From: Klebsormidium nitens
Lineage: Eukaryota; Plantae; Klebsormidiophyceae
Assembly: GCA_000708835.1 (NCBI GenBank)
Contig: DF237281.1
Location: 37,235-101,234 of the forward strand
DNA: 64,000 nucleotides
Direction of reading: 5' to 3'
Each line of letters begins with the position of its first letter. The stretch's first letter is position 1. The notes below the pieces were generated by a model, which saw only the letters and a program-made list of their open reading frames with translations, made no database searches and was not told the DNA's origin. Of the stretch, positions 1 to 64,000 are shown one piece after another. The translations under genes and the position numbers were made by a program.

Positions 1-143
1 TCCACCTTTCAGCAGTATTCGATCATTTTCAAGCCACAAACAAGGCTATTTCAGCCATTTTCGTACGCCTGCCCCAGATAAAGCTCGTTTGCCAAGTACG
101 ACAGGGTCAATCATAGCGACGTTCGATCGTTCTTCCTCTGCAG

Positions 144-3100
144 GAGGACACCGTGTCCGTCCCTGAAGCCACGTGGCAATTCCGCAGGGGCTGGCAGACC
201 AAGCCGATGAATCAGCACAGGAAGCCCAAACCCAAAATTGAGCGCGCCCCGAAAGTGAAAAAGGAAAAAGCTGCGCCAAAAGCAAAGCAGCTGCCTATCA
301 CGAAAGGTGCGGTCGTTGACAAGACAAAGGGGGAAAACGCAGCGCTTGCGAGTGAGGAAAGTGAGGGTGCAAATCTGACAGTGGAGAAGACGGCTGGCGA
401 GGCTGATGCTCGGAATCAGGGGGCCGGAGAAGGATCTGGCGGAGCACCTTCAACGACGGGTGTGGTGAAGGGAGACGAACTCCAGCAGGCAAACATGGAG
501 ACGGAGGTTGTGGGAAAAGGAGAGGAGCCACGGATTGCAGGGACGACGGCTGACGAGCCTGAGTCTCTCCTCAAGGGCGGGGCCACGCCGCCGAGAAATG
601 TCCTAGGATTGGAGGCGATGGGGGAGCTGCATCGAGACGGCGATGGGAGTAGCGCGAGGGAAGAGGTAGGAAGGAGAGAGGGCCTGATACTGGACGAAGC
701 GCATGCATCGGACGGTCCCATCGATGCGTTGGAGGGGCAGAAAACGGAGAAGCTGAGGTCGCAGGGAGGGACAGGGGCGCCGGGGTCGGGCGATCGTGAG
801 ACGGAGGATCTGCTTTTCGGGGAGAAGTTTCTGGACGGGGTCAGGTTGACGGACATGTTGATGGGGGCGGAGACAGGCAAAACGGGGGGGCTGGGGGAAC
901 TAGAAGGGGGTGCAAAGGGTCGCGAGGCCGATGGGCCTGGGGAGTCGATGGAAAAGCCGTCAGCCAGCGCAAAGGAGGAGGCGAATGCGCTGAAGAAGGC
1001 GGGAAAAGCAAGGCGCGCAGAGCAAAGTGGGAACGAGCGCGCCGCCGGACTGGTGGAGTCGAATGATGAGCCTGACAAGACTCGCGGGAGGAGGGGCAGG
1101 AAGCGCACGAGGGAAATGGAATCCACAGGCGATGCCAGTCCCCGGGCGACGAGACGAAGGTCGACAAGGCAGAAGGTGGAAGGGGTGAAAGAGCGGAGCC
1201 AAGGGGAGAACAGCGGTGATGAGTCACGGGGGGTGGACGCTACAGTGGTCGCCGCAGTTGACAAGAGGGGGGGAAGAAAGAAGCAGGGAGGGCGTCCCAC
1301 TGAGCAAGAAGGAGCGGCGGACTCAGAAAGGGCTCAGGGGTCTGCGGTTTGGGGTAAACCCGAGGGGGCGCCAACTGTGGAACGAGAGCCGGTGTTAGGA
1401 GAGGCTGGCAGTTCGGAGAAAGGTGGCAGGTCGGAGAAAGGGGGGGTAACCAAAGAAGCGGATCGGGGAGGGGATAAGGATGCTGTGGAAGCAGGGGGCG
1501 GCGGAGCGCCCCTTCGAGAACCGCTGGATGCAGGGACCGCAGAAGATCGGGGAAGAAGCGGTACGAGCGCAGACACGGCACTTGAAACCCTTTCGAAAAC
1601 GGGTCAGGACGCCGGTGGTCCGGGGGGATCCCCCGACCAGCTGCCCGACGTGGCGAACACCTCATCTGAGCCTTCTCCCCCTACCTGGCAACTGGGATCA
1701 GTATCGGGCCCCGTTTTATCAACGGACGCGGTGGGAGTTGGCACCCGAGTGGAGGTTTTGCAAACCGAGGAAGGGTTAGCGGGGGCGTGGTTTGCGGGGA
1801 TGGTGGTGAGCCTGGGCGCACGCAAGAAAGCGCAAGTCGAGTACGATGAGCTGCTGGAGAATGAGGAGACCGGGGAGAAGCTCCGGGAATGGATTCCGCT
1901 GCAGCCGGTAGCTACGGTCGGAGTCGGGGGGCTGGCAGCGAAGGTAAGGCTAAATATGACGGGGCTGGACTCGGGCCCAAGTTTTGAACGGGTTTTGCTT
2001 GTCTGGCAGCTCGTTGGAGTCCGTGCGATTCTGGCTCCGAGGAAGTGCACCGCAAATGTAGGGAGGCTGGCAGGGTGTGGTGCTATTTGGATGATTGAGG
2101 AAAACGTGGGGTCTGAAGTATTGAAGGTCTATCTTGGCGGTGGGGCAGGCTGGCAAGGGCAGTTTTCAGTTGCGAGTACATGGATTGTTATGGTTGTGGT
2201 CAATCTTGTTGACTTGGACGGCTGCGTCAGTGAATGCTCGTGGGATGTGTGGTCCATAGCTTTTGCACGTCTTCAGATGACTTACTCAAGATTGCAAGTA
2301 TTGCACTCTGGTCTCACCGAGCACTAGCCTGCGATACACTGAATAGGTGCTGAAAGCAAAGGGCAAATGGAGACGTGTTCAGGTGGCTGTTAAAGAGTCG
2401 AACTTTAAGACAAGGACTCCTGTTTCGGCATCTGATATGATGGGATTCTTGCAGGCTGCTGGGAAGCGGAAGGGAGGCAAGCGGGTGAAGGTCACCCAAC
2501 GCCGAAAGAAGAAGGACGACACCGCAGAGACAGCCCCAGCGGAGCAGACTGGCACATCTAAATCGCAAACTCGACCGAGGATCCGGCCAGAGACCTCACG
2601 GGTTGATAAGGCCGGTCAGGCTTACGCCGCAGGCGATTACGTGGAGGTCTTTATCGATGACGCGTGGTGGGAGGGGTTAGTGGTTGGTTGCAAGCCCGGG
2701 GGGCCGGCGAGCGTGTATTTTCCGGGTGACGGAAACGTGCAGATTTTCGAGCTGGGGAGGCTGCGGTTAGCGTGGGGGTTTAGGGGTTTGGGGCGCGGCT
2801 GGGCGCCCCTCGCGTCGACGGTTTCGGAGGAGGCCACCAAACCCGCGGCCCGAAGGAGGGTTACGAAGAAGGTTAAGGAGGAACTTCTGGAGGACGCCCC
2901 CGCAGAGCCCAGGAAGAAAGGGGTTAAGGTCGGCGGAAAGAAGGTTAGGCAGCGGAAGAAAGCTGCCGCCGCCGAGCCGCTCACGACCGGGGGACTGAAG
3001 CTTCCGAAAGTGGAGAACGAAGAGGAGTACGGGTTTGCGGCGTTGGGGCGGGAGGAGAAGGCAGCGCTGGTGCGCGAACACGAGAGACTGGCCGGAGTAC

Positions 3101-3848
3101 TGTGCGAGAGGTTTAGGGTTTTGCGAGAGGGGGCGCCGGCGGAGGCGCTGCCGGAGTATCAGGAGGGGGAGCACCTCAAGGGCAGGGACAAGGAGATCTT
3201 GGAGCAGGTGGGCACGCCACGTATCGCTGACAGGAGAACGGAGGGGTCTGCTTGTTTTGAATGAACGTTGCATGATTGCCTGCTGTCCCCTTCTGTGTTT
3301 ACGGTGGTTCGTTCTTTACTTCAACCGGTATTTTCAAAAGTGGGGCTTTTCGATTCTCAGACAATTGAACTTCCTTGAAGAAATTGTAGTGACCGATCAG
3401 AAAGACGAACTCTACTACGCTTGCGTCGGCCGTGTTACATCATTACATATGATACGACCTTCCATCGGCCTTACTCCTGGATGATTCGATATGAAGCCGT
3501 TAGACAAACCCTCAAATCAACCTACAGGCAAAGTCGCTTCCAGTCTACGACCCGTCTTTACTTTCTGATAGGACTTGTTTTGCTGTGCTGTAAACGAAGT
3601 TTCGTCCTCTTTCCCAGGCGCTCGCTGAGATGGTGGCGCAGGAGGGCGACCAGCTTAACGCCGCCAGGCTGACCGTGAAGGAGCTGGTGAAGCTTGGTCG
3701 CCAGCACATCCGCCGTAAAGTGGTCATCACCAGGAAGCCGAAGCCTGAGGTGAAGCAAGAACCGATGGTTAACGAAGGGACCGCGCTAGGACCAAGAAAG
3801 AGGAAGCGGATCAACTATGCAACGCTTGGGGGCGACGACGATCTGTGA
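144..3848 (+). CDS. Agenet/Tudor-domain chromatin-reader-like protein, 5'-partial; exons ~144-1943, 2455-3207, 3618-3848
   Basis: Two Agenet-like repeats: GTRVEVLQTEEGLAGAWFAGMVV..VEYDEL..EKLREW and RIRP..YAAGDYVEVFIDDAWWEGLVV..VYFPGDG. AG/GT boundaries (ctgcag|144, 1943|gtaagg, ttgcag|2455, 3207|gtgggc, cccag|3618) join three provided ORFs in frame. Long low-complexity E/G/K-rich N-terminal region. Confidence 0.8.
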
Positions 3849-4445
3849 GCAGAGCTATGTTCGTTAACTTTTCTTGCTGCTGCAATCCAGCTTGCTCAAG
3901 TGGGAAGGTTTGCGAGTCTCCGCGTTTTCAACGGATGCCTGCGATCAGGAGAGAGGTTGACTTTTCTTGAAATCACTACGTGTAGTGTACACAACAGACT
4001 GACTTTTCAGGGAGTAAGGTGTGAAATGCTCAGTCAAGAGTAGTCTAAAGAACCAAGAGATGCTCGTATCAAGATTCGATCAGCTCCTGCTGATTATGCG
4101 CGTTTGTTCAGGGTTTTCTGTTGCGCTGATATTAGCGCTCTATTTATACCCTTAGCTCGTTTTGATCGAGCAAGTTTACTTCGATCGCGTCAAAACAATC
4201 CCAACAAGTGCGAGTAAAACATGGAAAGCTTGGCTCTCAAGAACGATGGCCGGCTGATGTGCAGCATTTTACTGATGAGGAATGGCCATTCTGACGGCCT
4301 GAATGGGGTTCCCTCGAAGCAAGAAAATCTGCGTGAGCATAATCCACACGACCGTGAACCAGATAATTGACGTATGCACCTGAAAAATCTCATTTAGTGA
4401 AAGTTTTCCTAACAGAGCTTGACTCATACCTTATGTCTGATGCAG

Positions 4446-7400
4446 GGAAGACGAGCCGAAGGCGGAGTCCTCAAGGAAAGGGAAACGAAAGAAGCTAGCG
4501 CCAGTTGACGAGGACGAGGAGTTCCAAGCACGGTCCAAGCCCGAATCGGACAGCGACTCTGACATCATCCTTGCGACAAAGACAGCGCAGAAGAAGGGGG
4601 GCAAGCGAAGGTCAGAGGCTGCTATCGCGAGGAACCGCGAGCAATCGAGGCAAAGGTACCAGAAGAAGCGCGAGGGAAGTAAAGGGGAATCGAAGCGTCT
4701 CGCCAAAGCCAAGACCGAGCACGCCCCTGGAAGCGAAGTAATCCCGGCAGCAACATTCGCCGCACGGAGCGACCTCTTGGCGGCACTGACAGTGGCATGG
4801 TCGCCCAAGTGTCATGGCGGGAGAACGCCAGGTGGCGCGTTTACAGTCCTTGCCGTTGGGTCTATGTCGGGACACGTGGCGCTCTGGAAAGTGGCCCAGC
4901 CGCTGGAGTATGGCGCGAGCAACGCGGCTGCGCCAAGTGTCGCATCTCTGGGCACTTTGCTGCCGCACGACTCGTGGGTCTCAGCGCTTGGGTGGGCGTA
5001 CCGGCAAGGCCCTGTTGGGATGGGCGAAGGCGCTCTGGAAAGTGAGGAAAGTGAGCAGGGGTTGGATTCACAGGGCCTTCTGATACTTGGCACCGGCAGC
5101 TCGGATGGCAGCGTGCGGCTGTGGTCCGTAGCGATGTACGAGTCAGCCAGCGGGGGCGCGCCACCTGTCATCCAGCCGGCAGGCCAGGTGTGCGCGCCCA
5201 GCGGGGAGGTCGTCAGCAGCCTCAGCCTGCGCGTCGATGCTGACGTCATCAGAGTGGCGGCCGCGCGGGGGGCAGGGGAGCTTCTGATCTGGCAGGGCCC
5301 TGTCCCGACCAGGGGTAGCGTTTCCCAGGGTGGCCTGACGCCGAAAGTGACGTCAGCAAGGCCTTCTGGGCAGCCCCTGATGGGGCTCGGCTGGGCTGCA
5401 GGCGGGGAGGAGGTATGCACATGCAGCCAGGAGGGCGGCCTGCAGCGGTGGCAGCTCGACGGTGTGAATTCCCTCCTCCCGGTCACTCTGGAGCTGGCGG
5501 CCGGCGACCGGCAGTTCGGATTGTCGGTTCCCACCCCCGGACTCATGCGTGGTTACACCGGCCTGGCTCTGTCTCCGAACGGGCTAGCAATTGCCGGCGT
5601 GCGAACGCTTGCGCTCGGGGCGCTTGACACCATGTATCAAACCAAGGCCATGCGGGGAGCCTTGCAGCTGTCGTTATGTGGACGGGGTGGTATCAAACCC
5701 GGGCTCGGGAAGCGGCCTCGGGGGAAGCTGAGCGCGACCGCGGAGGCGGCGATCCAGGCGCTTGCGGCTGGCCGGGAAAAGCCCCTGGAGAAAAGAGACT
5801 GGCTCGACGAGTTTCTGACACCTGCTGACAGTACGGACCAGCCTGGGGAGTCCAGCAAAGCGAAGGGGAAAGAAGGCGAAGAAGACGAAGCGCTTGGGAG
5901 GGGGAAAGCGGTCGGGGAAGACTCCCAGGCGGAGGATGAACGGAGGCGGAGCGCTGCGGAGAAGCTGACGAGCGAGGTGGTTCGGTCGGTGGAAAGGATC
6001 CTGAGGTCGGGGGGGCCGGTGGTGCTGTGGGACGTTATGGCTGCTTTGAAAGAGGTTGGCGTCGATGCGCTGCGGCAAGTGCTAGCCGTTGTGAGAAAAG
6101 CAGCCCGGGGGAAAGAACCGGGGCGCGGAACGAGCTCGAGCGGAGGGCTGCAAAGTGCTCGGGAGGCGGGGACCGGTTTGAGGAAGGACGCGGGGAGTGC
6201 TCGGCAGAGGGAGACGGAGAATGGAGCAGTTGAGACCCGGGAACCGGAACCGGAGCTTCAGAAAAAGGACCTGCGGCACGGTGAAAACCTAGCTGGTGCA
6301 GAGGATGGACTGTCACAGAATCAAGAAGGGGAAGCTGCCATACGGTTGCAGGATGAGAATGCGGCGTCGGTTGTGGGGAACGGTGTCGAGGGGTTCAGTC
6401 TAGAAGCCGAAGGGACGGCGAGACGGGCCTTGCAGGTGTTAAACGTGCTCCTGCTGAAGCTGGGTGCTACCCTTGATTCGAAGCACGGCGACGAAGACAG
6501 GGCCCTCCGACCGGAGCCTTCGGGCGGAGCCGGTACCGCAAACCATGTTGAACCGAGCACTACCCGAGGCGACACTCAAAGCGTGGGTTTGCTTCATCAG
6601 GAACTTAACCGCCAACTGGCAGCAAATCACCCGGGAGGAAATGCCTGGCAGGCAGAGCTACGGCAAACGGAAACGGAATTGCGAATGCGGCTTGCGGAGT
6701 CGCTGCTGGCGCGCTTGAAAGAGAGCTCGGGCCCTGTAACGGGGACGACGGTCACTTCGGCGTTCCTGTGGGCGGACTGGGCGCGGGCCAAGGGGGCACC
6801 AGCGGGGCCCCGGCTGCAGAAGCTGGCCGATGACTTTTACATCGTATGCGGAATTAGGTGAGTTGAGAGGGGGATTCATTGTTTTGCTGACGAGTCTCGG
6901 GTCTCCTTTATGGTGAGTCTCTTCGCTTGGTTAAGTGTACAAGGTGCGGCGTTGATTGCGAAAGGGTAGGTCTACTCTAATGATAAGTGACGGCTTAAAG
7001 CTTTCTGTATTCCAAGATGGTAAGTGCGCCCTGCTTTTGGGAGTGCACACAGACCGTTTTGGGGCGGTGCTATTGCGACCTTCTACAGCACGGCACGTGT
7101 TCAGAGCTCTGATTGCATTTTGCACTTCGATGGACAGGCTCCCCTCTCTCGAAGAAGCCTCCGTTGCCCGGGAGGTCTGTCCCTTCTGCTCGTCCCCGGT
7201 CCTTCTCGACTCCCCCGACACCGCGCGCTGCTCCCAGGCTGGTGTACCGGGCACAAGCACCAGACCTGGTGTCAAGGGCCATAAGTTTAAGCGCTGCATG
7301 GTCACGATGCTCATCCAATCCTCGCTTGCCAGCTGGCAGTGCTCTTGCTGCCGCAGGATCCGCACGGACGCCCCGTTCGATTCTGGGCGGCAGCCCTTGT

Positions 7401-7471
7401 GCGGCTTTTGCGGGGTGCTAATGCACCGACCCCTGCCAGAGCCGTTCCTCCGGCCGGCCCTCTGCGGATGA
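4446..7471 (+). CDS. GTF3C4: TFIIIC subunit delta (TFIIIC90/GTF3C4-like): WD40 repeats plus C-terminal zinc finger; exons ~4446-6857 and 7138-7471, 5' end unresolved
   Basis: WD motifs ALTVAWSP, VLAVGSMSGHVALWKV, PHDSWVSALGWA and LGTGSSDGSVRLWSV resemble plant TFIIIC-delta as I recall it. C-terminal EVCPFC..C..GHKFKRCMVT..WQCSCCRR..LCGFCG matches the zf-TFIIIC pattern. Phase-2 intron 6858-7137 joins the two ORFs. Confidence 0.75.
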
Positions 7472-8792
7472 ATCTTTCCAAAGGAAAACCTCTTGCCTGT
7501 TGGTAAAGTTCAGGCGCTGGGCGTTGAGTTGTAGATGCAGCAGCCTGCTAGGACAGTCCACAAGTTGTTATCTTTTGCGGTTCAGTCAAAACGAACCCCG
7601 TACGAAATTCCTGAACGACTCGAAGGTGTCCATAGAAGGCATTGATGTCGCATCCTTTGCATCCCGCAAACTCGAAGCAACAGAAGGATTTTACATGTGT
7701 GCCTACATGCATGCCAGCTTCACGTATGACTTGGGATGTGTACTTCCACGGTATGAGCCAGGCATCTAAGGTTTCAGAGCACGTAGGTTCCCCGACCATG
7801 TGAAATTGCAAGTGAACCGATTATTGAACTCAAGTCATGCAGCGCCTAATCAGGAACGTAGTTAGTGCGCGCCGTATGAGTGTTACATAAGGGCCATGTC
7901 ATGATCATTCATTTTGGGCGCGAGACTCATGTTACATCCGAATGCAGACACAATATTTACTTTCGAGTTTGCAACCCATACGTATTGATTGGTGATGCAT
8001 ATATATACGATCGAGCATGCACGACCGCTGCATATGATCGAGTATGTACAAGAGCTGTTGCACTAGCTCAGTGGGCGGCAGGAACATAAGCTTGATCTGA
8101 GTACATCGAATCGAATGCAACCGTCCAGGTTACCGACGCGGACTCGTGGTCGATTGAGCTCGGATGATGGGCCACGCTGACATAGATGTCGTACGCGTAC
8201 TGGGGTCGGTGTCATTAAGATGCCATGTTATAGCAAGTTCTAAAAGCGACTCATGTAAGTGGCTTTTATCATGTTGAGTCTACGTTTCAAACGCTGATCT
8301 CAAGCCGATGCACCACCAAAATGTGCGCGGAAAGAATAGTTACTGAAGTGCGTGGCAATTCCCCTAATTCAATCTTTGTGTATGTACACTTGGCTACTTC
8401 TAGACGGTCAAAATAATGTCAAATTGCGGCTCCAAACCAGGCAAAAGCACTTCGTATTTGCCGAGCAGGAACAGGTGGGCTCTATGCTTCATAGCATGGG
8501 CGTAGAAACTGCGTTGGTCGATGGTAGTCAGTATACAGGGTGGGCAAGGAACTGGCCACCTACTGAGTGGGTTACACCTCTTGCCACTATTAGAATCCTA
8601 ATCAAGGCCTTCGCAAGACCAGAAAGTCTAGCTTGCTCAGACTCTATTGTACAGCCAATGCGTTTTTCGAAGGCTTCGGTGCAAATCAGATAGAATCACA
8701 GAAACCGCAACTAATCCCTTGGAAGTTCCATCCCTTGGAAGTTCCATCTATTAGTCACGCAAAAAGCTTTATGAAGGCCTGTACACGTTGGA

Positions 8793-10193
8793 CTACCTGG
8801 AGAACGCTTTGCTCCGAACGGCAAACCTCCGCGGGTCGAACGGCCGCAGGTCCACCAGACTGGACTTCCCGTCGACCATCAGCTCGGCCAGCGCCGCTCC
8901 GGTTGCCGGCGCGTTCAGGATGCCCCAACAGCTGTGCCCCGTCGCCACATACAAGCCCTCGACGCCCGGAACCTGCCCGATCAACGGAACGCCGTCCTCT
9001 GACATGGGCAGAAAGCAAGCCTGCTCTGCCGTCACTTCCGCGTCCGCCAGCTCGCTGCTCACCGTCGCTGCGACCGTTTTCAGGATGTCGGGCGCCCCTT
9101 TCCTGGGCAAGACCTGCTCCGGGTCGTCTGGGATGCTCAGCCCCTCCTCCGAAACGCCGCATACGTACACCTCCCCCGTCGGCCGGGGGTACACTTCGGG
9201 CTCCAGTGACTGACCGCTTCTCGTCCGGTAGTTCAGGAAGAGACACGTGGCGGAGATCTTCTCGGGGTGCGGGGGCTTCAGCACGATGCTGTGCGCTTTC
9301 AGGCCCGTGATCGGACTCAGCTCCGAAATGACGCTCATTCTGCCGGACCACGGCCCCATCGCAATTACAGCCGCGTCCGTCTCCACCAGTTCACCGTCCA
9401 CAAGCACGTGCGACACCTTCCTCCCCCCGCTCGGCGCTTCCGACAGCTCAATCGCCTCGACCGCCCCAATTCGCAGCTTTGCTCCATACCGAGTTCTTGC
9501 TGCGTCAACCAGCGCCTGTGTGAAAAGCTTTGGATGCACTTGGCCAGTCGTGGGCTTTCCCCCTATCGCCGCAGCGCCTTTTACCGGCCCGTCGACCCAC
9601 GCAGGCAGCCCCGGCGCTCCCTTCGTTGCCCGCTTGATCGCCGCAGACTCTTGCACCGTCAGGCTGAGAGTGTCCACTCTTCGGTAGCCATAGTCTTGCC
9701 CTAGTTCCTGTGCTAATTGCTCGTGCAGCTTGAAGCTCGCCCGTGCCAACGGGCCGACGGGGCTCGAGTCGCACCAGTCCAGCGCCAGAAACCCGCCAGC
9801 TTTTCCGGACGAAGCACACGCGACCCCGCTCTTCTCCACAACGGTCACGTCAATTCCCTTCTTGCTGAGAAAGTAGGCGGTCGCCGCGCCGATTGCACCC
9901 GCGCCGCAGACGACAGCTGTCTTCCCCCCTGCATGCAGGGTGCCAGGTGTCGCATCATTGCTGGGAGCGGCCGCCATTGAGCGAGCGCCGAGGCTTTTAT
10001 GGGAGCGAAGGTGACGCTGCTGCCAGAGCACAATTTGCCAGCGAATCTGCAATGCTGAGCTTGATAAGTGGCAGGCTGGTGTCCTGGTGCCTGGAAAGAA
10101 TGGTAGACGAACGGCAGGTGGGCGCAATGCAGCTGAGCTGCTCATGTTGGCGCACCGTTGACCCGGCAACTTCAACTTCAAGTTCAATTTCAA
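8793..10193 (-). CDS. FAD-dependent oxidoreductase, DAO/glycine-oxidase family (TDA3-like), intronless, with probable N-terminal targeting extension
   Basis: Rossmann motif VVCGAGAIGAATAYFLSKKGIDVTVVE, then ASSGKAGGFLA, and C-terminal ACFLPMSEDGVPLIG..LYVATGHSCWGILNAPATG. Confidence 0.9.
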   Translation of the reverse strand: MKLNLKLKLPGQRCANMSSSAALRPPAVRLPFFPGTRTPACHLSSSALQIRWQIVLWQQRHLRSHKSLGARSMAAAPSNDATPGTLHAGGKTAVVCGAGAIGAATAYFLSKKGIDVTVVEKSGVACASSGKAGGFLALDWCDSSPVGPLARASFKLHEQLAQELGQDYGYRRVDTLSLTVQESAAIKRATKGAPGLPAWVDGPVKGAAAIGGKPTTGQVHPKLFTQALVDAARTRYGAKLRIGAVEAIELSEAPSGGRKVSHVLVDGELVETDAAVIAMGPWSGRMSVISELSPITGLKAHSIVLKPPHPEKISATCLFLNYRTRSGQSLEPEVYPRPTGEVYVCGVSEEGLSIPDDPEQVLPRKGAPDILKTVAATVSSELADAEVTAEQACFLPMSEDGVPLIGQVPGVEGLYVATGHSCWGILNAPATGAALAELMVDGKSSLVDLRPFDPRRFAVRSKAFSR

Positions 10194-10572
10194 GTTGTTG
10201 GCAGCCAGATTGCGTTCGTCCCCAGTCCGATCGCCGACCAGGTTTGCTTGACCCCAGGTGTCTACTTAGCAGGCCCGAGCTGATACTTAGAGAGGGTTAA
10301 ACCGCCGTTGGTAACCAAATTGGGTCAGCGAGCAGAAAGATGCTTGAAAGCTGAGAAGGTTGACAGCTGAAAGTTGCAGGCTGCAGCTCAGAATCGCACA
10401 CAGACACAGCATCCGATCATGCAGGATCAGATTCAAGGGCGTCTTCGAACAGGAAAACGAGGGTTAGCTAGCCCGCCTCATCTCGCTCTGTCTGCGGCCT
10501 TTTAGTCTTTTAGAGACTGAAGTAGGCGCCTGCTTTCAACAAGAGCATTCGAATAGTGCCTAAACCAGTGCG

Positions 10573-11592
10573 ATGGCAGCCTGCAATGCAATGCCCCTTC
10601 AAGGAGACCGTTTTGCCTCCTTGCCGGACGAGCTCGTTGAGAACATTCTCTCAAGACTGAGCAGGGCAAAAACCAGGACTCGTCTCCTGGTTGTTTGCAA
10701 GAGGTTCAGAAGGCTGGCTGTCTCCTTGAATTGGGAGTTTGAGACTGACGGTGACGGCCAGAGGTTCATGGACTACATTCTTGTCAACGACATGGTCACT
10801 TGTAAACGATTGACGCTTCACATATCGGGCTCCATCACCAACTTGAAAGAAGTGCTTTTGATGGCAGTCATTTCTACAAAGGCAACTCTGGAGCACTTTG
10901 AGCTCGCAATCAAGCCCCCAGATGACAGTATGCCGGGACTAAGAGTGGCCTGCCCTATTCTTCGATCCTGTAAGAAACTGAGATTTCTAGATATCAGTGT
11001 TGACATGCGGATGACCCACGGGGAAGAAAACCTTCGGTGCTATCTCGGAGATATGGACGAGTTACCGAATCTAAAATCCTTGACTCTACTCAGCACCGTG
11101 GGCAGTGCAAGTTCTGTGTCGAACCTATCCAAGCGGTTTCCCGTCCTCGAGGAATTCGAAGTGATGGGATTTTGGCCAGAGGGGACCTACCATCTTCATT
11201 CAACCACCTTGAAGTATTTGACTTGGTGTGGTTTTGTCATGACGGACGAGACAGACGAGAAGCACACCTTTGTTCTAGAGTGTCCTGCCTTACGAGCCCT
11301 CACTTTCAACAGCTTTGAAGGCAGTCCCTCTGTGGACTTGCGCTTGGAAGGCCGGTTGGAGCACTTGTCGGAGTTGCATATAAACGTTGCCAGCTTGCCT
11401 ACGTTTATGGATGTAGCACCTAGATTAAAGGAACTAGACTTGCTATGCAAAGATAATTCCGTTGAAATCAATATTGGACAGATTCAACGTAATTTCAAGC
11501 AATTGAGAACATTAAGGTTCTACAAGGGGAAGAGGGATGACAAATCCAGATTTTCAGCGTCGTTAGTAGGCTTTTTGCAACAAGTAGACTGA
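10573..11592 (+). CDS. F-box protein with LRR-like (FBD/RNI-type) region
   Basis: N-terminal F-box FASLPDELVENILSRL..LLVVCKRFRRL followed by LRR-like segments (LRFLDISV, LPNLKSLTL, FPVLEEFEV, CPALRALTF, APRLKELDL). Confidence 0.75.
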   Translation: MAACNAMPLQGDRFASLPDELVENILSRLSRAKTRTRLLVVCKRFRRLAVSLNWEFETDGDGQRFMDYILVNDMVTCKRLTLHISGSITNLKEVLLMAVISTKATLEHFELAIKPPDDSMPGLRVACPILRSCKKLRFLDISVDMRMTHGEENLRCYLGDMDELPNLKSLTLLSTVGSASSVSNLSKRFPVLEEFEVMGFWPEGTYHLHSTTLKYLTWCGFVMTDETDEKHTFVLECPALRALTFNSFEGSPSVDLRLEGRLEHLSELHINVASLPTFMDVAPRLKELDLLCKDNSVEINIGQIQRNFKQLRTLRFYKGKRDDKSRFSASLVGFLQQVD

Positions 11593-12856
11593 TTTAAAGA
11601 CGTGCATTCTCAATGGCTCGGATCGACATGTCGGACCATTTATAGAGTGCCGATGCAGTAAAGGCACTAGTAACTTGCCCCCTTGGTTGTTCTCATGTCG
11701 CAGCTACTAATGGGCCATAGGCTCTTCAGTCATTGTCATGGCATGAAGTATGAGTGTGTATCCAAGAGGTATCAGTGATCGAGGACGTCTATTCCAATCT
11801 CATGCAAGTATGCTGAGTCAACTCGCCATCGAGTCTCAATTGAGGCGTTTTTCGCATACTAACGGTTGCAATGATGACATGAAGTTGCGCTTCTGTGCCC
11901 GAGCTAGCAATTGCAGAGTCTCATACAATCAGCTGCGCGATCATATGCAACAGAGATCCTCTAACACCATACGGTAATCATTGAAATGATAACAGTAAAC
12001 CTTTAGCTGGCAGGCCTGGCGCCAATTATATACAACAATTGAAAGCTTGCGCATGAATCATTGGGTTTTGCGTAATCCGACCGGCCTTCAACCATGGTCG
12101 GGAGCATGCGTACTTCGCAGAATTACGGGCACTGGCATGTTACCCTTCCACGTTTTTGCGCTCGCGGATGGGTAGAATCATCTTTACAGTATAACATATA
12201 ATGACGGGCGTCTTGTTAAGTTGAAGCGTATAGATTACCGCGTCGATCTACAGTAGCTACAATGTCGTAGCTAGTCGGAGCTCTAGTGCCCATACCCTAC
12301 TTTGAATCGAGCTGGAATTGGCAATTGATGCATGCTAGGCGCCGGTCAGTGCATTGTCGAGGGTCTTCGGGGTGTGCGAGACCGATGTGGACTTTGGATA
12401 TATTGGAAACGTTTATGTGCTCAGCATCACAATAGCTTGCAATGAAATCATAACGCAGTACTGACGGTGATCAAGCCAGTCGATGTTACTTACAAAGACA
12501 AATATGCAAGATGACTTCAAATTATGTTGTCGAACTCGGTTGAACGCTGAGCTCCTCCTACGCTTGCTTCTAAGCTCTAATCAGACAATTGACATCTACA
12601 AGCACCCCAGAAAAGACATTGTCCGGTCAGTTTGCGTCAGTCGGGAAATGATTAGAGTAGCGCCCAGATTATCAGGCGCCATTTAGGAGCCGACTTCCTC
12701 AACTAATGGGAAATGATCGAACGATGCTGTCAGACCCACTCCGTCACGCAAAACGGTCTTGTTTGGGGAATCAGCAAGTTCGGAGAGGCGTGTGGACGTT
12801 CCGTTTGCAATTGGAATCCGGTTGCGGAATTGATTTTGCCCGGAACGGGGCTCTGG

Positions 12857-15800
12857 TCAATCCAGCCAATCGTCCTCCTCGTCCTCGTCTTCCTCATCGT
12901 CGTCGCTGTCTTGCATGGCCTGCATATGTCATGCTTGCGAACGTCATGCTTGCCCAATACGTCAACAACGAAACCGGACCGCAAGAATGCCTTTCCAAGC
13001 AAGAGCTGCTGATAAGATACTTCTATTAAGATTGTCAAGGCGACTCCTTACCTCAGATCAAATTAGACTCGAGTCAAGCCTTGACATCCCTATTCTTGAC
13101 GGTGTTGAGCAGTGATTGCAACTCAGGTCAAGCGCTCATACAACAAACATCCTTAATAGTTCCGGCAGAAGTCTCATGCACAACGTTTCTTGGCGGAGCC
13201 AGCAAGCCCGGTGTTAGCTGAAAGGCGGTCAAAAGCGCAACCGGGCACAAGCGGACGCGAAAATCAAAAACAAGACGGTCACGTACCTGCCGGATGGCGT
13301 TTGCACGTTCCAGAATCGAAGCGACATTGATGTCGGTGACGGGCCGGCTGGGCTTCTCCTCCGCCTTCACGGTTTCCGTGCGCCGCAAGTTGACCTGAAG
13401 CAAGAGGGACAAAAGATAAGACACCGTTTGCCGAATTGCTTAAAGTCTCGTTAGCATTACGTCTAGGGTCCACTAATTCGGGGGAGATCCTTCTGAAGAC
13501 TTCGTCCAGCAGAAGACAAACGTTGAGTCTCGAGGTGGCCAGCCAAAATGCGGTGCCCACACTCAAAAAGAACACGGCACTCTTTACTGGTCAATGATCT
13601 CAAACTGTACGACAATCAGGACGTGTTCCTCATTTGATCCACTTTCCTAGTCACCGACATCAGCGTTCATGAAAGAGCCACGAAGACACTGTGGGCCAAA
13701 TACGAGCAGCAACCTAGTTCAAACGCTCTTACTGAGATTCTGTGATGCCTTAAGAATGGAAACGTCTCTTGCACTTGGGGCGCCTCAATGGCAAACTTGG
13801 TGTGCCTAGCTTCCGATGCGATTCCGAAGCTGCGATTAACGTTCTCCCGGCAGCGAACCCCTATCGGAGACAGGCTGCTGACGTACAAGAAATTGGTCCG
13901 ACCATCAGATACGATCCGCTTCCTCACCCCCTTCTTGATCTGTTCCAGCATCACGTTCCGGTCCCCAGTCGGCGCAGCAACGCCCCCACTCCGCTCGTCC
14001 ACCCGTTTCAGCTTGCCCTTGTCGTGCTGCGCAATGGCTTGCATCAAATCGACCGGCCTGGCAGCACCCCCCCGAGACGAAGACGGCCCCGTGATGGTAA
14101 GCGCACCAGGGGCCAGAGGAGGGGGCGGAGGTGGGGGCGCAGACTGAGAGGGCTTCTTGAACGCCCCCAGACTTCCGGGGGGCGGAGGTGGGGGAGGTTT
14201 GGGGGCGGATTTTGCTGTCGGGGGGACGGGTCCTGCCAGCCCACGAGGCTCGGCCGCTCCCCCCCCATTTGTAGAACGGTCTTTTGGAAGGGACGTTTGT
14301 GTAGACAGCCCGCTCGGCCGGTACTCGTCCTCGGTCTCGGGTCGGGGGGGTGTCTGCATCACCCACGGCCGTCGCAGGGGGGACGAGCGCTCAGGCGACG
14401 AGAAGGGGGGGGAGGAGAACCCTCCCGGCGACAGCTCGCGGGGGGGAGACAGGCGGCTCGACGAGCCCATCCTCAACGCTCCCCGCCCCGACGGGGCAAA
14501 TGCCGGCCCTGGGGAATCGAGAACGCTGCGCGAATGCCTGATCGGTCGCGCGGGGGAGTCCATGAATCGCCGCAACTGGCCAGGTTCGTGGAGCGGGGGA
14601 GAGGACGCCTGCGACCAGGGGGGGCTATCGATGTCCACCGTTTCGGGGGGGCTGTCGTCCGCCGGGCCTGCCCCCCCGGAGCTGCGCGAGAGCTCGACGG
14701 CCAGGGACGTAGCCGACGACACCGTGCCGAGCGCCACGGCTGCTCCCGTTTCGGGGGGGTGCGCCTGCTCCTCTAGTTCTTTCTGCATCCGCAGCAGCGC
14801 CTCGAGCCGCGCTTGCGCCTGCTGATACTCTTGTTGCAGTTTCACGAGCCCGGGGTTCATCGGGCTCCCCGGTGCGGAGTCCTCCCCCACTACAGGACTC
14901 CCCGGGACCGACGCCCAGGCTGCGAGACGCCCGTTCTCCTCTTTGTGCTTCGCCGCTGGTGCAACTTGTTCCTCGCTGACGTCTTTGCTGACACCTCTGA
15001 TGACGTCCGCATGATCTGCTGGAGATCTTTCGCCCACCCCGGAAGGCTCCTCCTGTGCAACCTTACCGGACTCTTCTTGCGGCCGCCCCTCTCCGTCGCA
15101 TGCGCTTGCAACCCATTCCGCCTCCAAGTCCGAGAGCTTCCCGACAGACGCCTCCGCAACGCTCGCCTCAACTCCCCCTCGCTCGTCCACTAATCCTGCC
15201 GCGCCCCTTGTTTCGCTTCTTTCATTCGCAAGCGCTCCTTCGGCTTCTCTTCGGATCTGCTCACGCACCCTTGCAGCCTGCGTCACCGAGTCGAACGATT
15301 CCGCCCGGGGGAAAGCATTTTCCGTCTCCCCGTCGCTCTTTCGCGGCGTCTCCCGTCTCGCCTTGGTGCTCCTTCGTCGCGCTCGGGGGATGGCCTGCGT
15401 TTGCGAGGCGGTTCTGCCGTTGGATGTTACGGCCTCGTCCGGGCCGGTCCGCTGGTCGAAGAGAGCGCTCTCTCCTTCTCGATGCACTTTGTCAGGCTCT
15501 GGAACATTCTTAGCGGCTGGCGAATCTTCTGCTACATCCCGAGAAGCCGTTCTTTCCCGACGCGGCTCCTGAGCATCTTGTTCCGCTTCACGGCCAGAGC
15601 TCTCGCCATTGGCTTCAACCAAGTACCCAGCCGTTTTCGCAACTTCGTTGACTTTCCCAATGGCAACGATCTCGTCCTGCGCGACCCCCGTTCTCAACCC
15701 ATTTGCCGGCGCTTTCAGCTCCCTCTCAGCGTTCTTAAAATGAGGCACCTGCGGCACGCTTCTCGAAGCGTCTCCGAGGGACGCGAAGCTGCTTTCTACA

Positions 15801-18800
15801 TAAGGGGAGATGGTCCCCTGCGATGCCGGAGTCGGGGGATCCCCCTCGGACCGGGTTTTTGAGTCACCGGGGACATAGACCGAGTACCGCTGGGAGTCCG
15901 GGGTTTTGGGCTCGTCCGGCACATAAACAGAGTAGCGCTGCGGCTGCTCTGGCAGCTCCGCAGGGGCGGGGCGCTGCGGTGGGGGGGTCGCAGCTGCCTT
16001 TTGTGAGTTGGAGCGAGAGTTGCGGCGTGACCTGCAGGCAAAGGAACGGGGGGGTCGAAGGACGCACGAGGGCACTTTTCACTGGCCGCTGAGATCCCGC
16101 TGAGAACTGTCTTGCTGAGGCAGATGACTTTTCACAGCATACGAGTGTTATCGAAAGCGCTGCGTTGTGGTTGCCAATCGATTTAGAGACGTGACGTTCG
16201 GCTGGGAGTTCTGACGTAACAAGTGGACGACTCTGCGGTGCAAGTGAGAGATGTACGCCACGAAAACTCCCAGCAGAGGCAGACTTTAAGAGAAGGGTGC
16301 TTAAAGTCAACCAACATGGAAGATGGAGACACGTATGGTACATGGCTTGTCCTGAGCGTGTGACCTTACAAACCCAGCCCCGAAAAAGTTCCTGTCCGGC
16401 AATTCTGTTAGAAGGCGGTTTCTGGTACCCCAGAAGCACGGTTTAGGAGTGGGTCCTCACCGGGATGCCTGCCGGACGTAAGCCCCCTCGTTCAGGTCTC
16501 GTAAGCTGCGCTGCTGCCCTAGGTGCTTTGCCTTTCGCTGCACACAAAACGGTGCAGGCATAAGAAAGAGAAGCAGATAGGAAAACCGACTTGCACACTC
16601 CAATCTTCATTTTTGCGAGCGCTACAGCCAGTCAAGCAATGCTTCTGGCGCATTATGAGGCGGTCATCAGTTTCACCCAAGGTTATTGCTTCTTGTAAGT
16701 GCAAACTTGAGGGGTCTTTCACGCATTGTGAAGGGTTATCGTTGGATGCTTTGCACTTCTTAATTGTGGTCTATCTATTGAAGGCACCTACTTGCATCCC
16801 AGCAGTCGAAACACACTGGAATCGATTTGGGCCATGACGGATGCCCCTTGGCAAATGCCCACCCCGTAGTGCGGTCACTGCCCCAATTCAATTAAGCCCA
16901 AAACCTGCTTGGAGGTGCCTGATGCTATTACTTCAAGCCATAAACGACCAGCCTTTGGAGACACTACGAAATCATAGCCTTTTCTGAACAGTGTTCGTTC
17001 CCGCGGATATGAGTGTCATACAGGTCTTCTGAAGAAAGACAGGCTCCTGCGGATCCTCATATTATCATATTCCTGCCTCACCCTCGCTTTCATGGCCTTC
17101 TTCTCCCGCTCTGCCTGCGCCAGCTCGGCCAGCGCCCACTCCCGCTTGAAGAAGTACGGGTCCGAATAGCGCCGCAGGGCACCGCCGTCCGAGGCCGTCC
17201 GGTCAAAGCGGTCCAGCATGTGGAGCGGTGGGGGGGGCTGCGCTTTCATATATGCTTCGCTGATGTAAGGGGGAAGCTCTGAGGATGTGAACAGGGTTTG
17301 GTCCTCATGGGGGCTGGAGTGCCACTTGAGCCCTGAAGGAAAGACAGGTAGAGGGTTGATGGGTTAGTCCGACGAACACCTTGGATAAAGGGTGCTAAAA
17401 GGTTCACTATACGTACCATGCATGTCAAGGTAGAATACAACAGCCGCTAAGCAAAGCTAAGTGGACTCCTTGGCTGGTTTATGGCTTGCATCGTGGTCTG
17501 CTGGTGTTTGAATCTTGAACCTACTGAACAAGACGCAATGGTTATGCCAGCCAGATGGATGTTTATGAAGAATGCAAGAGACAGAGAATGGTCAACAATT
17601 GTACCAGTTCCGCTTCTCATCCTGGCCCTGATAGCTGTAAATGAATCTTGAACAGATGCAACAGACCAATTGTGTCTGTGTCTCAAAGAGGATGTTTAAC
17701 ATGCGTGCGTCCTAGAGCAGATTGACCGTCTCAATGCACTCTTTTCTTCCATTGCCTACATTGCAGTTTTTTCCGCTCTCAGACCCGCTCCAAGCACCCA
17801 GCCATCTTCCGTTTACTTGTTTGCCCACTCGATGTAAGCATGACCTTGCTTCGCCCCAAGAAGAAGCACACCGTATCAAACACTTAACTCAGGTATCCAT
17901 CTCTTGACTTGTTTGCGGCTTTTCCCTCTCAGCGGCTCCTTTATCCAGGAGTCTGTCAAACTTCTACTGGTGGCTACGTGTGCTTTCTTACCGTCATTTG
18001 GAAGTAGCTGCCGTGTGTCCTGCGCAGTGAAGACGCGGATCTCCGCCTCCGGCATGCTCTCCTCTAGCGCACTCGCGCGCGCCGCCATGGCCTCACCGCG
18101 TGCCCCGAGTCGAGACGTTTCAGCATGGAGCTGGGAGAACATGACGGCGGCATAGCTGCAAAAAAGGGGAAACAAAGGGTTAATGTTTGGGCAAAAGAAA
18201 GGGTACTCACCACTTCCAATGCAGTGGCAAAGATGTGTTTGTTGGCATGAGGTAAAAAGTGTTAAGGTGAGGAAGGATGGCGCCATGCAATCGGGTGCAG
18301 ATACATGCAATTCATGTCATTAGGACAAGGGCTGAAACAAAGTGTGGGTAAAAGTGACCCTCGCGTGCTGCATTCATTTACGAACAACGCAGAGTGTGCA
18401 TCAATTGACAAGTTAGCAGCCCATTGAGTTTGCATTTTAACAACAGAAACTCAAGGGAACCCCGTAGAACCATACTCTTTCAGCGGAAGCCAGACGAGAG
18501 GGAAACTGGCTGTACAAGCGCAAGACAAAACATCACCAAAAAGTGTATTTCTGCAGCCGTCTCCAAAGACCAAAGGACCTCCATGTGCAGCGTGGAGTCA
18601 CGTCCAGATCTGAACATAGAAACCAAGCAACTAGTTGGGACCAACATTCAGACACTCACTCGGACAGCTCCCCCAGCTGCCGCACAACTCCCACGAGGTC
18701 CGCAAAGTTGGCTGCTTCCAATAGCGCCCGGGGATCATCCTTCGGAGCCTGACGGTATATATCCGGCAAGGCAAGTGCCTGCTCCTCCTTCAGCCTCAGC

Positions 18801-18814
18801 TTAAGTAGAGGCAT
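12857..18814 (-). CDS. SCAR: SCAR/WAVE Arp2/3 activator; exons ~18814-18660, 18155-17992, 17332-~17022, (possible small exon), 16031-13928, 13394-13287, 12919-12857
   Basis: Spliced N-terminus MPLLKLRLKEEQALALPDIYRQAPKDDPRALLEAANFADLVGVVRQLGELSDYAAVMFSQL and PPPLHMLDRFD..LRRYSDPYFF form the plant SCAR homology domain. Poly-proline region, WH2/connector segments (DLMQAIAQHDKGKLKRV, MLEQIKKGVNLRRT, VASILERANAIRQ) and an acidic tail AMQDSDDDEEDEDEEDDWLD*. Confidence 0.92.
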
Positions 18815-19434
18815 CCTGGCAGTCAGCTCTTCCCCAGATTACACAAGGTAAAGTGGTCAATGCAACGTCTAGTGGGGCTTCCGCAGTCGTTGACAGCAAT
18901 CCTCTATTAGTGGCTGCTCCCCTATACGAGCAATCTTCAAAGGAACTCAAAAGGGGAACCTCCTCATCCTCAGACAGTGCTCCTGCTTGGCTGAAGATTA
19001 GCAAAATTTCGGAAGGTGAATCTGCCGCTTGGTTGGGAACCTAAAGCGTTTGCCCAACGTAGATTCTGCATTGCAAGTCCTCACATTCCTACGGGACTGG
19101 ACTTGCCTAGATTGTTGCTCTCGCTTATGCGTCCATCGCAGATTACAAATGCAGATAGCCACTCAATGTTCCAGCCTCCGAGCAATGCTTACAACACACC
19201 AAATTCACTGTCCCTTCTTCACCCAAGCTGCTTTATTACCCTAAGGCTATAGTAATACTGATCTCATGCAGCTTCAACTTCAAGGCAACACGGTTGCAGC
19301 GTATGCGTCATTGCACAAAGCGATCGCTGCAACAAGAATTGGGGCAGCAACGGACTATAGTCCTGCCAAATGCTGGTTCCTCTGTGTCCTTTGCTTCTAC
19401 CAGCAAAGCATGATGGACCGCGCAGCCATAGGTA

Positions 19435-19698
19435 CCGTACCGGCAAGGGAATTCACCACCTTTTTGTGTGAAAACTTAATTTCGTTCATCTTGAGGTTTC
19501 ACCGGGCGCGTTGAGTTTATATTTTTCATTTCACACAAGCAGGTTTTTTGCTTTTTCCACGATCAAAACACCCCAAAATGATATAGATTCCAGAAAATGT
19601 TGGTTTCACCTTTTCACAGTCGGGGTGACCTTTAATTTTATTTTTTTCGCACTGACCCCAAAATAAATAATAAAAGTTGAATTCCCTTGCCGGTACGG
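19435..19698. mobile_element. MITE, probably Tc1/mariner-type, with TA target-site duplication
   Basis: TACCGTACCGGCAAGGGAATTCA (19433-19455) and its exact reverse complement (19678-19700) enclose an AT-rich, non-coding interior of about 220 bp. TA on both sides. Confidence 0.8.
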
Positions 19699-20741
19699 TA
19701 GATGGATCTTCTGGAGCAATGCAGCGAGCAACAACTTCATGAGCAATGACTCATGAGCAGCTGGCCGTAGAGTCACCGCTTGGACAGCATTGGACAGGCT
19801 GGCGACCATGTTTTACGTAACCCAGCAAAAGGTTCCGCGTTTCTTCGAGTTCGAATCGACTCAGCCCAGGGGGAAATCTTATAGAGAGCACAACGACGAG
19901 AGCGCTGGCTGAGCTTGACCAGACGTACGGTTCGAGTCTCTAAACCTCCTCCTTTCACCCCCGCTCTTCAAATTCAAGAGGCTGATGCATGGGCGTTCAT
20001 TCCAACGAGATCTTCGTTGCAAAGCTTCAACACAAGCGCCTTCACAATGTTGCTATGTTGTTGTACAGCTTTAGGTTGAGTGTTTCATTTTTACAAATGA
20101 ACAGGCCGCTTCACATAGCATAGCATATCACATGCCCCACGCATTTGTGATATCCATGGGGGTGGTGGCAGTTCGTGATAAGTTGACGAGGTTGTGGAGA
20201 TAGTTAGCGCCAATCCCGGCAACCTTGGCGCCATCTATAGGTGAGTTGCAATGCCAGCTTTGCTTGGTGTCAGCGCTTTGCAAAGGAAGGAGGTCCCTCC
20301 TTTTACTCGTCTTGTTTGCAATTGGAAGAGTTTGGTTACGTTTCACCCGCTAACATGTTGTCTGGAAGTTTGAGTGGTGGTGCTTGGGCCTGTGCTTTTG
20401 TTTCTGCACAGTTATGCATACATAGGCTCACGTTATTGTAACCAATGCGAATTTCAGTCACCGATTGGGCCACGACTTCAGATGATTCCAATGTTGTGCC
20501 TGGTGAATGTAAGCTCAGGCCAGATCTCAAACACGCTTCCTCATGCACGGCAAGGCCGCAATGTACTGTTGGGGTTCCTCTAAGAGCTTTTCACTACATG
20601 GCGGTGCACCCAGGGACTTTGATCACCCTTGCATTGGAAGAAGTCAAACTCAGAGTCATTCAATTACATTACACTGATGGCATCGGACACATTGAACTTT
20701 CACTTACAGGATCGTCCAAAGAAATTCTTTTGACCTCTCAG

Positions 20742-23700
20742 ATGGAACTTGAGAGCGAAGCCACCCCAGGACGGGGCCCCTTCTTCAGGGCAAGAAGCCG
20801 CCCCTCCGAGCCCTCCCCCGCCGCTCCCCTCTTCTCCTTCCCAACACCCGTTCAGACTGAGCCGGAGGATGACTTGCTCTCTGAGGACGGGCACCAGTAC
20901 TCCCCCTCCGCAATCACCGAGCGACCGGAGCTTCGCCGGGCTGGCCGCCGGGGGCGCAAGAGCACTGGCTTCGGCGCTTTGATCGGTTCAGGGGGAGAGG
21001 AGGACATGTCTGTGTCTCCGGAACCTGAGCGGGCCAGGGAGTTTCGGGCTGGGGACTCTGTAGTGCCATTCGAAGGCTGGAGGGGAGCTGACGGAGGGCA
21101 GCGAACGCCAGGCAATGCCGCCCCCTGGCATGGAGACGATCATAAAGAGGCCCCCAGCCAACAAGGCACTGCTCGGAAGACCTCTTCTGAGGTGGCGGTC
21201 GTCCGGCACAGGGACGGAGCGCAGCACCAGAGCAGTCGGAATGCCTCCAAGCACAGAGTGCGCAGCGACAATGCGCCGGAGGCATATGCTGCGCTCCTTC
21301 GGCCTGCGCTGAGGGGCGATGCAGAGTTTGCAAGCGTCCTGGGGGGACTGCACGACCTGGCACAGGACCTGGCGGACCGGAGGGGGGAGATGGCGGCTGC
21401 GCAAACAAGGTGGGGGTGCTCATTCCAGGTCACTCGATGTGGCAAATATGTGATAGGGAGTTTGGTGGGGCTTAGTGAAACGGCCTCCTGAGCGCACTAC
21501 GTAGGCTGATTCAAAGTGCTTGGAAGGTTTCCGGTCAGAAACAAAAGGTTTTCTGGTCCGAGGATGCAGTTTAGAATTTAGGCAAACGCTACAGCTTTCC
21601 CCTCCTTATTGTGACCTTTCCAATTTGCCCCTCCACTCCCCAAGTCCATCCTCAATTCTCTTTCCTTTCTGTAATTGTGATCATTGATCGAGCTTCAGTG
21701 AAACAACTCAGAGGCCATACTCAGGGATGCTACGGTTCTTCCAAGTCTTCCTGAGATCCCCCAGCCAACCGACTCCCCCTTCTCGTCAGGTCCATCGAAC
21801 GCCACCTCCTCGAGCACAAGTCCCGCGTGCTCCAATCCGAGGCCGCCACCTGGAGCCTCGTGTGGCACCTGCTGGGCAAGCCGCTGCAGGAGATGCTCTC
21901 AGCGGGCCTTTTGCCGCCCACCTCGCAGCAGGAGGCGTGTGAATACGCCCTGCAAGACGCGCGCGCGCAGGCGTGCATGCGGGTGGTGCAGTGGCTGGAG
22001 GACCTGGCGGGGCAGCAGGTGGACCGGGACGAGAAACGGCATGGGGGGTACGCCGGGCTGCTGCGCCACAGCCAGGGGGTCTGGGTGCGCACCGCACAGG
22101 TGGGGGGGAATACTGACGTGATGTATACTTTGTAGCTTATACATGAAGGAATGAATGTGCTTTTGGAGATAACAGCTTGCTGGTGAGAAAGTCTCTGGGC
22201 TGGTGCTAGGATATGTTTCGCTAGTTGTCCCAAGTGGTCATTATTAACCGATGTCCTAGGTGTGGAGGTTTGGCTGCACGCGCTCTGCAGGGTGGGCCCG
22301 AAGGATTGCAAGGTCTGCGTAGTCCTTTCTTTTCCTTAACGTAGATTCCCTGCTTGACGTCAATACCACTCTATTTCGAAGACAAGGACTGGCTGGTTTT
22401 CTCTCAAGGACAGGCATGTACCTTCCGAAGCTCCATTTCGCCACTACCGACCATCCCTTCCTTCCATTGCCAGGCACTCAAATCCTCCCAGCGCCCCCCC
22501 TCCAACCTGGTCTCACACGTCGACCCCGACGCCCCCACCCGCGAGAACCTCAGGCTGCACCCCCAGGACTCGGAAGACGAGGAACTTCTGATGCGGGGGG
22601 TCTGGACGCTGCTCAAAGCCGGACGCCTTTCGGACGCACGTCAGCTGTGCCGAGATGTCGGACAGGCGTGGCGGGCCGCCAGTCTAGGGGGCACAGGGGA
22701 TGCCGGGCCGGTGCCGTCGGTGGAGGGGTTTAGGGGTTTGACGGGAACGAAGCGGGCGAGAGAGGAGCAGGCGGCGGAGATTGAGGCGGGGCGGGGGCGC
22801 CAGCGGCGCTTGTGGAAGTGGACGTGCTTCTTGGCGTCTGAAAAGGTGGGCTGTCCGGTTGCCGACGACCGACTCTTGTGTGGGGTTAGGGGGATGACTG
22901 AGGAAGGGGATACTCGTCCGTTTGGAAAGTAGTGAAGAGGCTCCTAATCTTTCAGAGCGCGTCCTTTTCCTCTCCGTTTTTTGTTGACCGGACCATGTTC
23001 TATATCAGAAGTGTGTATCCTGGCTGCCGCAGCACCCTTTAGTGCGTGGCCGGAAAGAGTCGGGCCTGAAATGGTCAACGAGAAGCTTTGGAGGGACCTG
23101 GTTCTGATGCACCCAAGCTCTACAAAAAGCTCACCTCCAAGTCTTGATTGTTTCCTCTCTTCTCAATCCAATCAGGTGGGTGGCGAGGGCGGCGAGTCCA
23201 AGTACGAGGCCGCCGTCTACGGCGCCCTCTCCGCCAACACCTCCAAAATGCTCCCGGTCTGCGACACCTGGGAGGCTGCCTGCTGGGCCCTGTTCCGGGG
23301 TTGGCTTGACTCGCAAGTAGACTCAGCACTGGCTGACGCGCACGCAGCAGAGGGCCTCACAGGGCCTTCTCCTTCTCCTGATGAGCTAAGCGGGAGCCAA
23401 GAGAAACGGAGTGCAATCGCGGAGGCGTACAAGAACTCGTCGGCGGCGGGGGGGTGGCCGGCGCCGGTGCTGGCACAGCAGCCGCAGAGCTTTCCGGAGG
23501 TGTTCGAACGGCTGCAGACAAGGTAGGGGATCATTGTCGGGGAGCTGTGATTCATCAAAATGGTCTTAGGGCAAGCTAGTTCCGCTTGAGTTGTTCCATC
23601 TGCAAAGCGACTCTGCATGGGCGATGCGAGGCTGAGTTGAGGTGATGTCGGGAATGACGTTCGGGGGCGAACTTGAGGGGATGGACAGAAGTTCTGGGAC

Positions 23701-26700
23701 GGGTCTTTGGAAGCGGGCCCCCACGTTGATGTGCCAGAGAGTGTTCCTTCAGAACAAACGAAGCAGTTGAACCACATATATATTATACCCAGTGTTACCT
23801 TTTACCGAGGTAATTGCTCTCTTTTCAAAAACCTTTTGTGAAATCTGGTATGGTCTTGGATCGTCTTGTGATAGTAACGACAGCGCGGGTCTTGTCTTGC
23901 ATTAGTTGTTGGAGTGTCCGGAAAAGTTCCCAATATTGGGAATGGTCCTCTTTCCGACTGCAGTCCTCAGCTCCCGGATTCGGTCCAGCGGGCGGGCAAG
24001 GATCAGCAGCGGATGATCCAAACGCTGATCATTCTCCACCGCTGGGGGGAGCTCGTGGACTGCCTCAAGCATTGGGTCGTCACCCCCACCGCGGAAACGG
24101 GCAGGTGGGCTCCCAATAGCCCTCAAGCAGGTTTTATGTGCGAACTGTGCTCAAAGAAGAATCGGTAGTCCACTACTAAAGCAAGAATAAAGGCACCGAC
24201 GGTTGACTTGCGTAGCTTTTGGCTGTTCAAGAGGTTGCTTCACGTTCAATTGTGAAACCAGTATGCGGGTCTGGTTACTTGCGTCTCAGCTTCAAAACGA
24301 GACGGCTTTCAGCTTGCCTGGCCTATCAGCGGTCCCTGCCGCGCGACAGTATAATTCTCGTTTGAGTCGCTATACTTGGAGCAGGGCTCTATGACCCTGC
24401 CTTTCGTAACCTGCTCGTGGTTAAGAAGCCTGGTATTCGCAATGTCATATAGCATTGTGCGGATCAGCCATTAAAGGGCACTGCTGGTCCGCTGCAGGAT
24501 TGGAGCACGTGTTGTTGCACTAGCGGCCGATGCTTTTGGCCCAGAAGACAACTACGCAGAAACCTCACTGTCAATCAAGTTAGCAACCCCCACATTCAAG
24601 ACGTCCTGACTTTCTGAACTTTTGCACAAGGAACTAACTCCGACGACTTTGGTGCGCAGGCCCCGTAGCCAGCCGGAGTTCATCCGGTTCGCGGCCCATC
24701 TAGTGCTGGCGCTACGGAAGGTGCTGCCGCCCGACGAGGACCTTTTCCAGGAGGACCTCCAGCGCACCTGCAACGTCATCATCAACATGTGAGCGGGCGC
24801 GTTCTCAATCATGGTCGACTTGATGTCGGACGATAGTACTTTTTGTACAGCAAGCAAGTTCTTGGGCAGGCTTACTTGCGGAAAGCGGCCTGACGGCGGT
24901 TGGTTCTTCTCACATTATCCTGCGGTGGTTTTCAGCGCTGTCGGGGCCGCGGACTTGTCGCCCGTCACGAAATGGCGGGTTTCGTTTTTCCCCAGGGTTT
25001 AGAAATTCACCTCTGCGGCAGCCTCACTAGTCCTCGTTGACCGTGTCTGTTTGTCGGGATGTGACACGTAGGATTGCCGCAACCTCGCAACTCTTCTGTC
25101 GGGGATCCATTCGCGAATCGACGGGGACGCTGAGTAGAATGAGCTAATGTGTCAAAAGGGAAAGCGCACGGCGCTTCTCAGACAGCTGAAAGTCTCAATG
25201 TTGTTGTTTCGTGCATCGGAAGCCCAATTTGCAGCACTTGTTCCCGACCTTCCATCACCGCTTCTCATCAGAGGGGCCGTGCATCCCTTGGTGACCTGCT
25301 CGTCCATAAACCCACTTAGCCCCTCCTCAATGTGCGGTCTCTACGAAGTTTCCCCTTGACTCATTCATCTTTCCCACTCAGACTGCACAAGCTCTTTCGG
25401 GCTCTGAACTCCGAACTCTCTGGTCCTCAGAAAGCAAGGCTTCGCGTTTTCCTTCTAAGCTTTCAACCCGAAGTGACTTCCTACTCCTGAATATTCAAAG
25501 GATTCTCCATTGTTCCAGGTATGCGGTGCAACTGGTGGCTGAGCAGCAGGAGCACTTGGTGGCCCTCTACGCAGCGCAGCTGGTGGCGTTTGCGCGAGTC
25601 GACCTGTACGCGAATCTGCTGGATATGAAACAGGGGGCCGGGTGAGGGACTCCGTGTCAACCAATCATCTTCTTTGTTCTTTGATCCACTTGAAATCATC
25701 CACAAATTTCTGGACCGTTTGGACTGGTGGTTCTCCATGTGAAAAGGATCAGGGCCTAGGCATGGTGTTGTCGGTCTGGGGTTGCCAAGCCACAAGTTTT
25801 CCGGAGCGGAGTCCGGAAATCGTCAACCGTATCGTTCGATATGCTCCCCATCTGCAGTTAGTGAGGTTCCGCGAACTCGGGGAGGCATTTGTCTGCCTTT
25901 CCCCGGAACGTGACGAGTATCCAACCACCACAAGGTCTGACATGTTGGCAAACTGTATGGGCGAGAAAATCCTGTGAACCAGGTCGAGACTTCTTCTGGA
26001 AGTCGTGTGCCGATCTGCTCAAACGGAAGCCTCTCTTATCTGCAGATTGGAGGTGAAGCAACGGATCTTCGAGGGGGCGCTGCAGGAGCTTGACTTCAGC
26101 GGAGAGGGCTCCGTGTGCCAAATACTGGACAGGTAAAGATTGTGCCGAAAAGTTTGACATCAAAAGGACGGGCGGAAGGCTTCAATCGAACTGACGAGCG
26201 GCAGGGTTGCAACACGAAGCCAGCAAATGAACTTCTCCCTCAGGACGGCTGCTGTCATGCCAAGCTCGTTGGACCGTTGGTATTGCGGTGTAGACGTCTT
26301 GCCTGGTGTATCTTCCCGATCAACATTTGGACGTATTTTGGATCGAACGAGATGATTCCTTAGACTTCTGAACACTTTCGTAACGCTGCAGAGTCTTGGT
26401 CGAGTCACGTGCTGACCAGGATCCCCCAGAAGGTGTTCCCGCTGCCGAACATTTGTCGTTGGAGGCATTCCGCCGGACCCGCGCCATGGACTGGCTCTTC
26501 CTGCCGGTTCCGGTGCAATGGGCGGAATGCCGGCCGGAACTCACGGCGAAGGCCCTGCTGCACGGGTGAGTCGCATTGGCAAGGCCTCGTCGCAGTTGAG
26601 ATATCGTCGAAGAGCGATTGACAGGGCCTTTGACGAGTTCACTGGCTTGAACACGGGACTCGGTCGACGGTCTTAGCAGTGCAAGTTTGCGGGGCAGCGG

Positions 26701-29700
26701 ACGTTGTACAAGGTCGCATGGAATGGTTTGGAAAACGCCTCATATTGCGAAGTACTTGTCACCTTTTCCCTTTGGCTTGGATAGAGGTTATAGCCGGATC
26801 GTTGCCCTCACTTATCAAGGGGTTCACTGGTCTCCCTCTCTCCCAGTATTCATGTCAAAAAGGTCCCTATCTCTTGCTTTCGATCGGAGGTGATGTATCT
26901 TCGCCAGCCCGATGGTCATACCAGAGAATCAGTGGGCGCTCCTCCGGCACTCGCAACTTCGCCTTTGCGCTTTCCCCTGTCTTGCGTCAACGTTTCTTCT
27001 TCCGAGCATCTGACATTTATACCGCAAATCCAGCGAGGGCTTTCTGGTATTTCGTTTTAAACAACATAGTCATCTCCTCTTCTTTAGCACGCTAAGGAAG
27101 ACCATTAAGGAAGAGTGGTGCTTCTTGCCGCTCATCAGTATAATGTCTATACTCCTCTAGCAAGCTAAGGACCACATATAAGGAAGATCGGAGCTTCTTG
27201 CCGCTCATCAGCATAATGTATAAACTCCTCTAATCTTTATTATGCAGCAATATCATCCTGCGCGAGCTAGCGCTCGCCTCGGCTCAAGACTGGAGCCCCG
27301 CAGCCCCAGGCACCGCACGGGCCGCCGCCGGACTCCTGGAGCACCTTTCGGACGCTGCTTTGTCGCCGACCGAAGAGCTGGCCGCCGTCCGAATGGTGGA
27401 TGCGGACACTTTGGAGGCGGCGCTGCTGGAAAAGCGGGAGTGGGTAAGTCGCGCTGCAAGAGGGGGATAAGTGATTCGCTTCGAAATGCAACTGGTCGGA
27501 ATCTACTCACTCGATTGTTAGTTGCTATCCCTTCGTGGCAGCCCTTCTGGCCAGACGACCCGCGCCCTGCTGTGGAGGCCCTCGGCGCCATGTGCGTTGC
27601 AACGCTGAGCCGCCTGCTGTGATACAGCGTCTCACTGAACATGTTGGTCGCGCGAGTTGAACCCTTGTAAAAGTTGTGGGAGGGCGCAGCTTACGTCGTT
27701 CTTGATTGCCTGCTTCAGTGTGAGCATTCCCCTATTCGACATGACGGATTCATTGCTCCGCCTCTATCGAGATACAATTTGATGGCCGCAAGGCCCCATG
27801 TTTGGTTCTTCAAAGGTGTGATGCGGGCGAATGCTGCACCTGCAGGAACGCTACTTCCGGTGCGACGGCCTCCTCAGGCGATGGGCCCTTCTCGACGAGG
27901 CAAACCGGCGCATCGGGGCGGGGCAGCTCACACCGGAAGAGGCACACGAGGCGCGGCAATTGGCTGAGCAGGCGATACAAGGAGTGCAGGAGATTCTGGA
28001 TGGTGAGTGGGACACGTATACTGTGACGAGCGAGTGACGTCAGTCACGGTCAAGATTGGGTGCCAAGTGGACCGCATGGAAAGAGCATGGTCTTGCGAAG
28101 TTTCTGCGGGTTTCTCGCTTTGGTTGCGCTTGCGACCGTTCGCTCGGCGGACTCGTCTATCTCGTCTATCAGTCGTCTCCTAGGGCGCCCGAAGATGAAG
28201 ACATGACCAAATCCGCTTTGGTTTCGTATACGGGGAAGTCGCGCATCGGACATTGTTAAAAAGTCTGGAAGGTCGACCTGTTACTTGAGAGGTTCGTTGT
28301 CACGTAGATTACGCTCAAAGTCTGCTAGGTCATTAGTGTCCCTAGAAGGCAGTTTGAAACTCTCAATCCGGTGAGACTCAGCAAAGCAAGCGCAAACGTC
28401 TTCCTTCTTTTGCTTTAGTTAGCCTTGTCACACCAGAGCGCTCTGTTGCAACCAACAAACGAGCACAAGTCTTCTTTTTGCAGGCTGGCTGTCCGAAGCG
28501 GAGCTGGACGCGCCGAGCCCCGTCGGGGTGACGTCCGAAGAAGTTGAGATGACTGCGGCTCTGGTTGGGAAGGATGGGAAGCTCGAGCCAGCGGGCCGAG
28601 CCGAGTGCAGTGCCGTACACGATGCGATCATGGCGCTCGTCGAAGAGGGGGCCGCAGAGGGTAACGACATTCAGGTAGGTTTGTGAGCGGGTTAGGGGTT
28701 CGTCTGAGTTGTTTTTGCCGGAAGGACTCACAGAAAAGGTGATCACTAATATGTTGAGAGCGGTAGGGTCGAGCAGCGTGGAGATCAAGTCACGTGGAGG
28801 AGGCGGGCAACAGATAGCAGTAAGCCAAATGTAAACGGGCGGGTTGCAAAAGGCGCGGATGCGGGTTATGGGATTGGTTGCGTGTTGACCATCAAGCAGA
28901 CACTTTGATGCGGTGCAGTCCGACTCGGACCGGACAATGAAGCCTGATTGCTGGGCGTTTCGTTATCGGCAGGTTAACGTAAACCCCCTCCCTGGGAACA
29001 CCGGGCTGCTGAAGCTGCGAGCGTCTCGGGACGTGTCGGAACATGGAGATGCGGATGGCGCCGTCCTAGTTCGACTGTTGGCAGCCGCAGTCAGCGGTGA
29101 GAGCCTCTGCCAGAAGAGACAGTGGAGCGCTTTCATATTCTGTATCGCTATAACTGCAGCAGGGAAAAAGGGGAAGACACCAGACGGATCATAAAGACTT
29201 TTCTTTTTCCGTGGGCTGTTAACTTTTGCGCACCAACTGTATGATGTTCAGAGAAAGTGACAGGGTGGTCGTCTCCTGTCAGAGCTTGGGAGCTTCCCTG
29301 GTGACCTGCTTCCGGCAACCGCTCCTCCGTCAGTCCGCTCTTCCGTTTCTGCTGACCAGCTTTCCGTCCTCGATGATTCGCATTCTCCCCCAACCGCCGT
29401 GAAAGCTAAGCCCGTCGCCAATTTCCCCCCCTCGCAGGCGGCCTTCCCCCTCCAGCCCACCAGCTCCTCCTTCGGCCCTCCCGCATCGACGCCCGGTTTC
29501 TTTTCGGGGGGGACGTGGGCCCCGTCGAGGCGCCCCCCCTCCTGCGAAGCCTCTGCCGGCACTGCTGCATCCCGTCGCTCGCGCTGCGCGCCATGCACGC
29601 GCGGATTTACCTCGCAGGATTTGAAGGGTTTAGGATCGACGAGGCCGCGACCGACGTGGTGCAAGTGATCGCAACGAGGGGAGCGGCGGAGCTCTTCGCA

Positions 29701-30088
29701 CAGGAGCAGCTGCAGGTAGGCTATGGCGATGGTTTGTAGTTTATGGGCAATGATCAGGGGCGAGAAGGGTGGGGTTGCATCTAAATCCTACTGTTGTGAA
29801 ATTTGGTGAAAGAGTGCTTGGATTGTGCTTGGACTAATTCGTGTCAGGTCAAGGTACACGACGATACGACGCGTTGATGGTTCTGGCTTTCAGGTCTGAA
29901 TGTGAATTCCGTAGAATCAATCCCAGAGTGAAATCATTCCGGCTGCAGCGTCTTTGTCAGCACCTCCTTAAAATCAGCCGAGCTTTTCAAGCAATCTCCT
30001 GACTGCCTTGCAGGAGATCCTCCACTTGGAACGAGAGGCCACCCTGCGAAGCATGGATAGAAAGGAACGGTTCTCTCAAAGAGAGTGA
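20742..30088 (+). CDS. NUP107: Nuclear pore complex protein Nup107 (Nup84 family), about 14-15 exons (first ~20742-21409, 21790-22099, 22474-22845, 23176-23522, 23964-24104 ... last 30014-30088)
   Basis: Plant Nup107 motifs EAATWSLVWHLLGK..TSQQEACEYA..ACMRVVQWLEDLA, VSHVDPDAPTRE..DEELLMRGVWTLLKAGRL..LCRDVGQAWRAASL, RRLWKW and SKYEAAVYGALS, and terminal EILHLERE. Middle exon boundaries are approximate. Confidence 0.9.
27091..27235. repeat. Intronic tandem duplication, 2 x ~73 bp
   Basis: GCTAAGGA..AAGGAAGA..GCTTCTTGCCGCTCATCAG(T/C)ATAATGT..ACTCCTCTA begins at 27091 and again at 27164. Confidence 0.85.
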
Positions 30089-31695
30089 GGAGGTAGCTAT
30101 TGCAAAATGGACAAGCGCACTCAGAAGACCTAGTCAGAGTAAAACGTTCAGATGAGTCGTTAGGGCGATGCCCTGAAAACAGGCGAGCCATGAACGTCAG
30201 GAGTAAATTCGTCCACTTGACCAAAACAAGTTGTCGGATGCAATGTAGAGCCGGCTTTTGTCGTTTTAGTTGGGAATGATTTCACGTCATTGAATGACTC
30301 GTACCGCATATCGCCTATGAGCTCAAGTTCGTGGCCACCGCCCATGGCCCTCCGAAGATCGATTTTCATATATGCTCCGAATGCATGACATGACCGTCAT
30401 GGCGTTGAGTGAGAGCATGAGTTAGCCTGCTAGAAGCAAGATGTTGCCAATTTCAAGATCGTCACTTTCAGATCATGCTGCGTTGACTGACGAAGCGAGC
30501 CTTAAATCCAATCAGCTCATTTTTTTCTGCGTCTTCTTTCTGCATCTGGAAAACAAGGATCGCATGCAACTCAAATCTTCGGGTCCACTGAAATCAGCAT
30601 TCGTGACTGGTAGATCGACTGGATCCGGCATATGCTCGTTTGCCGCGGCTCTCAAATAAACCTCTCATGTCATGTCAACCGCCAGAATGTTTTTGAAGAG
30701 CCAAAAAGCTGCCAGGTCCGATGCAATCAACGTTAACGTGCCACCAGCTCAGTCCTAAGGCCACCCGGCAAAGTCTCGTGACGCCCTAAGTGTCTTGCTT
30801 TTGATGCTCAGTGCAAGCCGCGCCTCAACTCTTTGCGGCACTGAGAACGCTCGACAGACAGTCATTGCTGTCTGGCAGTTATCCTAGCAGGTTGCGAGAA
30901 GCAAAGGCTTGTGCGAATAAGTTTCTTTGCGAAGAACGTGATATACTGGGCACTTCACTGATATTCCCCTGGAGTCCAATTTTTGTCGGGCATTATTTTC
31001 AACCGATGATTTGATGAGTTCGCAGCTTCTCGTCTCTTCCTAAAATCAGGGGCTTTGAGATCAATGGTAAACTCGGACCTTCCAAAACAGAAAAAAACCC
31101 GGTGGTGGCACTTCGAAAAGTTCGCTTCAACATTGATCATAGGTCCTACCGAGGAAGTTCCCAAGAAGCCCTCTTCCTGGATCATTCATATGATCTATCC
31201 TCGTCAATGTACGTCTCCTGCAAGCATCCAGGATTGTACTGGATAGGCTTTTAGAGGGGGGCACCCGGCATATCGATCTCGAGAATGGTCGAGAGACCGA
31301 AAGTGAGCCTTGGTAGCACTCCTTTAGAAGCTCGCGTTCGATACTTGATTGCAAATCAAAATTGAGGGGTATGGCAAAGCACGTGCCGTTCCTTCCGTTT
31401 GACGTAGAGGTTCAAAAGTATAATGTGTAGAAGCAGAATTCACAAAGCTGTAACGAGGTTTCATGAGTACAACGAAGCGACAAAGTCTGTGAGAAGCTAT
31501 GATACTAAGAAGAAGTCCTTCAATTCATCAAACCTGCAGGAGTGTTGTCGTTGCCATGCTGGGAGCTCACCGAAGATTACAGGACAAACCCGTACGCGTC
31601 TACTATGCCGTTCAGGAGATCAGCAGTTTCTCTATATGCTGACGCTGATTTGCCGCATATTTGCAAGTACCGCCTCACTTATTTCCCAAAAGTTG

Positions 31696-31979
31696 TGGAG
31701 CTGGCGGGACTCGAACCCGCATCTCCCAGCCGGTCCAGCACCCCGGGCCCACCCGACCGCACGGAGCATCCTCGGGGCTGTATTGGCCCCGGGGGGGTGT
31801 TGCTGGGTTAATTGACGGCTCCCCCGGGGACCCGAGCACAGTGTGTCTGTGCTCAACCCTATGGGTGAACTTTCCGCCCCCCTTGGCTTCCAGAAAATGG
31901 ATCCAACCACTCCCGGAACGTTCCCCGGCCCCTCCATCTGGCGGGCGGTTCGGCGCTCTGCCGATTGAGCTACAGCCCC
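31696..31979 (-). ncRNA. tRNA-framed ncRNA copy 1 (284 nt, Ala-type acceptor stem)
   Basis: Minus strand: GGGGCTG TA GCTC AATCGGCA GAGC G [insert] GAGAT GCGGG TTCGAGT CCCGC CAGCTCC A. T4 follows within ~5 nt. TTTATAAA at -38..-31 and CCCACA at -69. Confidence 0.8.
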
Positions 31980-33490
31980 TTCGATATTGGTAACGTGCTT
32001 GGACTTGAGTTTATAAACGACACGGTTTGCATCTGCGCTGCCTGTGGGTCGACTTGGAGTCGGCCACCTGGACCTTTGGATGAGGCGCTTGAACGGTGAC
32101 GATCCCTCGATGGTTTGAACAAACTCACATCTGCTCGTATCTGTTGGCACTAATCAGCATCGTTGCTCGTTATTTCGTAAGGCTTTCAAGAAACGTATGC
32201 ATGGGGGGGTCTGCTTGCAAGACAGTCTGGCTCTGTCAACTTGATCATACACGCGTGCTGCTTTTACGCCTCCAGAAGACTGGCTAAATTATTCACCTTT
32301 CTCGCAGAGACTGAGTACATTCAGAGCTAATTTACTTATAAAGCTGGATAAATGATATAAAGCCCTTTGGTCCTCGGCTCTGATACTTGAACAAAAATAA
32401 AATTAAAGAAGTGGAAGTCGCTCCTGAAGGACTGACAAAGGGCTTTGTTGCGCTTCATTCCTAACCCGTCCCTGTCTTTACATCATCTTTCAAAGAGAGA
32501 GCAAGTGGCCACTTTTCAGGGTGGGTTTTCAATCTGAGGCAAACGTGCAAGCTGATTGGAAAGCCGAGAATGAGTTCCGCAGATTTAAAAAAACACTTTC
32601 AACATATGTTGGATTCAATACGTTGTGTGCCCACCATCCACAAAACAAGCCACCCAATAGAAAGGAAGCACGTTTGGAAACGTGGCGCAGTCTTCATAAA
32701 AAACAAACCGGCCTTTGAGCACTCTGGTTCTTCTAGTAAGCACCAGGACCCATGTCAAAGATGTGACGAACACTATAAACGAAGGGCCTTCCTCTAGACG
32801 TTCTGCCGACAGTCGCGAGTATCACTTCAGGGCCTGCAATGTTTGCTCCCAGCCCTTGGCACCTCTCACTCTCGCAGTTAGCCGGGTGAATCATCTACAG
32901 TAAGTGAGGACTTAAAGCGACTCTCAATTGCTACGCTGTACATCTAATTTGGTGAAAGCCCTGCGCAAGCGGGAATCTCCAAGTAGAGCTGTGCAACGTG
33001 TCCAAGACTTTGAACGAGTTAAAATCATGAAGGCCAAACTTCTCGATACCATTGTCTTCTTTGAACATTGAGTTAGCAGCACCCTGCGCACAACACTCTG
33101 GAGCAAAGCGCTCGAGCTCACAATAACGGCTTTTGAAGAGCTTCTCTGGTTGGCTGTCACGCTTTCAGGCCCGTCTTTGTCATGTAGCTAGCAGACGGAT
33201 CTCGGGGATCTGTGGGAGAAATTTGTTACGTCAATCTCACGACGGGCTTCTATCAACTACTTCAACTTCTTTAGGGATGGCTACATTAGTCAAGCCGGTG
33301 AAAGTGGACAACACTGGTCAAACGTATTTGCCCTTGCCAAACTCGACGCCTTGGACCGTTTACGTATTCGTTACTTCGTCATTCTTCAATGCTCAGGCCG
33401 CATCCTCGTCCTCGTTTGAGTTTTTGAAACAACAAAAAGATTTGTTGTAAGTATCAAAGTCCTGCAGCAACCGTGCAGGAGAAAAGGAAA

Positions 33491-33678
33491 CGGCGCTGAC
33501 GGGACTCGAACCCGCATCTCAGCCGGCCAGCGCCAGAGTCAGCGCGATACGCAGCTCGTAACGTCGCGCCGCAGTCGCAGAATCCGGCACACCTCCCCGG
33601 CGCGCAGCGCAGCCATTAGCAGTGGAACCCCCTCCGAGCGCAGGTGTTCTGGCGCTCTGCCGATTGAGCTACATCGCT
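33491..33678 (-). ncRNA. tRNA-framed ncRNA copy 2 (188 nt, subfamily A)
   Basis: AGCGATG TAGCTCAATCGGCAGAGCG CCAGA ... TCTGGCGC ... GAGAT GCGGGTTCGAGTCCCGT CAGCGCC G, then TTTCCTTTT. Two mismatches in the acceptor stem. CCCACA at -69. Confidence 0.72.
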
Positions 33679-34911
33679 GCCTTGTGCGAGAATTGTATCT
33701 TAAAGTGCTTATTACGCTGCCGTTCTCGAGGTTTCGATTTTTGTGGGTATTGCTTCGAAGATCGTCGAACGGTCGCGAGGCGATCGATGGCTAATCCGAA
33801 GCCTGAGGTCTGCGGCCCCCTTCGATGATTTTCCGCTCTGGCTGCAGTAGCCTTGATACCACATCCAACTAGTGCGAATCATTAAAGTCAAGTAGTAAGC
33901 CAAATTCGGGCAGCCGTGAGAACGAAATTTCAAGAAAGCGTTTGAAAAGTGATGGCGCTCTGGAGCGAAGCAAAGGGAGAACATAAACAGCGGGGCCAGC
34001 GTATGAGTGGCAAAGAGCCATTCCTTCGAAAAGTAAACACTTCGAAGGAAGTTTGAAGGAGCTGTTACACGAGCATCAGTCGATGCCAGGTGTCGTCACG
34101 GAGAGTCTTCGGCGTTCTGTGAGCCGTCAGCCGGGTGCCTTTCGCCGTTGAAGCGCATTGATGGTCACAAGAGAGAACCTCATTGATTTGTTAACGACCC
34201 GTCTTTTCAAATGTCGAAAGACGAGGAATGGCAAAAACAAGGCAACTCTCGCTACTTATCGAAGACCTCACTTACCAACTGATCACTTGGTACTTGCATA
34301 AAAAGAAGACTGCTGCTTACGAAGTGGTCGAATCGAGAGGTTTTGTGTTGCTTATTGATGCCACGGCGCTAGATCATGCGGCGCGACATTGAAGAGGTCT
34401 TCAAAGGCGAAGTCCAACCTGGCCGCGGCTTGCTTGTCAAAATCCCAGCTTATGTCAAGGTTGCCAGAGAAAAGCAGAAAACAAGTCTCAAAGGTACCGG
34501 TCGTGTAATCTATGTAAGCGTGTCTTATCAAATTCGAGGAGTGTCCTGGACGTGTCTCTTGGTTTGTAAATGGTTCAATCTACTGTGGGCTGCAGCTGCG
34601 CCTGGAGTGGAGGTAGTAAAGAACGAGAATGGTAGCTACAATAGCTGACACCTCTAAGTCACCTGGACTTGGAAGTGCTAGAGCCGGTTTCTCTACGTCG
34701 ATCCACCCGCGTTGAACACCAGAAAGTTACCCTGAAACTCAACGCCTTTTGCATCTCCAAAGTTCTAATAACTTCCTCTTCTCGCAGCAACGCTCACGAT
34801 TTGTTCCCCTCCTCCCTTAATTAAGCCGCCAAATAATCGAAAGGAGGGTTCAAACTTCAGACGAATCAATTGTAGCCTTTCATGCAGAGGTGCTGGCAAA
34901 AGTACTTCGGC

Positions 34912-35105
34912 GCGCGCTGGCGGGACTCGAACCCGCATCTCTCAGCCGGCCAGCACCAGGCGACGCCCGTTGTCGCTTGAGTGCAATACGTGACGCCGGA
35001 TTGTGCAGAATGCGGCACACTGTTCAGCGGAATTCTCCAGCCCGGCAGTGAAACCCCCGCCGGTCGCGGGGCATTCTGGCGCTCTACCGATTGAGCTACA
35101 GCGAC
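34912..35105 (-). ncRNA. tRNA-framed ncRNA copy 3 (194 nt, subfamily A)
   Basis: GTCGCTG TAGCTCAATCGGTAGAGCG ... GAGAT GCGGGTTCGAGTCCCGC CAGCGCG. The top two acceptor pairs are mismatched. T4 downstream, TTAATAAG near -35, CCCACA at -71. Confidence 0.72.
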
Positions 35106-37316
35106 GCCATTTGTGGGAATGGATGCATCATCAAACGCTTATTAACCTGCCATTGTCGGCGCTTCGATTTTGTGGGTACAGGCGTTCATGACCGGTGTTA
35201 GACCATCGAACGGTCGCGAAGCGACGGCTCCAAAGCCGGAGGTTTGACGCCGACTGAAATGGTTTTCCGCTCTGGCTGCGGTAGCCTCGATACCCGACAA
35301 GTAGTAAGCGGTTTCACGCAGCCGTTGATCAAGAAGTTCCGAAGAAGCGTTCGTGAAATAATTGCACTGTGGAGCCAAGATTGGGTTTAATGACAGCCAG
35401 CCCTGCTCATCATGGCAAGAGCCGTTGATTAAACGTCGGAGACTTTGGCGCAGATACGCAGGAGGCGCTAATAGGAGCGTACTACAATATCAATTGTCAC
35501 GAGGAGTCTCCGTGAATGTCCGTTCTGTCCCTGCGATCCCCATGCATCCAGGTGCCTGTCTCCGTTGAGGCGTAGTGAACGTCTACGGGGGCCACAATTA
35601 TCCTTGTTGACAAGTTGACGACGGCCGTCTAGTTTGCAGATGCCAAATGAATGAGTTAGAGCAAGGCAAAGGCGACGCTCGCCTGTGGCAGGTAAGTACT
35701 GTAGTGACCAGACTGCAAACCTCCTGCAAAGTGCCGCAGCCTTACCATGAGACAGATTGGCGTAGGGTCTAACGCATCAGACGGTAGCTTACAGATGACG
35801 GACGTCAATGTTCAAATCCACAAATGGGCTGCACCCCACTGGATGACACTTTTACTTTCTGCTCGCCCATTTCGGGCAACTGGTCTGAATGCTCAGTGAT
35901 TGGCTACTTCAATACAATGAAATGCAGCGTCAGACCTCGTTTTGGACTCCTTCGAGCTTCGTCCTATGAAGCGTGGGTTGAAACGAAATTTACCTATGCA
36001 ACTGGGCTGACACCTGTCCCTTTGATTCGTAAGATTTTGAGAACCGCGCGCCGGGTTCTTTCTATTTCTCCCTTTGCAGATGTTCGACTTGCGATATGAA
36101 TGTCCAGGAGTAGAATGCTCTCTGTGTGCTACTTATTCAGGGTTCGCTGCTTTTCTTATCATTCCATTTACCTGAGCACAGACGAATCTCTAAAGGCGCG
36201 CAAGCATTGTTGTCAAGCGGCGATCTCGGCGGCCAGCGCCCAAGCAACATCACCATATCTATGTGTTGATAGATAAGTCCCAATTACTTCACCCAGAAGT
36301 ACCGTCGACGACAGAGAATCTCCTTAACTATGTGCGGGCGACATTATCCAGATGATCTGGAGCGGCACGTTGTTTAACGGCGACGATGGTGGGTTATCGT
36401 TAGGAGAACGGGCTCTGGCACTTCAATCTATGGTAAGTAATGGGAACTTATGTCTCCTAAAACTTTCTAGAATTTCGTCGTTCGCCTTAGCAGGTGTTGC
36501 CAGCAAGACTTCGATTACGAGAGTTGGTTTCTTATCCAATTCACGTCACGTCCAGGACAATCCTCGAAATTGGTCAGACAATCGTACTTGGAGTAACTTC
36601 GAGACTTTATTCATGACTTTCCTCTCTGCGGCCAACTTGGATTAAGCCAGGCTTAAAGACAAGCAAGCAGCGGCCAACTTCAGCTTCTCATTTGAGGATC
36701 TTTCGAGTACAAGGCCGCAAAGATCTCGCACCCTAGCATCATTGAGCAGATCAAGTCCTCCAAGACCTGTACGTTTTCAAATGTAGCTACCCAGTGATCA
36801 GGTGAAAAGAGGTCGTACGTCTTCGGTAAAAATGCGAGCGTCGCCTTAGCCTTGCTTTTTCTCGTTCAATTAGCACTTGCAAACTAAACGGCCGTTGTCA
36901 ACCAGTCAACAAGGATAATTGTGGCCCCCGTAAACATTCACTACGCTTCAACGGAGAAAGGCACCTGGATACAGGGGGCTCGCAGGGACAGAACGGACAT
37001 TTACGGAGACTCCCCGTCACGATCTATATTGTGGTACGCTCCTATCGCGCTCCTTCGTATCTCCGCCGAAGTCTCCGATCTTCAAAGCAACGGCTCTTGC
37101 CATGATGAGCAAAGCTAGCTGTTATTGTACCCCCTCTTGGCTCTACAGCGCAATTCTTTCAAGAGCGCTTCTTTGGAACTTCGCGAATCAACGGCTGCGT
37201 GAAATTGCTTACTACTTGTCGGGTTTCGAGGCTACCGCAGCCAGAGCGGAAGATCATTTATCAGTCAGCGGCAGAACTCAGGCTTCGGAGCCGTCGCTTC
37301 GCACCGTTCCACGCAG

Positions 37317-37386
37317 TTCGACGGTCTAGATTCGCCAAGTGCCTCCACCCACAAAGTCGAGGCGCCGACAACGGCAGCTTCATAAG
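37317..37386 (+). promoter_or_regulatory. Upstream Pol III-type promoter of copy 4, representative of the family: TTCGACGGT (-101), CCCACA USE-like (-70), TATA-like (-39..-32)
   Basis: The same three motifs recur at matching distances in most copies, including the diverged copies 6 and 8 whose flanks are otherwise unalignable by eye. Confidence 0.6.
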
Positions 37387-37417
37387 CACTTGACGTACGA
37401 ATTCTGGCCTTAATGGC

Positions 37418-37614
37418 GGCGCTGTAGCTCAATCGGTAGAGCGCCAGAGCACCCGCGCCGGGAGGTGGTTCCACTGCCGGGCTGGAGTATTCCGCTGAAC
37501 AGTGTGCCGCATTCTGCACAATCCGGCGCCACGTGTCGCGCTCAAGCGCGAAGAAAGCGGGCGTCGCCTGGTGCTGGCGGCTGAGAGATGCGGGTTCGAG
37601 TCCCGTCAGCGCCA
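37418..37614 (+). ncRNA. tRNA-framed ncRNA copy 4 (197 nt, subfamily A)
   Basis: GGCGCTG TA GCTC AATCGGTA GAGC G ... GAGAT GCGGG TTCGAGT CCCGT CAGCGCC A, with a perfect 7-bp acceptor stem. CCCACA at 37348 (-70) and TTCATAAG near -35. Only T3 plus a hairpin downstream. Confidence 0.78.
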
Positions 37615-38882
37615 AGATCCCTTTGCCAGCACCTCTGCTGGAGACCTATACTTGATTCAATTGAAACGACGGCTCAAGTGAGGACGGAAAGGAAGCGTGA
37701 GCGTTGCAGACTGAAAGAGAACTTAATGGGAAGCTGGAGCCTGTCAAAGCCTTTAAGTCTGAGGGTGATTTATGGTGTTCAACAAGGTTGAATCAACGTA
37801 AGGGAGCTTGCTTTGGCACTTAAAGTCCTGGTAAACCAGAGGCGTCAGCTAGCTACCGTTCTCGTTTTGTCCTACCTCCGCTTCCGCAGCTGCTGCCATG
37901 CAAGACTTCTTTCACAATGGGGTTGATTATACAAAAGGCCACGAGAAAAGTTTAGGACACCCCTCGAAGTTGGTAAGACACTCTTTTCGTAGAGTAAGAA
38001 GATTACTTTTATTTCCTTCCGAGACATGTTCCCCAACGGGTTTCCTTGTGGCAACTCTGATATAAGATGGGAACCTGACAAGCAAGCAGCGGCCAAGTTG
38101 GACTTCGTATCTGAAGACCCCTCCGAAGTCGCGCCGCATGATCTAAGGTCGTAGCATCATTGATCAGCAAATCACAAATATTACAAGACCTTTTCACTTT
38201 TAGCAGTCCTTATAAATTATGCAGGTAACCAGTGGTCAGATGGTAAGTGAGGTTTCGGTCAAGTAGCGAAAGTTGCCCAACTCCGCCATATCTCGTTCCT
38301 TTAACATTAGAAAAGACGGGTCTTCTCGACAGGTCATTGAGTATTATTGCGGCCTCCATATCCATTTTAGGCTTTAAGGGGGAATGGCATCTGGCTGACA
38401 GCTCGCGGAGGCAGAACGTACATCCACCTTAAAGACTTTTCGTCACGATAAATGGCATCAACCGACCGCTCATATCAGCGCTCTTTCATTATTCCGCTCA
38501 TATCATCTGATCTTACAAACAGTTGGGTCTGTGCCACCTGTGGGTCGGCCCGGCTGTAGTAGTGTCCCCCCCCTCTCTCCAGAGGGGCACTACTGTACAA
38601 GCGCTTGCTTCGAAGTTCGTAGTCGACGGCTGCCTGATGTGGCTTACTACTGTACCTGAGTCTCAACTCACACTAGCTGGTTGCGGGTATCGAAGCCACG
38701 GCAGCCAGGTGCCATTTGCAAAGAGAAAAAACAAAATCTCAGTTGGTCGTCGAGGCTTTGGAGCCGTCGCTTCGCGACCATTCGACGGTCTCGTATCGAT
38801 CAGCGCCTCGACCCACAAAACCGAAGCTTCGTAAACGGCAGCTTTTTAAGCAGTTGATGGTACGTTCTCTCGCATGAAAAGC

Positions 38883-39082
38883 GGCGATGTAGCTCAATTG
38901 GCAGAGCGCCAGAACGCCCGCGCCCGGAGGGGGTTCCACTGCTGATGGCTGCGCTGCGCGCCGGGGAGTGTGCCGGATTCTGCGAATGCGGCGCGACGTT
39001 ACGAGCTGCGTATCGCGCTGAGTGTTCGCGTCGTGTGGCGCTGGCCGGCTGAAAGATGCGGGTTCGAGTCCCGTCAGCGCCG
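38883..39082 (+). ncRNA. tRNA-framed ncRNA copy 5 (200 nt, subfamily A)
   Basis: GGCGATG TAGCTCAATTGGCAGAGCG ... AAGAT GCGGGTTCGAGTCCCGT CAGCGCC G, then ATCACTTTTT. CCCACA at 38812 (-71) and TTTTAAG near -35. Confidence 0.78.
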
Positions 39083-39347
39083 ATCACTTTTTCGCAAGGA
39101 CGGCAACTAAAGGACTTCAGTTCTTACAGAGACATTCTAGTTTTGGAAATCGAAGAGTTCGAAGGATTCAGTAAGCGCTGACAAGACTCAGCGTCCTTCG
39201 CTGTCCAGCAACCCAAAACGGTTGGATTGTGACGTTGAGTCCTCAGAAGGTGGATGTACGTTCAGTCGCTGCGAGCCGTGCCTTTTCCCCTTGTCATATG
39301 CACATTGATTATCACGACCGCAATTATCCATGATGACCAGCTAAAAG

Positions 39348-39379
39348 GACAAGTTGACAAGTTGACAAGTCGACAAGTA
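39348..39379. repeat. Short tandem repeat (GACAAGTN)x4
   Basis: gacaagtt gacaagtt gacaagtc gacaagta. The paralogous flank at ~35607 has about 1.5 units. Confidence 0.85.
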
Positions 39380-40877
39380 TTTGATAACGGCCGTCCAGCT
39401 GTCTGCAAGTGCCAAAGGTCGGACAAGGTGTAGCAAGGTCAAGGCGACTCTCGCTATTCAAGCGAAGACGTGTAACTCCACTTACAATCTGATCTCTGGG
39501 TATACGTAGTTCCATACATGTCAGAATACTAAAAACGAAAAGGTCTTGAAGGACTTGATCTGCTCAACGATGCTAGGGGCGGCAAATTAGCGTTTCGATC
39601 CTAGCATCAACGAACTACATATATCTGAAGTTGATCATAGAGATCTTCAGATGAGCGATTTGATTTGGCCGCTGCTTGCTCCTCTCAAAGCCCAGCTCTA
39701 TTCAGTTAAGGTTGCCACAGATTCTTGAGGGATGTGAAACATGATCTCTCGCAGGGCTTATAAGGTCCGCTTACTCTACGCAAGACAGTTTTACCAACTT
39801 TCAGGGTTGACTCGTCGCTTGAATATGATTCAAACCGACTGTAGAAATCAAAGTTTTGCGGGCAGCAAGTGCGAAAGTAAAGGGCGAAAAGAGCGATCGG
39901 AAAGGTTGCTACCTCTAATTTCGTTTCTATAGGAAATGTCAGAGCACGGTTACGGTGCTAGCCGTCAAATGTGCCGCGCCTGAACACATGGATCACTTCG
40001 TCCGTTCGTTTCGATAAAGTAGTTCTGTCTTCGCGCATCGTCGGCTGGACTGTATGCAACTTGTCAGATCACCACCCGATGATGCTTGGCTGGCCGCTAA
40101 AATTGCCTCTTGGATAGAAATGCGTGCACTTTTTTAAAACTCTTCGTACTAAGAGACGGGTTGCCTTGAGCCAGAGCTCGATCAAGGCAACGAACTACCC
40201 AAAATCAACTGCATAGCAGCATTCAAACCCATCCCGAGGTGGACTTTCCATTCAATATAGAACACCTTTGCAAAGAGTTCAAGTGGACGACATGAAATAC
40301 GCGCTAACCTGAAGACGTTCTGGATCATTGATATGACTGTCAACCCAGTTGAGTTAGCTAGTAATCGTACTCAGAAGCTATACTTGGTAGCTGGGGAGAT
40401 CCGACCACTCCTAAAGTGGGTCTGATGATTGTCGTCGGAAGTAGGTCATTGAGTACGAGTACTCAGACTTGGACAAATTGTCTAGCATAAGTAGAAATGG
40501 TTATCCAGTCGGGTGCCCACTTCGTGGGATTTAAATAGGGCCCGGCACCTCGAAGCTACTGGTGCATCAGATCCTGCGCCAACTTTCTCCAAACAAATTA
40601 AGACCGCGGCACCTCGAAGATAGGCTGTCTGATTACTGGTACCCCAAAGCCAGAGTCAAGCTGATGCAAGGTTCGCAGTATGACGACTTTGCCAGAAGCA
40701 CCCCACGTGACGTGAGTCGCCCATCACGGTGTTAAACAGGTAACACACATTTCGTCTTTTGTGGGAAATAATCAAAAGCAGCCAGACACCTGCCCAACAA
40801 CAAAAGGTGGCGAGTACCAGTCGTCGACTGGTGTTGAATCTATGTCCTAAATTGAACTGATAAAAAGTTGGCGGCAG

Positions 40878-41087
40878 TGGAGCTGGCGGGGTTCGAACCC
40901 GCATCTCTCAGCCCAGGAACTCCCGGTCTCTTGCCAGCGTCCTCCGGTCTCGCCCCCTAGCCGCAGCGCAGTGCCCTGCTTGCCCGGGGAATGTGCTCGG
41001 CGCGGGACTCTTCGAGACGGCGCAGATTTTCGCGCACGCGATCCGGGGTCTTTCAAATTGGCGCTCTGCCAGTTGAGCTACAGCCCC
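40878..41087 (-). ncRNA. tRNA-framed ncRNA copy 6 (210 nt, Ala-type acceptor stem)
   Basis: GGGGCTG TA GCTC AACTGGCA GAGC G ... GAGAT GCGGG TTCGAAC CCCGC CAGCTCC A, with T5 about 11 nt downstream. AATATATAT at -42..-34 and CCCACA at -73. Confidence 0.8.
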
Positions 41088-42283
41088 TGCTCGATAAATG
41101 GCACCGGGCGGTAAATTGCGATATATATTCCGCGGATAATCTGAAGTCATCAGTTGTGGGTCCCGTCAGAAGTGGACCGTCGATGGCGCCGCGGACGGTG
41201 CCGATGGAGCGAAACCTGGCGGACTCGGCGGCGGCCGCGCGGCATCGATTTTAAAAATCTCGGCGCAGGTTGGCTGCAGGCTAAGGCGAGGCCGCACTTC
41301 CACAAAAGCCGCGCATTGGCAGAGACCATGAAATTACTGAAACGATTGTCGCCCCTAGCATGCAAAGCCAGCTGTGAGAGTGTACCCGCGTTCAGTGATC
41401 GAGAACTGCATCGTTGCACGATTTCATTTTCCACCCTCAATGCATCCGTTGATCAGAAGTTACCCTGAAATACCTCATATACCGGACAAACAGTTAGAGA
41501 AAGCCAAACTTGTTGTGTACGTAATCCAATCTCCTTTTCAACAGTGACGACGTGGTGATGCTACATCGATCATCTCTTCCTTGGGGGAAAATTGAACTAA
41601 AGAACACCATAGACTGATCCCATGATTGGCCATGCAGACCTAAACTTCAGCGTATGAACTAGGAAACTTTTGGTTTAGCGTTCTGTTGTTCTGCGCATGA
41701 GTTGGAAGCACATGGGCGCCGTACACGAAGATACTCAAAGCTTACAAGCTCTCTTGATCCAATCAAAAGTCGGACGAGCTTTCTGCTTTTTTGAGGGTCC
41801 CAGTTGGATGATGCTGCACCAGTGGTACAAGAATGTGACCCGGACTGACGGACTCCTAGCGATCCTAGCCGCGGAGTCGATCAAGCACACCGTCGCCAAA
41901 GCCGGTTGAGAAACCGTCAGCTTTTCAGTGGCCAGATACAATCATCAGAGGAACGGCTGGGCGCTCGCTCGAAAACAACGGCGCGCTGGCACCCTAGCCT
42001 TGTAAGGATTCGACTGTCAGGCCCAATGATCAGTGGCCATTTCGTGATTCCAGATTCCGGTCAGCTAGGCCCTCTCCAGAAGCGCCATACACAGCCCAAA
42101 AAGCTTTTCTCAAAATGGTAGACCGGCGGAAGGAATTAGAAGTAGTAGAGTAGGCTTCCAATGCTGTGTATCCCATCTGCATTTCCTTTTCCTTACAGGC
42201 CAGGTCATCACGGCAGCAGGCTAAGACGTGAGCTCGCTTGACCATTCTCAAGAACAGAAAAACCATCAGAAACTAAAAGATAC

Positions 42284-42564
42284 TGGACTCTGGCGGGACT
42301 CGAAACCCGCGTCTCCCAGCCGGCCGGCATTTGCGCTGCCCGGAGGTTGGAGGCCCCTCGGTGGCGCAAGCCCCGAGGAAGCCCCGGCTGACCTCGTGCA
42401 CCTCTCGGTGCAATTCTGGCCGGATACACAGGCGAAGCGCGGCCGCGCGCGGCTCGCAGCAAGCTCTCAGCAGGCTGTGGCTCCTCTTGGGGGATCCCTC
42501 CGTCCGAACCATGTTAACCATACGGCCGGAGGGTTCGGCGCTCTGCCCATCGAGATACAGCCCC
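42284..42564 (-). ncRNA. tRNA-framed ncRNA copy 7 (281 nt), degenerate and possibly a pseudogene
   Basis: GGGGCTG TATCTCGATGGGCAGAGCG ... GAGAC GCGGG TTTCGAGT CCCGC CAGAGTCC A. Mutated A box, extra T in the T-loop, insertion in the acceptor 3' strand, and no TATA at -35. T4 downstream is retained. Confidence 0.6.
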
Positions 42565-43940
42565 TGGAGATGAATATGATCCGAAGTATCGAAGCTTTCG
42601 ACCAGTTGTACTGTCGTTTGTGGGTTGTCGACTTTTGTGGATCAAGCTTACGTTTGCATGTTTGTAATCGTCGATCGATAGGTTGACGGATATGGGCGCT
42701 CCTGACGGAGCGTTGTTTGCTGGCAGGACTCATTCGCGTATCGCTTGCAGTTTTCGGCCGGACCCGTGTCGCGCAAGGTCTCGTACACCCCAGCACAAGC
42801 CGCCCTTTGCAAAAGATCCAAATCAAAGTCAGGCCATGAGACCGGCGCCAATTGCGACCGGTTGGCGCTCCTTTAATTGACGACAGCGTTTTCTCAGCGC
42901 ATGCAGTTCAGCACCCAAAGTGGGCACTTCGAGTTGATTTGAAGGAAGCAATCTTAGTAGACTTACTTGTAATTCAAAGTGCAGACGCTTCGAACCGTCT
43001 CTTACGTGTATGTAGACGCTAGATACTCGCTACGACCATCAAAAGGCTCGACCTCTGTTGCAAATCAGATGTGTCGGTACGTGAGGCTGACTTGATCGGT
43101 GCTTCGTCTTACTTTCTTTGGCAGAATGTTTCAAGCTGTTCTTGACCACAGATCGCAGTAGAGGACGATGATTTAAATATCTACCGAACCAGTGCAGGCG
43201 ATCAGCTGACTTGTTGGAAATTCGGGGATTCAATAGTACTGTCAGCCGTTGGAATCTCTTGGGCCAGAATCGAGTCCAGATCATCGTAATTCTCACGTGA
43301 AATTTTCGGGCTTCTGATTGCAATTCTAAATAACTTTAAACTTCTGTGCTCCTTCCGCCGGTAAAGCAAGCGCACTTGCACTAGGTGTTCGTTCTTCTGG
43401 TTCTCCAAGTTCTCCAAAAACTCCTTCCCGTTCTGAAGTTCGGAGGGATCTTGTACTTTCTCCCAGTACATGAAATTGCGGATACAATGAGAAGAGCAGA
43501 ATGCCGTTGCTACCAGTTTGGACATGTTCACCACGTCAACGGCTAGGGGCTCGCCAGATTAAAAATAATACCCCTCAGACCATGTCGCTATACCAGTCGC
43601 TGGTGCGGGGGTTGATCTTCTGTAAAGCTTGACGGGCGGTCCTCCTTTGGGGACCGCGCAATCTGCTAGAGCTAGGCAGAAATTTCATGGCCCCAATCCT
43701 GGGGAAACTCTGTCGGAAACCTCGGAGGTTGAGACCGCTTGTGAGAAATGCATTCTAGGGTTTCACACATAGGTTTTGTTTTTTCCAGCATTGAATAGCA
43801 ACCAGCCTGCGCGTGACCCGTTCGTACTTTATGAAGCAGAAATCGATTAGATTCTCACCTTTTCACTCGCTTCCAAAATGGCCTCCAACGGCATGTCCCG
43901 AACTTTGAAGGTAAGACTTCAGTTAAGACCAAAAAGTGGG

Positions 43941-44148
43941 TGGAGCTGGCGGGAGTCGAACCCGCATCTCCCAGCACCCGGGGGTGCTCAGCCAATGATC
44001 GGTAAGTGGCGCGGGTACTCAGTTAAACCGGAGCCCAGTTGAGCTCCGGGCACTCTCCCCTGGCTGCTCAAGGCAGAAAACTGAGGGACGGTCCTTCCTC
44101 CTCAGGCCACAGACCGCGCCGGCGCTTTGCCATTAAGCTACCACCCCC
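43941..44148 (-). ncRNA. tRNA-framed ncRNA copy 8 (~208 nt, Ala-type acceptor stem)
   Basis: GGGGGTGG TA GCTT AATGGCA AAGC G CCGGC [insert] GCTGG GAGAT GCGGG TTCGACT CCCGC CAGCTCC A, then CCCACTTTTT. TTTATTAT near -36 and CCCACC at -73. Confidence 0.78.
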
Positions 44149-45557
44149 GTCGAAGTTGACATTGTGCACCCGCTTTAGGATAATAAACGCTCCATCAGTC
44201 ACTTGAGGAATCCGGTGGGCTCGGCTCGACTTACTTAAATTGGCATCGTCGATTAGAAATCAGCGGTCGCAAGAGCGCAATCTCTAATACGGACCACCGA
44301 TGGCATCGTGACATAACATGCATGTAACAGATTTCGAATACACATTTGACTGCTACCTGGCTCGATTAAAGCGGGTGGAGTTATATGAGCTCGATTCAAC
44401 CTGCCCTTCTATTGTCCCTCATTTAAACCAATGGCCTCAGATTATTGACCAGGCACGGTGCAGGACGGAATGGTCGAAGTTCTCAAATAAATTTAGAGCA
44501 AGATTACATGGTGCAATTGGCGGCTCTGTCAATGCCGAGAACGGCAAGTCCGATATGAGATTGACGGAATCGCACAAGACTTCGACCTAGATAATAGGCC
44601 ATCGTTCTTCACTCAGTGCTTGCGGAGGTACAAGTGGAGTCTCGAAACTTGGTAATGAATTCATATCCTACTGTGGCCATGCGGGCCGGTGCAACGGGCA
44701 AGATCATGAGCGGAGGCGCCGCGTGCGCAGCGATTCTGCAGTCTTCCAAAGCATGGAGGGAGAGAAAGCCATTACGGCAGACTTCGCTGCTCTACAGACA
44801 TTCCGTTCCCCTTGAGCTTGTCTTATTTTCAAGCTCGCGGCCAGAGAACTGTCGATGTTTCAGATAGCGCAAGGAAATCAGAGCATGCAATCTCTATAAG
44901 TGGCTGAATTGATTCTGCTGCAACTTCGTTCAATTGGTTCGACGTTGTTATACACGCGGCCGGATGTGTCACTCGCATATCCGCGATGAGCTGTTGTGTG
45001 CTACATTTGGTCATGCATGGCATTGGATGCCTCACGATTAATTCAGCCCTTCGAGTTTCCTTGAGTTCACACCGACGGATGACATTGATGAAAGCAACTT
45101 GGGTAACAATCAACAACTTTACGATAACAGATCAGCTTTTTCTTTGCTACCACTATCAGAGACCCCTGAAGTCAACTCTGGCTCGTGGACATTACTTACT
45201 CAACACCTCCGACAGCATCTCGCTAGAGTTTCTTCATGACGTGACCAGAGTAAAGGCTAGGAATGCGCTTACAATCACAACTCCTCATTTCAAGGCTCGG
45301 GAAAACCTGCTGTCGCTAAAAATGATCATGATAAGTTTCAGCGTATTCGGTTCCACCTTAAGGCTCAACTCATATTTATATGCACTGTTCCTCAGCAACC
45401 CATCAACTCTTTATAACTGTTCCTCAGCATCCCCTCAACTCTTTGTGAAGTTAAGCCTTTTGATACACCTCCAAATCTGATAACTTAACACCTTCACCTA
45501 GTCGAAAATAGCGAGCTGATCAAGGACGATATAGAATTTGACGAGGCTATGTGGCTA

Positions 45558-47105
45558 TCAGTCGGAGAAAGTCGAGCTCGAGTCGTCCCACCCCACCAGG
45601 CAGAGAGACACCACATTGCCCACAGTCGCTACTCCGGCCTGTAGCAGCGCTATCGCAAACAAGCCGTAAGCTGCAGACTTGCCCAGCCAGAGACGCGAAC
45701 TAGACTGGGGCTTTGGGGGATCGTCCGGACTACCCGCCGGAGCCTGATCATGGCCCCCCTGTCCGTTTTTCCCGGCTTTCCTTTCGGATCTCCCATCAGC
45801 GCCTTGCCCATTTTGCTGAGCCTCGTCTCCTTCGCTTGCTTCGTCGCTTGACCCCGACCGTTCAGGAGACGACCGCGCAGCGTCTCTATCTTCATTGGCG
45901 TTCGGTCGTCTCCCCTCACCAGCTTGGCTGCGGCCTGGGCTAGATTCGTGCGCTTCTTTCGTGCCTTCCTCTCGCATCTCAAAAGCGTGGTTCTCAAACT
46001 TCCGCACTCCACTACCCCCGCCCTTCCGCTCCTTATCCAGCAGTTTCAAGAGCGCATACCCCGGCACAACCAGGTTTACAAAGCTCAGCACAATGCCGCC
46101 AGCCATCCCCTGCACAACGCCCAGGTTCTTGATGGCCACCGCAATCCCCAGGGAGCCGAGGAAAAAGAGGGTCGCAAAAAGAACAGCCCACTTTCGCTCC
46201 TCCGCTCGCTTGGGGCCCAGGACAAGGTAACCCAAATGCAGTCTCCCGATGATTACATTCAGCGGGAACACAACGACAACACTAGCGAGGGAAATGTAGA
46301 GGGCGGTGTATAGGGCGCCTGGCTTGTCCTCGTACAGGTTAAAGAAGTTGGCCTCTTGAGTTCCCGGATATTGAAGGTAGCCCAAGGTCCCAAAGCTGAC
46401 GTAGAGCAGCCCGCAGATTGAAAAGGAGATGTAGACTAATGCTTTGCCCTTGGCCAGACTGCGGTCGCGCATCTCCCGGTAAAGCGGAATGATCCCGGTT
46501 TGGCCCGCGAACTGCTGGATGGACAGGGCGAGCATTAGATCTGGGCTCCAGTTAGCTAGAACTACGTCATCGAGTGGTAACCCTTCCCCTACGGCGGTGT
46601 CAATAAATGTGTAGGTTAGGATAGCAAAGCCGGTTAAGGTGCACAGAACAGCGCCAAACGAAAGTTTGCTCAGGAACTGCAGCTTCTTGGTATAGATTAG
46701 AGGCCAGATCAGGACCGCCGCTCGGAGCAGGACAATCAGGGGCCGGTTAGGCATAAACCGGTGGGTTATCAGCCGGTGTTTGATGCTAACCGCAAAATCC
46801 CCCATCAGGATCAGGCGCTGGCAGCACGCAAACAACTCGCCCAACACGATGAAAGCGTCTAAGAGCTGCGCCCACCGAGTGCCCAACACTTTTTGGGTTA
46901 AGTCGTGGTAACTTTCCGGGGTGCCAAACTCCTCGGCTGCCTGGAGCATAACCGTGCAGGCAAAGGCGTTAACCAGGCCCAAACCGACCATGGACAAGGA
47001 GGAGAGGAGCAGGCCCATTTGGGTCGCGGTTAGCGGGGTGGTTATCCAGCCTGACCCAAAAAGGAGGCTGCAGAAGTTGAGGTGGTGCTGAGAAGGTACC
47101 AGCAT
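45558..47105 (-). CDS. Amino-acid transporter, Aa_trans (AAAP/SLC38-like) family, intronless, with an acidic/Gly-rich loop near the C-terminus
   Basis: About 11 hydrophobic segments. TM1 LLFGSGWITTPL..G, SYHDLTQKVLG, FAGQTGIIPLYREMRD, YVSFGTLGYLQY and VFPLNVIIGR follow the family pattern. Confidence 0.85.
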   Translation of the reverse strand: MLVPSQHHLNFCSLLFGSGWITTPLTATQMGLLLSSLSMVGLGLVNAFACTVMLQAAEEFGTPESYHDLTQKVLGTRWAQLLDAFIVLGELFACCQRLILMGDFAVSIKHRLITHRFMPNRPLIVLLRAAVLIWPLIYTKKLQFLSKLSFGAVLCTLTGFAILTYTFIDTAVGEGLPLDDVVLANWSPDLMLALSIQQFAGQTGIIPLYREMRDRSLAKGKALVYISFSICGLLYVSFGTLGYLQYPGTQEANFFNLYEDKPGALYTALYISLASVVVVFPLNVIIGRLHLGYLVLGPKRAEERKWAVLFATLFFLGSLGIAVAIKNLGVVQGMAGGIVLSFVNLVVPGYALLKLLDKERKGGGSGVRKFENHAFEMREEGTKEAHESSPGRSQAGEGRRPNANEDRDAARSSPERSGSSDEASEGDEAQQNGQGADGRSERKAGKNGQGGHDQAPAGSPDDPPKPQSSSRLWLGKSAAYGLFAIALLQAGVATVGNVVSLCLVGWDDSSSTFSD

Positions 47106-48941
47106 TGCCGCATAGAGGTCATCGTAGCTGAATCTACTAACCTGTGTTCTGCCCTAAGAGGAGATGTAAAGCTGGCACCGGCGCCTGAGATAACAAGGCG
47201 TCCCTGAGATCTGGCCCTTGAGCTGCTCGGATATTGGGCAACTGGGATCCCCTCAATACTCATAAGAGTAGTCACAGAAAGTCTCTTGCTGGCAAATAGA
47301 ACTCCAGACCCTGCCTTCTGCTTGAGTGCATGCTTTCAGCTGGGGTGCGAACTTTGAGAGGGGCCGATGGTCAGCTCTACCGCCGAAGTGACGCAGGCGC
47401 CGGAGTGGCCCAGCTAGTTATCATAGCTGCAGCTAGGCCTCGCAAACTAACTTCAAACAGCGTCCACGTCATGATGTTGAGGTATCTAGCACAGAATCAT
47501 TGTATATACAGTGCATGCAACTCCATACTGCTGACGCGCAGCGAAATCTTAGTGGAGTCAGTGGCTGATCAGAGGGATCGAACTAGGTACCTAGCTAGGC
47601 TATGATTGACAACCTTAACGATCCGAGTGCAAAGTGAGTTCCGCTTCTGATCTAGGTATACCTAGCTAGCTAAGCACAATGCAGGACGTCGTACCTATGT
47701 GTTAGGACTAGTAGTGAAACCACCTTGCAGCGGTTTAATAACCATAGGCTATGCTTTGAGACACTTGTTCAGGTGGCAGCTAGTTCCGTGCTGCACTTGT
47801 TTACTTTTGCAAGGGCTTGGGACTGTAGGTAGCTGCATTGTACCGGTACTGATGCTTGCTTTGCATGCTCCACCATTGATGCGTTCAGTTGACGGGCCTA
47901 CTGAGCACTGAGCAGGCCGCAGGCGGGCCGCTGCAGAACGCCGCAGAAAGGCGGAGGGCGGCTACAGCCACCCTCTACCATGCATGAGCGACATCTGTCA
48001 TTGTAAGCGCCAGAACAAAAGATAAATGCTTGGCGAACTTTGCAAACTCCAGAGGCGACCAGACTCCTGAGTCCTGACTCCAGCCGCTCTTCGCGGCCGG
48101 CACCTTTGCCGGGCGGTCGGCGGACGCGCCACCTCCGCTCAGCTAGCTACGACTTATTGCAATGCCGTCATCCAATCATTGGACGACGGACTCCGTTCCG
48201 TCGTGAAGGACCTGACGTCATTGAAAGTCGAGATCGGAAGCAGCACAGCGGCTGCGCCGCTGCAGCTCCTCAGGCTGCAGCTCTAGCTCTGCATCGGAAA
48301 AGCAAAGCTACAGCCTACAGGCGGCGGCCCGGCCCTGCCGATACCCTGAGCTGCCTTAGGTCTACATTACACGCTATGTACAGCTCTCGGTCAAACCAGC
48401 TTGAAGTTCTAACTTCTGACCGAATAATTTCAGACAGTCCTGGGTAGAGAACAACGTTCGCAGAATTCTAGAGGCGTTCATCAGTTGTGCTGTAGGGTCT
48501 GCTAGACTGCTCATGGCTAGGCAAGGCTTTAATTAGCCTCCTGTTACAAAACTTTCAATCTCAGACGTAGCTTTGTGGCTGTACTGAAAACAAAGAAGGG
48601 GGAGATTACCATGCAATGTAAGGTGGCAACTCTGCACTAGGAAGACGTATGGCCCAGCACAGCACGCACATGAGTCTTTGGAAGGAAGCTAATGTCAGCC
48701 AGCTCTGCTGGATTGCTATCCTGCAGCTAACCTAGGAAAAATCTTAATATACAAACAGGAGTACTTCACGCTTCTGCTAATTTGCAGAGCAGGTACGCGA
48801 AAGATCAATCAAGGTGATCTTGACAGCTCTCTTGCCACCGCCAGATCAGCAGAATCCAGACAATCTTGAGGCAGACTGCGCTAGCTCATAACATGCACAG
48901 TGCAGTCGTGCTCCTATATTAGCCGTGGCAGAAGAGAATTG

Positions 48942-51900
48942 ATGCTCTCTGGAGCTAGCCGGCTGGTTGCTCGCTTCTCAAGGATGGCGCCCAAGCTGAA
49001 GAAACTAGGATGGTCCGATCTGATGGTGTCGGAAGCGTGCATTGGCACAATGACCTTTGGTTCACAGTGAGCGACATCACATTTGCAACTTGCCCCTCCT
49101 CCTTAAAAGCATTGCACTTGCTGCATACGGGTTGTAAAGTCTATCCTTGATGGCAATGTGTCAATGTAGAGCCAGCATTTGTTCAGGAGGATCCGCTGCA
49201 ATGCAGGGCAATCTGGGCTGATTGACGCGCAGGTAGGCAGCTATCTCCGTAAGTGAAGTGACTGCTAGCTGCTTTTTGCAGACTTCACTATGTCAATGTT
49301 TTTGCAAACCCCAAGAGTCTGCAAGCTACGCTGGTACTGCAAGGCTGCAACAGAAGAATCAAAGCGCCGACTCATATTGCATTCAAGTACCTCTGGGGGA
49401 TTCTTCAAGCCCTTGTGGTTTATGTACAGGAACACGGAAGTACAAGCGCACGAGATTCTGGATGCTGCTTTTGCTGCGGGCATCAATTTCATCGGTGAAT
49501 GATGTAGCTTTCACCCCCCCTCACCACATCTAGCAGAACTTTTCAGTTTGACCCACAAGAGCGGTTTGCTCTGACTGGGAGAGGTTAAGGGTGATGGCAG
49601 CTAAGGCAGCACGCTGCGACAGAGGGATCTGATGCCTGCCTTAAACTTGAAAAACATTTATAAGGCAACTCGCGCTGAAGCAGGCCCACGGCTGTCACAG
49701 CTGCTCTCTTAAATTGACGACGTTCGCCTCTGTATACGGCTCCTCTAACAGAAAGAGGGCTTTCGATGCTAAAAGAAAGAGAGATAAGGTCACTCTTAAT
49801 CAACCGTAGAAGGCCAGTCTGAGGTTCTGATCACCTAAGCTGGCTGATTCCCTGAGGTCACCCGGTTGCGGGTGGTCAGCTTTTGTTATCATGGTCATAC
49901 CTGACAATCTGATCCATCTATGTGCAGACACCGCTGAGGTGTACCCTACTCCTCCAAACCCCGAGACAGTCGGGCGGACAGAAGAGTATATCGGGACATG
50001 GCTCGAGAAGCAGGACAGGAAGAAGGTGCGTGGCCGATTCTAGCATCGGGCGACTTCACTCTTCTTGTTACCCTCTCAGAAGAGACCAGCAGGTTGATTA
50101 AAGGACCGCGTTGTATCAAAGCTACCAGGTTCTTGTGCTCCGCCACCATGAAAACAGTGGGCGGTTGAGAGGCTATCAAATGGGACCAAAGGTTGAGAGA
50201 GAAGTATGCTCTGCCTGATTGAGGCGTGCTTGTCTAAGACCAGGCAGGCCTTGGCCAGCGCTGTTGAATTGTGTCCACTCTGCCTGGATTTTTTCCTCTG
50301 GTAGCATACGCTCTTCCCCCCTTGAGCATATTCCAGTCCTCCTGCAAGATCCGTTCTTTGTTTCTAAAATTTCCCACAATTGCAAGAGTACTTGGACCCC
50401 GCACGTGTTCTACGCGGTCTTTTGACAATGGCCGCTTCCTCCAATCTGAAGAGATTTGCAGAAGGCACCCCCGAGCCCTTTCTTTGTGTGAGGTCATGGG
50501 TCCGGTCCTTCCCTCGGCTACAGGTGATTCTTGCCACCAAGGTCTGCGGCTACTCCAAGAACAGCCACACGCCGGGCAACCGGAGCAACCCTCCCTCCAA
50601 GGAGAAGATGGACGCACGGGTGGATACTGCAAACATTGAGGCGGCGATCGCGGGCAGCTTGAGGCGGCTTCGGACGGACTACGTGGACCTGTACCAGCTG
50701 CACTGGCCGGACCGCTACGTGCCGCTGTTCGGACAGTGAGTCGGACAGCACTCTCGCTCGGACGCTTTGCTATTGCCTAGACACGTTCCTTGCGTGTCTG
50801 ACGCTTCCGTAGAGTTAGATCCCCTGCTTTTTCTGTGTGGCCTGGATGTTCAGAGCATAGTTGGGAGCATGTAATACACGGCGCAACCTTGGCCAGGTTA
50901 AAAAGCCAGCAGATACAGGAGCAGTCCCACAGAGCTGCAATTGGATCGGTGAAACTCTTTGGCTCTTTGTTGTCAGCTCGATGACGCTGGCGTGTTCGAA
51001 CGGAACCGCCAGACACCAAGATGAGGACAATGTACACTTTCCAATGTTCCGAGTATCCGGGACAAGTTTCTTGAGAGACTTTTGGAAGATTTCTGTAAGC
51101 CCTTCCGGGCCGGGGTGACGTCATCGTGCCCACCGTTGCGCTTCTCCCCTGGGGGCCCCCTGCGGACCTCTCCTGGTTCCCAGCCGCAGAACGTCCCCGT
51201 TGGTTGACCTCCCCCCCGGTTGTAGCCGGCTAGAGTCCCCTGAACCTCGACGGGCTGCTGAGTATCCGGTGCAGATTTCTTGAGAGGTTTTTGGAGAACC
51301 TCTGTAAACCTCTCCGGTCCTGTTGTACGATCTGCCGGCAGGACCGACAAGGTGTCCAAGCCACGCCCACTGAAATACAGCTTGGAAGACCAACTCCAAG
51401 GCAAGGCCCCATATCCAATTTGCAGACACTTTTTGCTTCCTCTGACCCTTGCATTTGTACCGCAGATCCGTTTACGACGTCAAGTTGGAGCGCCCGAGCG
51501 TGCCCTTTGAGGAGACGGTGGGGGCCATGGGAAAGCTCATCAAGGAAGGCAAGGTGGGTCACTGCAGATTCGTTGTCATCAGAACAGTTGCCGCCCTTTC
51601 ACTCGTCGCTGAAACGGGTGACTGAAAGTGTATACCAGTCTGAAAACGGCTTATGCTGGACCTTGTAGCGAATGGGCCGAGCTGCGAAAGGACGAAAGAC
51701 CTTTTAAGCAGGGAGACTCCTTTCTTGTTAACGGAGGAAATCCATTCTTTGTCTCTAGCCCATGGACGTCTCTAGGCTTAGCCTGCTCGTTCCAGCACCG
51801 CGAATATGACGAACGTAGAGGCTCGCAGAGCGCATTCAGAAGCGTGCACTTGAAAACGGCTTCTTGTGACCTCCCCGTCACAAGATCGCTCTCAGCGGCT

Positions 51901-53088
51901 TCATCATTAGTCTCTCGCTCCGCCTCCCCCCCCCTCAGGTACGCTACTGGGGCGTGTGCAACGAGACCCCCTACGGCGTGTGCGAGCTCGTGCGCGCGGC
52001 CGACAAGCTAGGCGTTCCGCGACCCATCACGATCCAGAACCAGTTCAACCTGCTGCACCGGTCGTTTGAGACGAGCCTGGCGGAGTTGGCGGCGCCCAGT
52101 CACTATAACATGGCACTCTTGCCGTGGTCACCGCTCGGGCAGGGGGTCCTGACCGGGAAGTACCTGGGCGGCGCGCGGCCAGAGGGGGCGCGGCTCGCGG
52201 AGAGCAAGATCCCGGTGTATCAAATGTACCTGGAGGATAAGGTTAGCACTTGGACCTCGCTTGAGTCAGCAGAGTTTGCAAGAATATTATGTAAGCCTTG
52301 CTTTTTGCTTGTCGCTTCTTGTATCAAGTCCTTTTCGGAAAGCGGAGCCATAAGCTGCAGAACTTGATTTGTTTCTTCAAGTTGTATCAGATTCATGAGC
52401 TTTCACCGATCTGACTGCCTTGATCGGACGGATCCCGCGAATAGCTTGATGTGTCGTTTCAGCCGGTTGTGTGTTAATGTTGCTGCTTGATCTGCAAGAG
52501 CAGAATGACCCGTCGTGGGGGTTTTCGTCGTTTGGTTGATTAGTAGGGGACTCGGTGTGTTTGCATGGGCCGCCGTCGTCTTCTCGTGTCTATCCCTCTT
52601 CCTTTGTCTCTCCTCATCGGGGAGTTGAAGCAAACTCTGCAAATCTGGGACCTGGGAGTGTTCTTGCAAGAACATTGTGTTCCAAGGGCGTGAAAGCCTG
52701 AATGCAAATACGTAGTGCTACAGCGCAACGCTCTAAGCATTTGTTCCCCTTGTCTTCCCGAGAAGCCCATACTGAGCAACGCTTCCCAGCACTTTAATTC
52801 TGAGAACACCACGCTCCTTACTTTGTGGTCCCACGCGTCATGCTCCAGGTTGGCCAGCTTGTGGCCCAGTACGTGGACTTGGCAAAAGAGCTCGACATCA
52901 CGCCGGCGCAGCTGGCTTTGGCTTGGGTCAACAGCCGATGGTTCGTCGGCTCGACCATCATTGGGGCGACGAAAACGACCCACTTGAAAGAGAACCTGGA
53001 CGCCTTTGAAATTGAGCTTTCGGAGGACGTGTTGAAGAAAATTGACTTCATCCATCTGCAGTGCAAAGATCCGTACACTTTCATCTGA
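48942..53088 (+). CDS. Aldo-keto reductase, Tas-like; exons ~48942-49066, 49430-49494, 49928-50025, 50524-50735, 51466-51553, 51939-52241, 52849-53088
   Basis: Spliced sequence LGWSDLMVSEACIGTMTFGSQNTEVQAHEILDAAFAAGINFIDTAEVYP..VILATKV..SLRRLRTDYVDLYQLHWPDRYVPLFG..GVCNET..IQNQFNLLHR..LLPWSPLGQGVLTGKY..TIIGAT..LKENLDAF. Confidence 0.92.
51051..51316. repeat. Two ~57-bp imperfect direct repeats flanking a ~150-bp GC-rich core, inside an AKR intron
   Basis: GAGTATCCGGGACAAGTTTCTTGAGAGACTTTTGGAAGATTTCTGTAAGCCCTTCCGG (51051) versus GAGTATCCGGTGCAGATTTCTTGAGAGGTTTTTGGAGAACCTCTGTAAACCTCTCCGG (51260). Confidence 0.75.
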
Positions 53089-53274
53089 TACATGGACGCG
53101 GGGACTTGATCGATGAATTGCTATACTTGATTTTACTTTGGGCACTGAATCGAGTCAGGAGCTTACTTGCGCCTTCCGTCAATAATTGTCAATGACCTGC
53201 TCACAACAATAGGACGCCTTTCCTTTTTTTTTAAGAACGAGGTATGGCGAAGTGGAGGCAACTGTCGCTACTTG

Positions 53275-54253
53275 ACCGAAGACCTCACTTACCATCTGAG
53301 CATTGGCTACTTGCATACCGTATATCAGGACTGCTGAAACGGAGCTTTCAAAGTATCTCCCTCTTAATTATTGACGCTACTGCTTTTTATCATGCGGCAT
53401 TGAAGAGTCGTCAGATACGAAGTCCAACTTGACCGCGGTTAGCTTGTCAGACTCCCAGCTTATATCAAGGTTACCACGTTAAGGAAGCCAGTCGGGGAAC
53501 ACGTCTCGAAAGGAATCTCGAAGGTGATCTTTTACTCTGCGACAGACTGCCTTACCAACTTCGAGGGGTATCCTAGACGTGACTCGTGGCTTGTGAATGA
53601 TTAAACCCATTGTGAAAAAGAAGTCTTGCATGGCAGCAGCTGCTGGATAGGAGGTAGGAAAAAAGGAGAACGCTGGCTAGCTGACGCCTCTGATATAATA
53701 GGACTGGAAGTGCCAAACCAGGATTCCTTTCGTTGATACACCCTCCTTGACCACCAGAGATCACCCTCAGACTGAGGGCTTTGACAGGCTCCAGCTTTCT
53801 ACTAAGTTCCTTTCAATCAGCAACGCTCGTGCTTCATCCCCGTTCTCACTTGAGCCGTCAAATCAAACGAAAGAGGGTTCAGACGAATCAAGTATACTTC
53901 TTTAGCAGAGGTGCTCGCAAAAGGTTTTCGGCGCTGGCGGGACTCGAACCCGCATCTCTCAGCCGCCAGCACCAGGCGACGCCCGTCTTCGCGCTCGAGC
54001 GCGACACGTGACGCCGGATTGCGCAGATGATGCGGCACACTGCCCGGCGGAAAACTCCAGCCACGCTGCGGAACCCCCTCTCGAGGCGGGGTGTTCTGGC
54101 GCTCTACCGATTGAGCTACAGCGCCGCCCTTCCAAACAAAATTTCTATCGTCAAGTGTTTATTAAGCTGCCGTTGTCGGGCGGCTCGATTTTGTGGGTTG
54201 AGGCGTTGACCGATGGTAGACCGTCGATTGGTACGAAACGACGGCTCCAAAGC
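53275..54253. repeat. Dispersed ~1 kb duplicate, in reverse complement, of ~37281-38260
   Basis: GACCGAAGACCTCACTTACCATCTGA at 53275 matches the reverse complement of 38235-38260. GAAGTCTTGCATGGCAGCAGCTGC matches 37886-37910. The ncRNA and its upstream motifs are included. Confidence 0.85.
53929..54125 (-). ncRNA. tRNA-framed ncRNA copy 9 (197 nt, subfamily A), dispersed copy
   Basis: GGCGCTG TAGCTCAATCGGTAGAGCG ... GAGAT GCGGGTTCGAGTCCCGC CAGCGCC G, then AAAACCTTTT. TTAATAAA at -39..-32 and CCCACA at -72. Confidence 0.8.
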
Positions 54254-55757
54254 CTGTGGGTTTGGCTACTACATCTGCCTGATCTTTTCCATGCTGGGAC
54301 CTGCGCTGCACTGAGAATACGATCCCCACTATCGACTTAGGAAGCCTGCCGCCATCGTCTATTTAACAGATACACCTGAAGGTTTTCGAATGGCCGCTTA
54401 CTTTCCATGGGCCGGCGCTGGACCATGGGCAGGCAAATTCGTGCGCAGCAATTATTGAATCAACTTTTCCAATGTATGCTATGAGGTGGCAAGCATGCGG
54501 AGTGGCCGACAGAGCTTTCTAGCAATCACGATGCGCCTCAGTGAGTGCAGACAAGCGCGTGCGTCTTGCATGGCATGAGCAGCGCGGATTGGCCGCGCTA
54601 TGAATTCCAATCAGGTATACAACATGAACATTAATTGTACAACAGCCTGCTTCAGCTAAAGTAAGTGACATTCATCGAACTTGGCGGCAACGTTGCATGG
54701 TCGGAAGCTGCATGGCAGCAGCATGACCTTTGAGAGGATTGTGCACATTCTCTTCGATATAGGCGCGCGGCCCCATCAGCCGGGGCGGCCGCGGCCACTG
54801 GCCATGGCACTGCAGGCCTCAATTCAAGTGCATGCATGTGATTGAAGTTCAATCCAATGTATAGGTATAGCGGCCGCACGCCATGAAACTTACCTGCTAA
54901 TTAAGAGATGGTGAAGTCGATCGACTCAATTGGAACTGAGTTGAGCTAGGCTGCTGTGCAGCTAGCGCGCTGCACGTTGTTGGACAGATCGCGGCCACCA
55001 TGCCATACTAGTAAGCTATATAATTGCCAATGCAAAAAGGATGCACATGCATGAGCATGATCTTGCGCGTGTGCGCAATTATTGAGTCATATCGCATATA
55101 CTTCGGCAGCTTGACAGCCATACTAATACTAAGAAAATGACGGCATAAAGTGATGAAGCAGATTCCTGGTCCTTAAGTGCAAAGTCTGAATACAATCACC
55201 GGGGTTGCCATGTCCCCACAGATTGAGCCATAGTCATGCAAGGCGGGCGGCATACAGCATACACGAAAAAGCTTCCGAAAAATCCTCGTGCCCGCAAGGC
55301 CGGGCAGCCGGGGGCCGGCCACGATCGGACGGATCAATTCGGATCAAAACCTTCACACGAACCTCCTAAGTCGGCCTGCACCCTAAAGCTTCGTATGCTG
55401 ATGGTTTTGTCAGCCACAAATCCTTTATTCGACGCAAATAGCTGCACTGATAGCTCGAACCAGTAGCCGAAAACATCTGTGAAGTCTTAAGCTAAAGTGG
55501 AAGATATGTCGAGCTTGCAACAGCCCTCCAGGTTGCTACCTCGGCGTCACTTCTCGATCAATCAAGTTGCACTTACCGAGCTCACAACAACTCCTCAAGC
55601 CGCCGGAAAGACCCTCCTTCATTTCAAGGAAAAGCTTGAGCCTCCAGCGGTACCAGACTACAATTGCTGCAGCGAGGATTTCTAGAGCCAAGAATTTAAG
55701 CTGTTCACCCTTTACTTCCATTACTTACTGTACAGAGCCTTAGTAACATCATTGAAT

Positions 55758-58700
55758 TCAGTCGTCAACCATGCAACACGAGCAAGCTAAGGAGTGCATC
55801 AGCCTGTTCGTTGTCGTGTGCAGACGCAGGTTGCCCTTCGGGCTGGGGGGCTCCGTGCCCCAAGCGGATCCGGCATCTTCGCCCCCCTTCACTATTTTGA
55901 GCGGAATGTTTGTCCGTACTTTCGGGAAAGGCTTGAAGAAGACGACAACGACCGTGATGTCATCGTGCAAGTTTCGCCGCTGCCCAACCCCGAGCCGCTC
56001 GAGCTCCGCATACTTGACGTCAATCCGCTTGGCGACCCGCTCCAACGCCGTTCGGATCAGCCGTTTCGCAATCCCCTGCAGATGCCAGGTTCGGCTTGAG
56101 GGACACAACGGACATAATGGATACTCTCCGAAGAGTCCGGGTCACAATTTTTTCGAAGTTGAACAGGTATGTACCAGCCGTTCAAAAGCAAAGGCCTGCT
56201 TTGCTTCCTGACCTTTCGAACAGTGGACTGCCAATGTAGGTGAAGAGACGAGGACGGAGTCTCCATCAACAAGATTCTCGGGGCAAACTTCTGGTGCAAA
56301 CCGTGTGCCGCGTCTTCGCTTCTTATTCCATCACAAGGCATATGAAGTGCGCTTGTTGAACGAGAATAGCAGGCCTCACTTTTCTATATTCTGACCTCAG
56401 CCGCCTCAAATTGTAAGCACACGACGAAGTGAGGGGCACTGTCTTCACGTGAAGGCGTTTTCCCTGTTTTCTGGGCCGTCTCAACATCACGACCATCACA
56501 AAGCAACTCTGTAGCAATAACGAAAGCACGGGAAGGCGAATCTGCCATGCCCATAAGAGTTGCACAAAACATTAAGAGCAAACTATGACATAAAGGAATC
56601 GCTGCCAAAATCGTTGCTCTCACCTCCTTCGAATGGCGCGCCACCATGTCAACCGCCTCCTGATTGGACAACAGGTCCCACAGCCCGTCCGTCGCGAAGA
56701 TGGCGAATTGGTCTCCCGGCTGAAGCGTACGCACGTGGATCGCGGGCTCTGAGAGGAGATATGGCGTCGTCACCGGCTCTTTCAGTTGGATGGAGGGCGG
56801 GAGGGGGGACTGGTTGAACTCCTGGTGCTTCATGTACACGTCACCGATCGTTCGGCACACCTGAGAGTGGGGGTGAAGTTGATTTCGTCAGCAGCTTGCA
56901 ATGCCAGTGCAGGTGTGATTTGGACAGAGGCAAGGGTTGTGCGCGAATCCGCCGTGATAAGCTTGGCGGGGTAAGTCGGAGGTCCCTTGTGAAGCATGGA
57001 TGTGTCTCCAGAGCTGCAGCCCTGTGTCAATAGCTGAATGAGAATCTGCAACAATCTCGGGGGAAAGGGCAGATATGTGTACTTCCTGGTTGACATATCC
57101 AGATTGTCAAATTGCAATTACGATCAAGATATGGTCAGATAAGTGGAGGCAGGAAGGCACTGCAAGTCAGTCAAAGTGCCAAGAAGCACTGGTACAGTCC
57201 ATCAATGCGCAGCTCAGATAGAGCAGGTAGTTGACTGGCTAGAACAAAGTTCTGAGGGTCCTCCCCTGCTGAGGCCTTTGCCAAGCGACGCTCGAAGCCC
57301 ACTGTCATTAAGACTCCACTCAAGACTGCCCTCAAAATACCACTCTAAACATACTTCCAATCCTTCAAATCTCTCGAGCAGACTCTGCTATGTCGCTAAA
57401 TGTAGCAATCAACAATCCACGGACTGCTTTGAGCTTGAGCCAGATGCCAGAAGTGGCGTTGATACTGAGGCCAGATGCTTTCCGAGTGGAGGTGACCTGC
57501 CAAAGAACAGAACTGGCCAGAGACGGCCAAGTTTCTGAGATTCCTACTGGCCTCTTCAATCCAGCTTTGGCTGCCATATCGAGCCAACACAACTTCAGAA
57601 AGGAAGAGCAACACGTCTCGACTTTCATGATAGCTCAACAATAAGCAGGATATCAGCGCCTCCTGCCATCATTTGCCACGTGCTCATCTCCAGGGCACTT
57701 TCCTGTTCAAGGTCAACGCAGGCCCCAGAAGAAACGACACTAAACAGAAGCAATATCTATCTCAGTCACCTGTATTCGCCCCTTCACTCGGTATGATCCC
57801 CGCGTGTCAATAACGACCTCCTTGTCTTCCGGGAAGCGCTCCTCCATCTTCCGCCGCTCCTCCGCAATGTTTACGTTATGGTCCGTTGACAGCTGCACTG
57901 CGCTGACCGACTCGTCGTCCCCATGCGAGCGTATCAAACCTTTCTTCGAATCTGACTTCTTCACTGCCCCGCTACTCGTCCCCAGCACCGCGCGCGTGTC
58001 CCCCAAGTTCCCAACAATCAGTTGCTCGCCGTCGCCGGCAACTAGACCCGAGAGCGAGCACGTCCCGACGCACGCCAGCCGCGGATGCTCCTCGAAGCTG
58101 CGAGAGACGAGCTCAGTGAAGCTGGCCTCGAGGGCCTCGTACGCGTGCTGCAGCGCGGGCACGCCCAGGCCGCCCTCCTCCGCAGCATGGACTGCATTCA
58201 TATGGGGGCATCTGTGTCAGCAAAGACCGGGGTGCAAAAAGAGTCCTTGAGTGGAAACAGCAGAACCGGCAAGGTGGTCGCTAGTGTTAAGTGGATTCCT
58301 AGGAGATGACTTGGCTTGAATGCACCATCTGATGATACATCAAGTGAAGGTCAAGGAGGGCGTCGGGACGCCAATGTGAGTAAACGCGTCTTGGAAAAGA
58401 GTCTGTACAAAGGGCAATGGACCTTCAGAAATATGGTCGATTACTGCTGCCTTATGCATGGACACTTGCCAGCTTCTCTCGGGTTTTTATCGCTTGAAAG
58501 TAACCCCGCATTCAGAGAGCACATGAACAGCACAGACAGAGATTTTAGAGAAGGAAGCCTTTAGGGTTCATTAACTTTCTACTGGCTCCAGTGCTGGCCC
58601 TCCTCTAGCTCTGCTGCATTGCAGCCAAATGTTTTGAGTTTGGAAGGCCTTTGCCACTTTTACTTGCAAATCCCTGCCTGTTCAGCGACAGCTGCTCATA

Positions 58701-59198
58701 TTCATGTCTCAGCTCTGACTGCAACACAGAATCTGGATCAATCTGACAAGATCGGAAGGGCCGGGACAGTTTGGTTGCAGGTTTTCTCCGCCGCTTGCAG
58801 GGGCAATCTGATTCAATAAAAGACCAGGTGTAACACAATTGAGCGTGCTTTAGCATCGATCTGGGTATGAGCAGCCCCTGGAGAAGGCGGTGTGCGCGGA
58901 GTATTCTAGGACGCAATTGTTAACCCCGATTTCCTGTAGGGCACGTGCCAGGAGCTTCAATTCTCTCACCTTGTAAATGCTTGTACAGATTGTCAGTTGC
59001 AAACCGGCTGGCCTCTGCCCCTCCATGTCCATCATTCACAGTGACAAAGAAACCCTCGGGCCCAATCACTACCTGGCTCGCATCCTCCATGATTGCATTT
59101 GCCTGCACTGCGGCAAATGACACGTCGCAGACAGGTGACTTTATGAGGGCCTGACTCCATATGCCTGGCCCAGCAGCCATAACTTTGCCTGAGGTCAT
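55758..59198 (-). CDS. Protein phosphatase 2C, plant clade D-like; exons ~59198-58970, 58191-57770, 56860-56624, 56075-55758
   Basis: [110 protein letters not shown]. Confidence 0.92.
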
Positions 59199-60556
59199 TC
59201 CCCAGCATCCAAAATTAGCTCTGCCACAATCTGCAATTCTTGAATCGAGATCTTTTCTGCAAAGGAAAAACCAATCTGCGGCGCTAGCCTCCGGGGACGA
59301 CCTTATCCTTGCCTTAAAACTTTTGTTTCTTTCAGCAATTGCTGAAGCTGATTACAGGCTACTCAATTCCAATTACCCAGACAACGTCCAGATGTGTGAT
59401 CGATTTCGTGCCAGCTCAATTGCTTTGTAAGGCGTTATCGTCTGTTGCCAATTGCCGAACGCAGGGTAATGTAGGGTTACAAATGGACTGCAGCAACATA
59501 AAGGTACTACAAAACGTCCCGCTTCCCGCTCTCATGTTCAGACACCCCTGTGTTATGCTCAGTCCGGAGCTGGAATTGTCACCACCTCATGCAAGGAAAT
59601 AATACCTACAACTTACAAGCACGTAGCACGTTGCGCACACAAGGAAAGCCGCAGCAAAAACGAGCAAGGAAGAAGACGCGTGCACTGGCAGATTCTGACA
59701 CTGATCATGATGTCACATTGTCAGTGAAATTCAATTTGCTCGACGTACATGGATGTAAGACCCCTCCCGGAATAGGACCGGATTCCGGGCTATGTCAAAC
59801 TTCACCGGTCACCGGAAGCCGGCTGGCTTGCGTCGGCCGCCCGCTGATCGTGCCAATCTCCGATCCCATCTCCGTTGATCAAGGCCGTAGAACGTACAAG
59901 AAGCTTGACTAAGTTTTACACGTGCATCAGAGGTTACTTATCACAAACCACCCGACCCGCCTACCGTACGCGAGCACCGGCCACCACGAAGGCCAACGCA
60001 CCTTTTTGAACCCGTATCTGCTGCCCCTGAATCTGCGCGCCCGGGGATCGGAGGTTCATGGTCGGTGAGTATGTAGCTCGACATCCTGGCACCTGCGCAA
60101 ATTGCGGCGGAACCTGGAAAAGATGATCGGTGCCGGCACGTGACGTCAGACAGCACGCGAGTACTCGATCATATGCCAAATGGGCCTACCAAATGAAGTT
60201 CGGACTAAAATGAAGGGCCACGATCGCTCCTGAACGATCGGACGGTGCACGTGCGTCAATGATCGTGCCGGATTTGGCCGGTGACGGTAAAATTTGTTGC
60301 ATGTACCGGAGAGGACGCCACGTCAGCACCCCCCCGAGGAGGGCTTCGAGACTGTTCGATCACCGTGCGTCGAACGCTCGGAACTTAGGGCCAAGCGACC
60401 GGGCACCGTAGCCCCTAAGGTCGGGGTAGGCACTTAGGGTGAAGGTGGCAGGCTGAAAAGGCGGCTCGGTAAAGCCGGACCGAGGTAGGAGGAGGTAGGG
60501 GGAGGCGCACGGGGCTTACGGAGGTCCGCCCCCCCTTGGAGTAGAGCAAAAGGGGG

Positions 60557-63500
60557 TTGGTAACCATGGAGTCTCAGACTAGTCTTCAGCATTTCAGCAA
60601 TGGGCTTGAGCATGTCGAGCAAGGTAGCCTGCGGTGCCTTTTGTCTGGTCAAATTAGGGTTGATCTTTCGAGTTGCAAGGAGCGTGTTGCAGTGAGATGC
60701 CTCTTGTGCTTGCATCAAGTTTGGGTGAAGAGCAAAGAGGCTGCGGGGTTGCAGAGGGTCAATTTTCGCAAAAGCGACCACGGCGCTCAAATGGGCTACC
60801 TTGTAAGCGCTGAGATCCCAAAGTCGAAGCAGTGCAAGCAGATTGTGTGTCTGCATTGCGTCAACAATCTGCTTGGCGTGGTTGGCGACAGCGCTGACGG
60901 GTTGTCGGTCACTCTAAGTGGTAGGAAGGACGGCGGGCGAGAGGCGACTCTCATGGAGCGGCAGACAAGGGATGGGGCATGGACTCAGACTCTGAAGCTC
61001 ACCGACGAGTTGATCGCCTTTCTTCATCGAGAGAACGCTAGGACAGTATCGGGACAGCGGCAGATCTCTACGGCGGCAACTCAAATAGGCAGCCGAGGCA
61101 TGGCCAAGGGGGTGCGGCCGAGAGCAGGCGGAGGTGCTTCCAACGAGGTGAGGCTTTGAATTTTTTCTTGATGAACATCACAACAAAAGATGCATGCCAA
61201 TCAAAGATCATGCTATTGCCCAGCTCGTGCAAAGTGCCATCTTTGTTACATTGCAAGGGTCGGGCATCGACAACGAGTCTCAAGAGAATTTACTGTGCTG
61301 CTGAGGTTGCTCGAAAACAATTCTGATTTGCGGGGGCATAAAGCAAAGGACTTGTTTCAAACTCGAGACTATAATTCGACTGGTGCTTTAGTATTGAGTT
61401 TGCCTGGTCGCAATGAGCAAGTTCGCCTAAGAGACTTGCTCTCTTGTCGTTCAAGAGGTGGTCGATCAGGGGGCGTTGAGCGTCAAGGAACAAGCCATGC
61501 GCTACCTGAAGCTGATGATATGCCCCGAGGAGTCGGCTCGCATGTACCTGCCGACGGGCTCCGCATCGCCGCCGCTCAGATTGTACATGACTAGTTGGGA
61601 TCACAACGGAGAGGGCCGCTTGAAAGGGCTGGGAAAGCCTGACAAGGTCCACGGGCTGCCAGAGAGTGTGTGGTGGAACGCGCTCGGCAAGCTCTGCTGC
61701 ACATGCAATCGGGGGAGATTGATGGAGGACGCGCCATGCGTCCATAAGCTGGCAATGGCGGCCCTCAGCGAAAGCTGGGTTCATACCGCGGAGCTACCCA
61801 CGTGCGAGTCGCTCGGCAGAGGGGCAAGGCTCGAGCGGATAGGGTCGGACGCGACGGGCAGCTACTTTGCGGTCGCCGACAACCTCCAAGGGGCGTTGGG
61901 GCCTCAGAGGCGCATGCTATTCCGCAGCTGCAAGGGGGTGTGGTACTGCGAAGGGAGAAGAGACGGATGCGCGAGCCTCACCGACTGCTCGCACGTCTCG
62001 GCGGCAAAGGCGGCCATGAGGTCGGATCATGAAGGGGCCGTCGCCATGGCCGATCGACTGATCCTCAGTCCTTTGGAGCCCTTCTCAAGGGCTTCGCTAA
62101 GCTGGCTTGAGCGATGGGAGGGGGGCTTGCCCGAGATTGGGGAGGTGCCTGCCGCGGTCCCCCCCTTACAAGGGGGGAGTGATGGGGGGTTGAAAAGTGA
62201 GGAGCGGTATCTAGTCGGTCTTCTCGAGAAGCGTCCCCACGAGCCGGCCAAGTGCGCTGGCGACTCATGCTTTTGCCGCCAACACGAGCGCTTGTTTGGA
62301 GAGGCTGCCGCTCAACCCATGGTGGAAAGTCGGATCGAGAGAGACGTGGAGCAGGGGGGTGCAGGAGAGGTGCACCCTCGCAAGAGGGCGAGGAGGAGCA
62401 AGGCGTTGTGGGCGGCGCATAGAGGGAGCCAGCACACGGAGGCGCCGGCCGGTTGGGATTCAAAACCGCCGGCGGACGCAAGGGGCAAGGTGGCAATCCG
62501 AGGTTGGGTAGACGCGTGCGCTAGCTGCACGTTGGCATCGTTGGCTCGAGACGGGCGATGCGAGCATGGGGAAGTTTCAAGGGTGCGCGTCCCCGTCATG
62601 TTGCTCACCACGGAGGCAACTCAGGTCACGAAGCCCAAGCTAGCGAGACTGAGCGACGCGGTCGAGTTCCACGACCCGCTCGTGACCTCGCTGGAGCGTC
62701 CCGTTCGCGTGAGCAAGTTGCGAGATTGCCACCTCGAGGAGCTTTCGGAGAAGGGGCTGCTGAGCGCTCCGTGCCCGTTGGAGGCCCCTCGGTGCGGCGG
62801 GGCATGGGAAGAGGCGTGGGTCGCGGCGGCCGTGACGGCGTCGTCGTGGAGCCAGCAAGTGCGGGTTCGGATCTACCACTGCCGATGCTTGGACGAGGCG
62901 CATGCCGTTCACTTTGACGGCGAGCACCTCGGGCTGTACGCGTGGAACCGAAGGACGATCTTCGTCCAAGAGAGTCTCCAATTGTTGCTTCGAGGCATGC
63001 AACACGGCCATTCCTTCAAGGCGGAGCTCGCAACGTCTCAGGCGGCCTTCCAGCGCTCACCCGACGCCATCGTTTTGAGCGAGGAGACGTGGCGCCGAGC
63101 GAGCCTCGACTACTTCAAGCTCGTTGGGCTGGGAATTCGGGATTGCTGCTCGCTATGCGGGCCCCATCCTAAGGTGAGAACGTGTCAACTTGATGGACAC
63201 GAGAATCTTCTGTCTCTCGTGTCTTTGCTGTCAAATGTTCCATGAACATATGATAAACACATTGAAATTAGTATAGGAGATTCGTGCACGTCCAATGACA
63301 TTCAGTGTACATTCAATGGTATTCAAGTGAAGTGTTTGCCCCTGCGAGTATCTCTTGTATGCGACGCTTATCGAATGATTTGGCTTGCTCAAGATACGCG
63401 TTGATGTACACTAAATTCAATGCTTGTGCAGGTACTCCTCTGTGACGGGATTGTCGGTTTGGCAAGCACGGACGGCGCAAAGAAGCCGGGCGGTCTCGGG

Positions 63501-64000
63501 AGCGGTGCCCTTGATGCGAGGCGCACCTTCTGCCATCCGAGCCGACACTCGAACGGAGAGATCCTCGAGAAGCGCTCCATCTCGGGGCGCGACTTCTGCG
63601 GCGCGGGTCTAGACGGGGGCGGAATGAAGCGCAAGCTTTTGCTCCAGCCCGAGCTGCGAGAGGCGCTTGCACGCCTTTCACAGCACCGACCAAAAGACGA
63701 GAAGCTCGGACAGCGGCTGTCGAAGGCCGAGTTTGGAGCTCTTCTCGACGGACTCGCACACGAGGACCCCCAAATCGTGAAGCGCTTTGGGCCCAATCAG
63801 GACGAAGGTCCGCTTGCGGAGGACGGCAGAAGGCGGCTCCTCAAGGAGCAGCAGACGATGGTCCGAGATCGGAACCTTGCCGTTTTCGAGCTGCTGACGG
63901 GCATCCAAGAGGACTTTGAGAGGCGAGGACGCAATGTGTGACAGTTGGACAGGGTTTACACGCTGCCTGTCTACTTCACATGTGCGGAAACCATGCGAGG
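60557..64000 (+). mobile_element. KDZ (Kyakuja-Dileera-Zisupton) transposase gene with SWIM fingers and CxC cluster, spliced, 3'-truncated by the window end
   Basis: SWIM-like CTCNRGRLMEDAPCVH and CEGRRDGCASLTDCSH. CxC4-like IYHCRCLDEAHAVHFDGEHLGLYAWNRRTIF. After intron 63174-63431 the sequence reads CSLCGPHPK|VLLCDG, the start of a KDZ catalytic region. ORF 60557-61147 can splice in frame to 61458. Confidence 0.7.

Follow-up and report, generated by a model that had tools for sequence, protein, structure and literature searches.

What should one call a gene that begins and ends like a tRNA and yet cannot be read as one? The question is raised here by a 64,000-nucleotide stretch of the Klebsormidium nitens nuclear genome (contig DF237281.1, hereafter the window), which hosts nine tRNA-framed units of 188-284 nt (Table 1). 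In each unit an acceptor strand and D-arm are followed by an insert of ~105-205 nt, a variable loop, a T-arm and the complementary acceptor strand. Are these tRNA genes, mobile elements, pseudogenes or something else?

A local array with a conserved tRNA shell

The existence of a nine-copy family, proposed in the initial annotation, is borne out by the motif counts. The D-arm motif has 8 matches in the window where 0.08 are expected, and the T-arm motif has 9 where 0.33 are expected, the match at 38683 being due to chance. We also ran the covariance-model search that the annotation had suggested, within the window, with separate models for the 5′ and 3′ halves of the shell, filters off and c7 excluded from training. 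Each model returns nine matches, all of them paired and with no orphans; c7 is recovered by both (E-values of 1e-6 and 4e-5), although it was absent from the training set.

Table 1. The nine tRNA-framed units in the window.
Copy	Position	Strand	Length (nt)	Subfamily	Pair 3:70, nucleotide 73	Shell, insert and location	Downstream T run (distance)
c1	31696-31979	-	284	B	G3:U70, A73	insert ~205 nt	T4 (5 nt)
c2	33491-33678	-	188	A	C3:G70	acceptor mismatches 1:72 and 5:68	T4 (6 nt)
c3	34912-35105	-	194	A		two mismatches, acceptor-stem end	T4 (11 nt)
c4	37418-37614	+	197	A		no mismatch	T3 only
c5	38883-39082	+	200	A		one acceptor mismatch, A5.G68, common to c2	T5 (6 nt)
c6	40878-41087	-	210	B	G3:U70, A73	no mismatch	T5 (12 nt)
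c7	42285-42564	-	280	B		degenerate
c8	43941-44147	-	207	B	G3:U70, A73	one acceptor mismatch, 6:67; D-stem pair U13:A22	T5 (6 nt)
c9	53929-54125	-	197	A		no mismatch; ~10 kb from main cluster	T4 (7 nt)

Conservation of the shell extends over the acceptor stem, the D-arm, the T-arm and the anticodon-stem base. Copies that cannot be aligned in their inserts and flanks are still 83-93% identical in the shell. All shell pairs are intact in c1 (acceptor GGGGCUG/CAGCUCC), c4, c6 and c9, and for these the claim that every copy has a complementary acceptor strand holds in full; it does not do so for c2 and c3, with two mismatches, for c5 and c8, with one each, or for c7, in which the stem is broken. 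Some pairs have changed on both sides: 3:70 is G:U in subfamily B versus C:G in subfamily A, C13:G22 has become U13:A22 in c8, and, read directly off the sequences, 29:41 alternates between A-U and G-C. Each of these compensated pairs represents one event only. Copy c7 is decaying: G10 has changed to U, which breaks the D stem, the T loop carries an additional U and the 3′ acceptor strand is mutated. Together with the acceptor mismatches in c2, c3, c5 and c8, this decay shows that constraint on the shell is incomplete.

The copies are arranged locally, in tandem or inverted. The neighbouring gene encodes an amino-acid transporter, 100% identical to a K. nitens protein, and in two related algal contigs that carry the transporter orthologue no copy adjoins it.

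The hallmark of SINEs is a head related to tRNA and carrying A and B boxes, and the family could in principle be a mobile element of tRNA origin, SINE-like or MITE-like, with variable bodies carried along as it spreads. However, no target-site duplications of at least 8 nt surround any of the nine copies. The copies lack a poly-A, simple-repeat or LINE-type tail and end in the 3′ half of a tRNA followed by a terminator. The type B copies have the shell alone in common, and the subfamily A copies spread by segmental duplications of ~1 kb that include flanking sequence and lie ~1.4 kb apart (c9 is located inside one copy of this unit). The upstream promoter boxes described below would not be expected on retroposed copies either. 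We therefore agree with the annotation that these are not classic SINEs, and regard any mobile-element origin as very improbable.

Polymerase III signals and GC-rich inserts

The reading of these units as Pol III-type genes is supported by several predicted signals. The units contain an internal A box and a perfect B box. A run of T4-T5 begins 5-12 nt downstream in eight of the nine copies, inside the ~20 nt first proposed, with c4 as the exception. Against a background chance of 8% per 25 nt for such a run, the binomial P is ~1e-8, a value that overstates independence, because the subfamily A copies are paralogues. Eight copies also have a TATA-like box ~30-40 nt upstream, the exception being c7. 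These boxes are present even in the mutually unrelated flanks of c1 (TTTATAAA, ~30-38 nt upstream), c6 (AATATATAT) and c8 (TTTATTAT).

The inserts tell a different story from the shell. High GC is the only property that they have in common: it is 63-70% in all nine, compared with 47-53% in the flanks, an excess of ~15-20 points over the neighbourhood. Type B inserts show no alignable similarity (47-50% identity, against 49% for the null), so it is the shell and not the cargo that is conserved. The c6 insert is unrelated to all others. Apart from the c2/c5 pair, which is 94-96% identical, the subfamily A inserts are merely 5-7 points above the flanks in conservation. Folding the inserts reveals no extra stability relative to dinucleotide shuffles (z from -1.4 to +1.5), and RNAalifold, applied to subfamily A, returns a positive, unfavourable covariation term with only 3 double-sided pairs. 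In none of the frames do the copies have a common short ORF with a tag-like end, nor were common C/D or H/ACA boxes found by inspection. The description of the inserts as large, structured cargo domains is thus not upheld, since there is neither excess folding stability nor convincing covariation to support a cargo function.

Could this be a decaying array of tRNA-like pseudogenes, with the shell kept by gene conversion, or because its A and B boxes act at the DNA level, in TFIIIC binding or as a boundary element, and with a functionless RNA? The degenerate c7, the acceptor mismatches, the lack of a structural signal in the inserts and the small margin by which most subfamily A inserts exceed their flanks in conservation would fit. 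Among streptophyte algae, PlantRNA also lists many sequences as 'tRNA-like/pseudogene' (10.1101/2021.12.21.473619). On 37350-43300, four K. nitens RNA-seq assemblies show no contig, save for a 35-nt match from another locus, and offer no support for the stable ncRNAs of the annotation, but this silence is weak evidence, because the libraries and assemblies are probably of mRNA type. Against decay, the acceptor strands, which lie outside the A and B boxes, are still complementary although flanks and inserts have been randomized. The double-sided change at 3:70, the compensated D-stem pair, and the terminators and TATA-like boxes retained in unrelated flanks argue the same way, as does the GC excess of the inserts, which neutral decay would erase. 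We consider a functionless array unlikely, if worth keeping in mind.

The anticodon arm and probable descent from tRNA-Ala

As the annotation had recommended, we searched the window with ARAGORN, which in default mode reports no tRNA and no tmRNA. When rerun with introns of up to 400 nt, including a fixed 37/38 mode, it calls eight of the nine copies, with inconsistent isotypes. In fixed 37/38 mode c1 (CGC), c3 (UGC) and c5 (CGC) all read as Ala, which for c1 matches an Ala-type acceptor, and c4 and c9 read CAC at the homologous position, one transition from an Ala triplet. Read off the sequences, the anticodon stem keeps 3-5 bp at its base in all copies and leads, as in pre-tRNAs, into an internal loop and then another helix. 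Approximately 34% of K. nitens tRNA genes bear introns (PMC13578239). The relic Ala triplets in c1, c3 and c5 point to probable descent from an intron-bearing tRNA-Ala gene, an origin that the initial annotation had not taken into account.

These observations, and the intron-like evolution of the inserts, would also suit true tRNA genes, mostly tRNA-Ala(CGC/UGC), whose very long introns are removed by splicing endonuclease and ligase to give a decoding tRNA. Genome annotation would have overlooked such genes because tRNA finders cap intron length. However, in the best intron-mode models nucleotide 26 is missing, U33 is replaced by A or C, and position 37 has C instead of a purine. Near-identical paralogues receive clashing isotypes, and so do single copies in different modes (c4 is Pro or Val, c1 is Gln or Ala); c6 and c8 would pair an alanine acceptor identity with anticodons for Ser, Phe or Pro. 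Neither a bulge-helix-bulge motif nor an A-I pair was found by inspection. The GC-rich inserts of ~105-205 nt are several times the ~64 nt termed 'unusually long' among algal tRNA introns in reviews, which for most streptophyte algae describe canonical introns only (PMC13578239). Spliced, decoding tRNAs are consequently an improbable explanation, in line with the original view that no standard anticodon arm can be rebuilt and that these are not ordinary tRNAs.

Related systems and a proposed reading

Rfam and literature searches returned no described family that matches, and the family appears to be undescribed, as the initial annotation held. In the Rfam comparison c4, alone among the copies, exceeds the tRNA threshold (RF00005, 43.6 bits); the alignment runs end to end, and a 133-nt insertion falls exactly at the anticodon loop.

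Several known systems are nevertheless similar in part. Intron-bearing pre-tRNAs include those of Drosophila tRNA-Tyr, whose introns yield circular tricRNAs, and archaeal tRNA-Trp, whose intron hosts a C/D box sRNA. They share with our units a Pol III type 2 architecture, conserved exons and a fast-evolving interruption at the anticodon loop, with the stem base leading through an internal loop to a further helix. Unlike them, the K. nitens units give no canonical 7-nt loop when the insert is removed, their anticodon disagrees with the acceptor identity, and they have no common boxes of the archaeal kind. BC1 RNA and the rodent ID elements are likewise a lineage-specific Pol III family from tRNA-Ala with internal A and B boxes. 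In BC1 only the 5′ tRNA-related head is kept; it refolds as a hairpin, and downstream come an A-rich region and a unique tail, whereas the K. nitens units keep both tRNA halves around the extra sequence and show no signs of retroposition.

The tRNA-like 3′ elements of mascRNA/MALAT1 and MEN-beta (RF01684), and the MHV68 tRNA-miRNA chimeric transcripts, rely on tRNA-like modules to have a larger RNA processed by RNase P and RNase Z. The last ~45 nt of our units match RF01684 weakly (20-27 bits, where the gathering score is 42.5) and can pair as a minihelix with GG(U/C)GCUG, an internal repeat of the 5′ acceptor strand. Those modules, however, lie beside other RNA, whereas here the shell encloses the insert. 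The layout is identical to that of the engineered 'tRNA scaffold', in which the anticodon arm is swapped for an RNA of interest for recombinant expression, with acceptor stem, D-arm and T-arm intact and the foreign RNA on the anticodon stem. That is a laboratory design, and literature searches found no natural eukaryotic counterpart.

The comparison with tmRNA (bacterial and organellar ssrA, RF00023) deserves separate treatment. Here a large domain also stands in place of the anticodon arm, and subfamily B has the alanine-type acceptor (G3:U70 and A73), with a T-arm and 3′ acceptor strand that we take to be nearly identical to the 3′ end of E. coli tmRNA. With the Rfam tmRNA model, the tRNA-like domain aligns at an E-value of 3e-9. 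A nuclear-encoded analogue would be alanylated, enter stalled ribosomes, possibly organellar ones, and supply a tag frame. But bit scores are 14-31, under the gathering score of 47, and ARAGORN calls no tmRNA. The inserts are unrelated across copies, with no conserved body and no shared frame with a tag-like end, subfamily A lacks the alanine identity pair, and a full D-arm and Pol III signals are unlike tmRNA. Of the tmRNA-like layout first suggested, the analogy stands in architecture only; a functional analogue is close to refuted.

We propose instead that the nine units are a lineage-specific family of Pol III type that arose from tRNA-Ala, the ancestor probably having carried an intron, with selection on the shell and not on the cargo sequence. 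To this reading, drawn from sequence comparison, we assign a probability of roughly 0.5. The shell is conserved with compensated stem changes, while inserts and flanks have diverged to random. The array would be an old one, tandem or inverted, of Pol III type 2 genes, whose ancestor probably carried its intron after the anticodon, as numerous tRNA genes of K. nitens do. Expansion to ~105-205 GC-rich bases would then have taken place between the variable loop and the anticodon-stem base (27-30 with 40-43), with the loss of a usable anticodon loop. TFIIIC and TFIIIB may recruit polymerase III, and the T run would stop transcription. The transcript would be cut by RNase P and RNase Z at the acceptor/T-arm minihelix and then receive CCA. 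Subfamily B RNAs, with G3:U70 and A73, are predicted substrates of alanyl-tRNA synthetase, and those of subfamily A, with C3:G70, are not. Neither product would be able to decode codons normally. Because selection appears to act on the shell and to keep the insert GC-rich and closed by a helix, rather than to act on the insert sequence, the RNA would work through its tRNA-like body and not as a sequence-specific cargo; it might bind tRNA-handling proteins, for instance, or serve as a carrier.

Shell architecture and polymerase III signals

The units described here, c1 to c9, are tRNA-framed genes of the polymerase III type, and they are neither ordinary tRNAs nor SINEs. Each combines a shell (acceptor stem, D-arm, T-arm and the base of the anticodon stem) with an insert of about 105-205 nt that replaces the anticodon loop. 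We distinguish subfamily A (c2-c5 and c9) from subfamily B (c1, c6, c7 and c8). The transporter ORF is identical to a protein of the host species and other ORFs of the window carry plant-type domains (Agenet, F-box/LRR, DAO), therefore the window is nuclear DNA of the streptophyte alga K. nitens. The cluster region has about 50% GC and the coding parts 55-65%, and no Pfam domains were found in ORFs of the spacers between units. Three long intron-free ORFs (694-802 aa) are also present, one of them with an Agenet domain and two without a Pfam match.

Positions of the tRNA-framed units and of other features in the window
Feature	Position	Strand	Remark
c1	31696-31979	-	subfamily B
c2	33491-33678	-	subfamily A
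c3	34912-35105	-	subfamily A
c4	37418-37614	+	subfamily A
c5	38883-39082	+	subfamily A
c6	40878-41087	-	subfamily B
c7	42285-42564	-	subfamily B
c8	43941-44147	-	subfamily B
c9	53929-54125	-	subfamily A
c6 3' shell segment	40878-40912		35 nt, identical in an RNA contig
c7 insert	42336-42533
Site matching the c7 insert	62777-62794		18 nt, exact; antisense to the ORF in the next row
ORF	61458-63245		weak match to the CxC4 cysteine cluster of KDZ transposases
T-arm-like match	38683-38699		chance match, rejected as a family member
Amino-acid transporter ORF	45558-47105	-	515 aa, 100% identical to a Klebsormidium nitens protein
Long ORF	153-2327		intron-free
Long ORF	4777-6861		intron-free
Long ORF	13667-16075		intron-free

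The D-arm motif proposed in the initial annotation matches eight times in the window against an expectation of 0.08, and the T-arm motif nine times against 0.33, one of the latter being a chance match. Both counts are far over expectation. The 5' shell (36 nt) and the 3' shell (50 nt) were each modelled by covariance; searched unfiltered on both strands, the two models return exactly nine 5' halves and nine 3' halves, always paired, and recover c7, which had been left out of the training. The extracted sequences and the shell models thus agree with the earlier count of nine units of 188-284 nt and with the positions given for them.

The cloverleaf elements of a tRNA gene, that is the acceptor stem, D-arm and T-arm, are found across the units and are broken in c7. 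According to the pair tables all shell stems are paired in c1, c4, c6 and c9, while the acceptor stem has one mismatch each in c5 and c8 and two each in c2 and c3. The degenerate c7 has a broken D stem, an extra U in the T loop and a mutated acceptor 3' strand. In subfamily B the acceptor stem reads GGGGCUG/CAGCUCC and carries the alanine identity set, G3:U70 with A73; in subfamily A it reads GGCGCUG/CAGCGCC, with C3:G70, a double change at 3:70 that retains pairing. Further exchanges occur at 29:41 in the base of the anticodon stem (A-U in subfamily A and c6, G-C in c1, c7 and c8) and in the D stem of c8, where a compensated U13:A22 stands in place of C13:G22.

The family units have an A box, TAGCTCAAYYGG, and a B box, GGTTCGANNCC, which is intact in eight of the nine and has an extra T in c7. 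A run of T4-T5 starts 5-12 nt past the discriminator in 8/9 units, against a regional background of 8% of 25-nt windows with TTTT. These internal boxes and the downstream oligo-T are the sequence signals of a type 2 polymerase III gene, as had been claimed. A TATA-like box at about -30 to -40 accompanies eight units, including c1, c6 and c8 with their otherwise unrelated flanks, and is missing at c7. Plant nuclear tRNA genes typically have a TATA-like element upstream and a short T run downstream.

In the four K. nitens RNA assemblies searched, which come from different studies, 37350-43300 (c4-c7) is covered by no contig; assembled contigs of this kind, probably from mRNA-type libraries, seldom capture small structured RNAs, and their silence therefore says little. 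The stable ncRNAs proposed in the initial annotation find no support in these assemblies. The sole match, 35 nt identical to the 3' shell of c6, lies in a contig of about 800 nt from another locus. This contig is present in four K. nitens RNA runs at a high depth of 70-309 and extends some 750 nt beyond the discriminator with no T run; an abundant long transcript thus contains a family member from another locus.

Ordinary tRNAs, tmRNAs and SINEs as alternatives

Could these units be intron-bearing tRNAs? With default settings ARAGORN reports no tRNA genes in the window, and Rfam gives no matches at gathering thresholds with standard filters. With permissive filters c4 aligns end to end to RF00005 with a 133-nt insertion in the anticodon loop, scoring 43.6 bits against a gathering threshold of 29 bits, and the other copies reach at most 23 bits or give partial matches. 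When introns of up to 400 nt are allowed, ARAGORN calls eight of the nine units, and the isotypes given to these paralogues conflict: Gln, Gln, Ser, Pro, Ala, Ser, Ile and Pro with a free intron position, and Ala, Arg, Ala, Val, Ala, Ser, Pro and Val with the intron fixed at 37/38. In the intron models that it draws, N26 is missing, position 33 is A or C and position 37 is C. U33 and A37 occur together only in c6, and there with an imperfect stem and a non-alanine anticodon. A canonical decoding tRNA, with a 5-bp anticodon stem, a 7-nt loop, U33, a purine at 37 and N26 after intron removal, is not obtained from any copy. The default and the intron modes of ARAGORN thus uphold the view that no canonical anticodon arm can be rebuilt, and this failure, together with the isotype conflicts, that these are not ordinary tRNAs.

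A new detail lies in the triplets at the homologous anticodon position. They are alanine anticodons in c1 (CGC), c3 (UGC) and c5 (CGC), and CAC, one transition off an alanine triplet, in c4 and c9 (ARAGORN fixed mode) and in c2 (by reading of the sequence). The alanine-type triplets look like a relic of an intron-bearing tRNA-Ala ancestor. Only canonical 37/38 tRNA introns have been described in most streptophyte algae, about 34% of K. nitens tRNA genes bear introns, and a tRNA intron of about 64 nt in Ostreococcus was termed 'unusually long' (PMC13578239). PlantRNA 2.0 has a catch-all 'tRNA-like/pseudogene' class. Our literature search for a tRNA body enclosing an insert found no description of this layout; with the empty Rfam search at gathering thresholds and standard filters, this agrees with the initial annotation that no such family had been described, and the family appears to be undescribed.

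The likeness to bacterial tmRNA that had been suggested holds for the shape of the units but not for their content. The tRNA-like domain can be aligned, and it is of the tRNA-Ala type with G3:U70 (and A73) in c1, c6 and c8, subfamily A having C3:G70. Its alignment to RF00023 scores 14-31 bits against a threshold of 47, the inserts share no tag ORF in any frame, and the ARAGORN tmRNA search returned none. A tmRNA with a resume codon, a tag ORF and a conserved pseudoknotted body is made unlikely by the lack of a shared ORF, the unalignable bodies and the sub-threshold scores. A 3' module of the mascRNA type (RF01684) was also rejected, the 3' shells scoring 19.7-27.1 bits against a gathering threshold of 42.5.

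A tRNA-derived SINE would be expected to carry target-site duplications and a tail. Target-site duplications were not found, the longest word common to the upstream and downstream flanks being 0-7 nt. The units end in the tRNA 3' half followed by the T run, with no SINE-type tail (poly-A, simple repeat or LINE-derived). Dispersed copies alike over the whole element are not seen in the window either: subfamily B shares the shell only, and subfamily A consists of segmental duplicates that include the flanks. The absence of duplications and of a 3' tail supports the earlier view that these are not classic SINEs.

Evolution and folding of the inserts

Subfamily A units sit in segmental duplications of about 1 kb, tandem and inverted, spaced about 1.4 kb apart, with c9 a copy about 10 kb away from the array. 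Conservation of their inserts exceeds that of the flanks by a few points only. The pair c2 and c5 is an exception: here insert identity is 94-96%, against about 40-65% in the upstream flank, and the downstream flank cannot be aligned. This likeness could be due to gene conversion or to selection confined to the gene. The type B copies have nothing in common but the shell. Shell identity is 83-85% between the subfamilies and 84-93% within B; in these comparisons the inserts align at 47-50% identity, against 49% for a shuffled null. The GC content of the insert is 63-70% in all nine units and 47-53% in the surrounding 600 nt of each gene. No other copies of the inserts were found within the window. 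The 18-nt exact match between the c7 insert and a site antisense to a downstream ORF (see the table) may be due to chance.

The initial annotation saw the inserts as structured cargo, and our folding results do not support this. The inserts fold no better than dinucleotide shuffles (z from -1.4 to +1.5), whole-gene z-scores are unremarkable too, and RNAalifold on the five subfamily A copies gives a positive covariation term (+1.64) and only three double-sided pairs. A conserved GG(U/C)GCUG, a repeat of the 5' acceptor strand, directly precedes the variable loop. It could pair with the 3' acceptor strand (86% of cells, vs at most 53% with the partner slid); nucleotides 23-28 are an alternative partner, and covariation decides for neither. 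Two alternative folds, one a long helix joining the D region to the segment that precedes the T arm, the other a 3' minihelix through GG(U/C)GCUG, are possible on paper; covariation supports neither, 173/500 shuffles performing equally well. In c8 the U13:A22 change speaks for the D hairpin. No C/D or H/ACA boxes common to the copies were found by eye. We see selection on the shell and on the composition of the inserts, and none on their sequence or on a specific fold.

Metagenome matches to the 3' shell, all of them bacterial, comprise only tRNA-Ala(CGC) genes and two further sequences, a probable tmRNA end and an odd tRNA; they show no more than that the shell is alanine-type. In metagenome sequence L006 (747-774) a tRNA-Ala-like 3' end is followed by CCA, without an ARAGORN tRNA call, and probably derives from a bacterial tmRNA. 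In L008 (1209-1281) a tRNA has the same acceptor and T-arm, and ARAGORN gives it a 4-base anticodon (gcac) and an undetermined isotype. The family motif (GCUG, two purines, AGAU, T-arm) is absent in viral and prokaryotic genome collections. Two related algal contigs with an orthologue of the transporter (70% and 59% identity) hold neither copies nor synteny. In a sequencing-run index three further organisms hold 27-33% of the sampled c4 words.

Possible readings: a natural tRNA scaffold or giant introns

The most likely history is that a tRNA-Ala gene expanded greatly in its intron and anticodon-loop region while RNA-level selection kept the shell; a function is inferred. A bolder proposal, to which we give about one chance in four, is that K. 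nitens makes natural 'tRNA scaffold' RNAs. These would be transcribed by polymerase III and would have a complete, end-matured tRNA-Ala body (CCA-tailed and alanylated in subfamily B), with an interchangeable GC-rich domain for the anticodon loop, and they would draw on the tRNA processing, export or synthetase machinery. The domain might either stay in place or be freed by the tRNA splicing endonuclease as a linear or circular RNA. Such RNAs would have no described counterpart in a eukaryotic nucleus.

Should such RNAs exist, they would provide the first natural case in eukaryotes of a full tRNA body with a large foreign domain at the anticodon-loop site, a layout so far seen only in bacterial tmRNA (in part) and in laboratory 'tRNA scaffolds'. 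The alanine charging of anticodon-less bodies, their binding partners and the release of the insert by the tRNA splicing machinery would then become testable. Should the inserts prove to be giant introns, they would extend the size range known for nuclear tRNA introns about three-fold and expose a blind spot in tRNA annotation, where intron length is capped. On either reading, the array offers a clear example of a tRNA shell held by selection in surroundings that have been randomised.
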